From the IMG/VR virus record IMGVR_UViG_3300024517_000007: a stretch of 28,097 nucleotides of DNA. The stretch is one strand, 5' to 3'. The notes under the pieces are model-generated. The model was not told the DNA's origin. It did not search any database and saw only the letters and a list, made by a program, of their open reading frames with translations. The translations under genes and the position numbers were made by a program. This document shows, piece after piece, positions 1 through 28,097 of this stretch. The DNA comes from a virus. Numbering within the stretch: the first letter of the stretch is position 1; the number at the start of each line of letters is the position of its first letter.

Positions 1-127
1 GTGGATCCTCAATCAGCTTCCGCCACGGGGTCTCTCCCTGGGTGGAGAACATTCATTATTGGACGCATCCAGAATGTCTCCGTGCTTGATCTTGGCACGA
101 GACTGTTTGGACGCCCTGTCCAATTCG
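1..127. repeat. 127-nt terminal overlap, identical to 27971-28097 (circular-closure or assembly overlap)
   Basis: Read directly: bases 1-127 (gtggatcctcaatcagcttc...ccctgtccaattcg) are repeated exactly at 27971-28097. An ORF runs uninterrupted through the junction. Confidence 0.95.
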
Positions 128-195
128 TCACCGCCCCTGGGTTCAACAGGGGTTGGTATTCCCGCGTCGGAACCCCGATCGCAACAATCAAATAA
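1..195 (+). CDS. 3' portion of the WYL-like protein gene that begins at 27689/27809 and wraps across the window junction (stop TAA 193-195)
   Basis: Frame 1 is open from base 1 to TAA at 193-195. Bases 1-127 duplicate 27971-28097, where the same frame is open back to ATG 27689. The peptide contains ...LPGWRTFIIGRIQNVSVLDLG... Confidence 0.7.
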   Translation: MDPQSASATGSLPGWRTFIIGRIQNVSVLDLGTRLFGRPVQFVTAPGFNRGWYSRVGTPIATIK

Positions 196-206
196 GGAAG
201 TCCACA

Positions 207-1046
207 GTGACCACTCCCGATTCTGCACTGACCGCAACCTCGAATTCCCCCAACATTATGTCACTGGCTGAGACTGTGTTGGCTGAGGCAACCAGCCAGG
301 AAGCCTCTTCTGTGGCCTCTCCTTCCACCGAGGACCACAACATTGGGCTCAATGAGGGCGGAACCTCAGAAGCCAACGGAGAGGCCCCCGAGGCCCAGGG
401 AGACGCCCCTCGCAAGCGTTCCCTGTCCTGGAACGACGCCATCAAGCAGGTTCCACCCGACATCGCCAAACTGATGAAGAACATGCAGGGCGACTACACC
501 CGCAAGACCCAGGAGATTGCCGAGCAGCGCAAGGAGTTCCTGCGTGAACGTGAGGCCCTTATGAAGGGAGCCAAGACTCTTGAGGACCGGGAGGTTCCCG
601 AGTACGACCCCTTCAATGAGGACACCGTCAAGGCCCGCATCGAGGCAGAGGTCACCCGCCGACTCCGTGAAGTGTTGGAGCCTATGCAGCAGGAATACGA
701 GGTCATGCAGGCTGAGGATTCCTACAAATCCTTCCTTGCTGAGCACCCCGAATTCGAGACCGAGACGGCACTCCGGTCGGAGGTCCAGCACCTTCTGGAG
801 AACAACACCAGCCTCGATCTGGAGACTGCATACTGGGCCGCGAAGGGCAAGCAGGCCAAGTTCCAGCGTGCGGAGGACCAGCAGCGTCAGAAGGCCAGCC
901 GTGCTGCCCGGAAGGAAGCGGCGTTGAAGGGGACGGGCAACTCCCGCAAGGTCACCCCTGGTGGTGTCCCGGACCGTGGTGCCATCCGCAGAATGAGCAA
1001 CTCGGACCTGTTGGCCCTCGCCCAGTCCATGAACCGCAACCGTTGA
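207..1046 (+). CDS. Putative capsid scaffolding protein (charged, coiled-coil-like)
   Basis: The ORF is open from 153. GTG 207 lies 6 nt after AAGGAAG (194-200); the alternative ATG 258 has no SD. The product is rich in E/K/R/Q/A heptad-like sequence (KEFLREREALMKGAKTLEDRE..., QRAEDQQRQKASRAARKEAALK) and sits immediately upstream of the major capsid gene. Function is inferred from composition and position only. Confidence 0.6.
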   Translation: MTTPDSALTATSNSPNIMSLAETVLAEATSQEASSVASPSTEDHNIGLNEGGTSEANGEAPEAQGDAPRKRSLSWNDAIKQVPPDIAKLMKNMQGDYTRKTQEIAEQRKEFLREREALMKGAKTLEDREVPEYDPFNEDTVKARIEAEVTRRLREVLEPMQQEYEVMQAEDSYKSFLAEHPEFETETALRSEVQHLLENNTSLDLETAYWAAKGKQAKFQRAEDQQRQKASRAARKEAALKGTGNSRKVTPGGVPDRGAIRRMSNSDLLALAQSMNRNR

Positions 1047-1048
1047 CA

Positions 1049-1113
1049 TTGCAACCCTGATACTCGGGTGGTATAATACCATGTAGTACGTGGGCCACCC
1101 CTTATGTGGAGCC
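1049..1113 (+). promoter_or_regulatory. Sigma70-like promoter P1 (TTGCAA-N17-TATAAT with TGn extension), followed by the conserved leader motif CCACCCCTTATGTGGAGCC
   Basis: TTGCAA lies at 1049-1054 and TGgTATAAT at 1069-1077. The motif at 1095-1113 starts about 10 nt after the predicted start site. The same TGgTATAAT plus motif arrangement occurs at 23057-23100. It lies in the 139-nt gap before the capsid gene. Confidence 0.6.
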
Positions 1114-1185
1114 TACGGCTTTGTGGCACCCGGTTGTCGGATACGCCCCCAAACCGTAGACACAAATTCCCCATAGGAGGCCAAA

Positions 1186-2220
1186 ATGGCTCCCCAGTCG
1201 GTCCTTTCGACCACGCTGCAGTTGCTCCGCGACAAGCTCGTGGACAACTCCTTCCTTGCCCACCCGCTCGTTCGCGCCATTGAGGAGCACGGCAACCTGA
1301 TCAAGGTGTCCGGTGGTTCCCGCGTGGAGCAGCCCGTCATCTTCGGTGACCACAGCTCCATAACCGAGCTGTCGAATGGCTTCGAGCCCGTCTCGATGGC
1401 CGTCACCGACCCCTTCCAGACGGCCAAGTTCGAGTACTCGAACTTCACCCAGCCGATCGTGCTGAGCGCCGTCGAGAAGGCCGCCAACAAGGGTGACCTC
1501 GCTGTCGTGAACATCCTTGAGTCCAAGATGAAGAACGTGATGCTGTCCCTCAAGAAGGAGGTCAGCAAGCAGATCCTCATCGGTGACTCGGGCAAGATCA
1601 CCACGCTGCAGACCCTGAACGGCAACGGCACCAGCCTCGTCGCTGCGAACACCACCGGTTGGCTGGAGGGCGTTGCCCAGGCTTCCCAGTTGAACACTGT
1701 CGGTGGCCTCGCGAAGACCACCTACCGTTCGCAGAACTGGTTCAACCAGTTCGTGGATGCTGGTGGCACGCTGGCTCTCAGCCACATCGATGAGGCGTTC
1801 ATCCAGACGCAGATCTACAACCCGTCTGGTACGACCCCCGACATCATGCTGGTGTCCCCGAGCTTCTATGCTGCGTTCCTGAACCTCATGGACCAGCGCA
1901 TCCAGTACATCAGCGTCGGTGACCGCGACGGTCTGAACCAGACCATGGTTGCCACCTACCGTGGTGCCCGCATCTACGTGGACCCGAACATGGGCTTCAC
2001 GGCGAACGGGGCGTCGGGCATGGGTGCGAAGGCTGTCTCCGCCTACCTGCTGTCCTCCGACCAGTTCCAGCTGTACGTGGACACCGACGGCTTCTTCAAC
2101 GTCTCGGATATGATGCCTGTCCCTGGCACCGCCACCGAGGCCGCCATGGTGTTCTGTCGGATGCAGCTTGTGACCGGTCACCTCGCTTCCCATTCCATCA
2201 TCATCGACGCGGAGGCTTGA
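1186..2220 (+). CDS. Major capsid protein (344 aa)
   Basis: ATG is preceded by GGAGG (ataGGAGGccaaaATG). Size, the position after the scaffold and before the decoration protein, and its own strong promoter are all typical of an HK97-fold major capsid gene. No specific family was recognised by eye. Confidence 0.75.
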   Translation: MAPQSVLSTTLQLLRDKLVDNSFLAHPLVRAIEEHGNLIKVSGGSRVEQPVIFGDHSSITELSNGFEPVSMAVTDPFQTAKFEYSNFTQPIVLSAVEKAANKGDLAVVNILESKMKNVMLSLKKEVSKQILIGDSGKITTLQTLNGNGTSLVAANTTGWLEGVAQASQLNTVGGLAKTTYRSQNWFNQFVDAGGTLALSHIDEAFIQTQIYNPSGTTPDIMLVSPSFYAAFLNLMDQRIQYISVGDRDGLNQTMVATYRGARIYVDPNMGFTANGASGMGAKAVSAYLLSSDQFQLYVDTDGFFNVSDMMPVPGTATEAAMVFCRMQLVTGHLASHSIIIDAEA

Positions 2221-2224
2221 TCCA

Positions 2225-2689
2225 ATGGCTGACTCCACTCTCATTCAGTTCCTCTCTTCTGGCGAGTCCACGGCTACCGGGAACCGTCGGCAGACTGAGA
2301 TCTTCATCGCCCAGGAGCCCATCGCCATCGGTGACTGGGTTGCCTTCGACTTCGCGGCCACCGCTGACGGCGACGTCACCCTCGGTGTCTTCAAGGCTGA
2401 TGGTAACTCCAGCCCCGTCCGCACCCCGCATGGTGTCGCCCTGAGCGCAACCACGGCTGCCGGTCAGGAGGTCAAGGTCTGCATCAGCGGTGTTTGCAAC
2501 GCCAAGGTGTCCGACAATGGTGGTGCAGGCAACGCCATCGGCACCCTGCTCCAGATCACCAACGCTGTTGGTGTGGCCGACCTCGCCGCTGCTGGCTCCG
2601 CCCAGCCGGTGTGTGGCGTCCTCGCTGAGACCATCGCCCCTGCCGCTGGCACGGTGACGGCTCGCGTGGTGGTCCGCAAGTCCTTCTGA
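2225..2689 (+). CDS. Putative head decoration / capsid cement protein (DUF2190-like pattern)
   Basis: The gene starts 4 nt after the capsid gene stop. The product is a Gly/Ala/Val-rich beta-type sequence with the recurring pattern ...IGDWVAFD...HGVALSATTAAGQEVKVCISGVCNAKV...PVCGVLAETIAPAAGTVTARVVV. I recall this pattern as typical of DUF2190-type decoration proteins. Confidence 0.5.
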   Translation: MADSTLIQFLSSGESTATGNRRQTEIFIAQEPIAIGDWVAFDFAATADGDVTLGVFKADGNSSPVRTPHGVALSATTAAGQEVKVCISGVCNAKVSDNGGAGNAIGTLLQITNAVGVADLAAAGSAQPVCGVLAETIAPAAGTVTARVVVRKSF

Positions 2690-2698
2690 CTCTCCGCT

Positions 2699-2716
2699 GC
2701 TCCCTTCCCAGGGAGC
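2699..2716 (+). terminator. Stem-loop just after the decoration gene (GCTCCCT-tccc-AGGGAGC); possible attenuating terminator or RNA-stabilising hairpin
   Basis: A 7-bp perfect stem with a 4-nt loop lies 10 nt after stop 2687-2689. No U-tract follows. A second long-range pair is GGCCCCCA (2722-2729) with TGGGGGCC (2766-2773). Confidence 0.3.
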
Positions 2717-2794
2717 ACACAGGCCCCCATCCGACCGGTACTGTCCAGGTGAGGCAGACGGCGGGTGGGGGCCTCCCACCATAAGGAGTACGTC

Positions 2795-4180
2795 GTGAAT
2801 CTTGGTCACTTGATAGACTTCGTTGGAAATCTCCTAGACTACGACCCTACGAACTCGACGTACCGATCCCAGCTTGTTTCTATTCTCAATGACGCCCAGA
2901 CACGAATTCTGACAGACCGCCCTTGGCCGTTCGCCATGAAGGAGCGGAAGCTCATAGTCTGGACTGATACCACCTTCAATTTCAACTTCACTGGTGGGTC
3001 CGACCTCATAACTGGAATCGGCATTCCGGTGAGCACAGACCCGGTTAAGCCTGGGTCTAACTTTACGACTTCTGTGCTTGAAGTCACGGATTCTGGTGGT
3101 AAAACCTCAATCCACATGATTACCTGGGTCAAATCCGCCACAGAGGCTTACCTTGACCGTCCATTTGAGGGAATAACTGGGGCGTATACCGCGACTTTGA
3201 AGCGGCGTGAAGTTCGCCTGCCGTCTGATTGCACGACCGTACAGAATGTTGGCGACCCATCAGTTGGAATTCCGGCCAAATCCTTGTTCCTCAGCAAGTG
3301 GGAACGAGAAGATGCCAACCTTGACCCTGAACTGTTGGGGACAATAGAAGCTTATCTGCCGTCATCTGGTGTTGTGGTACCAGCCCCAAACTCTGCACGC
3401 GGAATATCCGTTGTAGCCGGGGCTGGGCAGGGCATTAGGACCATTAATGTTTACATGGTGAACGTGATTGGTCCAAATGCAACCAACTTCGAGGTGTACC
3501 CCAAGGACGTTAGCGACGGGTTTGAATCAGCCTTCTCCAAGGTAGCCACCTTCTCACTTGGTAGCACTGAGACCCTGTCCTTCAAGCCGGAACCCCTTGA
3601 TCCTCAGACTGGTCTGTGGCGCAGGTACTACTTCACCTGCCCCGAAGCCGGGATAGAAGCCCCAACTCGTATCAGACACACAGAGCCCCTGGAGCCCACC
3701 GGGGTACCTACCGGGGTTGACACCGTCCCTCCTGATAACCCCCTCTTCACTGGTATCACGCTGCTGCCCCGTCTCGAACTTAGCTACCTGTCTTCGCAGA
3801 AATTCCAGGCGTCGAGCATACGGTATCGGTGGAACCAATCGGCTGCCTATCAGGCCATCCAGCTTTATCCGCACCCATCTGCGGACCAGGAACTTGATGT
3901 CCGTATGGTCATCAACCCTCCCAAGCTCCAGGAAGACCAGGACGCCCCCCTGATTCCACACGCATACGCACAGTTGATAGCGTTCGCTGCCCTGGAGAAT
4001 TTGACTTTGAAGGTGGATAACCCAGCCCTAAGTGCGGTCTACCAGCGCAAGAAGGACGTCTTGTACAGGGCCATGGAACAGACCTATTTGAAGGCCGTTC
4101 CGCGCAGGATAGTGAAGGGAACACCTACTGCTGGTTACAAATTCATACGCAATCCCTTCGGCCCTCTCACCTTCTCGTGA
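2795..4180 (+). CDS. Head-tail adaptor / tail tubular protein A-like (T7 gp11-like N-terminus with a long C-terminal extension)
   Basis: GTG 2795 lies 6 nt after AAGGAG (2783-2788). The N-terminus ...SQLVSILNDAQTRILTDRPWPFAMKE resembles the T7 gp11 segment ...[23 protein letters not shown] (from memory). The gene sits directly upstream of the nozzle-like gene. Confidence 0.5.
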   Translation: MNLGHLIDFVGNLLDYDPTNSTYRSQLVSILNDAQTRILTDRPWPFAMKERKLIVWTDTTFNFNFTGGSDLITGIGIPVSTDPVKPGSNFTTSVLEVTDSGGKTSIHMITWVKSATEAYLDRPFEGITGAYTATLKRREVRLPSDCTTVQNVGDPSVGIPAKSLFLSKWEREDANLDPELLGTIEAYLPSSGVVVPAPNSARGISVVAGAGQGIRTINVYMVNVIGPNATNFEVYPKDVSDGFESAFSKVATFSLGSTETLSFKPEPLDPQTGLWRRYYFTCPEAGIEAPTRIRHTEPLEPTGVPTGVDTVPPDNPLFTGITLLPRLELSYLSSQKFQASSIRYRWNQSAAYQAIQLYPHPSADQELDVRMVINPPKLQEDQDAPLIPHAYAQLIAFAALENLTLKVDNPALSAVYQRKKDVLYRAMEQTYLKAVPRRIVKGTPTAGYKFIRNPFGPLTFS

Positions 4181-4213
4181 GGCTCTGTATGTCTATCATA
4201 CAGGAGGTGTAGC

Positions 4214-6397
4214 ATTAAACAGAACGTCTACCAGACCCCGCTTGCAGGTGGCTTCGAGACGAAGTTGCCCCAGGTACCGCAAAATGCAGGGCGCGCAGAG
4301 AACCTGACAATAGACAGGGACACTGGAGGCTGGAGCACCAGGGTTGGTTACGAGCCGTTCGTGGTAAACACCACGACTTGGACCCCATTCGGCGCAGATG
4401 GGCCAATCTATTCGCTTCACGTGCGGCAGGGATTGGCAGGTGGGGCACGCCAGTCGATCCTGTACGAGGAGGGAGGCAACCTCAAACTGCTGTTTGAAGC
4501 AGACGGGTCGGCGGACACCGTTGTCACCCTGGCTTCAAATCGCCATATCCCCACAACCACTGAGTCCGGGGCGTGGTTCACGGACACAGCTTATGGAACC
4601 ATAATAACCAATGGGGTGGACCGCCCTGTCATTGTGCGCCCATGGCCTCTCCCATCGTTCTCAAACCTCGCGGCGGCGGCTGCTCAGACTATTCGCCCCC
4701 TCGGATTTGAAGGGCTCCCAATCCCCCCGGAGCCCTCCAACGTCAAGCCCACCCCCCCGCCTCCATTCCCGAACCCCCCGAAGGCGAGCGGCAATGGTGC
4801 TGTGACCCTGTGGTGTCCCGCAGATGGTAATTCCATCCCTGATGGTGGGCGTTGGGGTCTTGGATTCGCGAACAACAAGTCGGGGTCAGACGGTGACCAG
4901 CAGGCCATCTTCGGATGGGCTGTGAGCTACATCACCGACACGGGATCCGAAGGACCCACCTCCACGATTGGAACAACTGCGTGGGCGCTAGAAGCCAACG
5001 CAGAGGGCTTCCGTCATGCCTGTGCTGTTGGGATCCCAACCGGACCCAGAGGGACTGTGGCCCGGAAGGTTTATAGGACCACCAATTACTCTGATGACTA
5101 TGTGTCCCCAGGGGACACGACCCTGTACTTCATAGATGTGGTCAGGAACAACGTTGAGGAGTTGTTCTTCGACGCTGTACGGACCGCCAATCTTGGACAG
5201 CCCGCACCGGAGATAGCCACTGGACCTCTCCCTGCCCCCAGGGCACGGTTCAGTGCCCTGTTCAACGGGTGCCTGTTCCTTGATGGTGGGATTGATGACT
5301 CCCGCACGTTGTACTTCTCCACGGTGGGACTGATAGAACAGTTCGCCGCCGACGCATTCGTTGAATTGAGCGCAGAGAATGGTGGTGTCACCGCACTCTT
5401 CAGCAATTATAACACCCTTCTTGTCTTCCGCGAGAAGGGAATAGACGTGGTTCAGGGTGACTACGCAAACGGGTTCACAGCCACCACGCTGGTATCTAAC
5501 GTCACCTGCAAGGCCCCACATTCGATCCAGTCAGTGCCTGGGCTTGGTGTGGTGTTCCTCGCTGAGGACGGGGTATACGCTATTACTGGCGGATTGACGG
5601 GTGGTGCGGTTAACGAAGTCATAAACCTGACTCAGCGCCAGGATGGACTGATTGGCCGTATAACTCCTGATTGCCACGCGAAGGCCGTATCCGCCTACTC
5701 AGCACAGAATAGGGAATACCAAGTGTATGTCCCTGTAGACGGTGAAGACCGGCCCTCCTTGGGCCTTGTGTTGCACGTAGACCGTCTTCCCAATGCTGAT
5801 AGCATATCGCCGTGGACAACGCGTGTTGGATTCCCGGTCGGGTCCATAACCACCCTGTACGACGGAACGATGGTGTTTGGGCACCATACGGGCTCAGAGG
5901 ACACCACCCCCAATTCAGAGAGAGGCTTGTTCGTAATCAGCGCGAAGAGGTCAATGGGAATGGTTGTCACTGGAGAGCAGCCCCCTGTGTTCTCTTATGC
6001 CGACCCCCCCACATCAGTGTACAGGTCAGCATGGTGGTCTGCAGACGACCCACAAATGCAGAAGCAGGTGTCCTACGTCACTGTCTGGGTTATGACCACT
6101 GGCCTCCCCAAGGTCACGATGCGTCACTACAAGGACTTCTCTCTCATCCCAGTGACTGAGCAGACCTACACGGCTCAGTCTCCAGACTCCACGCCGCAGC
6201 CCACCCTTGATACTACAATACTGGGCACCGGACAGTACCGTAACGATAGGCTTGTTCCACTAAGATTCAGTGTGGCCCACATGAGCGCAGCTTGGTTCTG
6301 CTTCGAGATCGAGACGACAGAGGACCTTGTGCTGGTCGGCTACGAATACGAGTGGACCACTAAGGGCACTCGGGTTGTTGCGGGGGTGCGGGCATGA
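4214..6397 (+). CDS. Tail tubular protein B / nozzle-like protein (T7 gp12-like); start ambiguous (ATT 4214 behind a strong SD, or TTG 4265)
   Basis: There is no in-frame ATG or GTG near the 5' end. AGGAGG (4202-4207) lies 6 nt before in-frame ATT 4214. The C-terminus ...ILGTGQYRNDRLVPLRF...LVLVGYEYEW resembles T7 gp12 ...LNLGTGQYRFPVVG...IIGCGWEG. The segment PLAGGFETKLPQVPQNAGRAENL, partly upstream of the TTG, resembles the conserved gp12 N-terminal LKGGISQQPDILRYPDQGSRQVN. Both comparisons are from memory. Confidence 0.6.
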   Translation: MKQNVYQTPLAGGFETKLPQVPQNAGRAENLTIDRDTGGWSTRVGYEPFVVNTTTWTPFGADGPIYSLHVRQGLAGGARQSILYEEGGNLKLLFEADGSADTVVTLASNRHIPTTTESGAWFTDTAYGTIITNGVDRPVIVRPWPLPSFSNLAAAAAQTIRPLGFEGLPIPPEPSNVKPTPPPPFPNPPKASGNGAVTLWCPADGNSIPDGGRWGLGFANNKSGSDGDQQAIFGWAVSYITDTGSEGPTSTIGTTAWALEANAEGFRHACAVGIPTGPRGTVARKVYRTTNYSDDYVSPGDTTLYFIDVVRNNVEELFFDAVRTANLGQPAPEIATGPLPAPRARFSALFNGCLFLDGGIDDSRTLYFSTVGLIEQFAADAFVELSAENGGVTALFSNYNTLLVFREKGIDVVQGDYANGFTATTLVSNVTCKAPHSIQSVPGLGVVFLAEDGVYAITGGLTGGAVNEVINLTQRQDGLIGRITPDCHAKAVSAYSAQNREYQVYVPVDGEDRPSLGLVLHVDRLPNADSISPWTTRVGFPVGSITTLYDGTMVFGHHTGSEDTTPNSERGLFVISAKRSMGMVVTGEQPPVFSYADPPTSVYRSAWWSADDPQMQKQVSYVTVWVMTTGLPKVTMRHYKDFSLIPVTEQTYTAQSPDSTPQPTLDTTILGTGQYRNDRLVPLRFSVAHMSAAWFCFEIETTEDLVLVGYEYEWTTKGTRVVAGVRA

Positions 6398-7044
6398 AGA
6401 AGTGGACTAACAGCGAATCCCGCGTCGGGAGGAGTATAAGCCCGGACCTTATCAACGACGAGATCCGGGTTCAGCAGTCATCTATCACCACGGTTGACAG
6501 GAGCCAAATCCCGTCTGCTTGGGTAGACGAATCATATATGGCCCCCAACGCCTTGCATCAAGTGTGGCAGTCACCGAGCGGTGGTGGATTTGAACAGGAG
6601 AATGAACAAGACACTGGGGTTGGGTCCTCAGCGTGGATCTCCTCCACAATTCAGACTGCTGCCGGTGGGTGGCGTACGATCCTGGAGACCACACTCTCTG
6701 GATTCAAGGGCGGATCACTATTCATTGAGTGGAGCGCCAACGTATATGCCAACAACATCTTCTGCTATGGTATAAACGACGGGAAGCCCGGCACTCCGAA
6801 TTATATAAGTATGAGAATACTGGTGAATGGGGTCAATATGGCTGAACGCAGAGGCGCGGCGTATCACCAACAGTCCCGCATATTCGGTAGCCAATTGTTC
6901 CCATCTGGTGATCTGTCTGTGTCATTCCAGTGGAAGGACACGTCCCAGAGCCAGGACGCGGCTACCAACACTTCTGGTGGTGATAGAGTGCCATACGCAC
7001 ACTTGTGGAACAACCGCTGGATTGCGATAGCGAGGTACAGATGA
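6394..7044 (+). CDS. Beta-rich virion protein (216 aa), putative tail or fibre-associated
   Basis: ATGA start/stop overlap with the nozzle gene. The product is rich in Ser/Gly/Trp/Asn with no helical heptads. It is the first of three consecutive coupled genes of similar character. Confidence 0.45.
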   Translation: MKKWTNSESRVGRSISPDLINDEIRVQQSSITTVDRSQIPSAWVDESYMAPNALHQVWQSPSGGGFEQENEQDTGVGSSAWISSTIQTAAGGWRTILETTLSGFKGGSLFIEWSANVYANNIFCYGINDGKPGTPNYISMRILVNGVNMAERRGAAYHQQSRIFGSQLFPSGDLSVSFQWKDTSQSQDAATNTSGGDRVPYAHLWNNRWIAIARYR

Positions 7045-7937
7045 GCCGCCTTACTGAGCCCACCATTCAGGATGGGGACGACATCACAGCAGCGTCTCTG
7101 AATGACCGTTTCACGCAGTTCTCCCAGACGGGTGCCCTGAACGCCTTCAACGTGCGCGATGGAGCATTTGATCTCCCCCACTTCAAGATGGGGAATGCTG
7201 ATTGGCTTGCGCCCGATATGGCCGTGGACTCTATCGGTTGGAACGAGTGGAAGCACGCGAGTTACCACACGTTCACAGGGCAGACCACCGGGTCTTCACC
7301 TCATGTTGTGCTGAATTCTACTTCCAACCCGGACCACCTGTCCTTCGGCCCCCTTGGATTCACCCTTGAGATCGACGACATACTCCGGGTGTACTGGGAC
7401 CTGAGTGTGCGCCCACGTTGGGAGGGGTCACAGCCTTGGGAGGGAGGGGCTCTGTACTTCACCTTCCCGAAGATTGGTGGTGGAACCGACAACGTGTTCT
7501 CAGGGTACGGATGTTGGGCCTTCTGGCTCCAGTGGGACGTGACCGACAACACCCTGACGAATTGGGTGAATGTGCCCGGTCAGGGTGACTTCAACACAGT
7601 TGTTACCGGGGTTCGTGGAGGGAACACCCTCACTAATTGTTCTGCCACCTCAGTGATCCAGTCAGTCGTTGAGACCGGTGCTCTCTGTGACGAGGGCAAG
7701 ATAGGGACGCCAATCAACTTCCCGGTGGGTTGGTCGTCCGTCGATGGGGCTTGGCACTACAAGAGGTCAGGTACCTCGATAACCGTGTATGGAGTCCGCG
7801 TGGTGTTCTCTGGTCCATTCGGTGCCCGTAACCAGGGTGGTGTGAATTACCTGCTGAGAAATGACTCGGTAGCAGGATCAGCCCGTATTGACCAGCAGGC
7901 AGGCAGTATCCAGGCACTTGTAATGAGGACTGCCTGA
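7041..7937 (+). CDS. Beta-rich virion protein (298 aa), putative tail fibre or receptor-binding component
   Basis: ATG 7041 lies 5 nt after GAGG (7032-7035) and overlaps the upstream stop (ATGA). The N-terminal IQDGDDITAASLNDRF is of the 'DG..ITA..LN' type common at the N-termini of phage fibre-like proteins. Confidence 0.45.
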   Translation: MSRLTEPTIQDGDDITAASLNDRFTQFSQTGALNAFNVRDGAFDLPHFKMGNADWLAPDMAVDSIGWNEWKHASYHTFTGQTTGSSPHVVLNSTSNPDHLSFGPLGFTLEIDDILRVYWDLSVRPRWEGSQPWEGGALYFTFPKIGGGTDNVFSGYGCWAFWLQWDVTDNTLTNWVNVPGQGDFNTVVTGVRGGNTLTNCSATSVIQSVVETGALCDEGKIGTPINFPVGWSSVDGAWHYKRSGTSITVYGVRVVFSGPFGARNQGGVNYLLRNDSVAGSARIDQQAGSIQALVMRTA

Positions 7938-8659
7938 TGGCTTATACTCCCCCCAATACCTTCGCAGATGGCACTATCGTTACGTCTGCCGATATCGAGG
8001 GCAACGAAGATGCTCTCCGTGTATACCTGCATCGAGGAATTGTTGCAGGGGACTTCGAATCCAGTAAGTGGATTCAGACCCGGCACGTCCAGCCCCCGAT
8101 GTACGAACCCTTCTCAGGTCTGCAGCACGGTGTTACCGGATACCAGGGCGGACAGTGGGCAGGCGGCACGAATGTCAAGATGCAATTCGCCACCAAGTAC
8201 CTGTCAGGGAATGGCCGCCAGGACTCCGTAGCGTTCCATCCCTTCCCGCAGACGGCCATAACCATCGCGGTGAGACAAGACGCGAAGATACTGTTCCACT
8301 ACTGGTGGGAACTGGAGAATGGTAAGGACCAGAGCACGGCAACCTATCAGGTTCCTGAGGCTGAGCGTCGGGTCTATGTGGTCCCATACAGGGGTTCCGG
8401 ATTCTCTTCGGGGAATGCCTATAGTTCCCGATACCGGTGTCAAGAGACTCGGAATAGCGGATACGGAATAGCGTCTGGATACCCTATTGGCATAGAACGT
8501 CCATTCCCCGCTGGGGCCGGATACGGTGCCAAACAGGGAACCTTCGGGAATACAATATCCTCCCCTGCCACCTTGTCGTTCGGTCTAGCCATACATTCTC
8601 TATCCGACAGGTGCGGGATTGTAAATTGGGGCATCGCCCTCGAAGCCTTCTACTTTTAA
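7937..8659 (+). CDS. Beta-rich virion protein (240 aa), putative tail fibre or receptor-binding component
   Basis: TGATG overlap with the upstream gene. The N-terminal TFADGTIVTSADIEGNEDAL is analogous to that of the preceding gene. Confidence 0.45.
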   Translation: MAYTPPNTFADGTIVTSADIEGNEDALRVYLHRGIVAGDFESSKWIQTRHVQPPMYEPFSGLQHGVTGYQGGQWAGGTNVKMQFATKYLSGNGRQDSVAFHPFPQTAITIAVRQDAKILFHYWWELENGKDQSTATYQVPEAERRVYVVPYRGSGFSSGNAYSSRYRCQETRNSGYGIASGYPIGIERPFPAGAGYGAKQGTFGNTISSPATLSFGLAIHSLSDRCGIVNWGIALEAFYF

Positions 8660-8671
8660 GGAGATAACCAC

Positions 8672-9337
8672 ATGCCTATCTCTGCGCTTGCTGCAATGGG
8701 AATTATGGCGGGGGCTAGTGCTCTCGGTGCCGGAATCTCAGGTATCGGCCAAGCCCGTGCTGCCAAGAAGATGATGCTCACCGATGCCGAGAAGCGAGAG
8801 CTTGCGGATCTGGAGAAGCGTAGGCGTACCGGACAGTTGGGACTAACTGAGCAGGAACGTGGCCGCATGGAGCAGCAGTTCCTTGCCGAACAGGCAGGTG
8901 CCCAACGTGAACTGGAGGCTACGGCCCTACAGCAGGCCGCCGCCCGTGGTCTTGGTGGTGCCGTATCGGGTCGTGACATATTCCTCCAGGAGCAGGCGCA
9001 GGCGCAGGCCGAACGCGGTATGCGCCAGCAGCAGAATGTCCTAGTCCAGCAGGCAGAGGCCGCCGAGGCAGCGGCGGAGGAGGCCCGCATGCAGGCCATG
9101 CGCACCCAGCAGAAGGAAGCAGAAGCCGCACGTACGGCTGCCATCTGGGGGGCCGTTGGTGGTGCACTTGGGGCTGGTGCCCAGGGTGGAATGCAGGTCG
9201 CTGGGCAGGCGCAGGCGGCTGAAATGCAGGCCGCTCAGCTTGAAGCCCAGGCTCAGCAGACGAAGGACTTGATTCGTATGTACCAGTACAGCGGTGGTGG
9301 TCCCACCTTTGGTCGTTTCTCCACTGGAGGCTTCTGA
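8672..9337 (+). CDS. Internal virion / ejection protein candidate with an N-terminal Gly/Ala-zipper hydrophobic segment (221 aa)
   Basis: Strong SD (AAGGAGataaccacATG). The N-terminus is ISALAAMGIMAGASALGAGISGIG, followed by Q/A/E-rich helical sequence and a Gly-rich tail. Its position is equivalent to T7 gp13/gp14. Confidence 0.45.
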   Translation: MPISALAAMGIMAGASALGAGISGIGQARAAKKMMLTDAEKRELADLEKRRRTGQLGLTEQERGRMEQQFLAEQAGAQRELEATALQQAAARGLGGAVSGRDIFLQEQAQAQAERGMRQQQNVLVQQAEAAEAAAEEARMQAMRTQQKEAEAARTAAIWGAVGGALGAGAQGGMQVAGQAQAAEMQAAQLEAQAQQTKDLIRMYQYSGGGPTFGRFSTGGF

Positions 9338-11406
9338 TGGCTACACCCACTGGACGCAGGATGAACTACATAGAGCGTTACGCTCATGCGGCGGCGGCTG
9401 CATACCGTGTAGACCAGATCCGCACCACAATAGAAGCTGAACAGGATAGGGTCCAGTATTTGGACTCTCTCATTGGACAGGAACGCCAGACTCTTGCTGG
9501 GCTGCAGGATATCTTCCGCGCAGAAGACGTGGACTATTCCACCGCTGCCAAGCTTATCTCTCAGATGGAAGGAACCAAGGTTCTTATAGAAGAGACAAGG
9601 GCAGGGGCCACCGCCCGTGCTTCTGAGGCAGCCAAACTCCCTGCTGGCCTTCGTAACCCCAATTTGACTGGTGGCAACTACGCACTAGCCGCTGTGCAGG
9701 AGATCGCCGGTTCTGCTGGTATGACTCCCCAGAGGAAGAGAGCCATCCTCGAAGAGGCAACGAAGCGTGGTGTCTCTCCCGGTGACGTATCCCAACTTCG
9801 TTCCAGGCTTGATACTGTCAAGACTGTAACCGTCGGTGGCCTCACCGCCATGGAGCAAGAGGCAATCACTGAGGCCGAGAGAGCAGCACAGGAGGCCCAG
9901 GAGGCGGCATTCTTCGCTGGTCCCTCCGGTATCCGTGGTGGATTCGAGGGGATGGCCGAGGCCGACAACAGGAAGATGACTTCTTCAATGTTGAAGGAGG
10001 CCGGTCTTACAGAGCGTGCCAAGCTCCTTGAGGACTCGCAGTACGCGACTGAGGATGAGGCTCTCGACGCTGCCTTGGAGACGGTGCGCCTTACTGGTGA
10101 CCTACCTCCTGCCGGGATCGAGAGAGACATTTACGAGCGTGCACGCCAGTTGAAGGCGTATCGCAATGACCAGCGTGCGGACTTTGAGCAGGAGGTCCTT
10201 GACTCGCGTAAGCGGCTCGCCACCCTGGATAGAGAACGCTCCAAGATTGCCGATGCATATGATGACCCTCAGCAGGAATTCCTCCGTCGAGAGTTGACCG
10301 CACGTGGCTACACCTTCTACGATCGGGATTCCCCGGACGCGTGGAAGAATCAATACGTCCAATACCAGCAGTCTCCCGATTATGGGGTTTACCTCGGGGC
10401 GGCAGAACGATACAAGAAGGCCATTGAAGAAGACCGAGCCATAGAGCCTTCTACCCGCGCTGAGAACATAGTCACCTCTTACACGATGATGTTGGACAGA
10501 CGTGGCGAGTCTATGTCTGTCGACAAGATTCGTGGTCAGTTGGCTAAGGCCGGGATCAAGGGCAAGGAACAGGAGGATGCCATATCCTTCGTGATGGCCT
10601 ATTGGGAGGCTGGTGGTCCCGAGCAGGATCCGTCAATGCGTGAGATGGCGCGCAAGGATGAAGAGGCCCGCAAGAGGGAAGAGAACCTCCGCAGGCAGCG
10701 TGCAGAGGCCATGAAGCGGGAAGCTGACATCGCTCGCGACGTCACCACTCAGATGGAACGAGAGCAGGTAGCAGCCGTAGAGGACCTCCGTCGCGAACAG
10801 GCTACGATGGCCTTCCCCGCCAAGGAGTACGCCCGCCTCCGGGCCATGGGCAAGACGCCTGAGGAAGCCCGCGAGGCGGCAATGCGAGTCGCCGAGAAGG
10901 TTGAAACTGCCCCATCAGCAGCCAAGATAGTCATGAGCCCCGAATCTGTTCTTGAACGCCAGAGGCGCATAGACATCGAGCGCCCCAAGCGTGAAGCTGC
11001 TGAAATCCGGCAAATTCAATTCAAGACTGATGAGCCCGAAGGGGTTGACACTGTTGCTCCCGCTGCAACCCCTTCGGGCTCTGTTGCCAACGGCGTGATC
11101 GTTGACCCCAATGACCCCAAGCTGTCATATAGGAAGACACCAAGTGGTGACTCTTACATGGTGATGCGGGATGGGATCCCCTTCACGGCAGTCCGCAGGG
11201 ATGACCCCAGCCCACGTATGAGAAGGGCCTTCGAGTCCATCGAGAGCGTCGCTGGAGGTGGAGCCCCACTGCCTCCCTACCAGCCGCCCAAGACGCAACC
11301 CGAGGCACCGGAAGGGCCTTCCTTGCCCCCTCCCGCTCCCAAACCACCAACCCGCAAGAAGTGGAACCCGGTTACGGGCCGCATGGAAGAGGTGACCGGT
11401 GGCTGA
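9337..11406 (+). CDS. Internal core / ejection protein candidate (689 aa, highly charged helical, Pro-rich C-terminus)
   Basis: TGATG coupling to the upstream gene. Long E/R/A/K-rich stretches end in ...PLPPYQPPKTQPEAPEGPSLPPPAPKPP. Its position is equivalent to T7 gp15. Confidence 0.45.
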   Translation: MATPTGRRMNYIERYAHAAAAAYRVDQIRTTIEAEQDRVQYLDSLIGQERQTLAGLQDIFRAEDVDYSTAAKLISQMEGTKVLIEETRAGATARASEAAKLPAGLRNPNLTGGNYALAAVQEIAGSAGMTPQRKRAILEEATKRGVSPGDVSQLRSRLDTVKTVTVGGLTAMEQEAITEAERAAQEAQEAAFFAGPSGIRGGFEGMAEADNRKMTSSMLKEAGLTERAKLLEDSQYATEDEALDAALETVRLTGDLPPAGIERDIYERARQLKAYRNDQRADFEQEVLDSRKRLATLDRERSKIADAYDDPQQEFLRRELTARGYTFYDRDSPDAWKNQYVQYQQSPDYGVYLGAAERYKKAIEEDRAIEPSTRAENIVTSYTMMLDRRGESMSVDKIRGQLAKAGIKGKEQEDAISFVMAYWEAGGPEQDPSMREMARKDEEARKREENLRRQRAEAMKREADIARDVTTQMEREQVAAVEDLRREQATMAFPAKEYARLRAMGKTPEEAREAAMRVAEKVETAPSAAKIVMSPESVLERQRRIDIERPKREAAEIRQIQFKTDEPEGVDTVAPAATPSGSVANGVIVDPNDPKLSYRKTPSGDSYMVMRDGIPFTAVRRDDPSPRMRRAFESIESVAGGGAPLPPYQPPKTQPEAPEGPSLPPPAPKPPTRKKWNPVTGRMEEVTGG

Positions 11407-14400
11407 ATTCGAGATCGATGGCGTCATCTATGAATTCCCTGATGACTTCTCAGACGAGAAGGTGATTGGGATTCTGCGCGAGCAGAATATTATCCCGCCT
11501 CCTGCTGCTGCCCCTCAAGAGACAGCAACCCCCCTAATCAAGGAGGCACCTCCCCGCGCCGTGGTGGATATTCTTCCTGGTAGTGCCACCCAGGCGCTTG
11601 CTGAGGAAGCTATCACCAAGGCTGCCGGGGAAGAGGTGGCCGCCGCCACTCCCACCGGGATCATCGGGTCTGTGCTCGAAGAAGAGGAGAGGGTCAAGGC
11701 ACGGCTCGCGAAGGAGCAGGAGCGCCAGAGGTCCAAGATGGTCCAGCCCGGTGTGACAGAGCCTCGTACCCCTGGCTTCTTCGGTCCATTCCGCCCCACC
11801 GAAGTCCGCGAGAGGTTGACCTATAAGGTCCCTGCTGCGCTGGACCTCGATGCTGAATACGCCCCGTATGAGCAGTTCCCTGAGGGTTTTGACGTAGCTG
11901 ACCTCGAAACCCGTGTGGAGCGCATGACACAGGACCCTGAGACTGGTAAGTACAGAACCCCCACCGGATGGGAGGAATTCGTAGAGGCGTTTGCCCTGCA
12001 GCCGGTTCTCACGGAGGCTTCTGCGCGTGAACAGGAGCAGGCCCTATACCGGGAGCAGCTTGCTCGTGAGAAGGGATATTATGGAGAGACGCCCTTCTAT
12101 GACTATCCGGGCTCAATAGTACAGCAGGCATTTGAACAGCCCGATATTGAGGGCCGGGGAGTCATCGAGACAGAGCTTGCTGGCGGCCTGCGCTCCTTGC
12201 TCTCTTGGGGTTCAGCAGCCGCAGCGGAGGGTTACTTCCGCACCCTTGGATACGAAGTCGACGAGAGAGGGTTCCCGAAGGATCCGGATGACTGGGGTTA
12301 CGCCTTGGCTCAATGGCGCGAGTCAATGGGCATCCCAGGAGTCGTGGGTGTTGCCTTCGACGTGCCCGAAGTCGTACGCGAATCAGCATTCGGAGAGGAA
12401 GTCGGACTCCCTGACAGGTTTGGTTTCGCGGTCCCGACATTCGGTGTCCCATCAACCAGAACCCAGAAGAAGACGTCAACCTTCGACCCTGAACAGCGCC
12501 GTGTGGTAGACGCCAACACGGAAGACTGGAAGAAGCGAATCTTCCAGGGGGTAGCCAAGGGCCGCACTTGGGGCGACGAATTCCTTGATATGCCAGATAT
12601 GGCTCAGTGGTACCTCGCCAACACGGGCAACCCTGACCACGCCTATCTATCAGGTCTACTTGTGGAGCTTGTAATGCCCGCAGGCCCTGAGTTGGCGGCT
12701 AGTGCCGTGGGATACGGAGGGGGACTCGCTGCGGACCTTGCCAGATTGGGACCCAAACTCAGGCAGTACAAGGCTCTCACCAAGGCAGAGAAGCTTCTTC
12801 ACGAAGCACACGTGGCTAACAAGGTTGCCGGCGCCAAACTCCTGACTGTTGAGAAGGCCGCCGCCAAAGCTGGGGCTAAACCCGGTGCTTCCCTTATGCG
12901 AGCCACTGAGGAAGCCAGGGTTGCACAGGACGCACTCGATGCTGCTCGTGCCACAGCGTCTGAACTCCGCGCAGCCGTCATGGGCAACTACGACCCCGCT
13001 CTTGGGGCTTCCCTTGCGCGTAAGGCAGCCAGGAAGGTGGGGGCCACTGATGACCAGCAGCGCGCCTTGAAGACTATCCTCCGGTCCGAGAAGCCCACCA
13101 CTGTTGAGAGCCTTGCTGGTGCTCTCCGTAAGGCTGGGCTGCCAGAGGATCGTGTCGATGCAACCATGAGGCTTGTGGCTCAGAACCTCCCTGAAGATCT
13201 CGTTGCTTTGACCGACGAGATCGCAGTCCCCCGTTCAATCCTCCCTGAGGCCAAGAAGAAGCTCGCCGCTAATCGGGCCAAGATATTCAGGTACGACGAC
13301 TATGATAAGGCCAAAAACCTCCGTGAGGTGGCCTTGACCATGCCTGAGTCACAGGCACGTACCAAGGCTATAGAGCTTGCGCAGAAGGCCATGGAGGCTG
13401 GCACTGTAGACAAATCCACTTCTCGTGCGCTTGACTCTCTGGCTAGGCAACTCACCAAGGAGGCAAAAGCAGCAGGGAGGGATATAGATGTGGTACGGGC
13501 CATAAACGAGCGTCCTCCGTCTGGGGTATTCAAGGCCATAGGTGGCTCCCTTGGTGAGGAGATGCTGAACAGGTTCGGTGACCTCGTGACCTGGGACGAC
13601 ATTCCTGCTGACGTTCGTAGGCAGATTGTCTCCATTTATGATATAGCAACAGTGGATGACTACGGGAAGCTCGCCAGACTTAATCGTGACTTGACGCGTG
13701 CCAAGACCTTCTTCTCTTCGGCTGAACGCGGCGTAAAGTCCATGGTTAGGAACAGTGACTTCTTCAAGTCACGGGCAAACACCCTGACCAACCGCGCCCT
13801 CCGTGGTGTGGAATCACTGGCAGGTGAACCCGCCTCTCTGTCCACCCGTGGTCTTATAGCGCGTGACCTGTATGACTTCCTCCTGGACCCGAGAGGGTTG
13901 CAGAGGCTCCGCGCCAAGGCGTGGATGGACCCCGAGCTTTACAGAGAGACTGTAACCACCGCCAGAATGGCTAAGGAATTGGAGCAGGCCGCCGCCACCG
14001 TCATCAGGACCTACGGTGATAGGCTTCTCCCCCTAGCCAGGGAACTTGGCTCGTATGACAAGGCTATCGAGAGGCTGCTCGAAACAACCCTGAGTGGGGT
14101 TGGGGATAGCCCGACCACCGCTTGGGATTCAATCCTGGACTCTTTGTACGGCGGTCCCGCTAAGGACCAAATCAAGGCTGCAATAGCCCAAGAGGCTGAC
14201 ACCCGCTGGAGTGAACTCGGGGTTAATGTCCGTCCCGCTGAGGGCGATAAGCCGATCTCCGTTGAGTTCAATAACTATCCTAGTATTGATCAGGTCAAAG
14301 CTCTTGACTCGTTCTTCGTAGGAGAGGGCGTTCTTCCGGGAGTTACGGGTGGTCTGCTTGGGAAGCTCACAGAGGGCGACGTTGAAATGGCCTTCGTCAA

Positions 14401-16390
14401 GGCCACAATAGAGTCCGGGTTGAAGAAGGAGATACTCAAAAACAAGGCTCTGACTCGAATGGTGTCCGAGTCCACTCCTGACGTGGACCTCGCCCTCAGG
14501 CTCAGGTCCACAGACCAAGGGGGTGTCAGTACGTTCGGTGTTGGTTCCTCAATATCCACCGCCCAGGCAGAGAAGATAGCCAGAGACTCGTTTGCCAACC
14601 CTGTGGCCGGGACCTTCTTGGAACTCCCCGAGTACCTCAGGGGGGCAGTGGGTCCCAGGTACGTTTCTCTCCCTGAGGATACGGCGGTTGCCGCTGCGCT
14701 TAACAAGGGTGGGGAAGAACTGTTCCGGATGCTGGACTCGGTTCCTGTCAAGCAACGTGGTTACCTGTCATCGAATACCTTCTCGGATATAATTGGTCGC
14801 GTGCGCCGTGATGTGTTCCAGCGCATAAACACTGGATACATAGCTCCCAACATCATCCCTCTTGCAGAGCGGGTCGCATCGACATATCTGATACCTATGT
14901 CCACCATTGGTGTGGGTCCCACCTTGCGTGCCATAGGGAGACAGATGACCCCAGAGGTCGTCACTGAGGCCATAAACAAGGTTATGAAGCGGAGGGTGTA
15001 CTCCGGGGGTCTTGAAGCCCCGGATGGGACCTACTACTCCCCAAGGATGATAGACAACCTCGCCAATGAGTACGGACTGGGTATGACCCGTCTGGAGTCA
15101 TCCAGGGTGGGTTCTCTCGCACAAGACCTCCGAAGGCAGGCCAAGGCGCAGGCCAAGGCGCAAGGGCTGGACAAGGGTGCGAAGAAGGCCGCATACGACT
15201 TCTTGTACGAGGAGGCCAATCCCTTCGGTCGCTCCTACTGGAACACTCTCGCTGACAACATCGAGCGCAACTTCCGGCGCAACGTGTTTGAGTCTGGGCT
15301 CGCGGCAGGAATGGCACCCGCAGACGCCGCTGAACTTGCTCGGAGGTCAAACTTCGATTATGCCTCAGTTCCTGGTCTGCTTGCCGAACAGGCTGCCCAG
15401 GCATACGGCAATGCTGGTTTCGCGTATCAGGCCGCCGCAGAACTGAGTGGCAAGGTGTTGGACAACCCCGCGTTGGTGAGTTCCTACCTCAAGGCCCATC
15501 GGGAGCGTGCCAAGTACCAGGATCCCTACAACCTGCGTGGTGATAAGGCCATCAAGACTATTGGGATGATGAACATCGAAGGTGATGATTATTACCTCCC
15601 TGAGTCCCCTGCCTTCAAGCCTATCGATTGGACCATAGCCCTCGCCCGTGGTGCGGATAAATGGGTTGGGGATGTAGCATATGCTGCCAGCCTGACCGAA
15701 GATAACGTTAGCGGTGTTCTCGACGGAGGAGAGGCACTCATATATGGTGGACTTGGAGCAGCAGCAGAAGTTGGTTCTGAGATCCTTGTTCCAGGTGTTT
15801 TCGACGCCTATAAGCGGTTCCAAGAAGGAGAGGGTTACGCCACACAGGGCATCCCTGATTCCAGACCCATAACCGACGAGAAGGCGTACTGGGCCGCTGC
15901 GCTTATAGCCAATGCTCAGGACCCGTACCATGAGCAGGGTGGGGCGTGGAACACATTCACCAATTCCTTCCCGCATACTCAGGTCAAGCCACCACCCAAG
16001 TACGCAGACCCCACTGATCCCACCGGGATGACCTGGATAGCCCAGCCCCCAGAAGGTATTCCGCACATTATGTGGGAACCCGGTCCCGGCAAGGCACCGA
16101 GATATTATGCTATGCGCCCGACCAACGAGGCCCTGTCTCGTATAGCCATCCTTCGTGGTCTTGACCCACTTGGGATAGACAGGGCGCTTCCTCTCTATTC
16201 GACCTTCTGGGAGCCCCAGCCTGGGGGTTCTGTCTTGTACACCGAGGGCCGTCTTCCTGAGTCCACCGCTGAGGCACTCGGGGAACTTACTGTTCCACGT
16301 GTGAAGGGCGGTGCAGGTAGAAGAGAAGAAGTCTTGCAGAGAGAGTTGATCAGGGGCGTCAGAGAAGACGTCGAGGTCAAGGCAGAGTAA
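11399..16390 (+). CDS. Giant virion protein (1663 aa), internal core / DNA-ejection protein candidate
   Basis: GTG 11399 lies 6 nt after GAGG and overlaps the upstream stop by 8 nt. It is a single uninterrupted ORF covering about 18% of the genome, at a position equivalent to T7 gp16. I recognised no catalytic motif by eye. Confidence 0.5.
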   Translation: MAEFEIDGVIYEFPDDFSDEKVIGILREQNIIPPPAAAPQETATPLIKEAPPRAVVDILPGSATQALAEEAITKAAGEEVAAATPTGIIGSVLEEEERVKARLAKEQERQRSKMVQPGVTEPRTPGFFGPFRPTEVRERLTYKVPAALDLDAEYAPYEQFPEGFDVADLETRVERMTQDPETGKYRTPTGWEEFVEAFALQPVLTEASAREQEQALYREQLAREKGYYGETPFYDYPGSIVQQAFEQPDIEGRGVIETELAGGLRSLLSWGSAAAAEGYFRTLGYEVDERGFPKDPDDWGYALAQWRESMGIPGVVGVAFDVPEVVRESAFGEEVGLPDRFGFAVPTFGVPSTRTQKKTSTFDPEQRRVVDANTEDWKKRIFQGVAKGRTWGDEFLDMPDMAQWYLANTGNPDHAYLSGLLVELVMPAGPELAASAVGYGGGLAADLARLGPKLRQYKALTKAEKLLHEAHVANKVAGAKLLTVEKAAAKAGAKPGASLMRATEEARVAQDALDAARATASELRAAVMGNYDPALGASLARKAARKVGATDDQQRALKTILRSEKPTTVESLAGALRKAGLPEDRVDATMRLVAQNLPEDLVALTDEIAVPRSILPEAKKKLAANRAKIFRYDDYDKAKNLREVALTMPESQARTKAIELAQKAMEAGTVDKSTSRALDSLARQLTKEAKAAGRDIDVVRAINERPPSGVFKAIGGSLGEEMLNRFGDLVTWDDIPADVRRQIVSIYDIATVDDYGKLARLNRDLTRAKTFFSSAERGVKSMVRNSDFFKSRANTLTNRALRGVESLAGEPASLSTRGLIARDLYDFLLDPRGLQRLRAKAWMDPELYRETVTTARMAKELEQAAATVIRTYGDRLLPLARELGSYDKAIERLLETTLSGVGDSPTTAWDSILDSLYGGPAKDQIKAAIAQEADTRWSELGVNVRPAEGDKPISVEFNNYPSIDQVKALDSFFVGEGVLPGVTGGLLGKLTEGDVEMAFVKATIESGLKKEILKNKALTRMVSESTPDVDLALRLRSTDQGGVSTFGVGSSISTAQAEKIARDSFANPVAGTFLELPEYLRGAVGPRYVSLPEDTAVAAALNKGGEELFRMLDSVPVKQRGYLSSNTFSDIIGRVRRDVFQRINTGYIAPNIIPLAERVASTYLIPMSTIGVGPTLRAIGRQMTPEVVTEAINKVMKRRVYSGGLEAPDGTYYSPRMIDNLANEYGLGMTRLESSRVGSLAQDLRRQAKAQAKAQGLDKGAKKAAYDFLYEEANPFGRSYWNTLADNIERNFRRNVFESGLAAGMAPADAAELARRSNFDYASVPGLLAEQAAQAYGNAGFAYQAAAELSGKVLDNPALVSSYLKAHRERAKYQDPYNLRGDKAIKTIGMMNIEGDDYYLPESPAFKPIDWTIALARGADKWVGDVAYAASLTEDNVSGVLDGGEALIYGGLGAAAEVGSEILVPGVFDAYKRFQEGEGYATQGIPDSRPITDEKAYWAAALIANAQDPYHEQGGAWNTFTNSFPHTQVKPPPKYADPTDPTGMTWIAQPPEGIPHIMWEPGPGKAPRYYAMRPTNEALSRIAILRGLDPLGIDRALPLYSTFWEPQPGGSVLYTEGRLPESTAEALGELTVPRVKGGAGRREEVLQRELIRGVREDVEVKAE

Positions 16391-16427
16391 AGTACAACCA
16401 GCCGTCCGAGCATGAGGAGGAACCAAC

Positions 16428-16868
16428 GTGCCCACTCGTATAACTCACTTCCTGCACGATTCTGTGCAGGTCCCCGCCGCCCCCCCGGTCCTCGGGACCG
16501 CATTCGCCACTGCCGATGTTCACGTCCATGACCTGAACGCGCAGCTTGCCCCGCTAATGGCCTCGAAGCGTAACTTCCGGGGCATCGTCAATGGCATCCA
16601 CGTTCGTCTAACGAATGTCGGGGCCGCTACGAAGGTTACTATCAGAGTCTGTGCTGATGCCGCAGGTGATCTGGTTCTCGTGCCAGACACCGAGGCGACA
16701 ATCGTTCCGGGCATCACCACTACCACCTCAGCGTGTGCTGCCTTCAAGGTGGACATGCCCCTGTTCCAGATCCTCGCGGGTCCGGGCAATGGCAATCTCT
16801 ACCTGTTCGCCAAGGTGGACGCTGGAACGCCGAATTTTGCACAGTCCTGCATCACTTGGCAGGAGTAA
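16428..16868 (+). CDS. Beta-rich structural protein (146 aa)
   Basis: GTG start after AGGAGG (gAGGAGGaaccaacGTG). It lies in a high-GC segment and is followed 3 nt later by the next gene. Confidence 0.45.
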   Translation: MPTRITHFLHDSVQVPAAPPVLGTAFATADVHVHDLNAQLAPLMASKRNFRGIVNGIHVRLTNVGAATKVTIRVCADAAGDLVLVPDTEATIVPGITTTTSACAAFKVDMPLFQILAGPGNGNLYLFAKVDAGTPNFAQSCITWQE

Positions 16869-16871
16869 CAG

Positions 16872-17651
16872 ATGTCTGTCACTCCTTGCTTCGATCCCGT
16901 TACCGGGGCCAGTGGGGGTGCGCCTCCTGCTGTTTCGGCTTCCCTTTATGATGTGCCCTTCGACGGTCCCATCGACCTCACCGACGGGACCTGGACACTC
17001 TACGACCCTGACAACCTCATCCAGTCCATCAGCTACGCTGGGGGCTGGCACACGGTCGTGTGGAACGCTCTCGCGGTGGGCTCTGCCGACTACAACTGGT
17101 CGGCAGGCACGAACCACCGGTCGCCTCGGTGGTACAAGGCGGCGGAGATCGACGGCAATCAGGTCACCTCCGACGACATCACGCAGGCCATCTTCTACAT
17201 CCAGACGGACAACACGAACCGGGGCGACTTCGACAACGGCATCGTCCATGGCATCTGTGTAGACCCTGCCTCGACAGTCGCGACCACCATCGCCGCCTGC
17301 GGGCTCTACGCCAACGCCCTGTCTGGCGGCACGCAGACGGCCCTCGGGGTCTTCACGGTCAATGGCTCTGCCACTGCGGGGGTGGGCTCGTCCGACCGCT
17401 GCATGACGACCTTCCAGTACGGAGGCGGTCACGGCGGCTCTGGCTGCTTCACGGTCATCGACAACTCGGGAGGCCGCATCCAGAACGGCTCCCGGAACTC
17501 CGCAGCGATCCTCCCGGCTGCCACCGATCTCTTCTGGATGGTCGGGCTTGGTACTCGCGGGAACACCATCACCATCGCTCTCAACGACGAGAGCCAGCGG
17601 TTCAAGGTCTACCGGAAGGCCATGAAGACCGACCTCGCAGGAGTCCTCTGA
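16872..17651 (+). CDS. Beta-rich structural protein (259 aa), possible receptor-binding / jelly-roll type
   Basis: ATG is preceded by GGAG. The composition is rich in Gly/Thr/Asn/Asp/Trp. Its position after the core proteins corresponds to the fibre slot of T7-like maps. No specific motif was recognised. Confidence 0.4.
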   Translation: MSVTPCFDPVTGASGGAPPAVSASLYDVPFDGPIDLTDGTWTLYDPDNLIQSISYAGGWHTVVWNALAVGSADYNWSAGTNHRSPRWYKAAEIDGNQVTSDDITQAIFYIQTDNTNRGDFDNGIVHGICVDPASTVATTIAACGLYANALSGGTQTALGVFTVNGSATAGVGSSDRCMTTFQYGGGHGGSGCFTVIDNSGGRIQNGSRNSAAILPAATDLFWMVGLGTRGNTITIALNDESQRFKVYRKAMKTDLAGVL

Positions 17652-17875
17652 TGCCCAGCGTAGACATTGACACCCAGCAGGTGAAATTCGAGGTCGTCAA
17701 CGACACCACGGGATTCATTATCCCGGTCATCATCCCGGTGGACCAGATTCCAGAGTGGGAGGCTGCTTACGATCCCGCGTCTTCTACCAGCCCTTCTGCT
17801 GCCAACAGCCGCATCATCGCCCGTGCGGTTCTTGATGCACTGAAGGCTGTTACAGAGACGCCAGACGTCCCTTAA
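17651..17875 (+). CDS. Hypothetical protein (74 aa)
   Basis: ATG 17651 overlaps the upstream stop (TGATG). This is the only plausible start within the long alternative-frame ORF 17060-17875. Confidence 0.4.
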   Translation: MPSVDIDTQQVKFEVVNDTTGFIIPVIIPVDQIPEWEAAYDPASSTSPSAANSRIIARAVLDALKAVTETPDVP

Positions 17876-18044
17876 CGGCTGCCGAGCCTAAACTGGACAA
17901 ATCCACGCGACCTACTCCATATTGGGCCAGACCTGACTTGATGCCCCAACCAATGGCCAAACAGGTCTATGACAAGTGGAGAAGGTCTTATCCTGACAAC
18001 TACAATGGGGGCGTGCCACCGCGCCCTTACAACAGGAGAAGGGG

Positions 18045-18323
18045 ATGACCTTCGAGAATCTGCTTCCCATACTGACCGGCCCAGCCGCTGCTCTCGGTGT
18101 TTGCCTTCTTATCGGGTTGGGAGTTTACAAGCTCCTCAGGGACCTCGTAGTCCCCATGATGCACAACGCAGTCACTCGCCACCTGGATCAGGTCGATGAT
18201 ATGATGAAGCATCACACACGCGAGCATGAGCGCATAATGGGTGGTCTTGACGCCTTGAATGCGAGAATTGAATCCGGCGTGTGCGAGTCTCCCAAGTGTG
18301 GATTCATTGAGGCTGCCAAATAA
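18045..18323 (+). CDS. Single-pass membrane protein (92 aa), holin or i-spanin candidate
   Basis: SD (cAGGAGaaggggATG). One N-terminal hydrophobic span ([22 protein letters not shown]) is followed by a helical charged tail. It is the first gene of a cluster that ends with the endolysin. Confidence 0.5.
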
Positions 18324-18333
18324 GGAGGTTGTC

Positions 18334-18471
18334 ATGCCGTTGAAGGAAGGCCACTCGAAGCAGACCATCAAGTACAATGTCAAGAAGCTCGTGCAGGAGG
18401 GCAAGCCGCAGCGTCAGGCTGTCGCGATCGCCCTCAAGAAGGCGGGCAAAAGCAAGCGAGGTAAGAAGTGA
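18334..18471 (+). CDS. Small basic protein (45 aa)
   Basis: ATG 18334 lies 6 nt after AAGGAGG. The sequence ...[22 protein letters not shown] resembles small basic bacterial proteins with a ...RKQAIAIALSEARK... core. That family is recalled from memory and I cannot verify its identifier. Confidence 0.45.
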
Positions 18472-18671
18472 TAGACCCAGACCACCGTGAGCGCATGGAG
18501 CGCAAATCATCCCGCCCTTCTAGCCAGCCGATAAAAATCCCAGTTGGGGATATACTCAGGCTCGTGGGCAAAATAATAAGGTATTCCAAGGGTGGGTTCA
18601 CGCCCGAGGAGCGTCGTGACCTCGTGGGTGACCTTCTGGAGCTTGCTGCCCGTATAGCTGAGAGTGGCTGA
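18468..18671 (+). CDS. Hypothetical protein (67 aa)
   Basis: GTG 18468 overlaps the upstream stop (GTGA). Its own stop overlaps the endolysin ATG (TGATG). Confidence 0.4.
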
Positions 18672-19147
18672 TGACATACACCATCCAGAGGCGCTTCGAC
18701 GGCAGACTGTCCATATTCTTCAAGCTCAGTGAATTAACCCGCACGAGCACCGGGCTCCCCAATGAGCCCACATCAGCGGCCAAAACCAATCTGCTGATTC
18801 TGACCCAACACTTCCTGGACCCTATCCGTGGAGCGGTGGGAGGCTGGGTGCGTGTGACCTCAGGTTATAGGAGCCCCGCAGTCAATAAGGCAGTGGGTGG
18901 GTCCAAGACTTCTGCGCACATGACCGGTGAGGCTGCGGATATCAAGGCCAAGGACCACACAGCTTCTGAGCTTGTGGCACTCATATTTGGCCTGGACCTC
19001 CCATTCGACCAGTTGATTGCCTACGCGCCCGAGCGTGGTGGTCACGTCCACATTGGTATCAAGGCTGGAGCTTCTGGCAGGGCACGCAGGCAGGTTCTGT
19101 GGGCACCCAAGTCTGGTGGCTACGAGCCGTTCACCGTCGGGCACTGA
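18671..19147 (+). CDS. Endolysin, zinc peptidase M15 family (VanY / L-alanyl-D-glutamate peptidase type)
   Basis: The motifs SGYRSPAVNKAVGGSKTSAHMTGEAADI (H-x6-D) and GGHVHIG (H-x-H) match the M15 metal-binding signature. It is the terminal gene of the rightward arm. Confidence 0.8.
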   Translation: MTYTIQRRFDGRLSIFFKLSELTRTSTGLPNEPTSAAKTNLLILTQHFLDPIRGAVGGWVRVTSGYRSPAVNKAVGGSKTSAHMTGEAADIKAKDHTASELVALIFGLDLPFDQLIAYAPERGGHVHIGIKAGASGRARRQVLWAPKSGGYEPFTVGH

Positions 19148-19243
19148 ATCCAAGTGCCCAAGGGAGGCCCTTCCTTTGGCTTCCCTTGGCTCTTAGGGTG
19201 TTGGTAGCACCTGACATAGGCCCACGAATCCAAGATACAAGAA

Positions 19244-19281
19244 GACCCCCAAGGAAGCTCTCTCTGGCTCACTTGGGGGTC
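19244..19281. terminator. Hairpin between the convergent arms (GACCCCCAAG-N18-CTTGGGGGTC), candidate bidirectional terminator
   Basis: A 10-bp perfect stem (19244-19253 / 19272-19281) lies between the endolysin stop (19147) and the stop of the leftward 87-aa gene (19298). A T-rich run follows on the + strand (ggatatttatttg). A second stem, CCAAGGGA...TCCCTTGG, lies at about 19158-19190. Confidence 0.55.
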
Positions 19282-19297
19282 CTTCGTAGAAGGATAT

Positions 19298-19561
19298 TTA
19301 TTTGAGCGAAGTGATTACCACAACCTCGCCTTCTGGGATTGCATCCGAGGCGTACACACATACCCCGGCTGTGGAATCCGGGACAGTGGGCTTATACTCC
19401 ACCAAGAACAACTGCTTGGCAGTGCTCTTGTTGTTCTCCACAATGTCCCGCAGGATTATGATGGTCCGCGCCATATAGTGAACGAGATCGGCCATCTTCG
19501 GGTCTTGGGGATCTGAGTCCAAGACTTCTTGGGCCTCCTCACGGGTGAACAGGTCAGTCAT
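19298..19561 (-). CDS. Hypothetical protein (87 aa)
   Basis: ATG is preceded by GGGAG at 7 nt and overlaps the upstream small ORF stop (ATGACTGA). It is the last gene of the leftward arm. Confidence 0.5.
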   Translation of the reverse strand: MTDLFTREEAQEVLDSDPQDPKMADLVHYMARTIIILRDIVENNKSTAKQLFLVEYKPTVPDSTAGVCVYASDAIPEGEVVVITSLK

Positions 19562-19670
19562 TATCGGCTCCCATCCTGGCGAGTTCCCTAAGCATCGTGG
19601 TCATCACGAGTGGCACCCCCACGAGAATGACCACGGCTGTTATCACGAGTTGGACGGTCGGGGGAAGCAT
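19554..19670 (-). CDS. Small membrane protein (38 aa from ATG 19670; alternative in-frame starts at 19712 and 19769)
   Basis: On the minus strand, AGGAGttcacATG precedes MLPPTVQLVITAVVILVGVPLVMTTML..., which contains one hydrophobic span. The SD+ATG is duplicated by the 42-bp tandem repeat. ATG 19769 (71 aa) has no SD. Confidence 0.4.
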   Translation of the reverse strand: MLPPTVQLVITAVVILVGVPLVMTTMLRELARMGADND

Positions 19671-19729
19671 GTGAACTCCTGTTGTAGCGAGTTGAACGGT
19701 CGGGGGAAGCATGTGAACTCCTGTTGTCG
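19646..19729. repeat. Two tandem copies of a 42-bp unit (2 mismatches), plus a partial third copy upstream in + coordinates
   Basis: Read directly. Copy 1 (19646-19687) is cgagttgGacggtcgggggaagcatgtgaactcctgttgtAg. Copy 2 (19688-19729) is cgagttgAacggtcgggggaagcatgtgaactcctgttgtCg. Confidence 0.9.
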
Positions 19730-19836
19730 CGAAGCAGGTCCATGGGGTCACTGGGAAGGGGCTGGTCATCGGGGAGGGAGAGGGCCTTGGCGAGAAGCAG
19801 AAGGCCAGAGAGGTTTGTCTTCATTGGTGTGGTCCC

Positions 19837-20313
19837 TTACTTGGCGAACATTTCGAAGATGAATTCGTGGTCTGAGTACTGCGACGCCGAGTCCTCAGTG
19901 GTTGCGGTTTTGGCTTGGTGGACGTGGTACGTGGGGTCTGGGTTCTGATAGCCCTCGGTGGCCTCAAGGACTGACTCAATTTTGATGGCGAGTCTTGCTA
20001 GGATATCCCTATGGGCAGGCGATACAGTGAACCTGCCTCCAGTCTTATAATTGCGCCTGGGCTCACCGAACACCGATATTCTGCCCGAGGCGCGGTCACA
20101 GGATATTGTTATCTGGCCCGCGTGTATTCCGCGTCCACCACGGTCGTCAGTGTGGGCATTGACACGCCAAGCCGTGGTTCCAGCGGGATAAAGTTCACTG
20201 AACACCGGACCGACAACCACGTTGGTGTTCTTGACCTTACGGCCCTTGAAGCTTCCCTCTATCGTGGCGTAGACCACATCGAGAACAGTTGAGGGGGCGG
20301 TTGACTTGTCCAT
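19837..20313 (-). CDS. Hypothetical early protein (158 aa); weak resemblance to ssDNA-binding proteins (acidic/aromatic C-terminal tail)
   Basis: SD (AAGGAGcctaaaATG). The C-terminus is ...TTEDSASQYSDHEFIFEMFAK. No diagnostic motif was recognised. Confidence 0.45.
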   Translation of the reverse strand: MDKSTAPSTVLDVVYATIEGSFKGRKVKNTNVVVGPVFSELYPAGTTAWRVNAHTDDRGGRGIHAGQITISCDRASGRISVFGEPRRNYKTGGRFTVSPAHRDILARLAIKIESVLEATEGYQNPDPTYHVHQAKTATTEDSASQYSDHEFIFEMFAK

Positions 20314-20332
20314 TTTAGGCTCCTTCGTTTAA

Positions 20333-20365
20333 TGTAGGAGGAGCGTTGATTCACTGCCTCCTACA
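20333..20365 (-). promoter_or_regulatory. Intercistronic stem-loop (TGTAGGAGG-N15-CCTCCTACA)
   Basis: A 9-bp perfect stem lies in the 96-nt gap between the 154-aa and 158-aa leftward genes. It is a candidate RNA processing site, attenuator or terminator. Confidence 0.4.
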
Positions 20366-20409
20366 CTAAACGTGGGCCTATAGGCTCCCAACCGAATACG
20401 AATTTCTGA

Positions 20410-20874
20410 TTAGGGTTGCTCGTAGTTATCCCACCAGTGACCAGTCCACTCTTCGAGTGCAATTATTAGTTTGGCGGTTGCCAGGATCATCTGTGGGTTA
20501 TCGGGGAGTCTATCAATGCCTATAGACCATCGCCTTGCCGTCAAGCAGAAGAAGTGACCCTTGCCAGACATTGCCGAGTCGAATGAGAACGGACCCGGTA
20601 CAGGTGGATTAATGGTCCTGGCAATTCGTCTGAGGACTTCATCCTTGAAGTACACTCTATAGGTACTTCCTTTATGCCAGTAACGCCCGCCTTGTTCTAT
20701 CAGCATCGCAAGGAGATTATGGGTTTTAACCCAAGTATGGCCGTTATCGTCCAGTTCTACTCTTTGGAAGTCACCAAGCCCTGACCTCCAGCCTTCTTCA
20801 TTGTAATCTATATCTATCTCGGTCAATTTATCCCAGAAGTATCCCACTTTATCCTCGCTCAGCTTCCTGTTCAT
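20410..20874 (-). CDS. Hypothetical early protein (154 aa; 160 aa if ATG 20892 is used)
   Basis: ATG 20874 lies 6 nt after GGGAG and 1 nt after the upstream stop (TAAtATG). The product is Trp-rich and the segment has low G+C. Confidence 0.5.
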   Translation of the reverse strand: MNRKLSEDKVGYFWDKLTEIDIDYNEEGWRSGLGDFQRVELDDNGHTWVKTHNLLAMLIEQGGRYWHKGSTYRVYFKDEVLRRIARTINPPVPGPFSFDSAMSGKGHFFCLTARRWSIGIDRLPDNPQMILATAKLIIALEEWTGHWWDNYEQP

Positions 20875-20875
20875 A

Positions 20876-22882
20876 TTAGACTCCCTGCTCATCGAGCAAT
20901 TCTTCGAGTGTTTTGATGCTTATGCCGTCGTTGTCCCCAGACTGAACGGTGGGGGCCTTGGTTCCTTTGCGGTGTCCTACGGAGGCAGGATTCACACGCC
21001 CACTTGTCACGGCTTCGTCCATAGCCTTGGTGGTGTTCACCCCTTCCAGGTGCAGCCTGCCTGGACGACACTTATCGAACACGCCTCCCGCTGTGGTGTC
21101 ATGTTCCGTTATGGGCTGCTGAACAATGTCAGACACCTCCTCATAGAAGCCACTCATGTTGTATCCCACAGTCGCCTTGAAGTCTGTAACCCCGTCCTTC
21201 TTACGCTGGGTCTCTTTGGCCTCTTTGGACATTTTGGATGAGGATCCACGCCCAGTTATGGACCTGCGGAGTGAGTTCACGTACTTCACGGACTTCCGGT
21301 CGCCGTACAGTATATCTCCACGGAGTTGTGCGTTATCCATGGCGTACACGTCGGTGAAGACCTTGTCTACGGATGACGGGATGCTCTCAGGTGAATGGAA
21401 CATGGCCCCGAGGTCTGAATAATCAGTGGGGGAGAACGCGGGATTTTTGGATACGCAGGTGGGGGTGTGCCTGCCCCCGTGATCCGAGTGGTGGGCGAAT
21501 ATATATATTATGCCTTCTTGGCCCCTTATGGCTATCCACCTATTGTTCATTACACCTCGGGTCTCCTCTTCTTTAAAGAGACCCGAGGTGTAATGCGAGT
21601 TGACACACTTCCTCGACCAATTCTTCAGGGAATTCGCCACAGTTTTATCAGACAGCACAGAATGTGAGGCACGGAAGGAAGCCACTGAGTATCCAGCGTC
21701 CATCCACTTGGATACCTGAACCTCTATGGCAGAAGCCATGGAACCAAGAACGAAGGGCCTACAGTCATCACATGAAGCCATCCAGCAGGTCAGGTGGGTG
21801 TGATTGGAATGACCAGCACCACCGTGGGACCAAGTAGTTACCAGATGGGGTGCCCTGTTACACCTGACATTGAACGCTCTCCCACGGGCAGCATGTACGG
21901 CATCAGCCAACTGCTGCTCCACATCCTTATCACTGTCGGGGTCAATATCGAGCCCCAGCCCACCAAGGAGGTGGGCAAACTTATCGATCTTGAAGTTTGC
22001 CCTGACTTCCTTCTCTGCGTGTCCTTCTATACGCCTCTTGTATTTATCCCAATGTTCATCCTCGTCATTGGACACGTCACCCTTAGGCTTCCGAGCCACG
22101 GCATTGGAATCAATGTCTTCCAGCACCTCAACGAGTTCCTTGCTGATAAACAGGCTCTTCCACGTGGCAACACTTATGTGCGTGATGCCTTCTATCGCGT
22201 TGGGGAGCGACTCATTGTCTATATCGAATCCGAACTCCTTGTACCTCCAATGCTCACTGGTGCTGAACTTGAACCCAGCGTCTATGCGTATGCTATCGGA
22301 TTTGAATACAAGTTCACCGGGGCGCTTATCGCTGGACCCGACAGGCTTGCGGAATACAACGTAGTTTTTAGCGCTCTTGCTGTTATAGGCTATGACCGAT
22401 GGGCTCATCTTCTGAGAGCGCATCCAGTCGTTGACTTCTTGCAAATCAGAACGAGTTTTAGCGTCGAACTCTATCGCCAAAAACTTCTCGTGGGACACTA
22501 TGTTTGAGTCTTCGACCCTGACTACATAGCTCCAATAAGTCTTGCCGCTCTTATTGACCTTCTCCTTAGCCCCAGGGTGATGGTGGGAATCGCCATAACA
22601 TCCGAAGTGGAACAGGTCCCCACTGACCTTATAGAACACCCCCTTGCCCTTGGGGGCATAACCGTTGTTGCTGAATGGACAACCGGCCTTTAGGTTGTTC
22701 CAACCATCGGGGTTCTTGACACAATAGGTGTCAGGATCAGCAACTATGTCTTCAACGGAGGTGGGGTTCAGTTCGCCCATAGCGCGCCCACCGAGGCGTC
22801 CTATGAGGCTGTATCTACTGAGCCCGAATCTGTTTATCTCTGAATCATTGACGTCAACAACAGGGCGTGATACACTGTCCAT
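20876..22882 (-). CDS. Large Cys/His-rich early protein (668 aa), putative replication initiator (possible HUH-type nickase and/or primase-like zinc-finger remnant)
   Basis: It is the first gene of the leftward arm, with SD GGAG 6 nt before the ATG. CPFSNNGYAPKGKGVFYKVSGDLFHFGCYGDSHHH resembles a degenerate DnaG CHC2 finger (CPFHNEKTPSFTV...FYHCFGCGAHG). The histidine cluster SHGGAGHSNHTHLTCW is of the H-x-H / three-His type seen in Rep and relaxase proteins. There is also a GFDIDNE (DxD) motif. I saw no Walker A motif and no polymerase motifs. The functional call is inference. Confidence 0.35.
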   Translation of the reverse strand: MDSVSRPVVDVNDSEINRFGLSRYSLIGRLGGRAMGELNPTSVEDIVADPDTYCVKNPDGWNNLKAGCPFSNNGYAPKGKGVFYKVSGDLFHFGCYGDSHHHPGAKEKVNKSGKTYWSYVVRVEDSNIVSHEKFLAIEFDAKTRSDLQEVNDWMRSQKMSPSVIAYNSKSAKNYVVFRKPVGSSDKRPGELVFKSDSIRIDAGFKFSTSEHWRYKEFGFDIDNESLPNAIEGITHISVATWKSLFISKELVEVLEDIDSNAVARKPKGDVSNDEDEHWDKYKRRIEGHAEKEVRANFKIDKFAHLLGGLGLDIDPDSDKDVEQQLADAVHAARGRAFNVRCNRAPHLVTTWSHGGAGHSNHTHLTCWMASCDDCRPFVLGSMASAIEVQVSKWMDAGYSVASFRASHSVLSDKTVANSLKNWSRKCVNSHYTSGLFKEEETRGVMNNRWIAIRGQEGIIYIFAHHSDHGGRHTPTCVSKNPAFSPTDYSDLGAMFHSPESIPSSVDKVFTDVYAMDNAQLRGDILYGDRKSVKYVNSLRRSITGRGSSSKMSKEAKETQRKKDGVTDFKATVGYNMSGFYEEVSDIVQQPITEHDTTAGGVFDKCRPGRLHLEGVNTTKAMDEAVTSGRVNPASVGHRKGTKAPTVQSGDNDGISIKTLEELLDEQGV
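21551..21607. repeat. Hairpin element copy A (TACACCTCGGGTCTC-N12-GAGACCCGAGGTGTA, then atgcgagTTGACACA), inside the 668-aa CDS
   Basis: Read directly. The arms at 21551-21565 and 21578-21592 are perfectly complementary and identical to those of copy B at 27628-27671. The 3' flank GAGTTGACACA is shared. The 42-nt hairpin equals 14 codons and is translated as ...YTSGLFKEEETRGV... Confidence 0.9.
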
Positions 22883-22951
22883 ATCGGACTCCAGTTAGGT
22901 GGTGGTTCGATCATAAACCCCGGTGTTGGTAGCACGCGGGGTTCACTCATA

Positions 22952-22981
22952 TTTATAACACGATAGGACACCTAACGTCAA
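22952..22981 (-). promoter_or_regulatory. Sigma70-like early promoter for the leftward arm (TTGACG-N18-TATAAA with TGn extension)
   Basis: The minus strand reads TTGACG (22981-22976), ttaggtgtcctatcgTGt, then TATAAA (22957-22952). Downstream lie a 7-bp leader hairpin (22916-22922 / 22937-22943) and the motif CCACCACCTAACTGGAGTCC (22905-22886) ending 3 nt before the ATG at 22882. Confidence 0.6.
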
Positions 22982-22998
22982 CTGTGTGAGCTGACACA
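22981..22998. promoter_or_regulatory. Operator-like palindrome ACTGTGTGAGCTGACACA (core TGTGT-gAGCTg-ACACA)
   Basis: It is nearly identical to 27671-27688 (ACTGTGTGAGTTGACACA) and lies directly upstream of the -35 of the leftward promoter. Further TGACAC/ACACAG half-site-like sequences occur at 23011-23026. Confidence 0.5.
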
Positions 22999-23056
22999 TA
23001 TCCCAAGGATTGACACCACAACACAGCAGCTTATGTGGCGCATCACACACCGGGCG

Positions 23057-23100
23057 TGGTATAATGTATTGACAAATAGGACCACCCCCTTATGGAGTCC
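23057..23100 (+). promoter_or_regulatory. Extended -10 promoter P2 (TGgTATAAT), followed by leader motif CCACCCCCTTATGGAGTCC
   Basis: TGgTATAAT lies at 23057-23065 and has no convincing -35. The motif at 23082-23100 contains the GGAG that serves as SD for ATG 23106. The architecture and spacing match P1 at 1069-1113. Confidence 0.55.
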
Positions 23101-23105
23101 ATCGG

Positions 23106-23594
23106 ATGCTTTGCCCCCATTGTGATGGGCCTACTAAGGTCGTTCTAACGGTCCCGGCCAATAAGCGCACAGATAAGCGCCATTATAGGAACCGGAAGTG
23201 CAAAGCTTGTGGCAAGGGGCTTGTGACCCTGGAACTTCCAGCCATTGAACTGCGTGAACTCGACCAGAGGGCAGGCAACCGGACACTCACCGATGGTGTG
23301 GGTGCACCACTGCCGACACGTGATAACAATATAGACCTGCTGGACATCGAATCTGAATTGGAGACCCTTCTCCGTCCGTCACTGGATGCCATCAATGAAG
23401 TGCTGACCTCCGACAAGGCTGTCTCCCGGTACAAGGCGGAGACCGCACGTTGGTTGGTCGCAGATAGAAGGGAATACAGGAGGACGCTGGCAGAACAGCA
23501 TGGAGCCCAAGAGTCTGATGATCCCTCAATCAGGGAACTTGCCCGCGTGTTGGCATTGGTCCCGGACCCCATGACCGGGACAGATGGAGAATGA
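23106..23594 (+). CDS. NrdR-type zinc-ribbon protein with a helical C-terminal domain (162 aa); candidate small terminase or DNA-binding regulator
   Basis: MLCPHCDGPTKVVLTV...YRNRKCKACGKGLVTLE follows the NrdR N-terminal ribbon pattern MxCPxC..TKV...RRRxCxxCxxxxTTxE. It is the first gene of the rightward arm, two genes upstream of the large terminase. Confidence 0.5.
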   Translation: MLCPHCDGPTKVVLTVPANKRTDKRHYRNRKCKACGKGLVTLELPAIELRELDQRAGNRTLTDGVGAPLPTRDNNIDLLDIESELETLLRPSLDAINEVLTSDKAVSRYKAETARWLVADRREYRRTLAEQHGAQESDDPSIRELARVLALVPDPMTGTDGE

Positions 23595-23824
23595 TATGCC
23601 CTGCATGCCTTGAAGATACGGCGCTGGTCCTGGAAACGAGGCAACCCTCACATTCCACGTCAAGGGCGGCCACCTGTAGACCCAAGATAAGGGACCTCTC
23701 CATAAACTTCCCGGATATGGTGTACAGGAGGAGAAGGTGTAGGGCCTGTGGGCATGTGACCCAAACTATAGAGGTTCCGCTGGAGGACTTCGATATAGCG
23801 CTCAACATGGTGCCTGCCCAGTGA
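23591..23824 (+). CDS. NrdR-type zinc-ribbon protein (77 aa), paralogous in ribbon motif to the preceding gene
   Basis: MICPACLEDTALVLETR...VYRRRRCRACGHVTQTIEV. It has an ATGA overlap upstream and a GTGA overlap with the terminase start downstream. Confidence 0.5.
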   Translation: MICPACLEDTALVLETRQPSHSTSRAATCRPKIRDLSINFPDMVYRRRRCRACGHVTQTIEVPLEDFDIALNMVPAQ

Positions 23825-25389
23825 CGTACGTCCCGCCATCAGTGCCGCCGCAACTGACGCATAAGGTGTCCAGGCTTGTGGGTGACCTGGACCTATTCGC
23901 GAGAATACATAAAGTTCAGGACAAGGACAGTAAGCGCCCGATCCCGTGGGACACGGCACCTATGCAGGAGAAGATATTTAAGGCTGTAGAAGCTGGACAC
24001 AAGAGAATCGCATGCATAAAGGCACGGCAGGTGTACTGCACAACCGGGTGCAAGATGGTCCTGCACCACATGGCGTACACGACCCCACATGCCGCCATGC
24101 ACGCCGTGGTGTCCATGCGTGCGGATTCAGCATCTATGCTCTTGGACGACAACCGCAGATGGCTTGAAGACCCACCAGCCCTATTGCAGCGTCCAATCAA
24201 GACCAAGGCCCGCAACAACATAGTATACGAAGATACCGGGGCTTCGATAAGGTCATTCACCTCGCGTTCTGCCACCGGGCTGCGCTCATTCACGCCAGTG
24301 GCGGCAGTCATAAGTGAGGCTGCGTTTGCACCCGATCTTGAAGAGGTCATAGCACAGGCAGATGCCGCAGTCGGTGACGGGCTGTTGATAATCGAATCCA
24401 CGGCAGACAACCCGGCTGACTTCTTCTCACAACTCATCAGGGGTGCGCCTGAGAACGGTTGGCATCTTATAACCATGTGGTGGTGGGAACACCCGGCGTA
24501 CTGTGATTCACCCGATGTGATTCCGGCAGACTTTGAGGCTTCTCTCACGGATTACGAGAAGGGTATCCGAGACGAGTACGTCCTGTCACTCGGGCAACTT
24601 CACTGGAGACGTAGGACAGAGAAGCGCATCGGGTCTTCATACAAATTCCGCCGCGAATACCCAGCCTGCTTGGATGATTGCTTCCTTGACCGAGAGGGAG
24701 GCTACTTCGAGGATGAACTCCTTGGAGACATACACGTCGTGGAGCACAACCTCCACGGCAACCAGCACGGTCGGGAGATAGAGCCTCCACACCCACACGA
24801 TAGATACGTCATGGGCGTGGACATCGGTGGTGGCGTTGGTGGAGACTATTCCGCCTTGTGCGTAGTGTCCGTGTCGACACGGCAGGTGGTCTACACGGAA
24901 CGCAATAACCGAATCACTCCTGCCGCATGGGCGCACAGGGTGATTCAGGTGGCATCCAGGTACAACCAAGCCCTCGTGCTTGGCGAGTCCAACAACCACG
25001 GCCATGCGTTCTTGTTGGAAGCCACGACCTGCGGATACCGCAACTTGTGGGCTAATCCCAAGACCGGGAAGCCCTGGGTGACAACGCTTCAATCCAAGCT
25101 TGACGCCTTCGACACTCTGCGCGAGTCCCTCCAGATCATCCAGATCCTGGATCGCCCCACGTGGCTGGAGCTTCGGTCGCTTACCATCCCACAAGGTAAG
25201 GTAGCACCAGAGGCCCCTAAGGGAGGTCATGATGACGCGGCAATGGCCTGTGCACTGGCCTATAGGTGTCTTCGAGACATACCCCCGTCTTGGAGAACAC
25301 AAGCAGCAGTCTCCCAGAGAACCCGTATCGATGACCTGATATCCGCCTCCCGCGCAAGAAGAATCAGGTCTTCCGCCCTCCCGTTCTAA
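23821..25389 (+). CDS. terL: Terminase large subunit
   Basis: Walker A-like IKARQVYCTTG (the K-x-RQ-x-G-x-T type common in TerL). Walker B-like AAVISEAAF. RNase H-like nuclease motifs VMGVDIGGGVGGDYSALCVV, LGESNNHGHAF and GGHDDAAMACALAY. It lies directly upstream of the portal gene. The GTG start overlaps the upstream stop. Confidence 0.85.
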   Translation: MTYVPPSVPPQLTHKVSRLVGDLDLFARIHKVQDKDSKRPIPWDTAPMQEKIFKAVEAGHKRIACIKARQVYCTTGCKMVLHHMAYTTPHAAMHAVVSMRADSASMLLDDNRRWLEDPPALLQRPIKTKARNNIVYEDTGASIRSFTSRSATGLRSFTPVAAVISEAAFAPDLEEVIAQADAAVGDGLLIIESTADNPADFFSQLIRGAPENGWHLITMWWWEHPAYCDSPDVIPADFEASLTDYEKGIRDEYVLSLGQLHWRRRTEKRIGSSYKFRREYPACLDDCFLDREGGYFEDELLGDIHVVEHNLHGNQHGREIEPPHPHDRYVMGVDIGGGVGGDYSALCVVSVSTRQVVYTERNNRITPAAWAHRVIQVASRYNQALVLGESNNHGHAFLLEATTCGYRNLWANPKTGKPWVTTLQSKLDAFDTLRESLQIIQILDRPTWLELRSLTIPQGKVAPEAPKGGHDDAAMACALAYRCLRDIPPSWRTQAAVSQRTRIDDLISASRARRIRSSALPF

Positions 25390-25406
25390 ATAGAAGGAAC
25401 CTCCAG

Positions 25407-27113
25407 ATGCTTGAACCCAATCACATCAGGGACATAGTTAACACGCATGACGTCTACTGGGATAGTCGCCGAGATCGGATGCGCGAATACCGTAGGCTTT
25501 ATCTGACTGAATTCTGGGAATCCGAGACCTATCCTTCTCTGGACGGGATTCTTAGAACAGAGGTCCCCAAGGCATACGCCGTGGTGGAGTCCTATCTCGG
25601 TTCCCTGTTCGCCAAGAACCCTTCTGTCAGGGTCGAGCCCGATATCCGGGATAGGGGCAACCCGGAAGTAGCACAGGCCACCGCGAATCGCTATCTGCTC
25701 ACCATCCGGGAGCAGCTGGAGGACGCAACCCGGTTGGCACTCATATATCCGTGCAGCTTCTTGAAGCTCGCCCCAGAAGAGAACGTGGATCCCTTGAAGC
25801 GTGTCTCATGCGCTGCACTCCCGCCTTGGGAGGTCATCGTGGACTCCACGGCGGCTTCCTGGGACCAGCAGCGATACGTGGGGCACACATACCTGATGCC
25901 ACTGCCTGAGGCAAGGGAGAGGTACGGGAAGCCCGAGGACGCCTACCGGACGCGCAATTACACGAAGTGGATAGAAGCAGCTGGGGTAACAGGGACCACG
26001 AGCCGATCCTCCACCATAATGATGGGAGACACCACTTCTGACACTGACAGGTGGATCAGGATCGTGGAGGTCTACGACATAGTGGATGACAACCTCCTAG
26101 TGTGGAGTCCAGACTACGCCGATGGGGAGGAGTTCCTGTTCGAGGGAGTCAAGGTGCAGGTCGGGGCGCTTGACCCTGACGCTGATGCCGAGTCTGAGAC
26201 CCCTGAGGGAGAGATCCAGCATGAGACAACTGGGATCCCCTACAAGTCCGCAAGTGGCCGCCCGGTCATACCTGTCATACCGATATACTTCTCTCGTGAC
26301 CCTGATACCCCTCTCCGTGGATACAGCCTCATTCATAGGTCTGCAGACCAGTTCAGGGAAATGAACGTCATGCGGACCTATCAGGCACAGGGCGTGCGGC
26401 GCATGGCCCGCCAGTGGCTCATGAGGGCTGGGTTCCTGTCTGAGGACGCAGCCGCCAAGCTCACCCAGGGCATCGATGGTGAGATAATCGAGGTGGACCT
26501 CCCTCCTGGGACTCCCCTTGAAGGGAACATCATGCCTGCCCCACAGGCACCCATCCCAGGCGACATAGCCGCGTACGCCCTCACGATCCAGGGGGACATA
26601 GCCGATGCGGGCCTTCTGGCTCCATTCACACGGGGCGAGGTCACCAAGTCCACCGCAACTGAGCAGAACCTCCTTGCTGCATACACCAGTAGCGAAGTGT
26701 CGAGGATGGCGCGGACCCGTGATGCAGCCATAACTGCTGTGGCCCACACCTACAACGTGATGTTGTCTGTGGTGCTGGGTGATGATGCGGAGCCTCTGGC
26801 TCTCCCCAACCCCGTTGGACCCACCATCCTGTCCGCAGACGACTTGACTGGTGACTTCGGTTATTGGGCCGTGGACCAGGGCACCACCCCCATGAGCGAC
26901 TTCGCCAAACAGCAGTCTCTCGAACGCCTCGCCCCCATACTGGTGCAACTTGGGGCCGACCCCAGGATCATCCTCGAAGAGATAGTGCGAGTCTTCCAGC
27001 TTCCCGAGAACCTCGCTGTCCCCGCCCCTCCGCCTGAACCCATGCCTGAACCTGGGGCTGAATCCACAGTCCCAGAACAGCAGATGCCCGTCCTCCCATT
27101 CCCCGGAGTGTAA
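25407..27113 (+). CDS. Portal protein (568 aa)
   Basis: Size and its position immediately after TerL and ahead of the scaffold and capsid genes. The C-terminus is acidic and Pro-rich. No family-specific motif was verified. Confidence 0.7.
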   Translation: MLEPNHIRDIVNTHDVYWDSRRDRMREYRRLYLTEFWESETYPSLDGILRTEVPKAYAVVESYLGSLFAKNPSVRVEPDIRDRGNPEVAQATANRYLLTIREQLEDATRLALIYPCSFLKLAPEENVDPLKRVSCAALPPWEVIVDSTAASWDQQRYVGHTYLMPLPEARERYGKPEDAYRTRNYTKWIEAAGVTGTTSRSSTIMMGDTTSDTDRWIRIVEVYDIVDDNLLVWSPDYADGEEFLFEGVKVQVGALDPDADAESETPEGEIQHETTGIPYKSASGRPVIPVIPIYFSRDPDTPLRGYSLIHRSADQFREMNVMRTYQAQGVRRMARQWLMRAGFLSEDAAAKLTQGIDGEIIEVDLPPGTPLEGNIMPAPQAPIPGDIAAYALTIQGDIADAGLLAPFTRGEVTKSTATEQNLLAAYTSSEVSRMARTRDAAITAVAHTYNVMLSVVLGDDAEPLALPNPVGPTILSADDLTGDFGYWAVDQGTTPMSDFAKQQSLERLAPILVQLGADPRIILEEIVRVFQLPENLAVPAPPPEPMPEPGAESTVPEQQMPVLPFPGV

Positions 27114-27115
27114 CC

Positions 27116-27622
27116 ATGCCTATCGAATACGGACCCTCAACCCCCATGACCAACGACATACCTGAGGACCTGCTCATGGCAGCCAACGAGGCTGACGCCA
27201 TGATCGGGGACGAGTTGGCCTCTCTCATGCCCCCGTTTGAGAAGCCCATCAACATCAAGGTTCTGGATGCCCTTGCCAAGGCAACGGCTTCTGTCGCCAA
27301 GGTGATGGGCATGGATGTGGTGCCCGAGAAGTACACCGAGCCCACCACCGAGTTGGATCCGGACCTCGTGCGCTTCCTCGCTATGATTGAGGCCGCAGCC
27401 ACCGACTATGGTGTCTCACTTCCCATACCTCTCTCTGAGATACGGGACGAGGCTGGCCTCACCTCTCTCACCGCCTTCCTGACTGAGCTTGCCAGAGACA
27501 AGGATTTCAAGGAGTTCCTCGATATGCCTGCTCCCGAGGAGGAAGAGGTTGAGATCAGTGTTGAAGCACCCATGCCCGGTGGCGGTGAAGAGTTCGATTT
27601 CGCCTCCAGGATGTCTCGATAA
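27116..27622 (+). CDS. Highly acidic protein (168 aa), function unknown (assembly factor or possibly a second scaffold-like protein)
   Basis: ATG lies 2 nt after the portal stop and is preceded by GGAG. The product is rich in D/E throughout (…DMPAPEEEEVEISVEAPMPGGGEEFDF…). Confidence 0.55.
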   Translation: MPIEYGPSTPMTNDIPEDLLMAANEADAMIGDELASLMPPFEKPINIKVLDALAKATASVAKVMGMDVVPEKYTEPTTELDPDLVRFLAMIEAAATDYGVSLPIPLSEIRDEAGLTSLTAFLTELARDKDFKEFLDMPAPEEEEVEISVEAPMPGGGEEFDFASRMSR

Positions 27623-27627
27623 TCAAC

Positions 27628-27688
27628 TACACCTCGGGTCTCTTACATAAGAAGAAGAGACCCGAGGTGTACTGTGTGAGTTGACACA
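27628..27688. repeat. Hairpin element copy B (TACACCTCGGGTCTC-N14-GAGACCCGAGGTGTA, then the palindrome CTGTGTGAGTTGACACA)
   Basis: Read directly. The arms lie at 27628-27642 and 27657-27671, and the stem extends to 17 bp via TT/AA. It starts 6 nt after the stop of the acidic-protein gene and may act as a terminator, although no U-tract follows. TTGACA (27681-27686), N16, then CATACT (27703-27708) could be a promoter. Confidence 0.9.
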
Positions 27689-28097
27689 ATGGCATACACC
27701 AGCATACTTGGCAGGTTGAAGAAGGCATTCGGGTTTGGGGTCGCCAGACCTTCAGTTATCCCCAAGACGCGGGCATCCAAATACGTGTCCCGCTTCGGTG
27801 GGGACCCTATGAAGGAATTGAAGGCCGCCATCGAGAACAAACAGCCTGTCTCCTTCTTCTACAATGACAAGTGGCAGGAGGAAGGAACAACCGGGAAGTA
27901 CGGCCAGCGCGTCGGTAACCCGCATGCCATTTGGCGTGACAAAAACGGAACCACCTACTTGCACTTGTACGTGGATCCTCAATCAGCTTCCGCCACGGGG
28001 TCTCTCCCTGGGTGGAGAACATTCATTATTGGACGCATCCAGAATGTCTCCGTGCTTGATCTTGGCACGAGACTGTTTGGACGCCCTGTCCAATTCG
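27689..28097 (+). CDS. Standalone WYL-like domain protein, partial in the window (continues as 128-195 after circularisation; 158 aa from ATG 27689, 118 aa from ATG 27809)
   Basis: The frame is open from ATG 27689 to the window end and is absent from the ORF track only because there is no stop before the edge. PVSFFYNDK...GQRVGNPHAIWRDKNGTTYLHLYVDP...GWRTFIIGRIQNVSVLD follows the WYL-domain pattern (R-x-x-x-P, W/T-Y-L, R-x-F-x-x-x-R-I). ATG 27809 has the better SD (GGTGGGGA). Confidence 0.5.
   Translation, partial: MAYTSILGRLKKAFGFGVARPSVIPKTRASKYVSRFGGDPMKELKAAIENKQPVSFFYNDKWQEEGTTGKYGQRVGNPHAIWRDKNGTTYLHLYVDPQSASATGSLPGWRTFIIGRIQNVSVLDLGTRLFGRPVQF

What the first reader, a model, noticed from the sequence alone, without database searches (positions are those of the whole stretch)
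21551..27688. Perfect 15-bp-stem hairpin with conserved 3' flank present twice, once inside a protein-coding sequence
21551-21607 and 27628-27688 share identical arms (TACACCTCGGGTCTC / GAGACCCGAGGTGTA), the same orientation and a shared 3' flank (GAGTTGACACA). The loops differ in sequence and length (12 nt versus 14 nt). Conserved arms with free loops suggest selection on structure or on a stem-binding protein. Copy B is intergenic, just after the acidic-protein gene. Copy A is exactly 42 nt (14 codons) and is translated within the 668-aa early protein. A hairpin followed by a conserved single-stranded flank is the geometry recognised by HUH nickases and relaxases. It could equally be a packaging signal, a transcription/processing signal, or a small hairpin insertion that landed in frame.
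Basis: partly seen in the sequence, partly recalled or inferred. Interest (0 to 1): 0.8.

Follow-up and report, generated by a model that had tools for sequence, protein, structure and literature searches.

The report
Conserved hairpin inside phage replication gene
A long, perfectly paired DNA/RNA hairpin is written into the middle of an uncultured phage's replication gene and repeated between its structural genes, and comparison with related phages shows that evolution preserves the fold rather than the encoded peptide, so it is most likely a recognition site (probably a replication start signal) for the phage's own early proteins.

Summary
The window is a circular 27,970-bp phage genome. It has two near-identical hairpins: A (21548-21595, 18-bp stem, inside the 668-aa gene g24) and B (27628-27671, 17-bp stem, intergenic). 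Shuffled sequence never gave stems above 13 bp.

Every g24 homologue with DNA in hand, down to 33% identity, keeps hairpin A at the same codon position. The inner 9 pairs never change. The outer stem differs between phages but stays paired: 12 pairs change on both sides, and 0 of 500 shuffles match. The left arm is read in two different frames. So the nucleic acid fold is selected, not the peptide.

Copies within one genome share the same outer stem. Structural relatives without g24 lack the element.

g24 is related to P4-family primase and prim-pol proteins. My best reading (about 0.4) is a cognate replication origin or priming site carried inside the initiator gene, with secondary copies in the late region, as in lambda ori/O and SPP1 oriL/oriR. 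A sense-strand RNA role (about 0.3) is not excluded. The HUH-nickase, terminator and REP/MITE readings find no support.

The parts
21548..21595 (-). Hairpin A. It has an 18-bp perfect stem (CATTACACCTCGGGTCTC / GAGACCCGAGGTGTAATG) and a 12-nt loop. It lies inside g24 and codes residues about 430-445 (HYTSGLFKEEETRGVM) in a variable, indel-rich linker.
   Evidence: It is conserved with compensatory changes in all g24 homologues with DNA in hand. The covariance model scores it 70.4 bits on the minus strand.
21594..21607 (+). Flank motif copy A, TGCGAGTTGACACA. It overlaps the last two stem bases. On the g24 sense strand it lies 5' of the hairpin and codes C-V-N-S-H.
27628..27671 (+). Hairpin B. 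It has a 17-bp perfect stem (TACACCTCGGGTCTCTT / AAGAGACCCGAGGTGTA) and a 10-nt loop. It is intergenic, between the acidic 168-aa gene and the 158-aa WYL-like gene.
   Evidence: The covariance model scores it 62.4 bits on the plus strand. In the 97%-identical relative L036 the same site carries a different outer stem.
27675..27688 (+). Flank motif copy B, TGTGAGTTGACACA. It directly abuts the ATG at 27689. Its TTGACA also scores as a -35-like hexamer (TTGACA-16-CATACT).
22985..22998 (+). Solitary motif copy C, TGTGAGCTGACACA, without a hairpin. It lies immediately upstream of the -35 of the leftward g24 promoter, in the divergent control region.
   Evidence: (D9).
20876..22882 (-). g24, a 668-aa early protein that carries hairpin A. 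It belongs to a rare family: 12 hits among 1.84 billion representative proteins. Its N-terminal domain is shared with P4-family primase-helicase proteins. Its C-terminal two-thirds are shared with a Prim-Pol-domain protein. It is a putative replication initiation protein.
22952..22981 (-). Putative sigma-70-type promoter of g24: TTGACG, an 18-nt spacer, then TGTTATAAA. It is conserved in L010 and L085.
   Evidence: Read directly from the sequence; alignment. It was not found by the simple scan.
23106..23594 (+). g25, a 162-aa zinc-ribbon protein. It is transcribed divergently from g24, directly precedes TerL, and co-occurs with g24 in all four lineages. It is the second candidate for the protein that binds the element.

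Best explanation
The hairpin is a structure-selected cis-acting element that belongs to the phage's early g24/g25 gene module. A protein of that module most likely recognises it.

The most likely mechanism is as follows. g24 is a primase-family replication initiation protein, and hairpin A is its cognate origin or priming signal. The signal sits in the linker-coding middle of its own gene, so protein and target are always inherited together. When the region is opened by transcription or by a replication fork, the sense strand (the non-template, or lagging-strand template) folds into the 17-22-bp stem-loop. The protein binds this stem-loop, with the adjacent TGYG-N6-CACA motif as an auxiliary duplex site. 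Copies in the late-gene region (B here, two tandem copies in another lineage) act as secondary initiation, priming or fork-control sites. They are kept identical to the master copy by gene conversion and by selection for the same recognition.

Shown here:
- the fold is conserved and covaries;
- conservation does not depend on the reading frame;
- copies within a genome are identical while genomes differ;
- the element occurs only in phages that carry g24;
- g24 has remote primase-family relatives.

Inferred, not shown: binding by g24, folding as single-stranded DNA, and any replication function.
For: 1. Structure is under selection.
- 14 distinct copies from about 6 phage lineages align to a 22-pair helix. 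89.9% of cells are paired, against 30-47% when the partners are slid. 12 pairs change on both sides, and 0 of 500 shuffles reach the observed values.
- Pairs 7-14 show up to four pair types, with only 2 unpaired cells, both at the outer edge of the stem (pair 8:55).

2. The constraint is on nucleic acid, not peptide.
- The left arm is read as (AC)C-TCG-GGT-CTC (TSGL) in the window and as ACT-CGG-GTC-TCT (TRVS) in lineage 3. There the element is 44 nt, which is not a multiple of 3.
- Proteins are 33-37% identical, yet the inner CTCGGGTCT/AGACCCGAG is invariant.

3. It folds, rather than acting as a duplex dimer site. The spacing between the invariant half-sites varies from 12 to 18 nt.

4. It is tied to the g24 module.
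- Every g24 homologue with DNA in hand carries it at the same position.
- A covariance model found no copy in 17 loci of structural relatives (portal 66-81% identical) that lack g24.
- Lineage 4, whose structural proteins are too diverged for tblastn, keeps g24, g25 and hairpin A.

5. Matching within a genome points to a phage-specific reader.
- Window A and B share the same arms.
- In lineage 3, A and B1 are identical over 44 of 44 nt in sense orientation.
- Window and L036 are about 97% identical around B, yet the hairpin interior is replaced by the variant seen in hairpin A of L010.

6. g24 is replication-related.
- Its N-terminal domain matches proteins that carry TIGR01613 (P4-family primase), DUF5906 and Pox_D5 domains.
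- Its C-terminal part matches a Prim-Pol protein.

7. There are layout precedents.
- Lambda ori lies in the middle of gene O and is translated (PMC7466680).
- SPP1 oriL lies inside initiator gene 38, and a second site, oriR, lies in an intergenic segment of the late region (PMC6316719).
- The RSF1010 primase RepB' recognises hairpins ssiA and ssiB on complementary strands (PMC8567376).

8. The motif also sits at the g24 promoter, as initiator operators often do. This last comparison rests on my own knowledge of iteron plasmids.
Against: - No biochemical or read-end data exist.
- The function of g24 rests only on remote domain sharing. No catalytic motif was identified, and the AlphaFold model was unusable (pLDDT 35.6).
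- The element is a single palindrome, not the iterons plus AT-rich region of classical origins. The nearby 14-nt A/T run (21498-21511, the longest in the genome) is not conserved in distant homologues.
- All interior non-Watson-Crick pairs are G:T on the sense strand. Copies within a genome match in sense orientation. Both facts fit an RNA hairpin just as well.
- Relatives without g24 have unrelated hairpins at similar late intergenic positions (L045, L069-71). This hints at a generic RNA role for the B-type sites.
- Part of the inner-stem invariance could come from the conserved peptide E-T-R encoded by the right arm.
- Lineage 4 shows only one copy in the 22 of 25 kb that I could see.
Confidence: 0.4

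Rival explanations
1. The element is a sense-strand RNA hairpin. It folds in the leftward (g24) and rightward (late) transcripts. There it acts as a processing, stability or regulatory site: an RNase III target, a 3'-end protector between cistrons, or the binding site of a phage RNA-binding regulator that coordinates early and late expression.
For: - Every interior non-Watson-Crick pair is G:T (G:U) on the sense strand and would be A:C on the other strand: L011 A, and L083 B1/B2 and L031 B2 with two each.
- Loops and whole hairpins match between copies only in sense orientation.
- All copies lie in transcribed regions. B-type copies sit just after a stop codon.
- Unrelated long hairpins occupy similar late intergenic positions in relatives without g24.
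- The g24 leader also carries a conserved, covarying stem-loop, so RNA structure matters in this transcript.
- Folding energies are -40 to -46 kcal/mol, with z-scores of -4.75 to -7.0 on the sense strands.
Against: - A generic host RNase or terminator gives no reason for the copies of one genome to share an outer stem that differs between genomes. It also gives no reason for the element to be confined to phages that carry g24.
- RNA-binding proteins usually read loops or bulges. Here the loops vary and the perfect stem is invariant.
- The wobble evidence rests on only 2-3 independent events. It is equally expected for DNA folding on the non-template or lagging-strand template.
- Cleavage inside g24 mRNA would destroy the message.
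- There is no Rfam match.
Confidence: 0.3
2. The element is a selfish or neutral palindromic mini-element, REP/MITE-like. It copies itself by template switching or gene conversion. It persists where it is tolerated (a protein linker, intergenic spacers) and has no function for the phage. Perfect stems are maintained by quasipalindrome correction.
For: - The repeated unit has sharp borders: motif plus hairpin, about 59 nt, in lineage 3.
- B-type copies sit at different places in different lineages: g29/g01 here, g02/MCP in lineage 3, and upstream of the g24 promoter in L010.
- Patch-like replacement of B is seen in L036.
- The distant homologue P0014 lacks the segment.
Against: - Copy A has stayed at the same codon position while g24 diverged to 33% identity, and its inner stem is invariant.
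- There are only 1-3 copies per genome, with no spread to other sites or to relatives lacking g24.
- There are no copies in 185,579 bacterial and archaeal genomes beyond 32 scattered single hits.
- No transposase is present.
Confidence: 0.1
3. The element is the packaging recognition (pac) site for a TerS-like function of the zinc-ribbon protein g25, which always sits directly upstream of TerL.
For: - g25 precedes TerL in all four lineages.
- In lineage 4 the conserved N-terminal 154 residues are joined to a different C-terminal part next to a highly diverged TerL. This is the pattern expected of a TerS with a DNA-binding domain and a TerL-binding domain.
- pac sites often lie in coding DNA. 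This point rests on my own knowledge of P22, SPP1 and P1.
Against: - Known pac sites are not long perfect hairpins, and there is normally one per genome.
- The invariably present copy is inside g24, across the divergent promoter from g25.
- g25 has no TerS family match.
- No terminus information is available.
Confidence: 0.07
4. The hairpin plus single-stranded flank is the nick site of an HUH or Rep-type nuclease, acting as a rolling-circle origin or as a transposon or relaxase site.
For: The geometry fits: a hairpin plus a conserved flank. There are precedents for origins inside rep genes (phiX174 gene A, P2 gene A, pT181 repC; my own knowledge).
Against: - No HUH, Rep, relaxase or Y1-transposase domain was found in any protein of the early region by Pfam, PHROGs or NCBIfam.
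- The conserved H-x-H in g24 (H100, H102) has a non-hydrophobic middle residue. It sits in a Cys/His cluster that looks like a zinc site.
- Loops are not conserved.
- The flank is missing at hairpin A of L091.
Confidence: 0.05
5. The hairpins are transcription terminators or insulators, placed before promoter or operator motifs.
For: - L010 U and the lineage 3 B copies lie between an upstream gene and a downstream promoter-like element, in the order hairpin-motif-promoter.
- B follows a stop codon.
Against: - There is no T-run after the stem on either strand, and the scan does not list them.
- A lies in the middle of an essential-looking ORF.
- This does not explain sequence matching within a genome.
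Confidence: 0.05

Closest known systems
Phage SPP1 oriL/oriR (and lambda ori inside gene O)
   Same: A cis replication site lies inside the initiator's own gene and is translated as part of the protein. In SPP1 a second, similar site lies kilobases away in an intergenic segment of the late structural region, and both are bound by the same initiator (PMC6316719, PMC7466680). Here hairpin A sits in a variable linker of the putative initiator g24, and B sits in the late region.
   Different: Those origins are direct repeats (iterons) plus an AT-rich unwinding region, read as duplex DNA. Here there is one long perfect palindrome with a variable loop, and no conserved AT-rich element. g24 is unrelated in sequence to O or gp38.
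RSF1010 (IncQ) ssiA/ssiB priming signals read by primase RepB'
   Same: Two near-identical hairpin signals lie on complementary strands. A dedicated plasmid-encoded primase recognises them in single-stranded form, using the hairpin plus short flanks. Priming starts in a GTG just 3' of the hairpin (PMC8567376). Here, judged by loops and wobbles, A and B are on opposite strands. B is followed by (C)TGTGTGAG.
   Different: The ssi hairpins are short (nt 7-27 of a 40-nt site) and lie side by side within oriV. Here the stems are 17-22 bp, the copies are 6 kb apart, and one is inside a gene. g24 has no detectable RepB' or AEP catalytic motifs.
Lambda-type nutL/nutR (boxA-boxB) antitermination sites
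   Same: An identical hairpin plus a flanking box is present once in each of two divergent operons. The copies are the same within a phage, differ between related phages, and co-vary with a phage protein (my own knowledge).
   Different: boxB has a 5-bp stem with a conserved pentaloop close to the promoters. Here the stems are 17-22 bp, the loops vary, and the distances from the promoters are 1.3 and 4.6 kb. The flank lies on opposite sides in the two transcripts. No N-like protein is present, and lineage 4 shows only one copy.
T7-type RNase III processing hairpins / intercistronic stabiliser hairpins (REP in malEFG)
   Same: These are stable stem-loops between cistrons of a long phage operon. 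The stem length is near the RNase III substrate range (my own knowledge).
   Different: Those sites need no sequence identity between copies and no link to a particular replication gene. One copy here lies inside an ORF.
pT181 / phiX174 / P2-type rolling-circle origins and IS200/IS605 ends (HUH or Rep nucleases)
   Same: These are hairpin-containing sites, some of them inside the rep gene (my own knowledge).
   Different: No such nuclease is encoded, and there is no conserved nick sequence in the loop.

Membership tests
Intrinsic (Rho-independent) terminator | GC-rich stem-loop followed directly by a run of T/U | tested here: not met
   There is no T-run after either hairpin on either strand. 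Neither hairpin is listed by the terminator scan.
Intrinsic (Rho-independent) terminator | Lies at the end of a transcription unit | tested here: not met
   A lies at codon about 430 of a 668-codon ORF. B lies between co-oriented genes.
HUH/Rep rolling-circle origin or IS200/IS605-type end | A cognate HUH-Y (or Rep_trans) nuclease is encoded nearby | tested here: not met
   Pfam, PHROGs and NCBIfam scans of all early proteins found no such domain. This is a sequence-level test only.
HUH/Rep rolling-circle origin or IS200/IS605-type end | A conserved nick sequence in the loop or the immediate flank | tested here: not met
   Loops differ in sequence and length across copies (12-18 nt between the invariant half-sites). 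The flank motif is absent at L091 A.
Iteron-type origin inside the initiator gene (lambda O, SPP1 gp38) | The site lies within the initiator gene, in a region tolerant of insertions | tested here: met
   A lies in the most indel-rich stretch of the g24 alignment. That g24 is an initiator is itself an inference.
Iteron-type origin inside the initiator gene (lambda O, SPP1 gp38) | Several direct repeats (iterons) next to an AT-rich unwinding element | tested here: not met
   There are no direct repeats at A or B. The 14-nt A/T run 37 nt from A is not conserved. Iteron-like repeats of 10-11 bp occur only in L010, and elsewhere in that locus.
Iteron-type origin inside the initiator gene (lambda O, SPP1 gp38) | The initiator binds the site and the site supports replication | not testable with these tools
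   This needs EMSA or footprinting and replication assays.
RSF1010-type single-strand initiation (ssi) signal | Hairpin signals on complementary strands, read by a dedicated primase | tested here: inconclusive
   Loop and wobble asymmetry place A and B on opposite strands, but the flank motif is in direct orientation. g24 shares only a non-catalytic N-terminal domain with P4-family primases.
Lambda nut (boxA/boxB) site | Short stem with a conserved loop, boxA on the 5' side in both transcripts, and an N-type protein | tested here: not met
   Stems are 17-22 bp and loops vary. The flank is 5' in one transcript and 3' in the other. No N-like protein was found.
RNase III processing site | About 20 bp of double-stranded RNA in a transcript | tested here: inconclusive
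   Stems are 17-22 bp on the sense strands. Cleavage cannot be tested here.
REP / MITE-type dispersed palindromic repeat | Many dispersed copies in the host or element genome | tested here: not met
   There are 1-3 copies per phage genome. Only 32 scattered single hits to the core hairpin were found in 185,579 genomes, with no family.
Any described RNA family (Rfam 15) | A match at the gathering score | tested here: not met
   The whole window gave no match.

The most novel reading that the evidence does not exclude
The hairpin is the recognition signal of a previously undescribed kind of phage replication initiator, the g24 family. This family is distantly linked to P4-type primases and to prim-pol proteins. 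The initiator would start DNA synthesis on a folded single-stranded stem-loop encoded inside its own gene. The gene copy would act as a master copy that overwrites satellite copies elsewhere in the genome by gene conversion, so the specificity of protein and sites co-evolves as one portable module.
Probability: 0.2. Interest if true: 0.8.

Novelty: new variant of a known kind. Interest (0 to 1): 0.62.

Why it matters
If the reading is right, this is a clear natural case of a gene carrying two overlapping messages. The nucleic-acid fold wins over the peptide: the same stem is translated in two different frames in related phages.

It would also mark the replication start signal and its reader in a widespread group of uncultured aquatic phages of about 25-30 kb. 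These phages have no cultured relative and no recognisable replication genes.

The pattern of identity within genomes and difference between genomes gives a ready-made set of natural specificity variants. These can be used to test protein-hairpin recognition.

If the RNA reading is right instead, it would be a phage-specific RNA signal shared by early and late operons.

Tried and rejected
- A search for the exact 15-nt arm in IMG/VR gave only 9 single-arm chance hits and no hairpins.
- Megablast of the region and tblastn of the portal and g24 against INPHARED phages, and tblastn of g24 against PLSDB plasmids, found nothing. The host and the nearest cultured relative remain unknown.
- A scan of genome contigs with the g24 profile found nothing, so there is no prophage and no host clue.
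- A scan of genome contigs for the core hairpin gave 32 unrelated single hits.
- Other IMG/VR hits to the loose core pattern are short, unrelated hairpins.
- The AlphaFold2 model of g24 from a 6-sequence alignment was unusable (pLDDT 35.6), so I ran no fold search.
- Profile and sequence searches of the PDB gave nothing for g24.
- A profile search of the 5.8-billion-protein set added no new homologues.
- The AT-rich unwinding element idea fails. The longest A/T run of the genome is 37 nt from A, but g24 uses ATA for Ile throughout, and the run is not conserved.
- An internal translation start after A (GAGGTG-TA-ATG in the window and L010) is not conserved in other lineages.
- A promoter downstream of the flank motif is plausible only for B (TTGACA-16-CATACT, inside the next ORF). 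It is not plausible for A.
- Loop 'flip-flop' by inversion is not needed. The loops can equally be explained by one-sided decay of an older, longer TCTTCTTC/GAAGAAGA stem (L087).
- An invertible segment between A and B is unlikely. No recombinase is present, and three independent assemblies show the same arrangement.

Full report
**1. What is in the window**

The window is a circular assembly. Bases 1-127 repeat at 27971-28097. The same 27,970-bp genome was assembled independently from two ENA samples and one SRA run.

- A leftward early operon holds g24 (668 aa, 20876-22882) and then four small ORFs.
- A divergent control region spans 22883-23105.
- A long rightward operon holds two zinc-ribbon proteins (g25, g26), TerL, the portal, an acidic 168-aa protein, a 158-aa WYL-like protein, a 279-aa protein, the major head protein, tail and internal proteins, and an endolysin.

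Nothing similar exists among 50,697 deposited phage genomes or 72,556 plasmids.

**2. The observation**

Both hairpins exist as described, and both stems are longer than reported. A is a perfect 18-bp stem with a 12-nt loop (21548-21595). B is a perfect 17-bp stem with a 10-nt loop (27628-27671).

Sixty dinucleotide-preserving shuffles of the genome never gave a perfect stem above 13 bp. The folding z-scores on the sense strands are -7.0 and -4.75.

A is translated within g24 as HYTSGLFKEEETRGVM. B starts 5 nt after a stop codon and ends 17 nt before the next ATG.

The shared flank belongs to a 14-nt motif, TG(T/C)G-AGYTGA-CACA. A third copy, without a hairpin, lies at 22985-22998.

The loops resemble each other only if A is read on the minus strand and B on the plus strand, that is, each on its own sense strand. 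The flank, however, is in direct orientation.

**3. Relatives**

g24 is a rare protein. An exhaustive HMMER search of 1.84 billion representative proteins gave 12 hits. I obtained DNA for homologues of 84%, 79% and 33-40% identity.

Every one of these carries a perfect or near-perfect hairpin at the homologous codon position.
- The inner stem CTCGGGTCT/AGACCCGAG never varies.
- The outer 5-12 bp differ between lineages and are always complementary. The variants are TACAC; TACGGA; ATGATAA; ATAGTAA; ACTATTAA; ACTTGCAGAC.

On an alignment of 14 distinct copies, a 22-pair helix is 89.9% paired, against 30-47% when the partners are slid. Twelve pairs change on both sides, and no shuffle out of 500 reaches the observed values.

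In the window the core of the left arm is read as TCG-GGT-CTC. In lineage 3 it is read one base out of register, as CGG-GTC-TCT, and the element is 44 nt long, which is not a multiple of three. The peptide therefore changes (TSGL versus TRVS) while the nucleotides stay.

The most distant homologue, P0014 (21% identity, with a Prim-Pol domain), lacks the segment.

The distance between the invariant half-sites ranges from 12 to 18 nt. This argues against a rigid dimer binding linear duplex DNA, and for a folded stem.

**4. Copies within genomes**

A covariance model built from the alignment finds exactly the known copies and no others in 421 kb:
- two in the window;
- two in L010 (A, plus one just upstream of the g24 promoter);
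- three in lineage 3 (A, plus two tandem copies between the 279-aa gene homologue and the major head gene);
- one in the 22 of 25 kb seen of lineage 4.

It finds none in 17 loci of phages that share the structural genes (portal 66-81% identical) but lack g24.

Copies within one genome share the same outer stem. In IMGVR_UViG_3300043394_000375, A and B1 are identical over all 44 nt when each is read on its sense strand.

Around B, the window and its 97%-identical relative L036 differ almost only inside the hairpin. There are three compensated base pairs, a different loop, and a 15-nt insert that carries a second motif copy. The L036 variant equals the one in hairpin A of L010. Such a patch points to templated conversion and to pressure for the copies to match, not to slow drift.

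A generic host factor would not demand matching. A phage-encoded, sequence-specific reader would.

**5. Which strand, which molecule**

All interior non-Watson-Crick pairs are G:T on the sense strand. There is one in L011 A, and two each in L083 B1/B2 and L031 B2. None is A:C. This amounts to 2-3 independent events, so it is suggestive only.

It fits an RNA hairpin. It fits equally well a DNA hairpin on the non-template strand, which is also the lagging-strand template if replication starts between A and B. The tools here cannot separate these two.

**6. The flank motif**

In L010 the upstream hairpin carries the motif on both sides, as the outer part of a larger palindrome. In lineage 4 a motif-loop-motif palindrome sits at the same promoter-proximal place.

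In the window the solitary copy abuts the -35 of a conserved sigma-70-type g24 promoter, TTGACG-18-TGTTATAAA. In lineage 3 the motif copies lie upstream of a TATAAT element in front of the major head gene.

The motif thus looks like a duplex operator used together with the hairpin. Its reader is unknown. The candidates are g24 and the zinc-ribbon protein g25, which accompanies g24 in all lineages.

**7. What g24 is**

No family model matches g24.
- Residues about 7-136 are homologous to the N-terminal region of proteins whose remainder is a P4-family primase C-terminal/D5-type helicase (TIGR01613, DUF5906, Pox_D5).
- Residues about 296-661 are homologous to the C-terminal part of a protein with an N-terminal Prim-Pol domain.

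It is the only replication-like gene in the genome. The structure prediction failed (pLDDT 35.6).

**8. Interpretation**

Firmly supported: a functional, fold-selected cis element that travels with the g24/g25 module and is kept uniform within a genome.

Most likely mechanism (about 0.4): a cognate origin or priming signal embedded in the initiator gene, with satellite copies in the late region. The layout mirrors SPP1 oriL (inside gene 38) and oriR (late intergenic region), and lambda ori in gene O (PMC6316719, PMC7466680). The hairpin-plus-flank geometry on opposite strands recalls RSF1010 ssiA/ssiB and primase RepB' (PMC8567376).

Main rival (about 0.3): an RNA signal in both operons.

Weaker rivals:
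- a selfish palindrome (0.1);
- a pac site for a TerS-like g25 (0.07);
- an HUH nick site (0.05);
- a terminator or insulator (0.05).

The membership tests show that the element fits none of the known families fully. It has no T-run, no nuclease, no iterons, no conserved loop, no dispersed family and no Rfam match.

**9. Verdict**

The finding is real and more interesting than a pair of repeats. A long hairpin has been maintained inside a coding sequence through deep divergence, with concerted evolution of its copies. Its function is inferred, not shown.

I rate it a new variant of a known kind (a cis site inside an initiator gene; hairpin-type initiation signals). Interest is about 0.6.

Noticed in passing
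window 22916-22943 (minus strand; g24 5' leader): The g24 leader holds a stem-loop, AACCCCG-(14 nt)-CGGGGTT. It is conserved in all lineages, with compensatory changes (AGTCCCG...CGGGACT in lineage 3). A GGAG ribosome site follows it. It may be a regulatory RNA structure of the early transcript.
   Followed up: partly
window 11032-11081: A third long perfect hairpin of unrelated sequence: a 16-bp stem (GAGCCCGAAGGGGTTG) and an 18-nt loop, inside the 689-aa gene 9337-11406. The folding z-score is -3.6. No relative covering this gene was in hand, so conservation is unknown.
   Followed up: partly
window 19646-19732 (and 19624-19707): A 42-bp tandem repeat of 2.1 copies (95% match) in the small early genes. 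The Logan assembly of the same phage breaks at about this point.
   Followed up: no
window 23057-23065 and 1069-1077: Two identical extended -10 elements, TGGTATAAT. One lies in front of the rightward operon and one in front of the major head gene. They are the only plus-strand matches to TGNTATAAT in the genome.
   Followed up: partly
L010 875-919: Four and a half iteron-like tandem repeats of 10-11 bp (GTCACCACTT) lie in the divergent region between g25 and the next ORF of the 84% relative. The window has nothing comparable. In lineage 3 a related AAGTGGCAC repeat (2 copies, 19-bp period) follows the B hairpins (L083 3459-3497).
   Followed up: partly
L085/L086 (Ga0208543_1000022, 50,611 bp): The contig holds two copies of the g24 homologue 25,135 bp apart, so it is a concatemeric assembly of a 25.1-kb phage. 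It keeps the g24 | g25-TerL synteny and has a tape-measure-like protein. Apart from g24 (79%) and g25 (57%), its proteins are too diverged from the window's for tblastn. This suggests the early module has been exchanged between phages.
   Followed up: partly
window 21498-21511: The longest pure A/T run of the genome (AATATATATATTAT, 14 nt; the next longest is 10) lies 37 nt from hairpin A, inside g24. It is not conserved in distant homologues.
   Followed up: yes
window 27689-28097 continuing to 1-195: The 158-aa ORF just after hairpin B has a weak WYL-domain match (E = 0.004, below the Pfam cut-off). It is conserved in most structural relatives.
   Followed up: no
L092 635-1774: In one lineage 3 relative an N6/N4 DNA methyltransferase gene (PF01555) lies directly upstream of the g24 homologue, in the place held by the zinc-ribbon gene in the other lineages.
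   Followed up: no

Follow-up and report, generated by a model that had tools for sequence, protein, structure and literature searches.

Several replication initiators have their origin inside or beside their own gene, among them lambda O with ori-lambda, N15 RepA, P2 A and phiX174 A, and the origins of known HUH proteins carry a conserved nick site in the loop. P4 uses two cis sites that lie apart from each other, ori and crr, while RepB' of RSF1010 recognises single-stranded DNA hairpins, ssiA and ssiB, as priming signals. The window analysed here, which is the whole 28,097-nt stretch of the virus record IMGVR_UViG_3300024517_000007, contains a leftward gene for a 668-aa protein that shares part of this pattern. 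As for lambda O, N15 RepA, P2 A and phiX174 A, the putative initiator gene heads an early block, and a conserved cis-element falls within the coding region, where it occupies a tolerant linker, with a linkage that is kept across lineages. The protein differs from these four initiators in having no sequence or profile similarity to them and no HUH/Tyr motifs, and in place of iterons with an AT-rich region there is a long perfect hairpin whose stem core is invariant. The reading that we favour, and to which we give somewhat better than an even chance, is that this gene encodes the replication-initiation protein of the phage, consisting of two modules, with the hairpin as its cis-acting site.

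The open reading frame and every motif string quoted for it in the preliminary description were found at the expected place, and the layout of the ORFs confirms that the gene is the first and largest member of the leftward block, which is non-structural. The protein had been called Cys/His-rich, which holds only modestly, with 10 Cys (1.5%) and 26 His (3.9%). Searches with the single sequence and with family profiles gave zero matches in Pfam, PHROG, NCBIfam and PDB-sequence libraries, and neither tblastn of the protein nor megablast of 6 kb matched any of 50,697 phage records. When 1.84 billion representative proteins were searched exhaustively with an HMM, 13 relatives were obtained, to which a word-index homologue search with the two family alignments added none. 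An AF2 model built from a 15-sequence alignment reached an overall pLDDT of 67 (30 with a 3-sequence alignment), with both modules modelled confidently, and Foldseek found nothing for it at E ≤ 0.001 in the PDB and BFVD. The protein probably represents a very small, previously undescribed two-module family of candidate replication initiators with a linked cis-element. If confirmed, this would provide a function for a phage gene family that is absent from all current profile libraries.

Coordinates of the features discussed in the text (nt of the window)
Feature	Position	Strand	Remarks
Candidate replication-initiator gene (668 aa, ATG start)	20876..22882	-	ORF list; relatives at 33-84% identity
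N-domain, aa 12-134, beta-rich Cys/His	22481..22849	-	Common to seven P4-family/D5 SF3 helicase proteins; AF2 pLDDT ~80-88
Candidate zinc site K65-G67-C68-P69 ... C95 ... H100-x-H102-P103	22574..22690	-	From N-domain alignments
Middle region, aa 135-298	21989..22480	-	Poorly conserved; holds the non-conserved GFDIDNE; present in five full-length relatives only
C-module, aa 299-664	20891..21988	-	Also in P0014, the Prim-Pol fusion protein from a syntenic phage; pLDDT ~80-93
Cys4 cluster C341 / C366-W367 / C371 / C374	21761..21862	-	From alignments; overlaps the His cluster of the preliminary description
Hairpin copy A	21548..21595	.	Perfect arms of 18 nt around a 12-nt loop; codes for aa ~430-445; core TCGGGTCTC / GAGACCCGA invariant
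Degenerate half of 16-mer dyad, GAGTTGACACA	21597..21607	+	Adjoins copy A
Solitary 16-mer dyad, TGTGTGAGCTGACACA	22983..22998	+	Divergent intergenic region upstream of the 668-aa gene
NrdR-like Zn-ribbon protein	23106-23594		Conserved
Hairpin copy B, late region	27628..27671	.	z = -7.6; begins 6 nt past the stop of the 168-aa gene
16-mer dyad, TGTGTGAGTTGACACA	27673..27688	+	Directly adjoins the start codon (ATG 27689) of the 158-aa gene
158-aa gene	ATG 27689, across the circular junction, end at 195	+	Follows hairpin B
279-aa gene	207-1046		Next after the 158-aa gene

The remainder of the genome offers little that could compete for a role in replication. As the preliminary description had noted, no polymerase or helicase family is recognisable in the 20 main ORFs searched against Pfam and PHROGs, and the canonical Walker A motif [AG]x4GK[ST] is missing from all 24 main ORFs, the 668-aa protein included. 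No tRNAs were found, the GC-skew profile gives no clear origin signal, and scans for sigma-70 promoters and intrinsic terminators remained at background level. The proposal that the 668-aa protein is the strongest candidate for a replication protein in this phage, and to date the sole one, is supported by comparative evidence, namely because its N-terminal domain is fused to SF3 helicases and its N-half has been exchanged in situ for a Prim-Pol, as described below. An initiator of this kind would explain how DNA synthesis starts in an uncultured aquatic podovirus-like lineage that has no recognisable replication gene.

The HMM matches of seven relatives (P0007, P0009-P0013 and P0015) are confined to query residues 12-134. 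These same proteins bear DUF5906, Pox_D5 and TIGR01613, so that the query's N-domain stands at the N-terminus of proteins with the P4 alpha-type/D5 SF3 architecture. In the fusions the domain is followed by what appears to be the N-terminal region of the helicase itself. The likeness to the P4 family is limited to this domain, as the query has neither a P-loop nor similarity to the helicase module, and its C-module is unrelated (hhalign probability against the SF3 helicase module, 0.4%).

Within the N-domain, four residues (C68, C95, H100 and H102) are invariant in 10/10 sequences and nearly so in a 13-sequence alignment; they include the first residue of CPFS (aa 68-71) and residues of FHFGCYGDSHHH (aa 91-102). 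The preliminary description had seen here a degenerate CHC2 finger, of which the conserved ligands stand, whereas the assignment to the zf-CHC2 family does not: PF01807 matches none of 12 N-domain sequences at E ≤ 1. The resemblance to the zinc-binding domains of DnaG and T7 gp4 (zf-CHC2, Prim_Zn_Ribbon) consists of a CPF knuckle, a beta-hairpin, a second Cys/His knuckle and the N-terminal location, but the ligands are C-C-H-H instead of C-H-C-C or Cys4 and no Toprim domain comes next. Toprim profiles match neither the query nor its relatives, and the Pfam zf-CHC2, Toprim and Prim-Pol profiles all fail to match the N-half of any family member. Foldseek likewise gave no significant match between the model and solved primase zinc-binding domains. 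We infer that C68/C95/H100/H102 form a candidate metal site, presumably for zinc, in a domain attached to SF3 replicative helicases. No conserved primase catalytic triad was found in the N-half; because of this, of its length of only ~120 aa, and because the helicase's own N-terminal region comes next in the fusions, the domain may be DNA-binding rather than catalytic.

The middle region shows no similarity in hhalign to the corresponding region of P0007-type proteins or to Prim-Pol, and the AF2 model is mostly below pLDDT 50 for aa 202-298. The DxD motif proposed there (GFDIDNE, aa 218-224) has to be given up, since D220/D222 are not conserved: the 84% relative has DIN, and the motif is missing in the 35% relatives.

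A different N-half is found in P0014, whose residues 447-812 match query residues 299-664 in the HMM search. Its residues 39-223 match Prim-Pol PF09250 (5e-13), so that a sister phage carries a Prim-Pol, an AEP domain as in pRN1 ORF904 and RSF1010 RepB', in place of the N-half, whereas the query has neither a Prim-Pol match of its own nor the AEP motifs (DxD, sxH and hD). When the query N-half was aligned with the N-terminus of P0014 by hhalign, the match was limited to the first 13 residues. These residues are the same in P0014 as in P0004 and P0005, and an in-situ cassette swap is therefore indicated. The locus of P0014 (L103) is syntenic with the window, with an endolysin that is 53% identical and homologues of o158, o146 and o1663 in the same order. 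This comparison indicates that Prim-Pol replaced the N-half within the same gene and the same genomic slot. The natural exchange of the N-domain module for a Prim-Pol offers a clean comparative handle and points to one of two things, a new domain for priming or template recognition, or a new means by which host primase is recruited.

These associations also bear on the alternative that the protein is not replicative at all, and acts instead in early takeover, anti-defence or regulation, while happening to share mobile domains with replication proteins. Such a role would agree with the lack of any detected catalytic motif or known replication fold, and so tiny a family offers few architectures on which to base guilt by association. 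Nevertheless, the two halves are linked independently, one to SF3 helicase and the other to Prim-Pol, the Prim-Pol version holds the same slot in a syntenic phage, and the ~28-kb genome is otherwise devoid of any replication gene, and we thus consider a non-replicative protein improbable.

The C-module is an alpha/beta domain without NTPase, HUH or AEP motifs. Its most distinctive feature is the Cys4 cluster, in which C341, C366, W367, C371 and C374 are conserved, also in the Prim-Pol fusion P0014. The cluster overlaps the string SHGGAGHSNHTHLTCW (aa 352-367), which had been compared with the three-His metal site of HUH proteins. In that interpretation the protein would be a rolling-circle initiator or relaxase, with the His cluster (aa 358-363) and a downstream Tyr nicking the hairpin inside the gene. 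An origin-like hairpin within the gene is what such a protein would have, and the sub-threshold Foldseek list from BFVD (best E = 0.01, TM ≤ 0.45) is enriched in microvirus replication initiators, G2P-domain Rep and parvovirus NS1, while the PDB search gave, also below threshold, ferredoxin-like/ACT folds and the DNA-binding domain of papillomavirus E2. Near its start the C-module also has a Cys cluster that is followed by a long helix and looks superficially like the Cys motif that starts microvirus VP4, and Microviridae VP4/gpA are the top matches of the weak Foldseek list. The residues themselves argue otherwise. In P0004, P0005 and P0014 the positions of H358, H361 and H363 hold S, F, T, K or R, and no other conserved HxH occurs in the C-module in alignments of the relatives. 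Relatives have H, K, R, E, F or T in place of Y534, the tyrosine of SVKYVNSL (aa 531-538) that had been given as an example of a downstream Tyr, and the sole invariant Tyr of the module, Y460, sits in a predicted beta-strand, whereas the catalytic Tyr of HUH proteins is carried by a helix. The microvirus motifs FLTLTY, HYH and YVARY have no conserved counterparts, and hhalign against nine microvirus VP4 sequences gives a probability of 0.16%. The query matches no Rep, relaxase or Phage_GPA profile at E ≤ 10, the family members match none either, and the Rep-like structural matches all stay below threshold. Finally, the loop of the hairpin varies and its stem core is invariant, contrary to what is known of HUH origins. 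We therefore regard an HUH mechanism as very improbable.

Turning to the hairpin, copy A lies ~67 codons past the His cluster in the same gene, in line with the ~70 codons given earlier. Folded as single-stranded DNA it has an energy of -20.7 kcal/mol (z = -8.4), and 0/200 shuffles are as stable. It is kept, with compensatory changes, in L001, L002, L007, L008, L079 and L104, and among 13 hairpin units the 9-bp core is invariant, with three to four Watson-Crick pair types at each position of the outer stem, while the loop is variable in sequence and length. The 10-nt arms, CTCGGGTCTC and GAGACCCGAG, are the sole 10-mers common to the genes of four deep lineages (~33% protein identity), and the codon-shuffle expectation for shared 9-mers between these genes is 0.005. 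Two reading frames are used for the 5' arm, which gives SGL in some lineages and TRVS in others, and the hairpin-encoded segment (aa 427-443) is modelled as a surface loop of low confidence (AF2 pLDDT < 50). Four lineages have the hairpin within the gene, and a fifth has it 49 nt downstream; at L103 it occupies the gap from the rep stop codon to the ribosome-binding site of the next gene. These comparisons show that selection acts on the hairpin at the nucleotide level, and it is a cis-element that is conserved, covaries and stays in physical linkage with the 668-aa gene in five lineages. The embedded hairpin is a case of dual coding, in which the DNA structure is under stronger selection than the encoded peptide and different lineages read it in two frames.

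From this linkage, the hairpin is probably the site of action, or origin, of the 668-aa protein. The earlier suggestion of an origin inside its own gene agrees with a conserved and linked hairpin, but has to accommodate the second copy in the late region. Because extra hairpin copies occur elsewhere in the genomes, an exclusive origin role for copy A is not established. Several of these copies are accompanied by a 16-mer dyad of the form TGTGT-N6-ACACA, which usually flanks the hairpin. In L007, L008 and L079 a full 16-mer stands beside the in-gene hairpin; the divergent promoter region of the 84% relative (L001 1675-1750) has the order 16-mer, hairpin, 16-mer; and L007 carries two tandem hairpin copies directly upstream of its capsid gene. 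The multiple hairpin units would be analogous to the ori and crr sites of P4.

The positions of the copies leave room for a second reading, to which we assign a limited though appreciable likelihood: the protein has a part in replication, but the hairpin/16-mer units would serve as operators, for example for the NrdR-like protein, or as elements of RNA processing, stabilisation or translational control, placed at operon junctions and in one case in a tolerant loop of the rep gene. Copies are found at junctions (between the end of the 168-aa gene and the next ATG, at the L007 capsid gene, at the L001 divergent promoter, and in L103), the dyad has the look of a target for a protein that binds DNA as a dimer, and the local sense strand carries the G:T(U) wobbles in 3/3 independent cases. 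A purely regulatory function accounts less well for the copy that is always in or beside the 668-aa gene in five lineages, even where the hairpin has left the coding region, this linkage being the classic initiator-origin pattern. There is also no T-tract for intrinsic termination, and Rfam returned for the hairpin only a spurious miRNA hairpin match. A single RNA-level mechanism is disfavoured because, with respect to the direction of transcription, the 16-mer and the hairpin do not come in the same order in all copies, and the invariant stem core points to a sequence-specific reader and not to a generic RNase III site.

Returning to the two-module initiator, its parts could act as follows. 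Module 1 (aa 1-298) would serve in template recognition or priming, a role suggested because the N-domain occurs on P4-family/D5 SF3 helicases and because Prim-Pol can replace this half. Module 2 (aa 299-664) would bind the origin, recruit the host replisome, or both, as may be expected of a phage in which neither a helicase nor a polymerase can be recognised. When extruded as a hairpin or cruciform, the conserved element inside the gene would be the origin or priming signal, and would be kept in a stretch that codes for a disordered surface loop; the extra copies could be auxiliary sites like P4 crr, or operators. By analogy, priming at a hairpin in the manner of RepB' appears the most plausible mechanism for the hairpin here. 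A bolder version, which we think unlikely, is that the N-half represents a novel type of primase or priming module, distinct from both AEP and Toprim, which can be swapped in situ with Prim-Pol, and that together with the C-module it reads the sequence-invariant hairpin, encoded as a disordered loop, as the initiation signal, in a new initiator/origin system. If so, a 28-kb phage would replicate without a helicase or polymerase of its own. The invariant hairpin core can be used as a sequence tag to find further members of the lineage.

A metagenome scan with the hairpin core retrieved 89 loci. Only L076, L079 and L093 encode the family, and all the others are unrelated GC-rich hairpins.

The gene proposed as the only candidate replication function was confirmed as an ORF of 668 aa (20876-22882, minus strand) at the head of the leftward block, and the four peptide strings singled out in the preliminary description were all found (aa 68-102, 218-224, 352-367 and 531-538). 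Searches of Pfam, PHROGs, NCBIfam and the PDB sequences gave no match, either with the single protein or with family profiles, and tblastn against 50,697 phage genomes returned nothing. When 1.84 billion representative proteins were searched exhaustively by HMM, only 13 matched, and across these the conservation of the proposed motifs was tested. Even the relative with 84% identity has lost the DxD motif (D220/D222), and the 35% relatives lack it too; P0004, P0005 and P0014 do not keep the His cluster H358/H361/H363, and the relatives have H, K, R, E, F or T in place of Tyr534. We also retrieved and aligned nine VP4 initiators of Microviridae as a comparison profile, to which the C-module (aa 299-664) matched with a profile-profile probability of 0.16%. 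Because the His cluster and Tyr534 are unconserved and the VP4 comparison gives so low a value, the proposed HUH reading fails its defining tests and was rejected: the protein is not an HUH nickase, and it has no conserved DxD motif.

The degenerate CHC2-like finger proved to be genuine and conserved as a motif, although membership of zf-CHC2 is undetectable. Seven residues of the N-domain (aa 12-134) are invariant in 10 of 10 sequences (K65, G67, C68, P69, C95, H100 and H102), and C341, C366-W367, C371 and C374 of the C-module are conserved even in the most distant member. Conservation up to this member extends to R284, H330, R335, E387, W449, Y460, R529, I542-T543-G544, T592, T597 and G600. 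The Cys/His sets of the two regions point to two candidate structural metal sites, which the protein probably holds.

Seven of the 13 matches (617-675 aa) align to query residues ~12-134 only, the rest of each being a P4-family/D5 SF3 helicase module (DUF5906, Pox_D5, TIGR01613; down to 1e-35). P0014 (818 aa) aligns solely to residues 299-664, and in this protein a Prim-Pol domain (PF09250, 5e-13) precedes the match. Its locus, L103, shows synteny with the window: small genes come after the rep-like gene, the M15 endolysin (53% identity) is on the opposite strand, and then there are homologues of the 158-aa, 146-aa and 1663-aa proteins in the order of the window. P0014 starts with MSNIPHLAPSVNP, and P0004 and P0005 start with MSNIPHPAPSVNS; P0014 thus keeps their first 13 residues, which argues that a Prim-Pol cassette replaced the N-domain and middle region (aa 135-298) within an otherwise orthologous gene. 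A primase-polymerase can thus take the place of the N-half, and each half of the query has its own link to core replication enzymes, the N-domain by the SF3 helicase fusions and the C-module by the Prim-Pol fusion. These fusions lend indirect support to the proposed replication function. Local hhalign detected no hidden homology between the C-module and the SF3 module, between the query-type and helicase-type middle regions, or between the N-half and Prim-Pol.

An AF2 model built from a 15-sequence chimeric alignment had an overall pLDDT of 67, with ~80-88 in the N-domain, ~80-93 for residues 300-635, and values below 50 for aa 202-298 (middle region) and aa 427-443 (hairpin-encoded). Foldseek returned nothing at E <= 0.001 from the PDB or BFVD. 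Among the hits short of this threshold, those from the PDB comprised the papillomavirus E2 DNA-binding domain and ferredoxin-like/ACT folds of a generic kind. A microvirus replication initiator came first in BFVD (E = 0.01), with other Reps and parvovirus NS1 also listed. We read the model as having a core similar to ferredoxin/RRM folds, broadly as in Rep, origin-binding-domain and AEP proteins; such a predicted core is no evidence of membership of any of these groups.

The strongest result of the analysis is the conservation of the hairpin inside the gene (copy A), the importance of which was borne out by a conserved core and an outer stem compensated across lineages. As single-stranded DNA, copy A folds with -20.7 kcal/mol (z-score -8.4). 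Compensatory changes maintain the hairpin in the 84% and 79% relatives, one of which has GGA/TCC for ACC/GGT and the other G/C for C/G together with a single G:T pair. At ~33% protein identity, the loci L007, L008 and L104 and the fragment L079 have the same core at the same in-gene position, with different outer stems. The Prim-Pol lineage has its hairpin outside the gene instead, 49 nt past the stop codon. Over 13 distinct units the 9-bp core TCGGGTCTC/GAGACCCGA is invariant, except for transitions that leave G:T on one of the strands. The outer stem, of eight pairs, shows as many as four Watson-Crick pair types per position, and the loops are 10 to 16 nt long. In an alignment-free test, CTCGGGTCTC and GAGACCCGAG were the only 10-mers that four deep lineages had in common in this gene (after codon shuffling, the mean number of shared 9-mers was 0.005). 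The 5' arm encodes Ser-Gly-Leu in some lineages and Thr-Arg-Val-Ser in others, and this use of different frames and peptides indicates that selection acts on the nucleic acid, not on the peptide. A near-palindromic 16-mer, TGTGTGAGCTGACACA, usually flanks the hairpin.

Features of the window and their coordinates
Feature	Position	Family match or structure	Location or coding
Major head protein	1186-2220	phrog_9953	
Internal-virion or tail protein	4265-6397		
M15 endolysin	18671-19147		
Hairpin copy A	21548-21595	18-nt perfect arms, 12-nt loop	encodes aa ~430-445
Solitary 16-mer	22983-22998		divergent intergenic region upstream of rep gene
Large terminase	23821-25389	Pfam Terminase_6C, phrog_2	
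Portal	25407-27113	phrog_156	
Unit B	27628-27688	second full unit	between 168-aa gene and ATG 27689 of next gene

The unit of hairpin and 16-mer is not confined to the rep gene, with extra copies in the window and its relatives. Where the window has a solitary 16-mer, the same intergenic region of the 84% relative (L001 1675-1750) has a 16-mer, a hairpin and a 16-mer, so the number of units differs between close relatives. In two related loci (L007 3555-3714; L013 11749-11864), the capsid gene is directly preceded by two tandem units, 86 nt each and made of 16-mer and hairpin; some of these copies have GGG/TTC for GGG/CCC, which puts a G:T wobble on the late-sense strand alone. Three independent cases have the G:T wobbles on the local sense strand, so that a role of the units at the RNA level or as regulatory elements stays alive. 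A purely regulatory role would accord poorly with the linkage of the unit to the rep gene in every lineage, the lack of a terminator T-tract, the difference between copies in whether transcription meets the 16-mer or the hairpin first, and the stem core, whose invariance implies a protein that reads a specific sequence. It is well known for an initiator to bind an operator in its own promoter as well as its origin, and for a system to have a second cis site, e.g. ori and crr of P4. On balance we lean, by a little, towards the 668-aa protein being a replication initiator that has two modules, binds zinc and belongs to a new family, with the cis-linked hairpin probably serving it as origin or priming signal. 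New here are the protein family and the hairpin element; the kind of system is known.

At 27673-27691, the 16-mer of unit B ends one base before ATG 27689 of the 158-aa gene, which wraps to position 195, with no obvious Shine-Dalgarno between 16-mer and ATG. Besides the conserved hairpin downstream of it, the Prim-Pol-type rep gene has another, different inverted repeat within its coding sequence (L103 1807-1875), with perfect 19-nt arms and a spacer of 31 nt.

The first 127 bases of the window are identical to the last 127 (1-127 and 27971-28097, an exact direct repeat); this is therefore the overlap of a circularly assembled unit of ~27,970 bp. The genome looks like that of a tailed phage because of its terminase, portal, major head, internal-virion/tail and endolysin genes, the remaining genes being unannotatable. 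The terminase is at most 26% identical to those of cultured phages (nearest, Roseobacter phage CRP-7), and several aquatic metagenomes yielded the same contig. Pfam and PHROGs gave no polymerase or helicase family among 20 main ORFs, and a canonical Walker A is absent from 24 main ORFs. The 1663-aa ORF (11399-16390) is without any family match; its L103 counterpart has 1262 aa, with 25% identity across just 338 aa. Within a small leftward ORF (19554-19769 / 19588-19824), a 42-nt unit occurs twice in tandem (19624-19707; 76% identical). The 50.6-kb contig Ga0208543_1000022 (L076 and L093) carries the P0003-type rep gene and its hairpin at two places, and probably represents a ~25-kb genome assembled as a dimer or concatemer. 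Directly upstream of the terminase are two small Zn-ribbon proteins (23106-23594 and 23591-23824), the first of which has an NrdR-like ribbon (Pfam E = 1e-3), is 30-86% identical in relatives, and may be a regulator reading the 16-mer dyad, or else a small terminase.

Follow-up and report, generated by a model that had tools for sequence, protein, structure and literature searches.

Organization of the control region and recurrence of the 18-mer

The window, i.e., the whole stretch of 28,097 nt that was analysed, is one complete, circularly permuted genome in which positions 1-127 equal 27971-28097. Contigs identical to the window are present in two other assemblies; the window gave no DNA match to GenBank phages, and its TerL identity is only ~26%. 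The control region (22883-23105, 223 bp) lies between the leftward p668 gene and the rightward Zn162 gene (Table 1). On the leftward side, the TGT-TATAAA element located 18 nt from TTGACG is a plausible extended -10 promoter. This promoter-like site is situated within the conserved box ATAGGACACCTAACGTCAA; the block is kept in the related contigs L036, L040, L041, L043, and L072, and the box is also found in L083, L096, and L248. On the rightward side, the conserved block was defined by alignment of the window, L072, L041, L043, and L040. A second TGGTATAAT promoter-like site is found upstream of the capsid gene, which reduces the need for a single switch at 22981.

Table 1. Positions of the genes, promoter-like sites, and module parts considered here
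Feature	Position	Strand	Description
p668, putative replication protein, candidate binder	20876..22882	-	668 aa; carries hairpin A
Hairpin A	21548..21595		18-bp perfect stem, 12-nt loop; inside 668-aa ORF; encodes HYTSGLFKEEETRGVM
Foot, copy A, degenerate	21592..21607	+	AATGCGAGTTGACACA; coding (Cys-Val-Asn-Ser-His on minus strand)
Leftward promoter-like site	22952..22981	-	TTGACG (22981-22976), 18-nt spacer, TGT-TATAAA (22960-22952)
Solo foot, copy C	22983..22998	+	TGTGTGAGCTGACACA; without hairpin
Conserved rightward block	23010..23105	+	TTGACACCACAACACAGCAGC, then TGGTATAAT (23057-23065), then GACCACCCCCTTATGGAGTCC; ATG at 23106
Zn162, candidate binder	23106..23594	+	NrdR-like Cys4 zinc ribbon and helical C-terminal domain
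Zn77, candidate binder	23591..23824	+	Second NrdR-like zinc ribbon; PF22811 E 9.8e-6, just below gathering score
Hairpin B	27628..27671		17-bp perfect stem TACACCTCGGGTCTCTT/AAGAGACCCGAGGTGTA, 10-nt A+T-rich loop
Foot, copy B	27673..27688	+	TGTGTGAGTTGACACA; 1 nt after hairpin B; abuts ATG 27689 of WYL-like gene

The 18-mer ACTGTGTGAGCTGACACA occupies positions 22981-22998, and its first base (22981) overlaps the leftward -35 hexamer by 1 nt. An earlier note had described this contact with TTGACG inside the 223-bp region, and CGTCAA (22976-22981), read on the minus strand, confirms it. A second copy, located at 27671-27688, differs at one base, and both copies contain the dyad TGTGT-N6-ACACA, exactly as had been described. 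In the motif search that the note had suggested across the genome, the 18-mer was found exactly twice at up to 3 mismatches (22981-22998 and 27671-27688), compared with an expectation of 0.05, and none of 100 shuffled windows contained two or more matches. Chance does not explain this recurrence, and the 18-mer is a real, specific, and repeated cis-element. The exact 18-mer is absent from IMG/VR, as judged by a search of that database. When the element is read as a 16-mer, copy C pairs at 7/8 positions and copy B at 6/8, which is the dyad symmetry of a palindromic operator; positions 6 and 11 form a constant G/G mismatch, and the dyad is therefore imperfect. The shorter sequence GAGYTGACACA occurs at three sites in the window, all on the plus strand: directly after hairpin A, directly after hairpin B, and within the control region. 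The degenerate version that the note had seen after hairpin A is indeed there, placed at 21592-21607. The additional half-site-like sequences TGACAC (23011-23016) and ACACAG (23021-23026) exist as sequences, but the hexamer TGACAC by itself is not enriched (18 occurrences genome-wide vs 19.9 expected).

The 18-mer as the foot of a hairpin module

Comparison with related loci makes it very likely that the 18-mer is the foot of a hairpin module and that the promoter-proximal copy is a solo remnant of it. The module consists of a GC-rich hairpin of 17-22 bp and a 16-nt foot (consensus TGTGTGAGCTGACACA) that starts 0-2 nt after the stem, and it is present in 2-4 copies per genome. The apical stem is invariant (CTCGGGTCTC/GAGACCCGAG), the basal stem covaries freely, and the loop is A+T-rich. 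Five basal-stem variants (ACACC, ACGGA, GGTAAC, GCAGACC, and GATAAC) were found, in addition to TATTAA in L248, and all of them are perfectly compensated. Across the module family, the loop length ranges from 8 to 15 nt, which alters how the arms are phased on B-form DNA but would be immaterial for a hairpin. Within ~812 kb of related loci, all matches to the 15-mer at up to 2 mismatches are beside a module hairpin or at a control-region junction, and there are none elsewhere. In IMG/VR, the combination of hairpin and foot is confined to this phage family, and among the matches listed for bacterial genomes (at least 120 loci), only chance matches were found, which gives no clue to the host. 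In both the window and contig 3300043394_000375, the stems of A and B are identical within the genome; it appears from their sequences that copies A and B are homogenised between distant sites of one genome.

The hairpins form very stable folds, with RNA fold z-scores of -5.8 to -6.3 (-5.8 for hairpin B). In both complete genomes, the loops of A and B are flipped, so both mRNAs carry the same loop, which keeps an RNA-level role in play. The hairpins would then be attenuators, RNase III sites, or 3'-end stabilisers in two operons; the foot would be a small accessory stem-loop, which at site B would provide the WYL-like gene with its ribosome-binding context; and the likeness of the copies would stem only from module copying and gene conversion. 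On the other hand, the foot itself forms only a weak small stem, the control region folds no better than its shuffles (z -0.4), and copy C, being upstream of both promoter-like sites, would not be transcribed from them. In the sense of transcription, moreover, the foot is on the 5' side of hairpin A but on the 3' side of hairpin B. Rfam gave no matches over the whole window and only generic sub-threshold hairpin hits for the surroundings of hairpin A. Overall, an RNA-level element seems rather unlikely.

Intrinsic termination was considered separately. The hairpins have the GC-rich stem of a terminator, but they have no U-tract, their loops of 10-14 nt are long compared with the 3-8 nt of a terminator, and they are absent from the terminator scan. 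Both are located inside transcription units, A before the C-terminal domain of p668 and B before the WYL-like gene. Neither A nor B can thus act as an efficient terminator, since the U-tract is missing and essential sequence follows in the same transcription unit.

Module copy within the p668 gene

The anchor copy of the module lies within the p668 gene. Every p668 homologue and lineage with DNA available for inspection has hairpin A at the same intragenic position; the region is present in 6/6 aligned homologues, and none shows an empty site. The p668 genes share just 49% of their nucleotides, yet their apical stems match at 20/20 positions, and the foot is kept as well. The left arm of the hairpin encodes TSGL in the window, whereas L083 reads it in another codon frame, as ITRVS. 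That apical stem and foot are kept at such gene identity, with the left arm in another frame, argues for selection on the DNA rather than on the peptide. Such conservation of hairpin and flank independent of coding is that of an ssi-like signal, and it is also difficult to reconcile with the RNA-level reading, as a structure-only element needs no invariant apical stem or foot at ~33% protein identity. Because of the frame change, a codon-threaded identity scan is unable to display the module.

The syntenic relatives L083 and L096/L102/L122, at 30-34% amino-acid identity, carry the hairpin and TGTGTGAGCTGACACA inside their p668 homologue; in L083 and L096, this foot is identical to copy C of the window at 16/16 positions. 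In L040, the foot of copy A is GTGTGAGTTCACACA. Two p668 lineages, L036 and L248, have the hairpin without an adjacent foot, so the foot is not indispensable to it.

The A+T-rich tract to the left of hairpin A, which was considered as an unwinding element, is accounted for by conserved Ile-Ile-Tyr-Ile-Phe codons and is weaker in relatives. A fusion of two genes at the hairpin was also considered for p668; the short "homologue" P0022 is an N-gap artefact of a GOS scaffold, located at the expected place of the hairpin. The GC skew is uninformative for an origin.

Module copies at gene-block junctions

Further copies of the module are located at gene-block junctions of the rightward operon. In the window, this copy follows the 168-aa gene; hairpin B begins 5 nt past its stop codon, and the foot runs up to the following ATG, an arrangement that would suit an RNA-level element. 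At the same site in L008, three base pairs of the hairpin are compensated and the 16-mer of copy B is identical; moreover, an extra foot and a replaced hairpin lie beside the resident foot, and the two units abut without a spacer. Other relatives carry unrelated hairpins at the same 168-aa/WYL junction, which also favours an RNA-level role, and in many relatives there is no gap between the 168-aa and WYL-like genes, which abut directly or overlap. In the distant relatives L083 and L096/L102/L122, two modules in tandem precede the gene of the p344 homologue, the presumed capsid gene. The tandem units of L102 are 86 nt apart and lie after a stop codon and before a TTATAAT promoter-like site, again as an RNA-level element might; in both L102 and L122 they represent a tandem duplication of which one copy is decaying (GAGATTCGAG). 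In relatives without p668 (L009, L010, L016, and L018), lineage-specific palindromes are common to the control region and the 168-aa/WYL junction, and the two-site pattern therefore extends beyond the phages that carry p668.

Copying of this kind would also be expected of a selfish or neutral palindromic repeat (REP/MITE-, RPE-, or PeSL-like) that spreads within and between co-infecting phages and has no function beyond promoting rearrangements. The extra foot and replaced hairpin of L008, the decaying duplicates of L102/L122, the flipping of loops between copies, and the presence of the module at indel junctions fit this possibility, as does the foot, which is identical across ~33%-identical lineages and missing in L036 and L248, a patchiness that suggests transfer. 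It is nevertheless improbable, given just 2-4 copies per genome, a fixed intragenic position in all p668 lineages with no empty site in the six aligned homologues, no bacterial copy among the matches listed, and confinement to one phage family within IMG/VR.

A promoter can be read from the foot of copy B (TTGACA-16-CATACT, 27681-27708), but it would start inside the WYL-like ORF, whose N-terminus is conserved in relatives; no -10 follows the feet other than copy B. As for the T4-type PeSL class, its promoter and copy number are not those found here: the -10 is at copy B only, and there are 2-4 copies, one of them intragenic.

Variation of the foot in the control region

By the same comparisons, the copy at the leftward -35 represents a solo foot at a cassette gain/loss junction. 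At the position of the window copy, L040 carries foot-hairpin-foot, followed by a cassette of two leftward genes and by iterons; its hairpin is located after the stop of a leftward gene and just before the p668 promoter, a position that is also compatible with an RNA-level element. L072 has the layout of the window, and L072 and L040 carry position-equivalent feet. In L041, the foot is truncated by loss of the right arm of the dyad, and in L043 and L042 it is absent from the control region; L041 and L043 keep different fragments of the L040-type hairpin. L083 and L096 carry the motif at two places only, within the p668 gene and ahead of the capsid gene, and not in the control region. The rightward promoter is kept in L041, L042, and L043, and the leftward one also in L041 and L043. 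When the six contigs with common promoter blocks are compared, the only non-conserved stretch of the control region is the one that contains the 18-mer. The junctions in L040, L041, L043, the window/L072, and L008 all map to the module, a repeated stem-loop motif at indel or cassette borders like the T4-type PeSLs (see below).

These observations bear on the proposal of the earlier note that the dyad is an operator, i.e., the duplex site of a dimeric regulator (such as Zn162 or Zn77) that would repress or activate the leftward promoter and act again at 27671, gating the structural genes. Part of this proposal stands: the cis-element is real and specific, and the dyad does overlap the leftward -35 by one base. 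The centres AGCT (copy C) and AATT (unit B1 of L008) are two ways to make AGTT symmetric, and an arm pair of B1 changes from T:A to C:G; a 4-nt centre is unable to pair in a hairpin, so symmetric centres hint at duplex symmetry. The left half TGTGYGAR also stays beside the -35 in 5/6 contigs, a position that could reflect a promoter-upstream function. However, an operator should be conserved with its promoters, and the foot is variable or missing where they persist together with the Zn162 gene (L041, L043, L042, L083, and L096); the conserved positions of the foot are a coding region and the region upstream of the capsid gene. Positions 6/11 are always G/G and hence asymmetric, and the arm spacing is N6, N4, or N2 among variants. 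The part of the proposal concerning an operator of the divergent promoters and an early/late switch was not supported, since the motif always travels with the hairpin and is truncated or absent in the control regions listed above. We infer that the divergent promoters are independent of the foot, and an operator function appears quite improbable.

Candidate binding proteins and known classes of site

The earlier note recognised no classical HTH repressor, and no HTH protein was detectable in the genes scanned here. Its suggestion of the zinc-ribbon proteins as binders appears legitimate: the ribbons beside the site are NrdR-like by Pfam (PF22811, E 1e-3 and 1e-5), by a PDB profile search, and by a local fold match to the NrdR ribbon at 2.2-2.4 Å, the latter for the ribbon alone; the AlphaFold model of Zn162 is poor (pLDDT 61). 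This resemblance to the DNA-binding domain of NrdR would favour an operator, but the DNA-contact residues D15/R17 of NrdR are replaced by invariant T15/P17 in Zn162, and homologues of Zn162 that are still ~86% identical have different iterons upstream. The Zn162 gene occupies the usual place of the small terminase subunit, and homologues of Zn77 were called in L040, L041, L042, and L043.

For p668, no hit was obtained in Pfam, PHROG, NCBIfam, or PDB, and only 12 representative relatives were found among 1.84 billion proteins. Its N-terminal domain is common to DUF5906/Pox_D5/VapE-type (D5/P4-alpha-like) helicase proteins, and its C-terminal part is common to a Prim-Pol protein; this domain sharing weakly suggests a function in replication. 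p668 also contains invariant Cys/His clusters. HSNHTH, considered as an HUH nuclease motif, is not conserved in the homologues.

Two known classes of regulatory site were compared with the element. CRP/FNR-type sites follow TGTGA-N6-TCACA with a fixed N6 spacing. The window copies match this consensus at 8/10 arm positions, and the variants are spaced by N2 (L040, copy A) and N4 (L040, unit 2), compared with N6 in the window. The NrdR box comprises 16 bp with C4, A6, A8, T9, T11, and G13 and at least 63% A+T in positions 4-13, and such boxes come as two, 15-16 bp apart (PMC13584703). The 16-mer fails at all six positions (G4, G6, G8, C9, G11, and C13) and has 50% A+T between them, which also counts against an operator; only a single box is present at C and at B, the units of L008 abut, and those of L102 are separated as given above.

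Proposed role of the module

Based on the results presented above, the module may act at the DNA level, where a sequence-specific protein encoded by the phage would recognise it. This protein would contact the apical stem while the hairpin is extruded or single-stranded, with the foot beside it as a further contact or as the start site. Among the candidates, p668 is the most likely to bind, and it might act in replication initiation or priming, with an origin inside the initiator's own gene and a secondary cis site elsewhere. Being near-identical, the module copies may also be joints for recombination, cassette insertion, and cassette deletion. Taken as a whole (module foot, putative protein-recognised DNA, and recombination joint), this explanation is tentatively preferred, at somewhat short of even chances. 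DNA-level recognition by p668 for replication, taken singly, is possible but doubtful. A more specific version, in which hairpin and foot form the origin or priming signal of an undescribed zinc-finger replication family (p668), kept in-frame in its own gene and preserved as DNA even where the codon frame across it shifts, with the late-operon copy as a partner cis site and the copies homogenised, is speculative and somewhat unlikely. A replication element at a late-operon junction, as at site B, is unusual and counts against the main reading.

Comparison with known systems

The module is a DNA element of ~60 nt that is conserved far beyond any protein of this uncultured phage group, whose genomes of ~25-28 kb are seen only in metagenomes and lack annotated replication genes. 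A generic operator call is thereby replaced by a concrete, testable module, and a palindrome beside a -35 hexamer need not be an operator. If p668 does recognise the module, this would provide a handle on the replication system of the group.

The module resembles ssiA and ssiB of IncQ plasmids (RSF1010), whose plasmid-specific primase recognises a hairpin with a short conserved flank. The ssiA hairpin occupies nt 7-27, and priming begins within a GTG triplet located a few nt further 3' (PMC8567376); similarly, the module has a GTG 1-4 nt 3' of the stem. On the other hand, ssiA and ssiB are on complementary strands in one oriV, whereas all feet of the module share one strand, with 6 kb between the copies, and p668 is a putative replication protein in place of the plasmid-specific primase. 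Origins within the initiator's own gene are found in lambda O, P2 A, and phiX174 A, which the anchor copy inside the putative replication gene resembles. P4 possesses, in addition to ori, a second cis site (crr) several kb away, and the second module copy is likewise located several kb from the anchor copy.

With classical operators, CRP sites, and NrdR boxes, the element shares a 16-bp imperfect palindrome with TGTG/CACA-type arms, and its place beside a -35 hexamer and close to NrdR-like zinc-ribbon genes is that of an operator or NrdR box. It differs from them in that its position is not conserved with the promoters, its arm spacing varies, and it does not come as two boxes with 15-16 bp between them. 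Rickettsia palindromic elements and REP-like repeats are intergenic and also translated in frame within genes. The module copies are likewise both intergenic and in-frame within a gene, but they are distinguished by a very low copy number, restriction to one phage family, and a fixed gene position across deep divergence.

In T4-type phages, PeSLs combine a terminator and a promoter in one stem-loop cassette and mediate modular shuffling. They are small repeated stem-loop motifs at the borders of variable cassettes, where they act as points of exchange and indels between close relatives (PMC4122927, PMC2839356). PeSLs are numerous, intergenic, and contain an early promoter, whereas the module has few copies, one of them inside a conserved ORF, and the only promoter-like part of its foot is TTGACA, with a matching -10 at copy B only. 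The likeness lies in the breakpoints, which in L041, L043, the window/L072, and L008 are within or at the module. If the module is indeed a recombination joint, it would represent a second example, outside T4-like phages, of stem-loop cassettes driving modular exchange.

The repeated 18-mer and the genome that carries it

The window is a single complete, circularly permuted phage genome with a terminal repeat, and two further assemblies hold identical contigs of about 28 kb. Its genes and sites are collected in the table below; the four small ORFs of the leftward unit had no family matches, and the product of the 344-aa gene is taken to be the capsid protein. The 18-mer that the earlier note described as an operator-like palindrome is a real repeat. 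Its sequences and coordinates proved exact on re-reading, both copies contain the dyad TGTGT-N6-ACACA, and at up to three mismatches only these two copies occur in the window, at an expectation of 0.05; two matches were found in 0/100 shuffles. GAGYTGACACA occurs three times in the window, on the + strand each time, while the hexamer TGACAC by itself is not enriched there.

Features of the window
Feature	Position	Remarks
Terminal repeat	1-127 = 27971-28097	
Promoter-like site, capsid side	1069-1077 (region 1043-1114)	TGG-TATAAT; upstream of 344-aa gene
Intragenic hairpin	11032-11081	perfect 16-bp stem, 18-nt loop, within ORF 9337-11406; left arm terminates in GGTTGACAC
Tandem direct repeat	19624-19707	leftward region; 42 nt, two copies, 76% identical
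p668 gene	20876-22882 (-)	668-aa ORF
Hairpin A	21548-21595	within p668 gene; then AATGCGAGTTGACACA
Leftward unit	start 22882	p668 first, then four small ORFs
Leftward promoter-like site		control region; TGT-TATAAA, resembles extended -10 promoter
Box ATAG(G/A)A(C/G)ACCTAACGnCAA	22963-22981	includes leftward -35 hexamer
18-mer, promoter-proximal copy	22981-22998	no hairpin attached
Rightward promoter-like site		control region; TGG-TATAAT, resembles extended -10 promoter
Conserved rightward block	23010-23105	
GACCACCCCCTTATGGAGTCC box	within region 23057-23099	downstream of control-region promoter
Rightward unit	start 23106	two NrdR-like zinc-ribbon proteins, large terminase, portal, 168-aa protein, WYL-like protein, structural genes, M15 peptidase
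Zn162 gene	23106-23594 (+)	zinc-ribbon protein
Hairpin B	27628-27671	
18-mer, second copy	27671-27688	
WYL-like ORF	start ATG 27689	

The 18-mer forms the foot of a hairpin module

The repeat belongs to a hairpin module, of which it forms the foot. The WYL-like ORF, conserved in relatives over its first 41 residues, begins immediately after the second copy, which therefore occupies the gap between hairpin B and the ATG. A promoter TTGACA-16-CATACT at this copy was rejected, as its firing would be within the WYL-like gene. In about 38 IMG/VR relatives recruited by terminase or WYL-like protein, the 168-aa/WYL-like junction comes in two forms, a tight one of 0-10 nt and one with a 120-140-nt insert that contains unrelated hairpins, and TGTGTGAGTTGACACA-ATG is retained only in locus L008 (96-97% amino-acid identity). 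There, an additional unit AGTGCGAATTGGCACA precedes it, and three stem pairs of the hairpin differ from the window with complete compensation.

Scans of IMG/VR with the hairpin core and with the 16-mer led to two syntenic distant relatives, contigs 3300032291_002325 (L083, L122) and 3300043394_000375 (L096, L102), whose p668, terminase, portal, Zn162 and tail genes are 30-34% identical at the amino-acid level. The p668 homologue of each contig carries GATAACTCGGGTCTC…GAGACCCGAGTTATC-A-TGTGTGAGCTGACACA, whose foot is identical to the promoter-proximal copy of the window at 16/16 positions, and two tandem modules, with TGTGTGAGCTAACACA at the end of each, sit between the counterparts of the 297-aa gene and the 344-aa gene, ahead of a TTATAAT site; the control regions of both have no foot. 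Although nucleotide identity between the p668 genes is 49%, their apical stem CTCGGGTCTC/GAGACCCGAG does not differ; owing to different loop lengths, the left arm encodes TSGL in the window but ITRVS in L083. A sixth lineage, L248, keeps this apical stem with another compensated basal stem. All p668 lineages with DNA available for inspection contain the hairpin, and the foot is absent beside the intragenic hairpin in two of them, L248 and L036. Basal stems match within a genome (A and B of the window; A of L096 and B' of L102) and differ between lineages, and the A+T-rich loops are flipped from one copy to another. Related loci totalling about 812 kb match the 15-mer, at up to two mismatches, only next to module hairpins and at the control-region junction; outside this phage family, the IMG/VR scan found the 16-mer only as chance coding sequence. 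Comparison of these lineages shows that the module is under selection as DNA.

In the marine Sanger scaffold GOS2248_10003419 (GOS; L246), the p668 homologue has a run of N at the position expected for the intragenic hairpin, so that its C-terminal half resembles a separate 220-aa gene.

The module matched no Rfam family. An intrinsic terminator was rejected, as there is no U-tract, the loops are long, and both A and B are followed, within their units, by sequence that has to be expressed; a fixed-spacing CRP-type site was likewise rejected, since the variants show N6, N4 and N2 spacings. An NrdR box was rejected too: such a box requires C4, A6, A8, T9, T11 and G13, together with an A+T-rich centre and a second box 15-16 bp away (PMC13584703), whereas G4, G6, G8, C9, G11 and C13 stand in the foot, and Zn162 has invariant T15 and P17 where NrdR has D15 and R17, the contacts to C4 and G13.

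The promoter-proximal copy lies at a cassette junction

Contigs for comparison were drawn from homologues of p668, of which only two close ones exist among 5.8 billion proteins, and of Zn162, which has 15 relatives besides itself; six control regions have promoter blocks in common. Their alignment comprises two conserved blocks, the leftward promoter with its 5' UTR and the rightward block, and the 18-mer falls between them in the sole non-conserved stretch, which weakens the operator reading of the earlier note, since the note had itself named lack of conservation in relatives among its refuting conditions. Of that reading, a cis-element with the zinc-ribbon proteins or p668 as plausible binders is supported; an early/late switch is not supported.

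Sequence after the leftward -35 text …CTAACGnCAA in the compared contigs
Contig	Sequence
Window	C-TGTGTGAGCTGACACA-TATCCCAAGGA-TTGACACC
L072	T-TGTGCGAGTTGACACA-TATCCCAAGGG-TTGACATC
L040	the same foot, hairpin TGGTAACTCGGGTCTC…AGACCCGAGTTACCA, second foot TGTGTGGGTTCACACA; then two leftward genes, four GGTGACAAGY iterons, conserved rightward block
L041	TCGTGCGAGTT fused to ACCATTCTGGTCA
L043	TATTACCATGTGTGAATG
L036	different 17-bp hairpin TGTGAACTCGTGCCAAA…TTTGGCACGAGTTCACA
L042	upstream region unrelated

L041 and L043 retain different pieces of the L040 hairpin and are thus independent deletion derivatives. The promoter-proximal copy, a foot on its own, lies at a cassette junction, and its fold is not better than that of shuffled sequence (z -0.4).

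The box that includes the leftward -35 hexamer is kept even at about 33-36% protein identity (control regions of L083, L096 and L248) and may be the real regulatory site of the leftward promoter; in L083 and L096, a second CTAACGCAA lies 22 nt from it. After the capsid-side TGG-TATAAT comes GGCCACCCCTTATGTGGAGCC, a near-copy of the GACCACCCCCTTATGGAGTCC box; this common downstream box suggests that the capsid-side and control-region sites share a leader element.

Upstream of the Zn162 homologues, iteron arrays vary between contigs even at about 86% Zn162 identity. A different array stands in each of L040, L036, L042, L044 and L046/L047, the sequences being GGTGACAAGY (x4), GTGACGG (x5), AACCCTRCAC, GTTACAG and GTGGTGGGTT; the window has no such array. 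The arrays appear to go with the exchanged leftward (replication-side) module and not with Zn162. L036/L037 (Ga0208543_1000022, 50.6 kb) consists of two units of about 25.1 kb joined head to tail, in which p668 and Zn162 homologues stand alongside an unrelated terminase and portal, a combination that shows module exchange at the control region. Relatives with a terminase about 75-79% identical and without p668 (L009, L010, L016, L018) have their own composite palindromes, each a hairpin with flanking short inverted repeats, that recur both at the 168-aa/WYL-like junction and in the control region ahead of the zinc-ribbon gene; the two-site arrangement therefore reaches beyond p668-bearing phages.

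Candidate binding proteins

The zinc ribbons of Zn162 and its neighbour Zn77 resemble the NrdR DNA-binding ribbon weakly and consistently (Pfam E 1e-3 and 1e-5). In a PDB profile search, that ribbon made up 5/6 hits, and a poor model (pLDDT 61) gave a local fold match to NrdR of 2.2-2.4 Å over 46-47 residues. Zn162 occupies the usual position of the small terminase subunit, where related phages encode a zinc-ribbon protein and, after it, a distinct terminase-small-like protein. L016 (1768-2491) encodes a 96-aa zinc-ribbon protein and then a 164-aa terminase-small-like protein (…LKAAQWVLD…), and L036 (6807-7511) a 234-aa Zn162 homologue with an extra C-terminal segment, …AAKEILDRTGF…. Judged by its position and by these proteins, Zn162 may function in packaging and not in regulation.

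p668 matched no family and is very rare: a set of 1.84 billion proteins contains 12 representative relatives. Proteins with DUF5906/Pox_D5/VapE helicase domains (D5/P4-alpha-like) share its first ~136 residues, and a Prim-Pol-domain protein shares residues 296-661; p668 also has two invariant Cys/His clusters.

Proposed role of the module

Origins embedded in initiator genes are well established. A hairpin recognised by a protein would be expected to combine an invariant apical stem with a covarying basal stem, a loop of variable length and a conserved sequence next to it. The IncQ signals ssiA/ssiB, bound by the primase RepB' (PMC8567376), exemplify a hairpin recognised by a sequence-specific protein, and the phage module shows the expected pattern. 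Taken together, these points favour a phage protein, p668 being the likeliest, that would recognise the module in its DNA form and act in replication initiation or priming. This reading is made uncertain by the late-operon site, which is odd for a replication element, by the missing foot in two lineages, by the identical mRNA-sense loops of A and B, and by the p668-less relatives that share control-region and 168-aa/WYL palindromes. The near-identical module copies may double as recombination joints, a role likened to that of the T4 PeSLs (PMC4122927). The module would be a variant of already known kinds, namely recognised hairpin signals and recombination cassettes.
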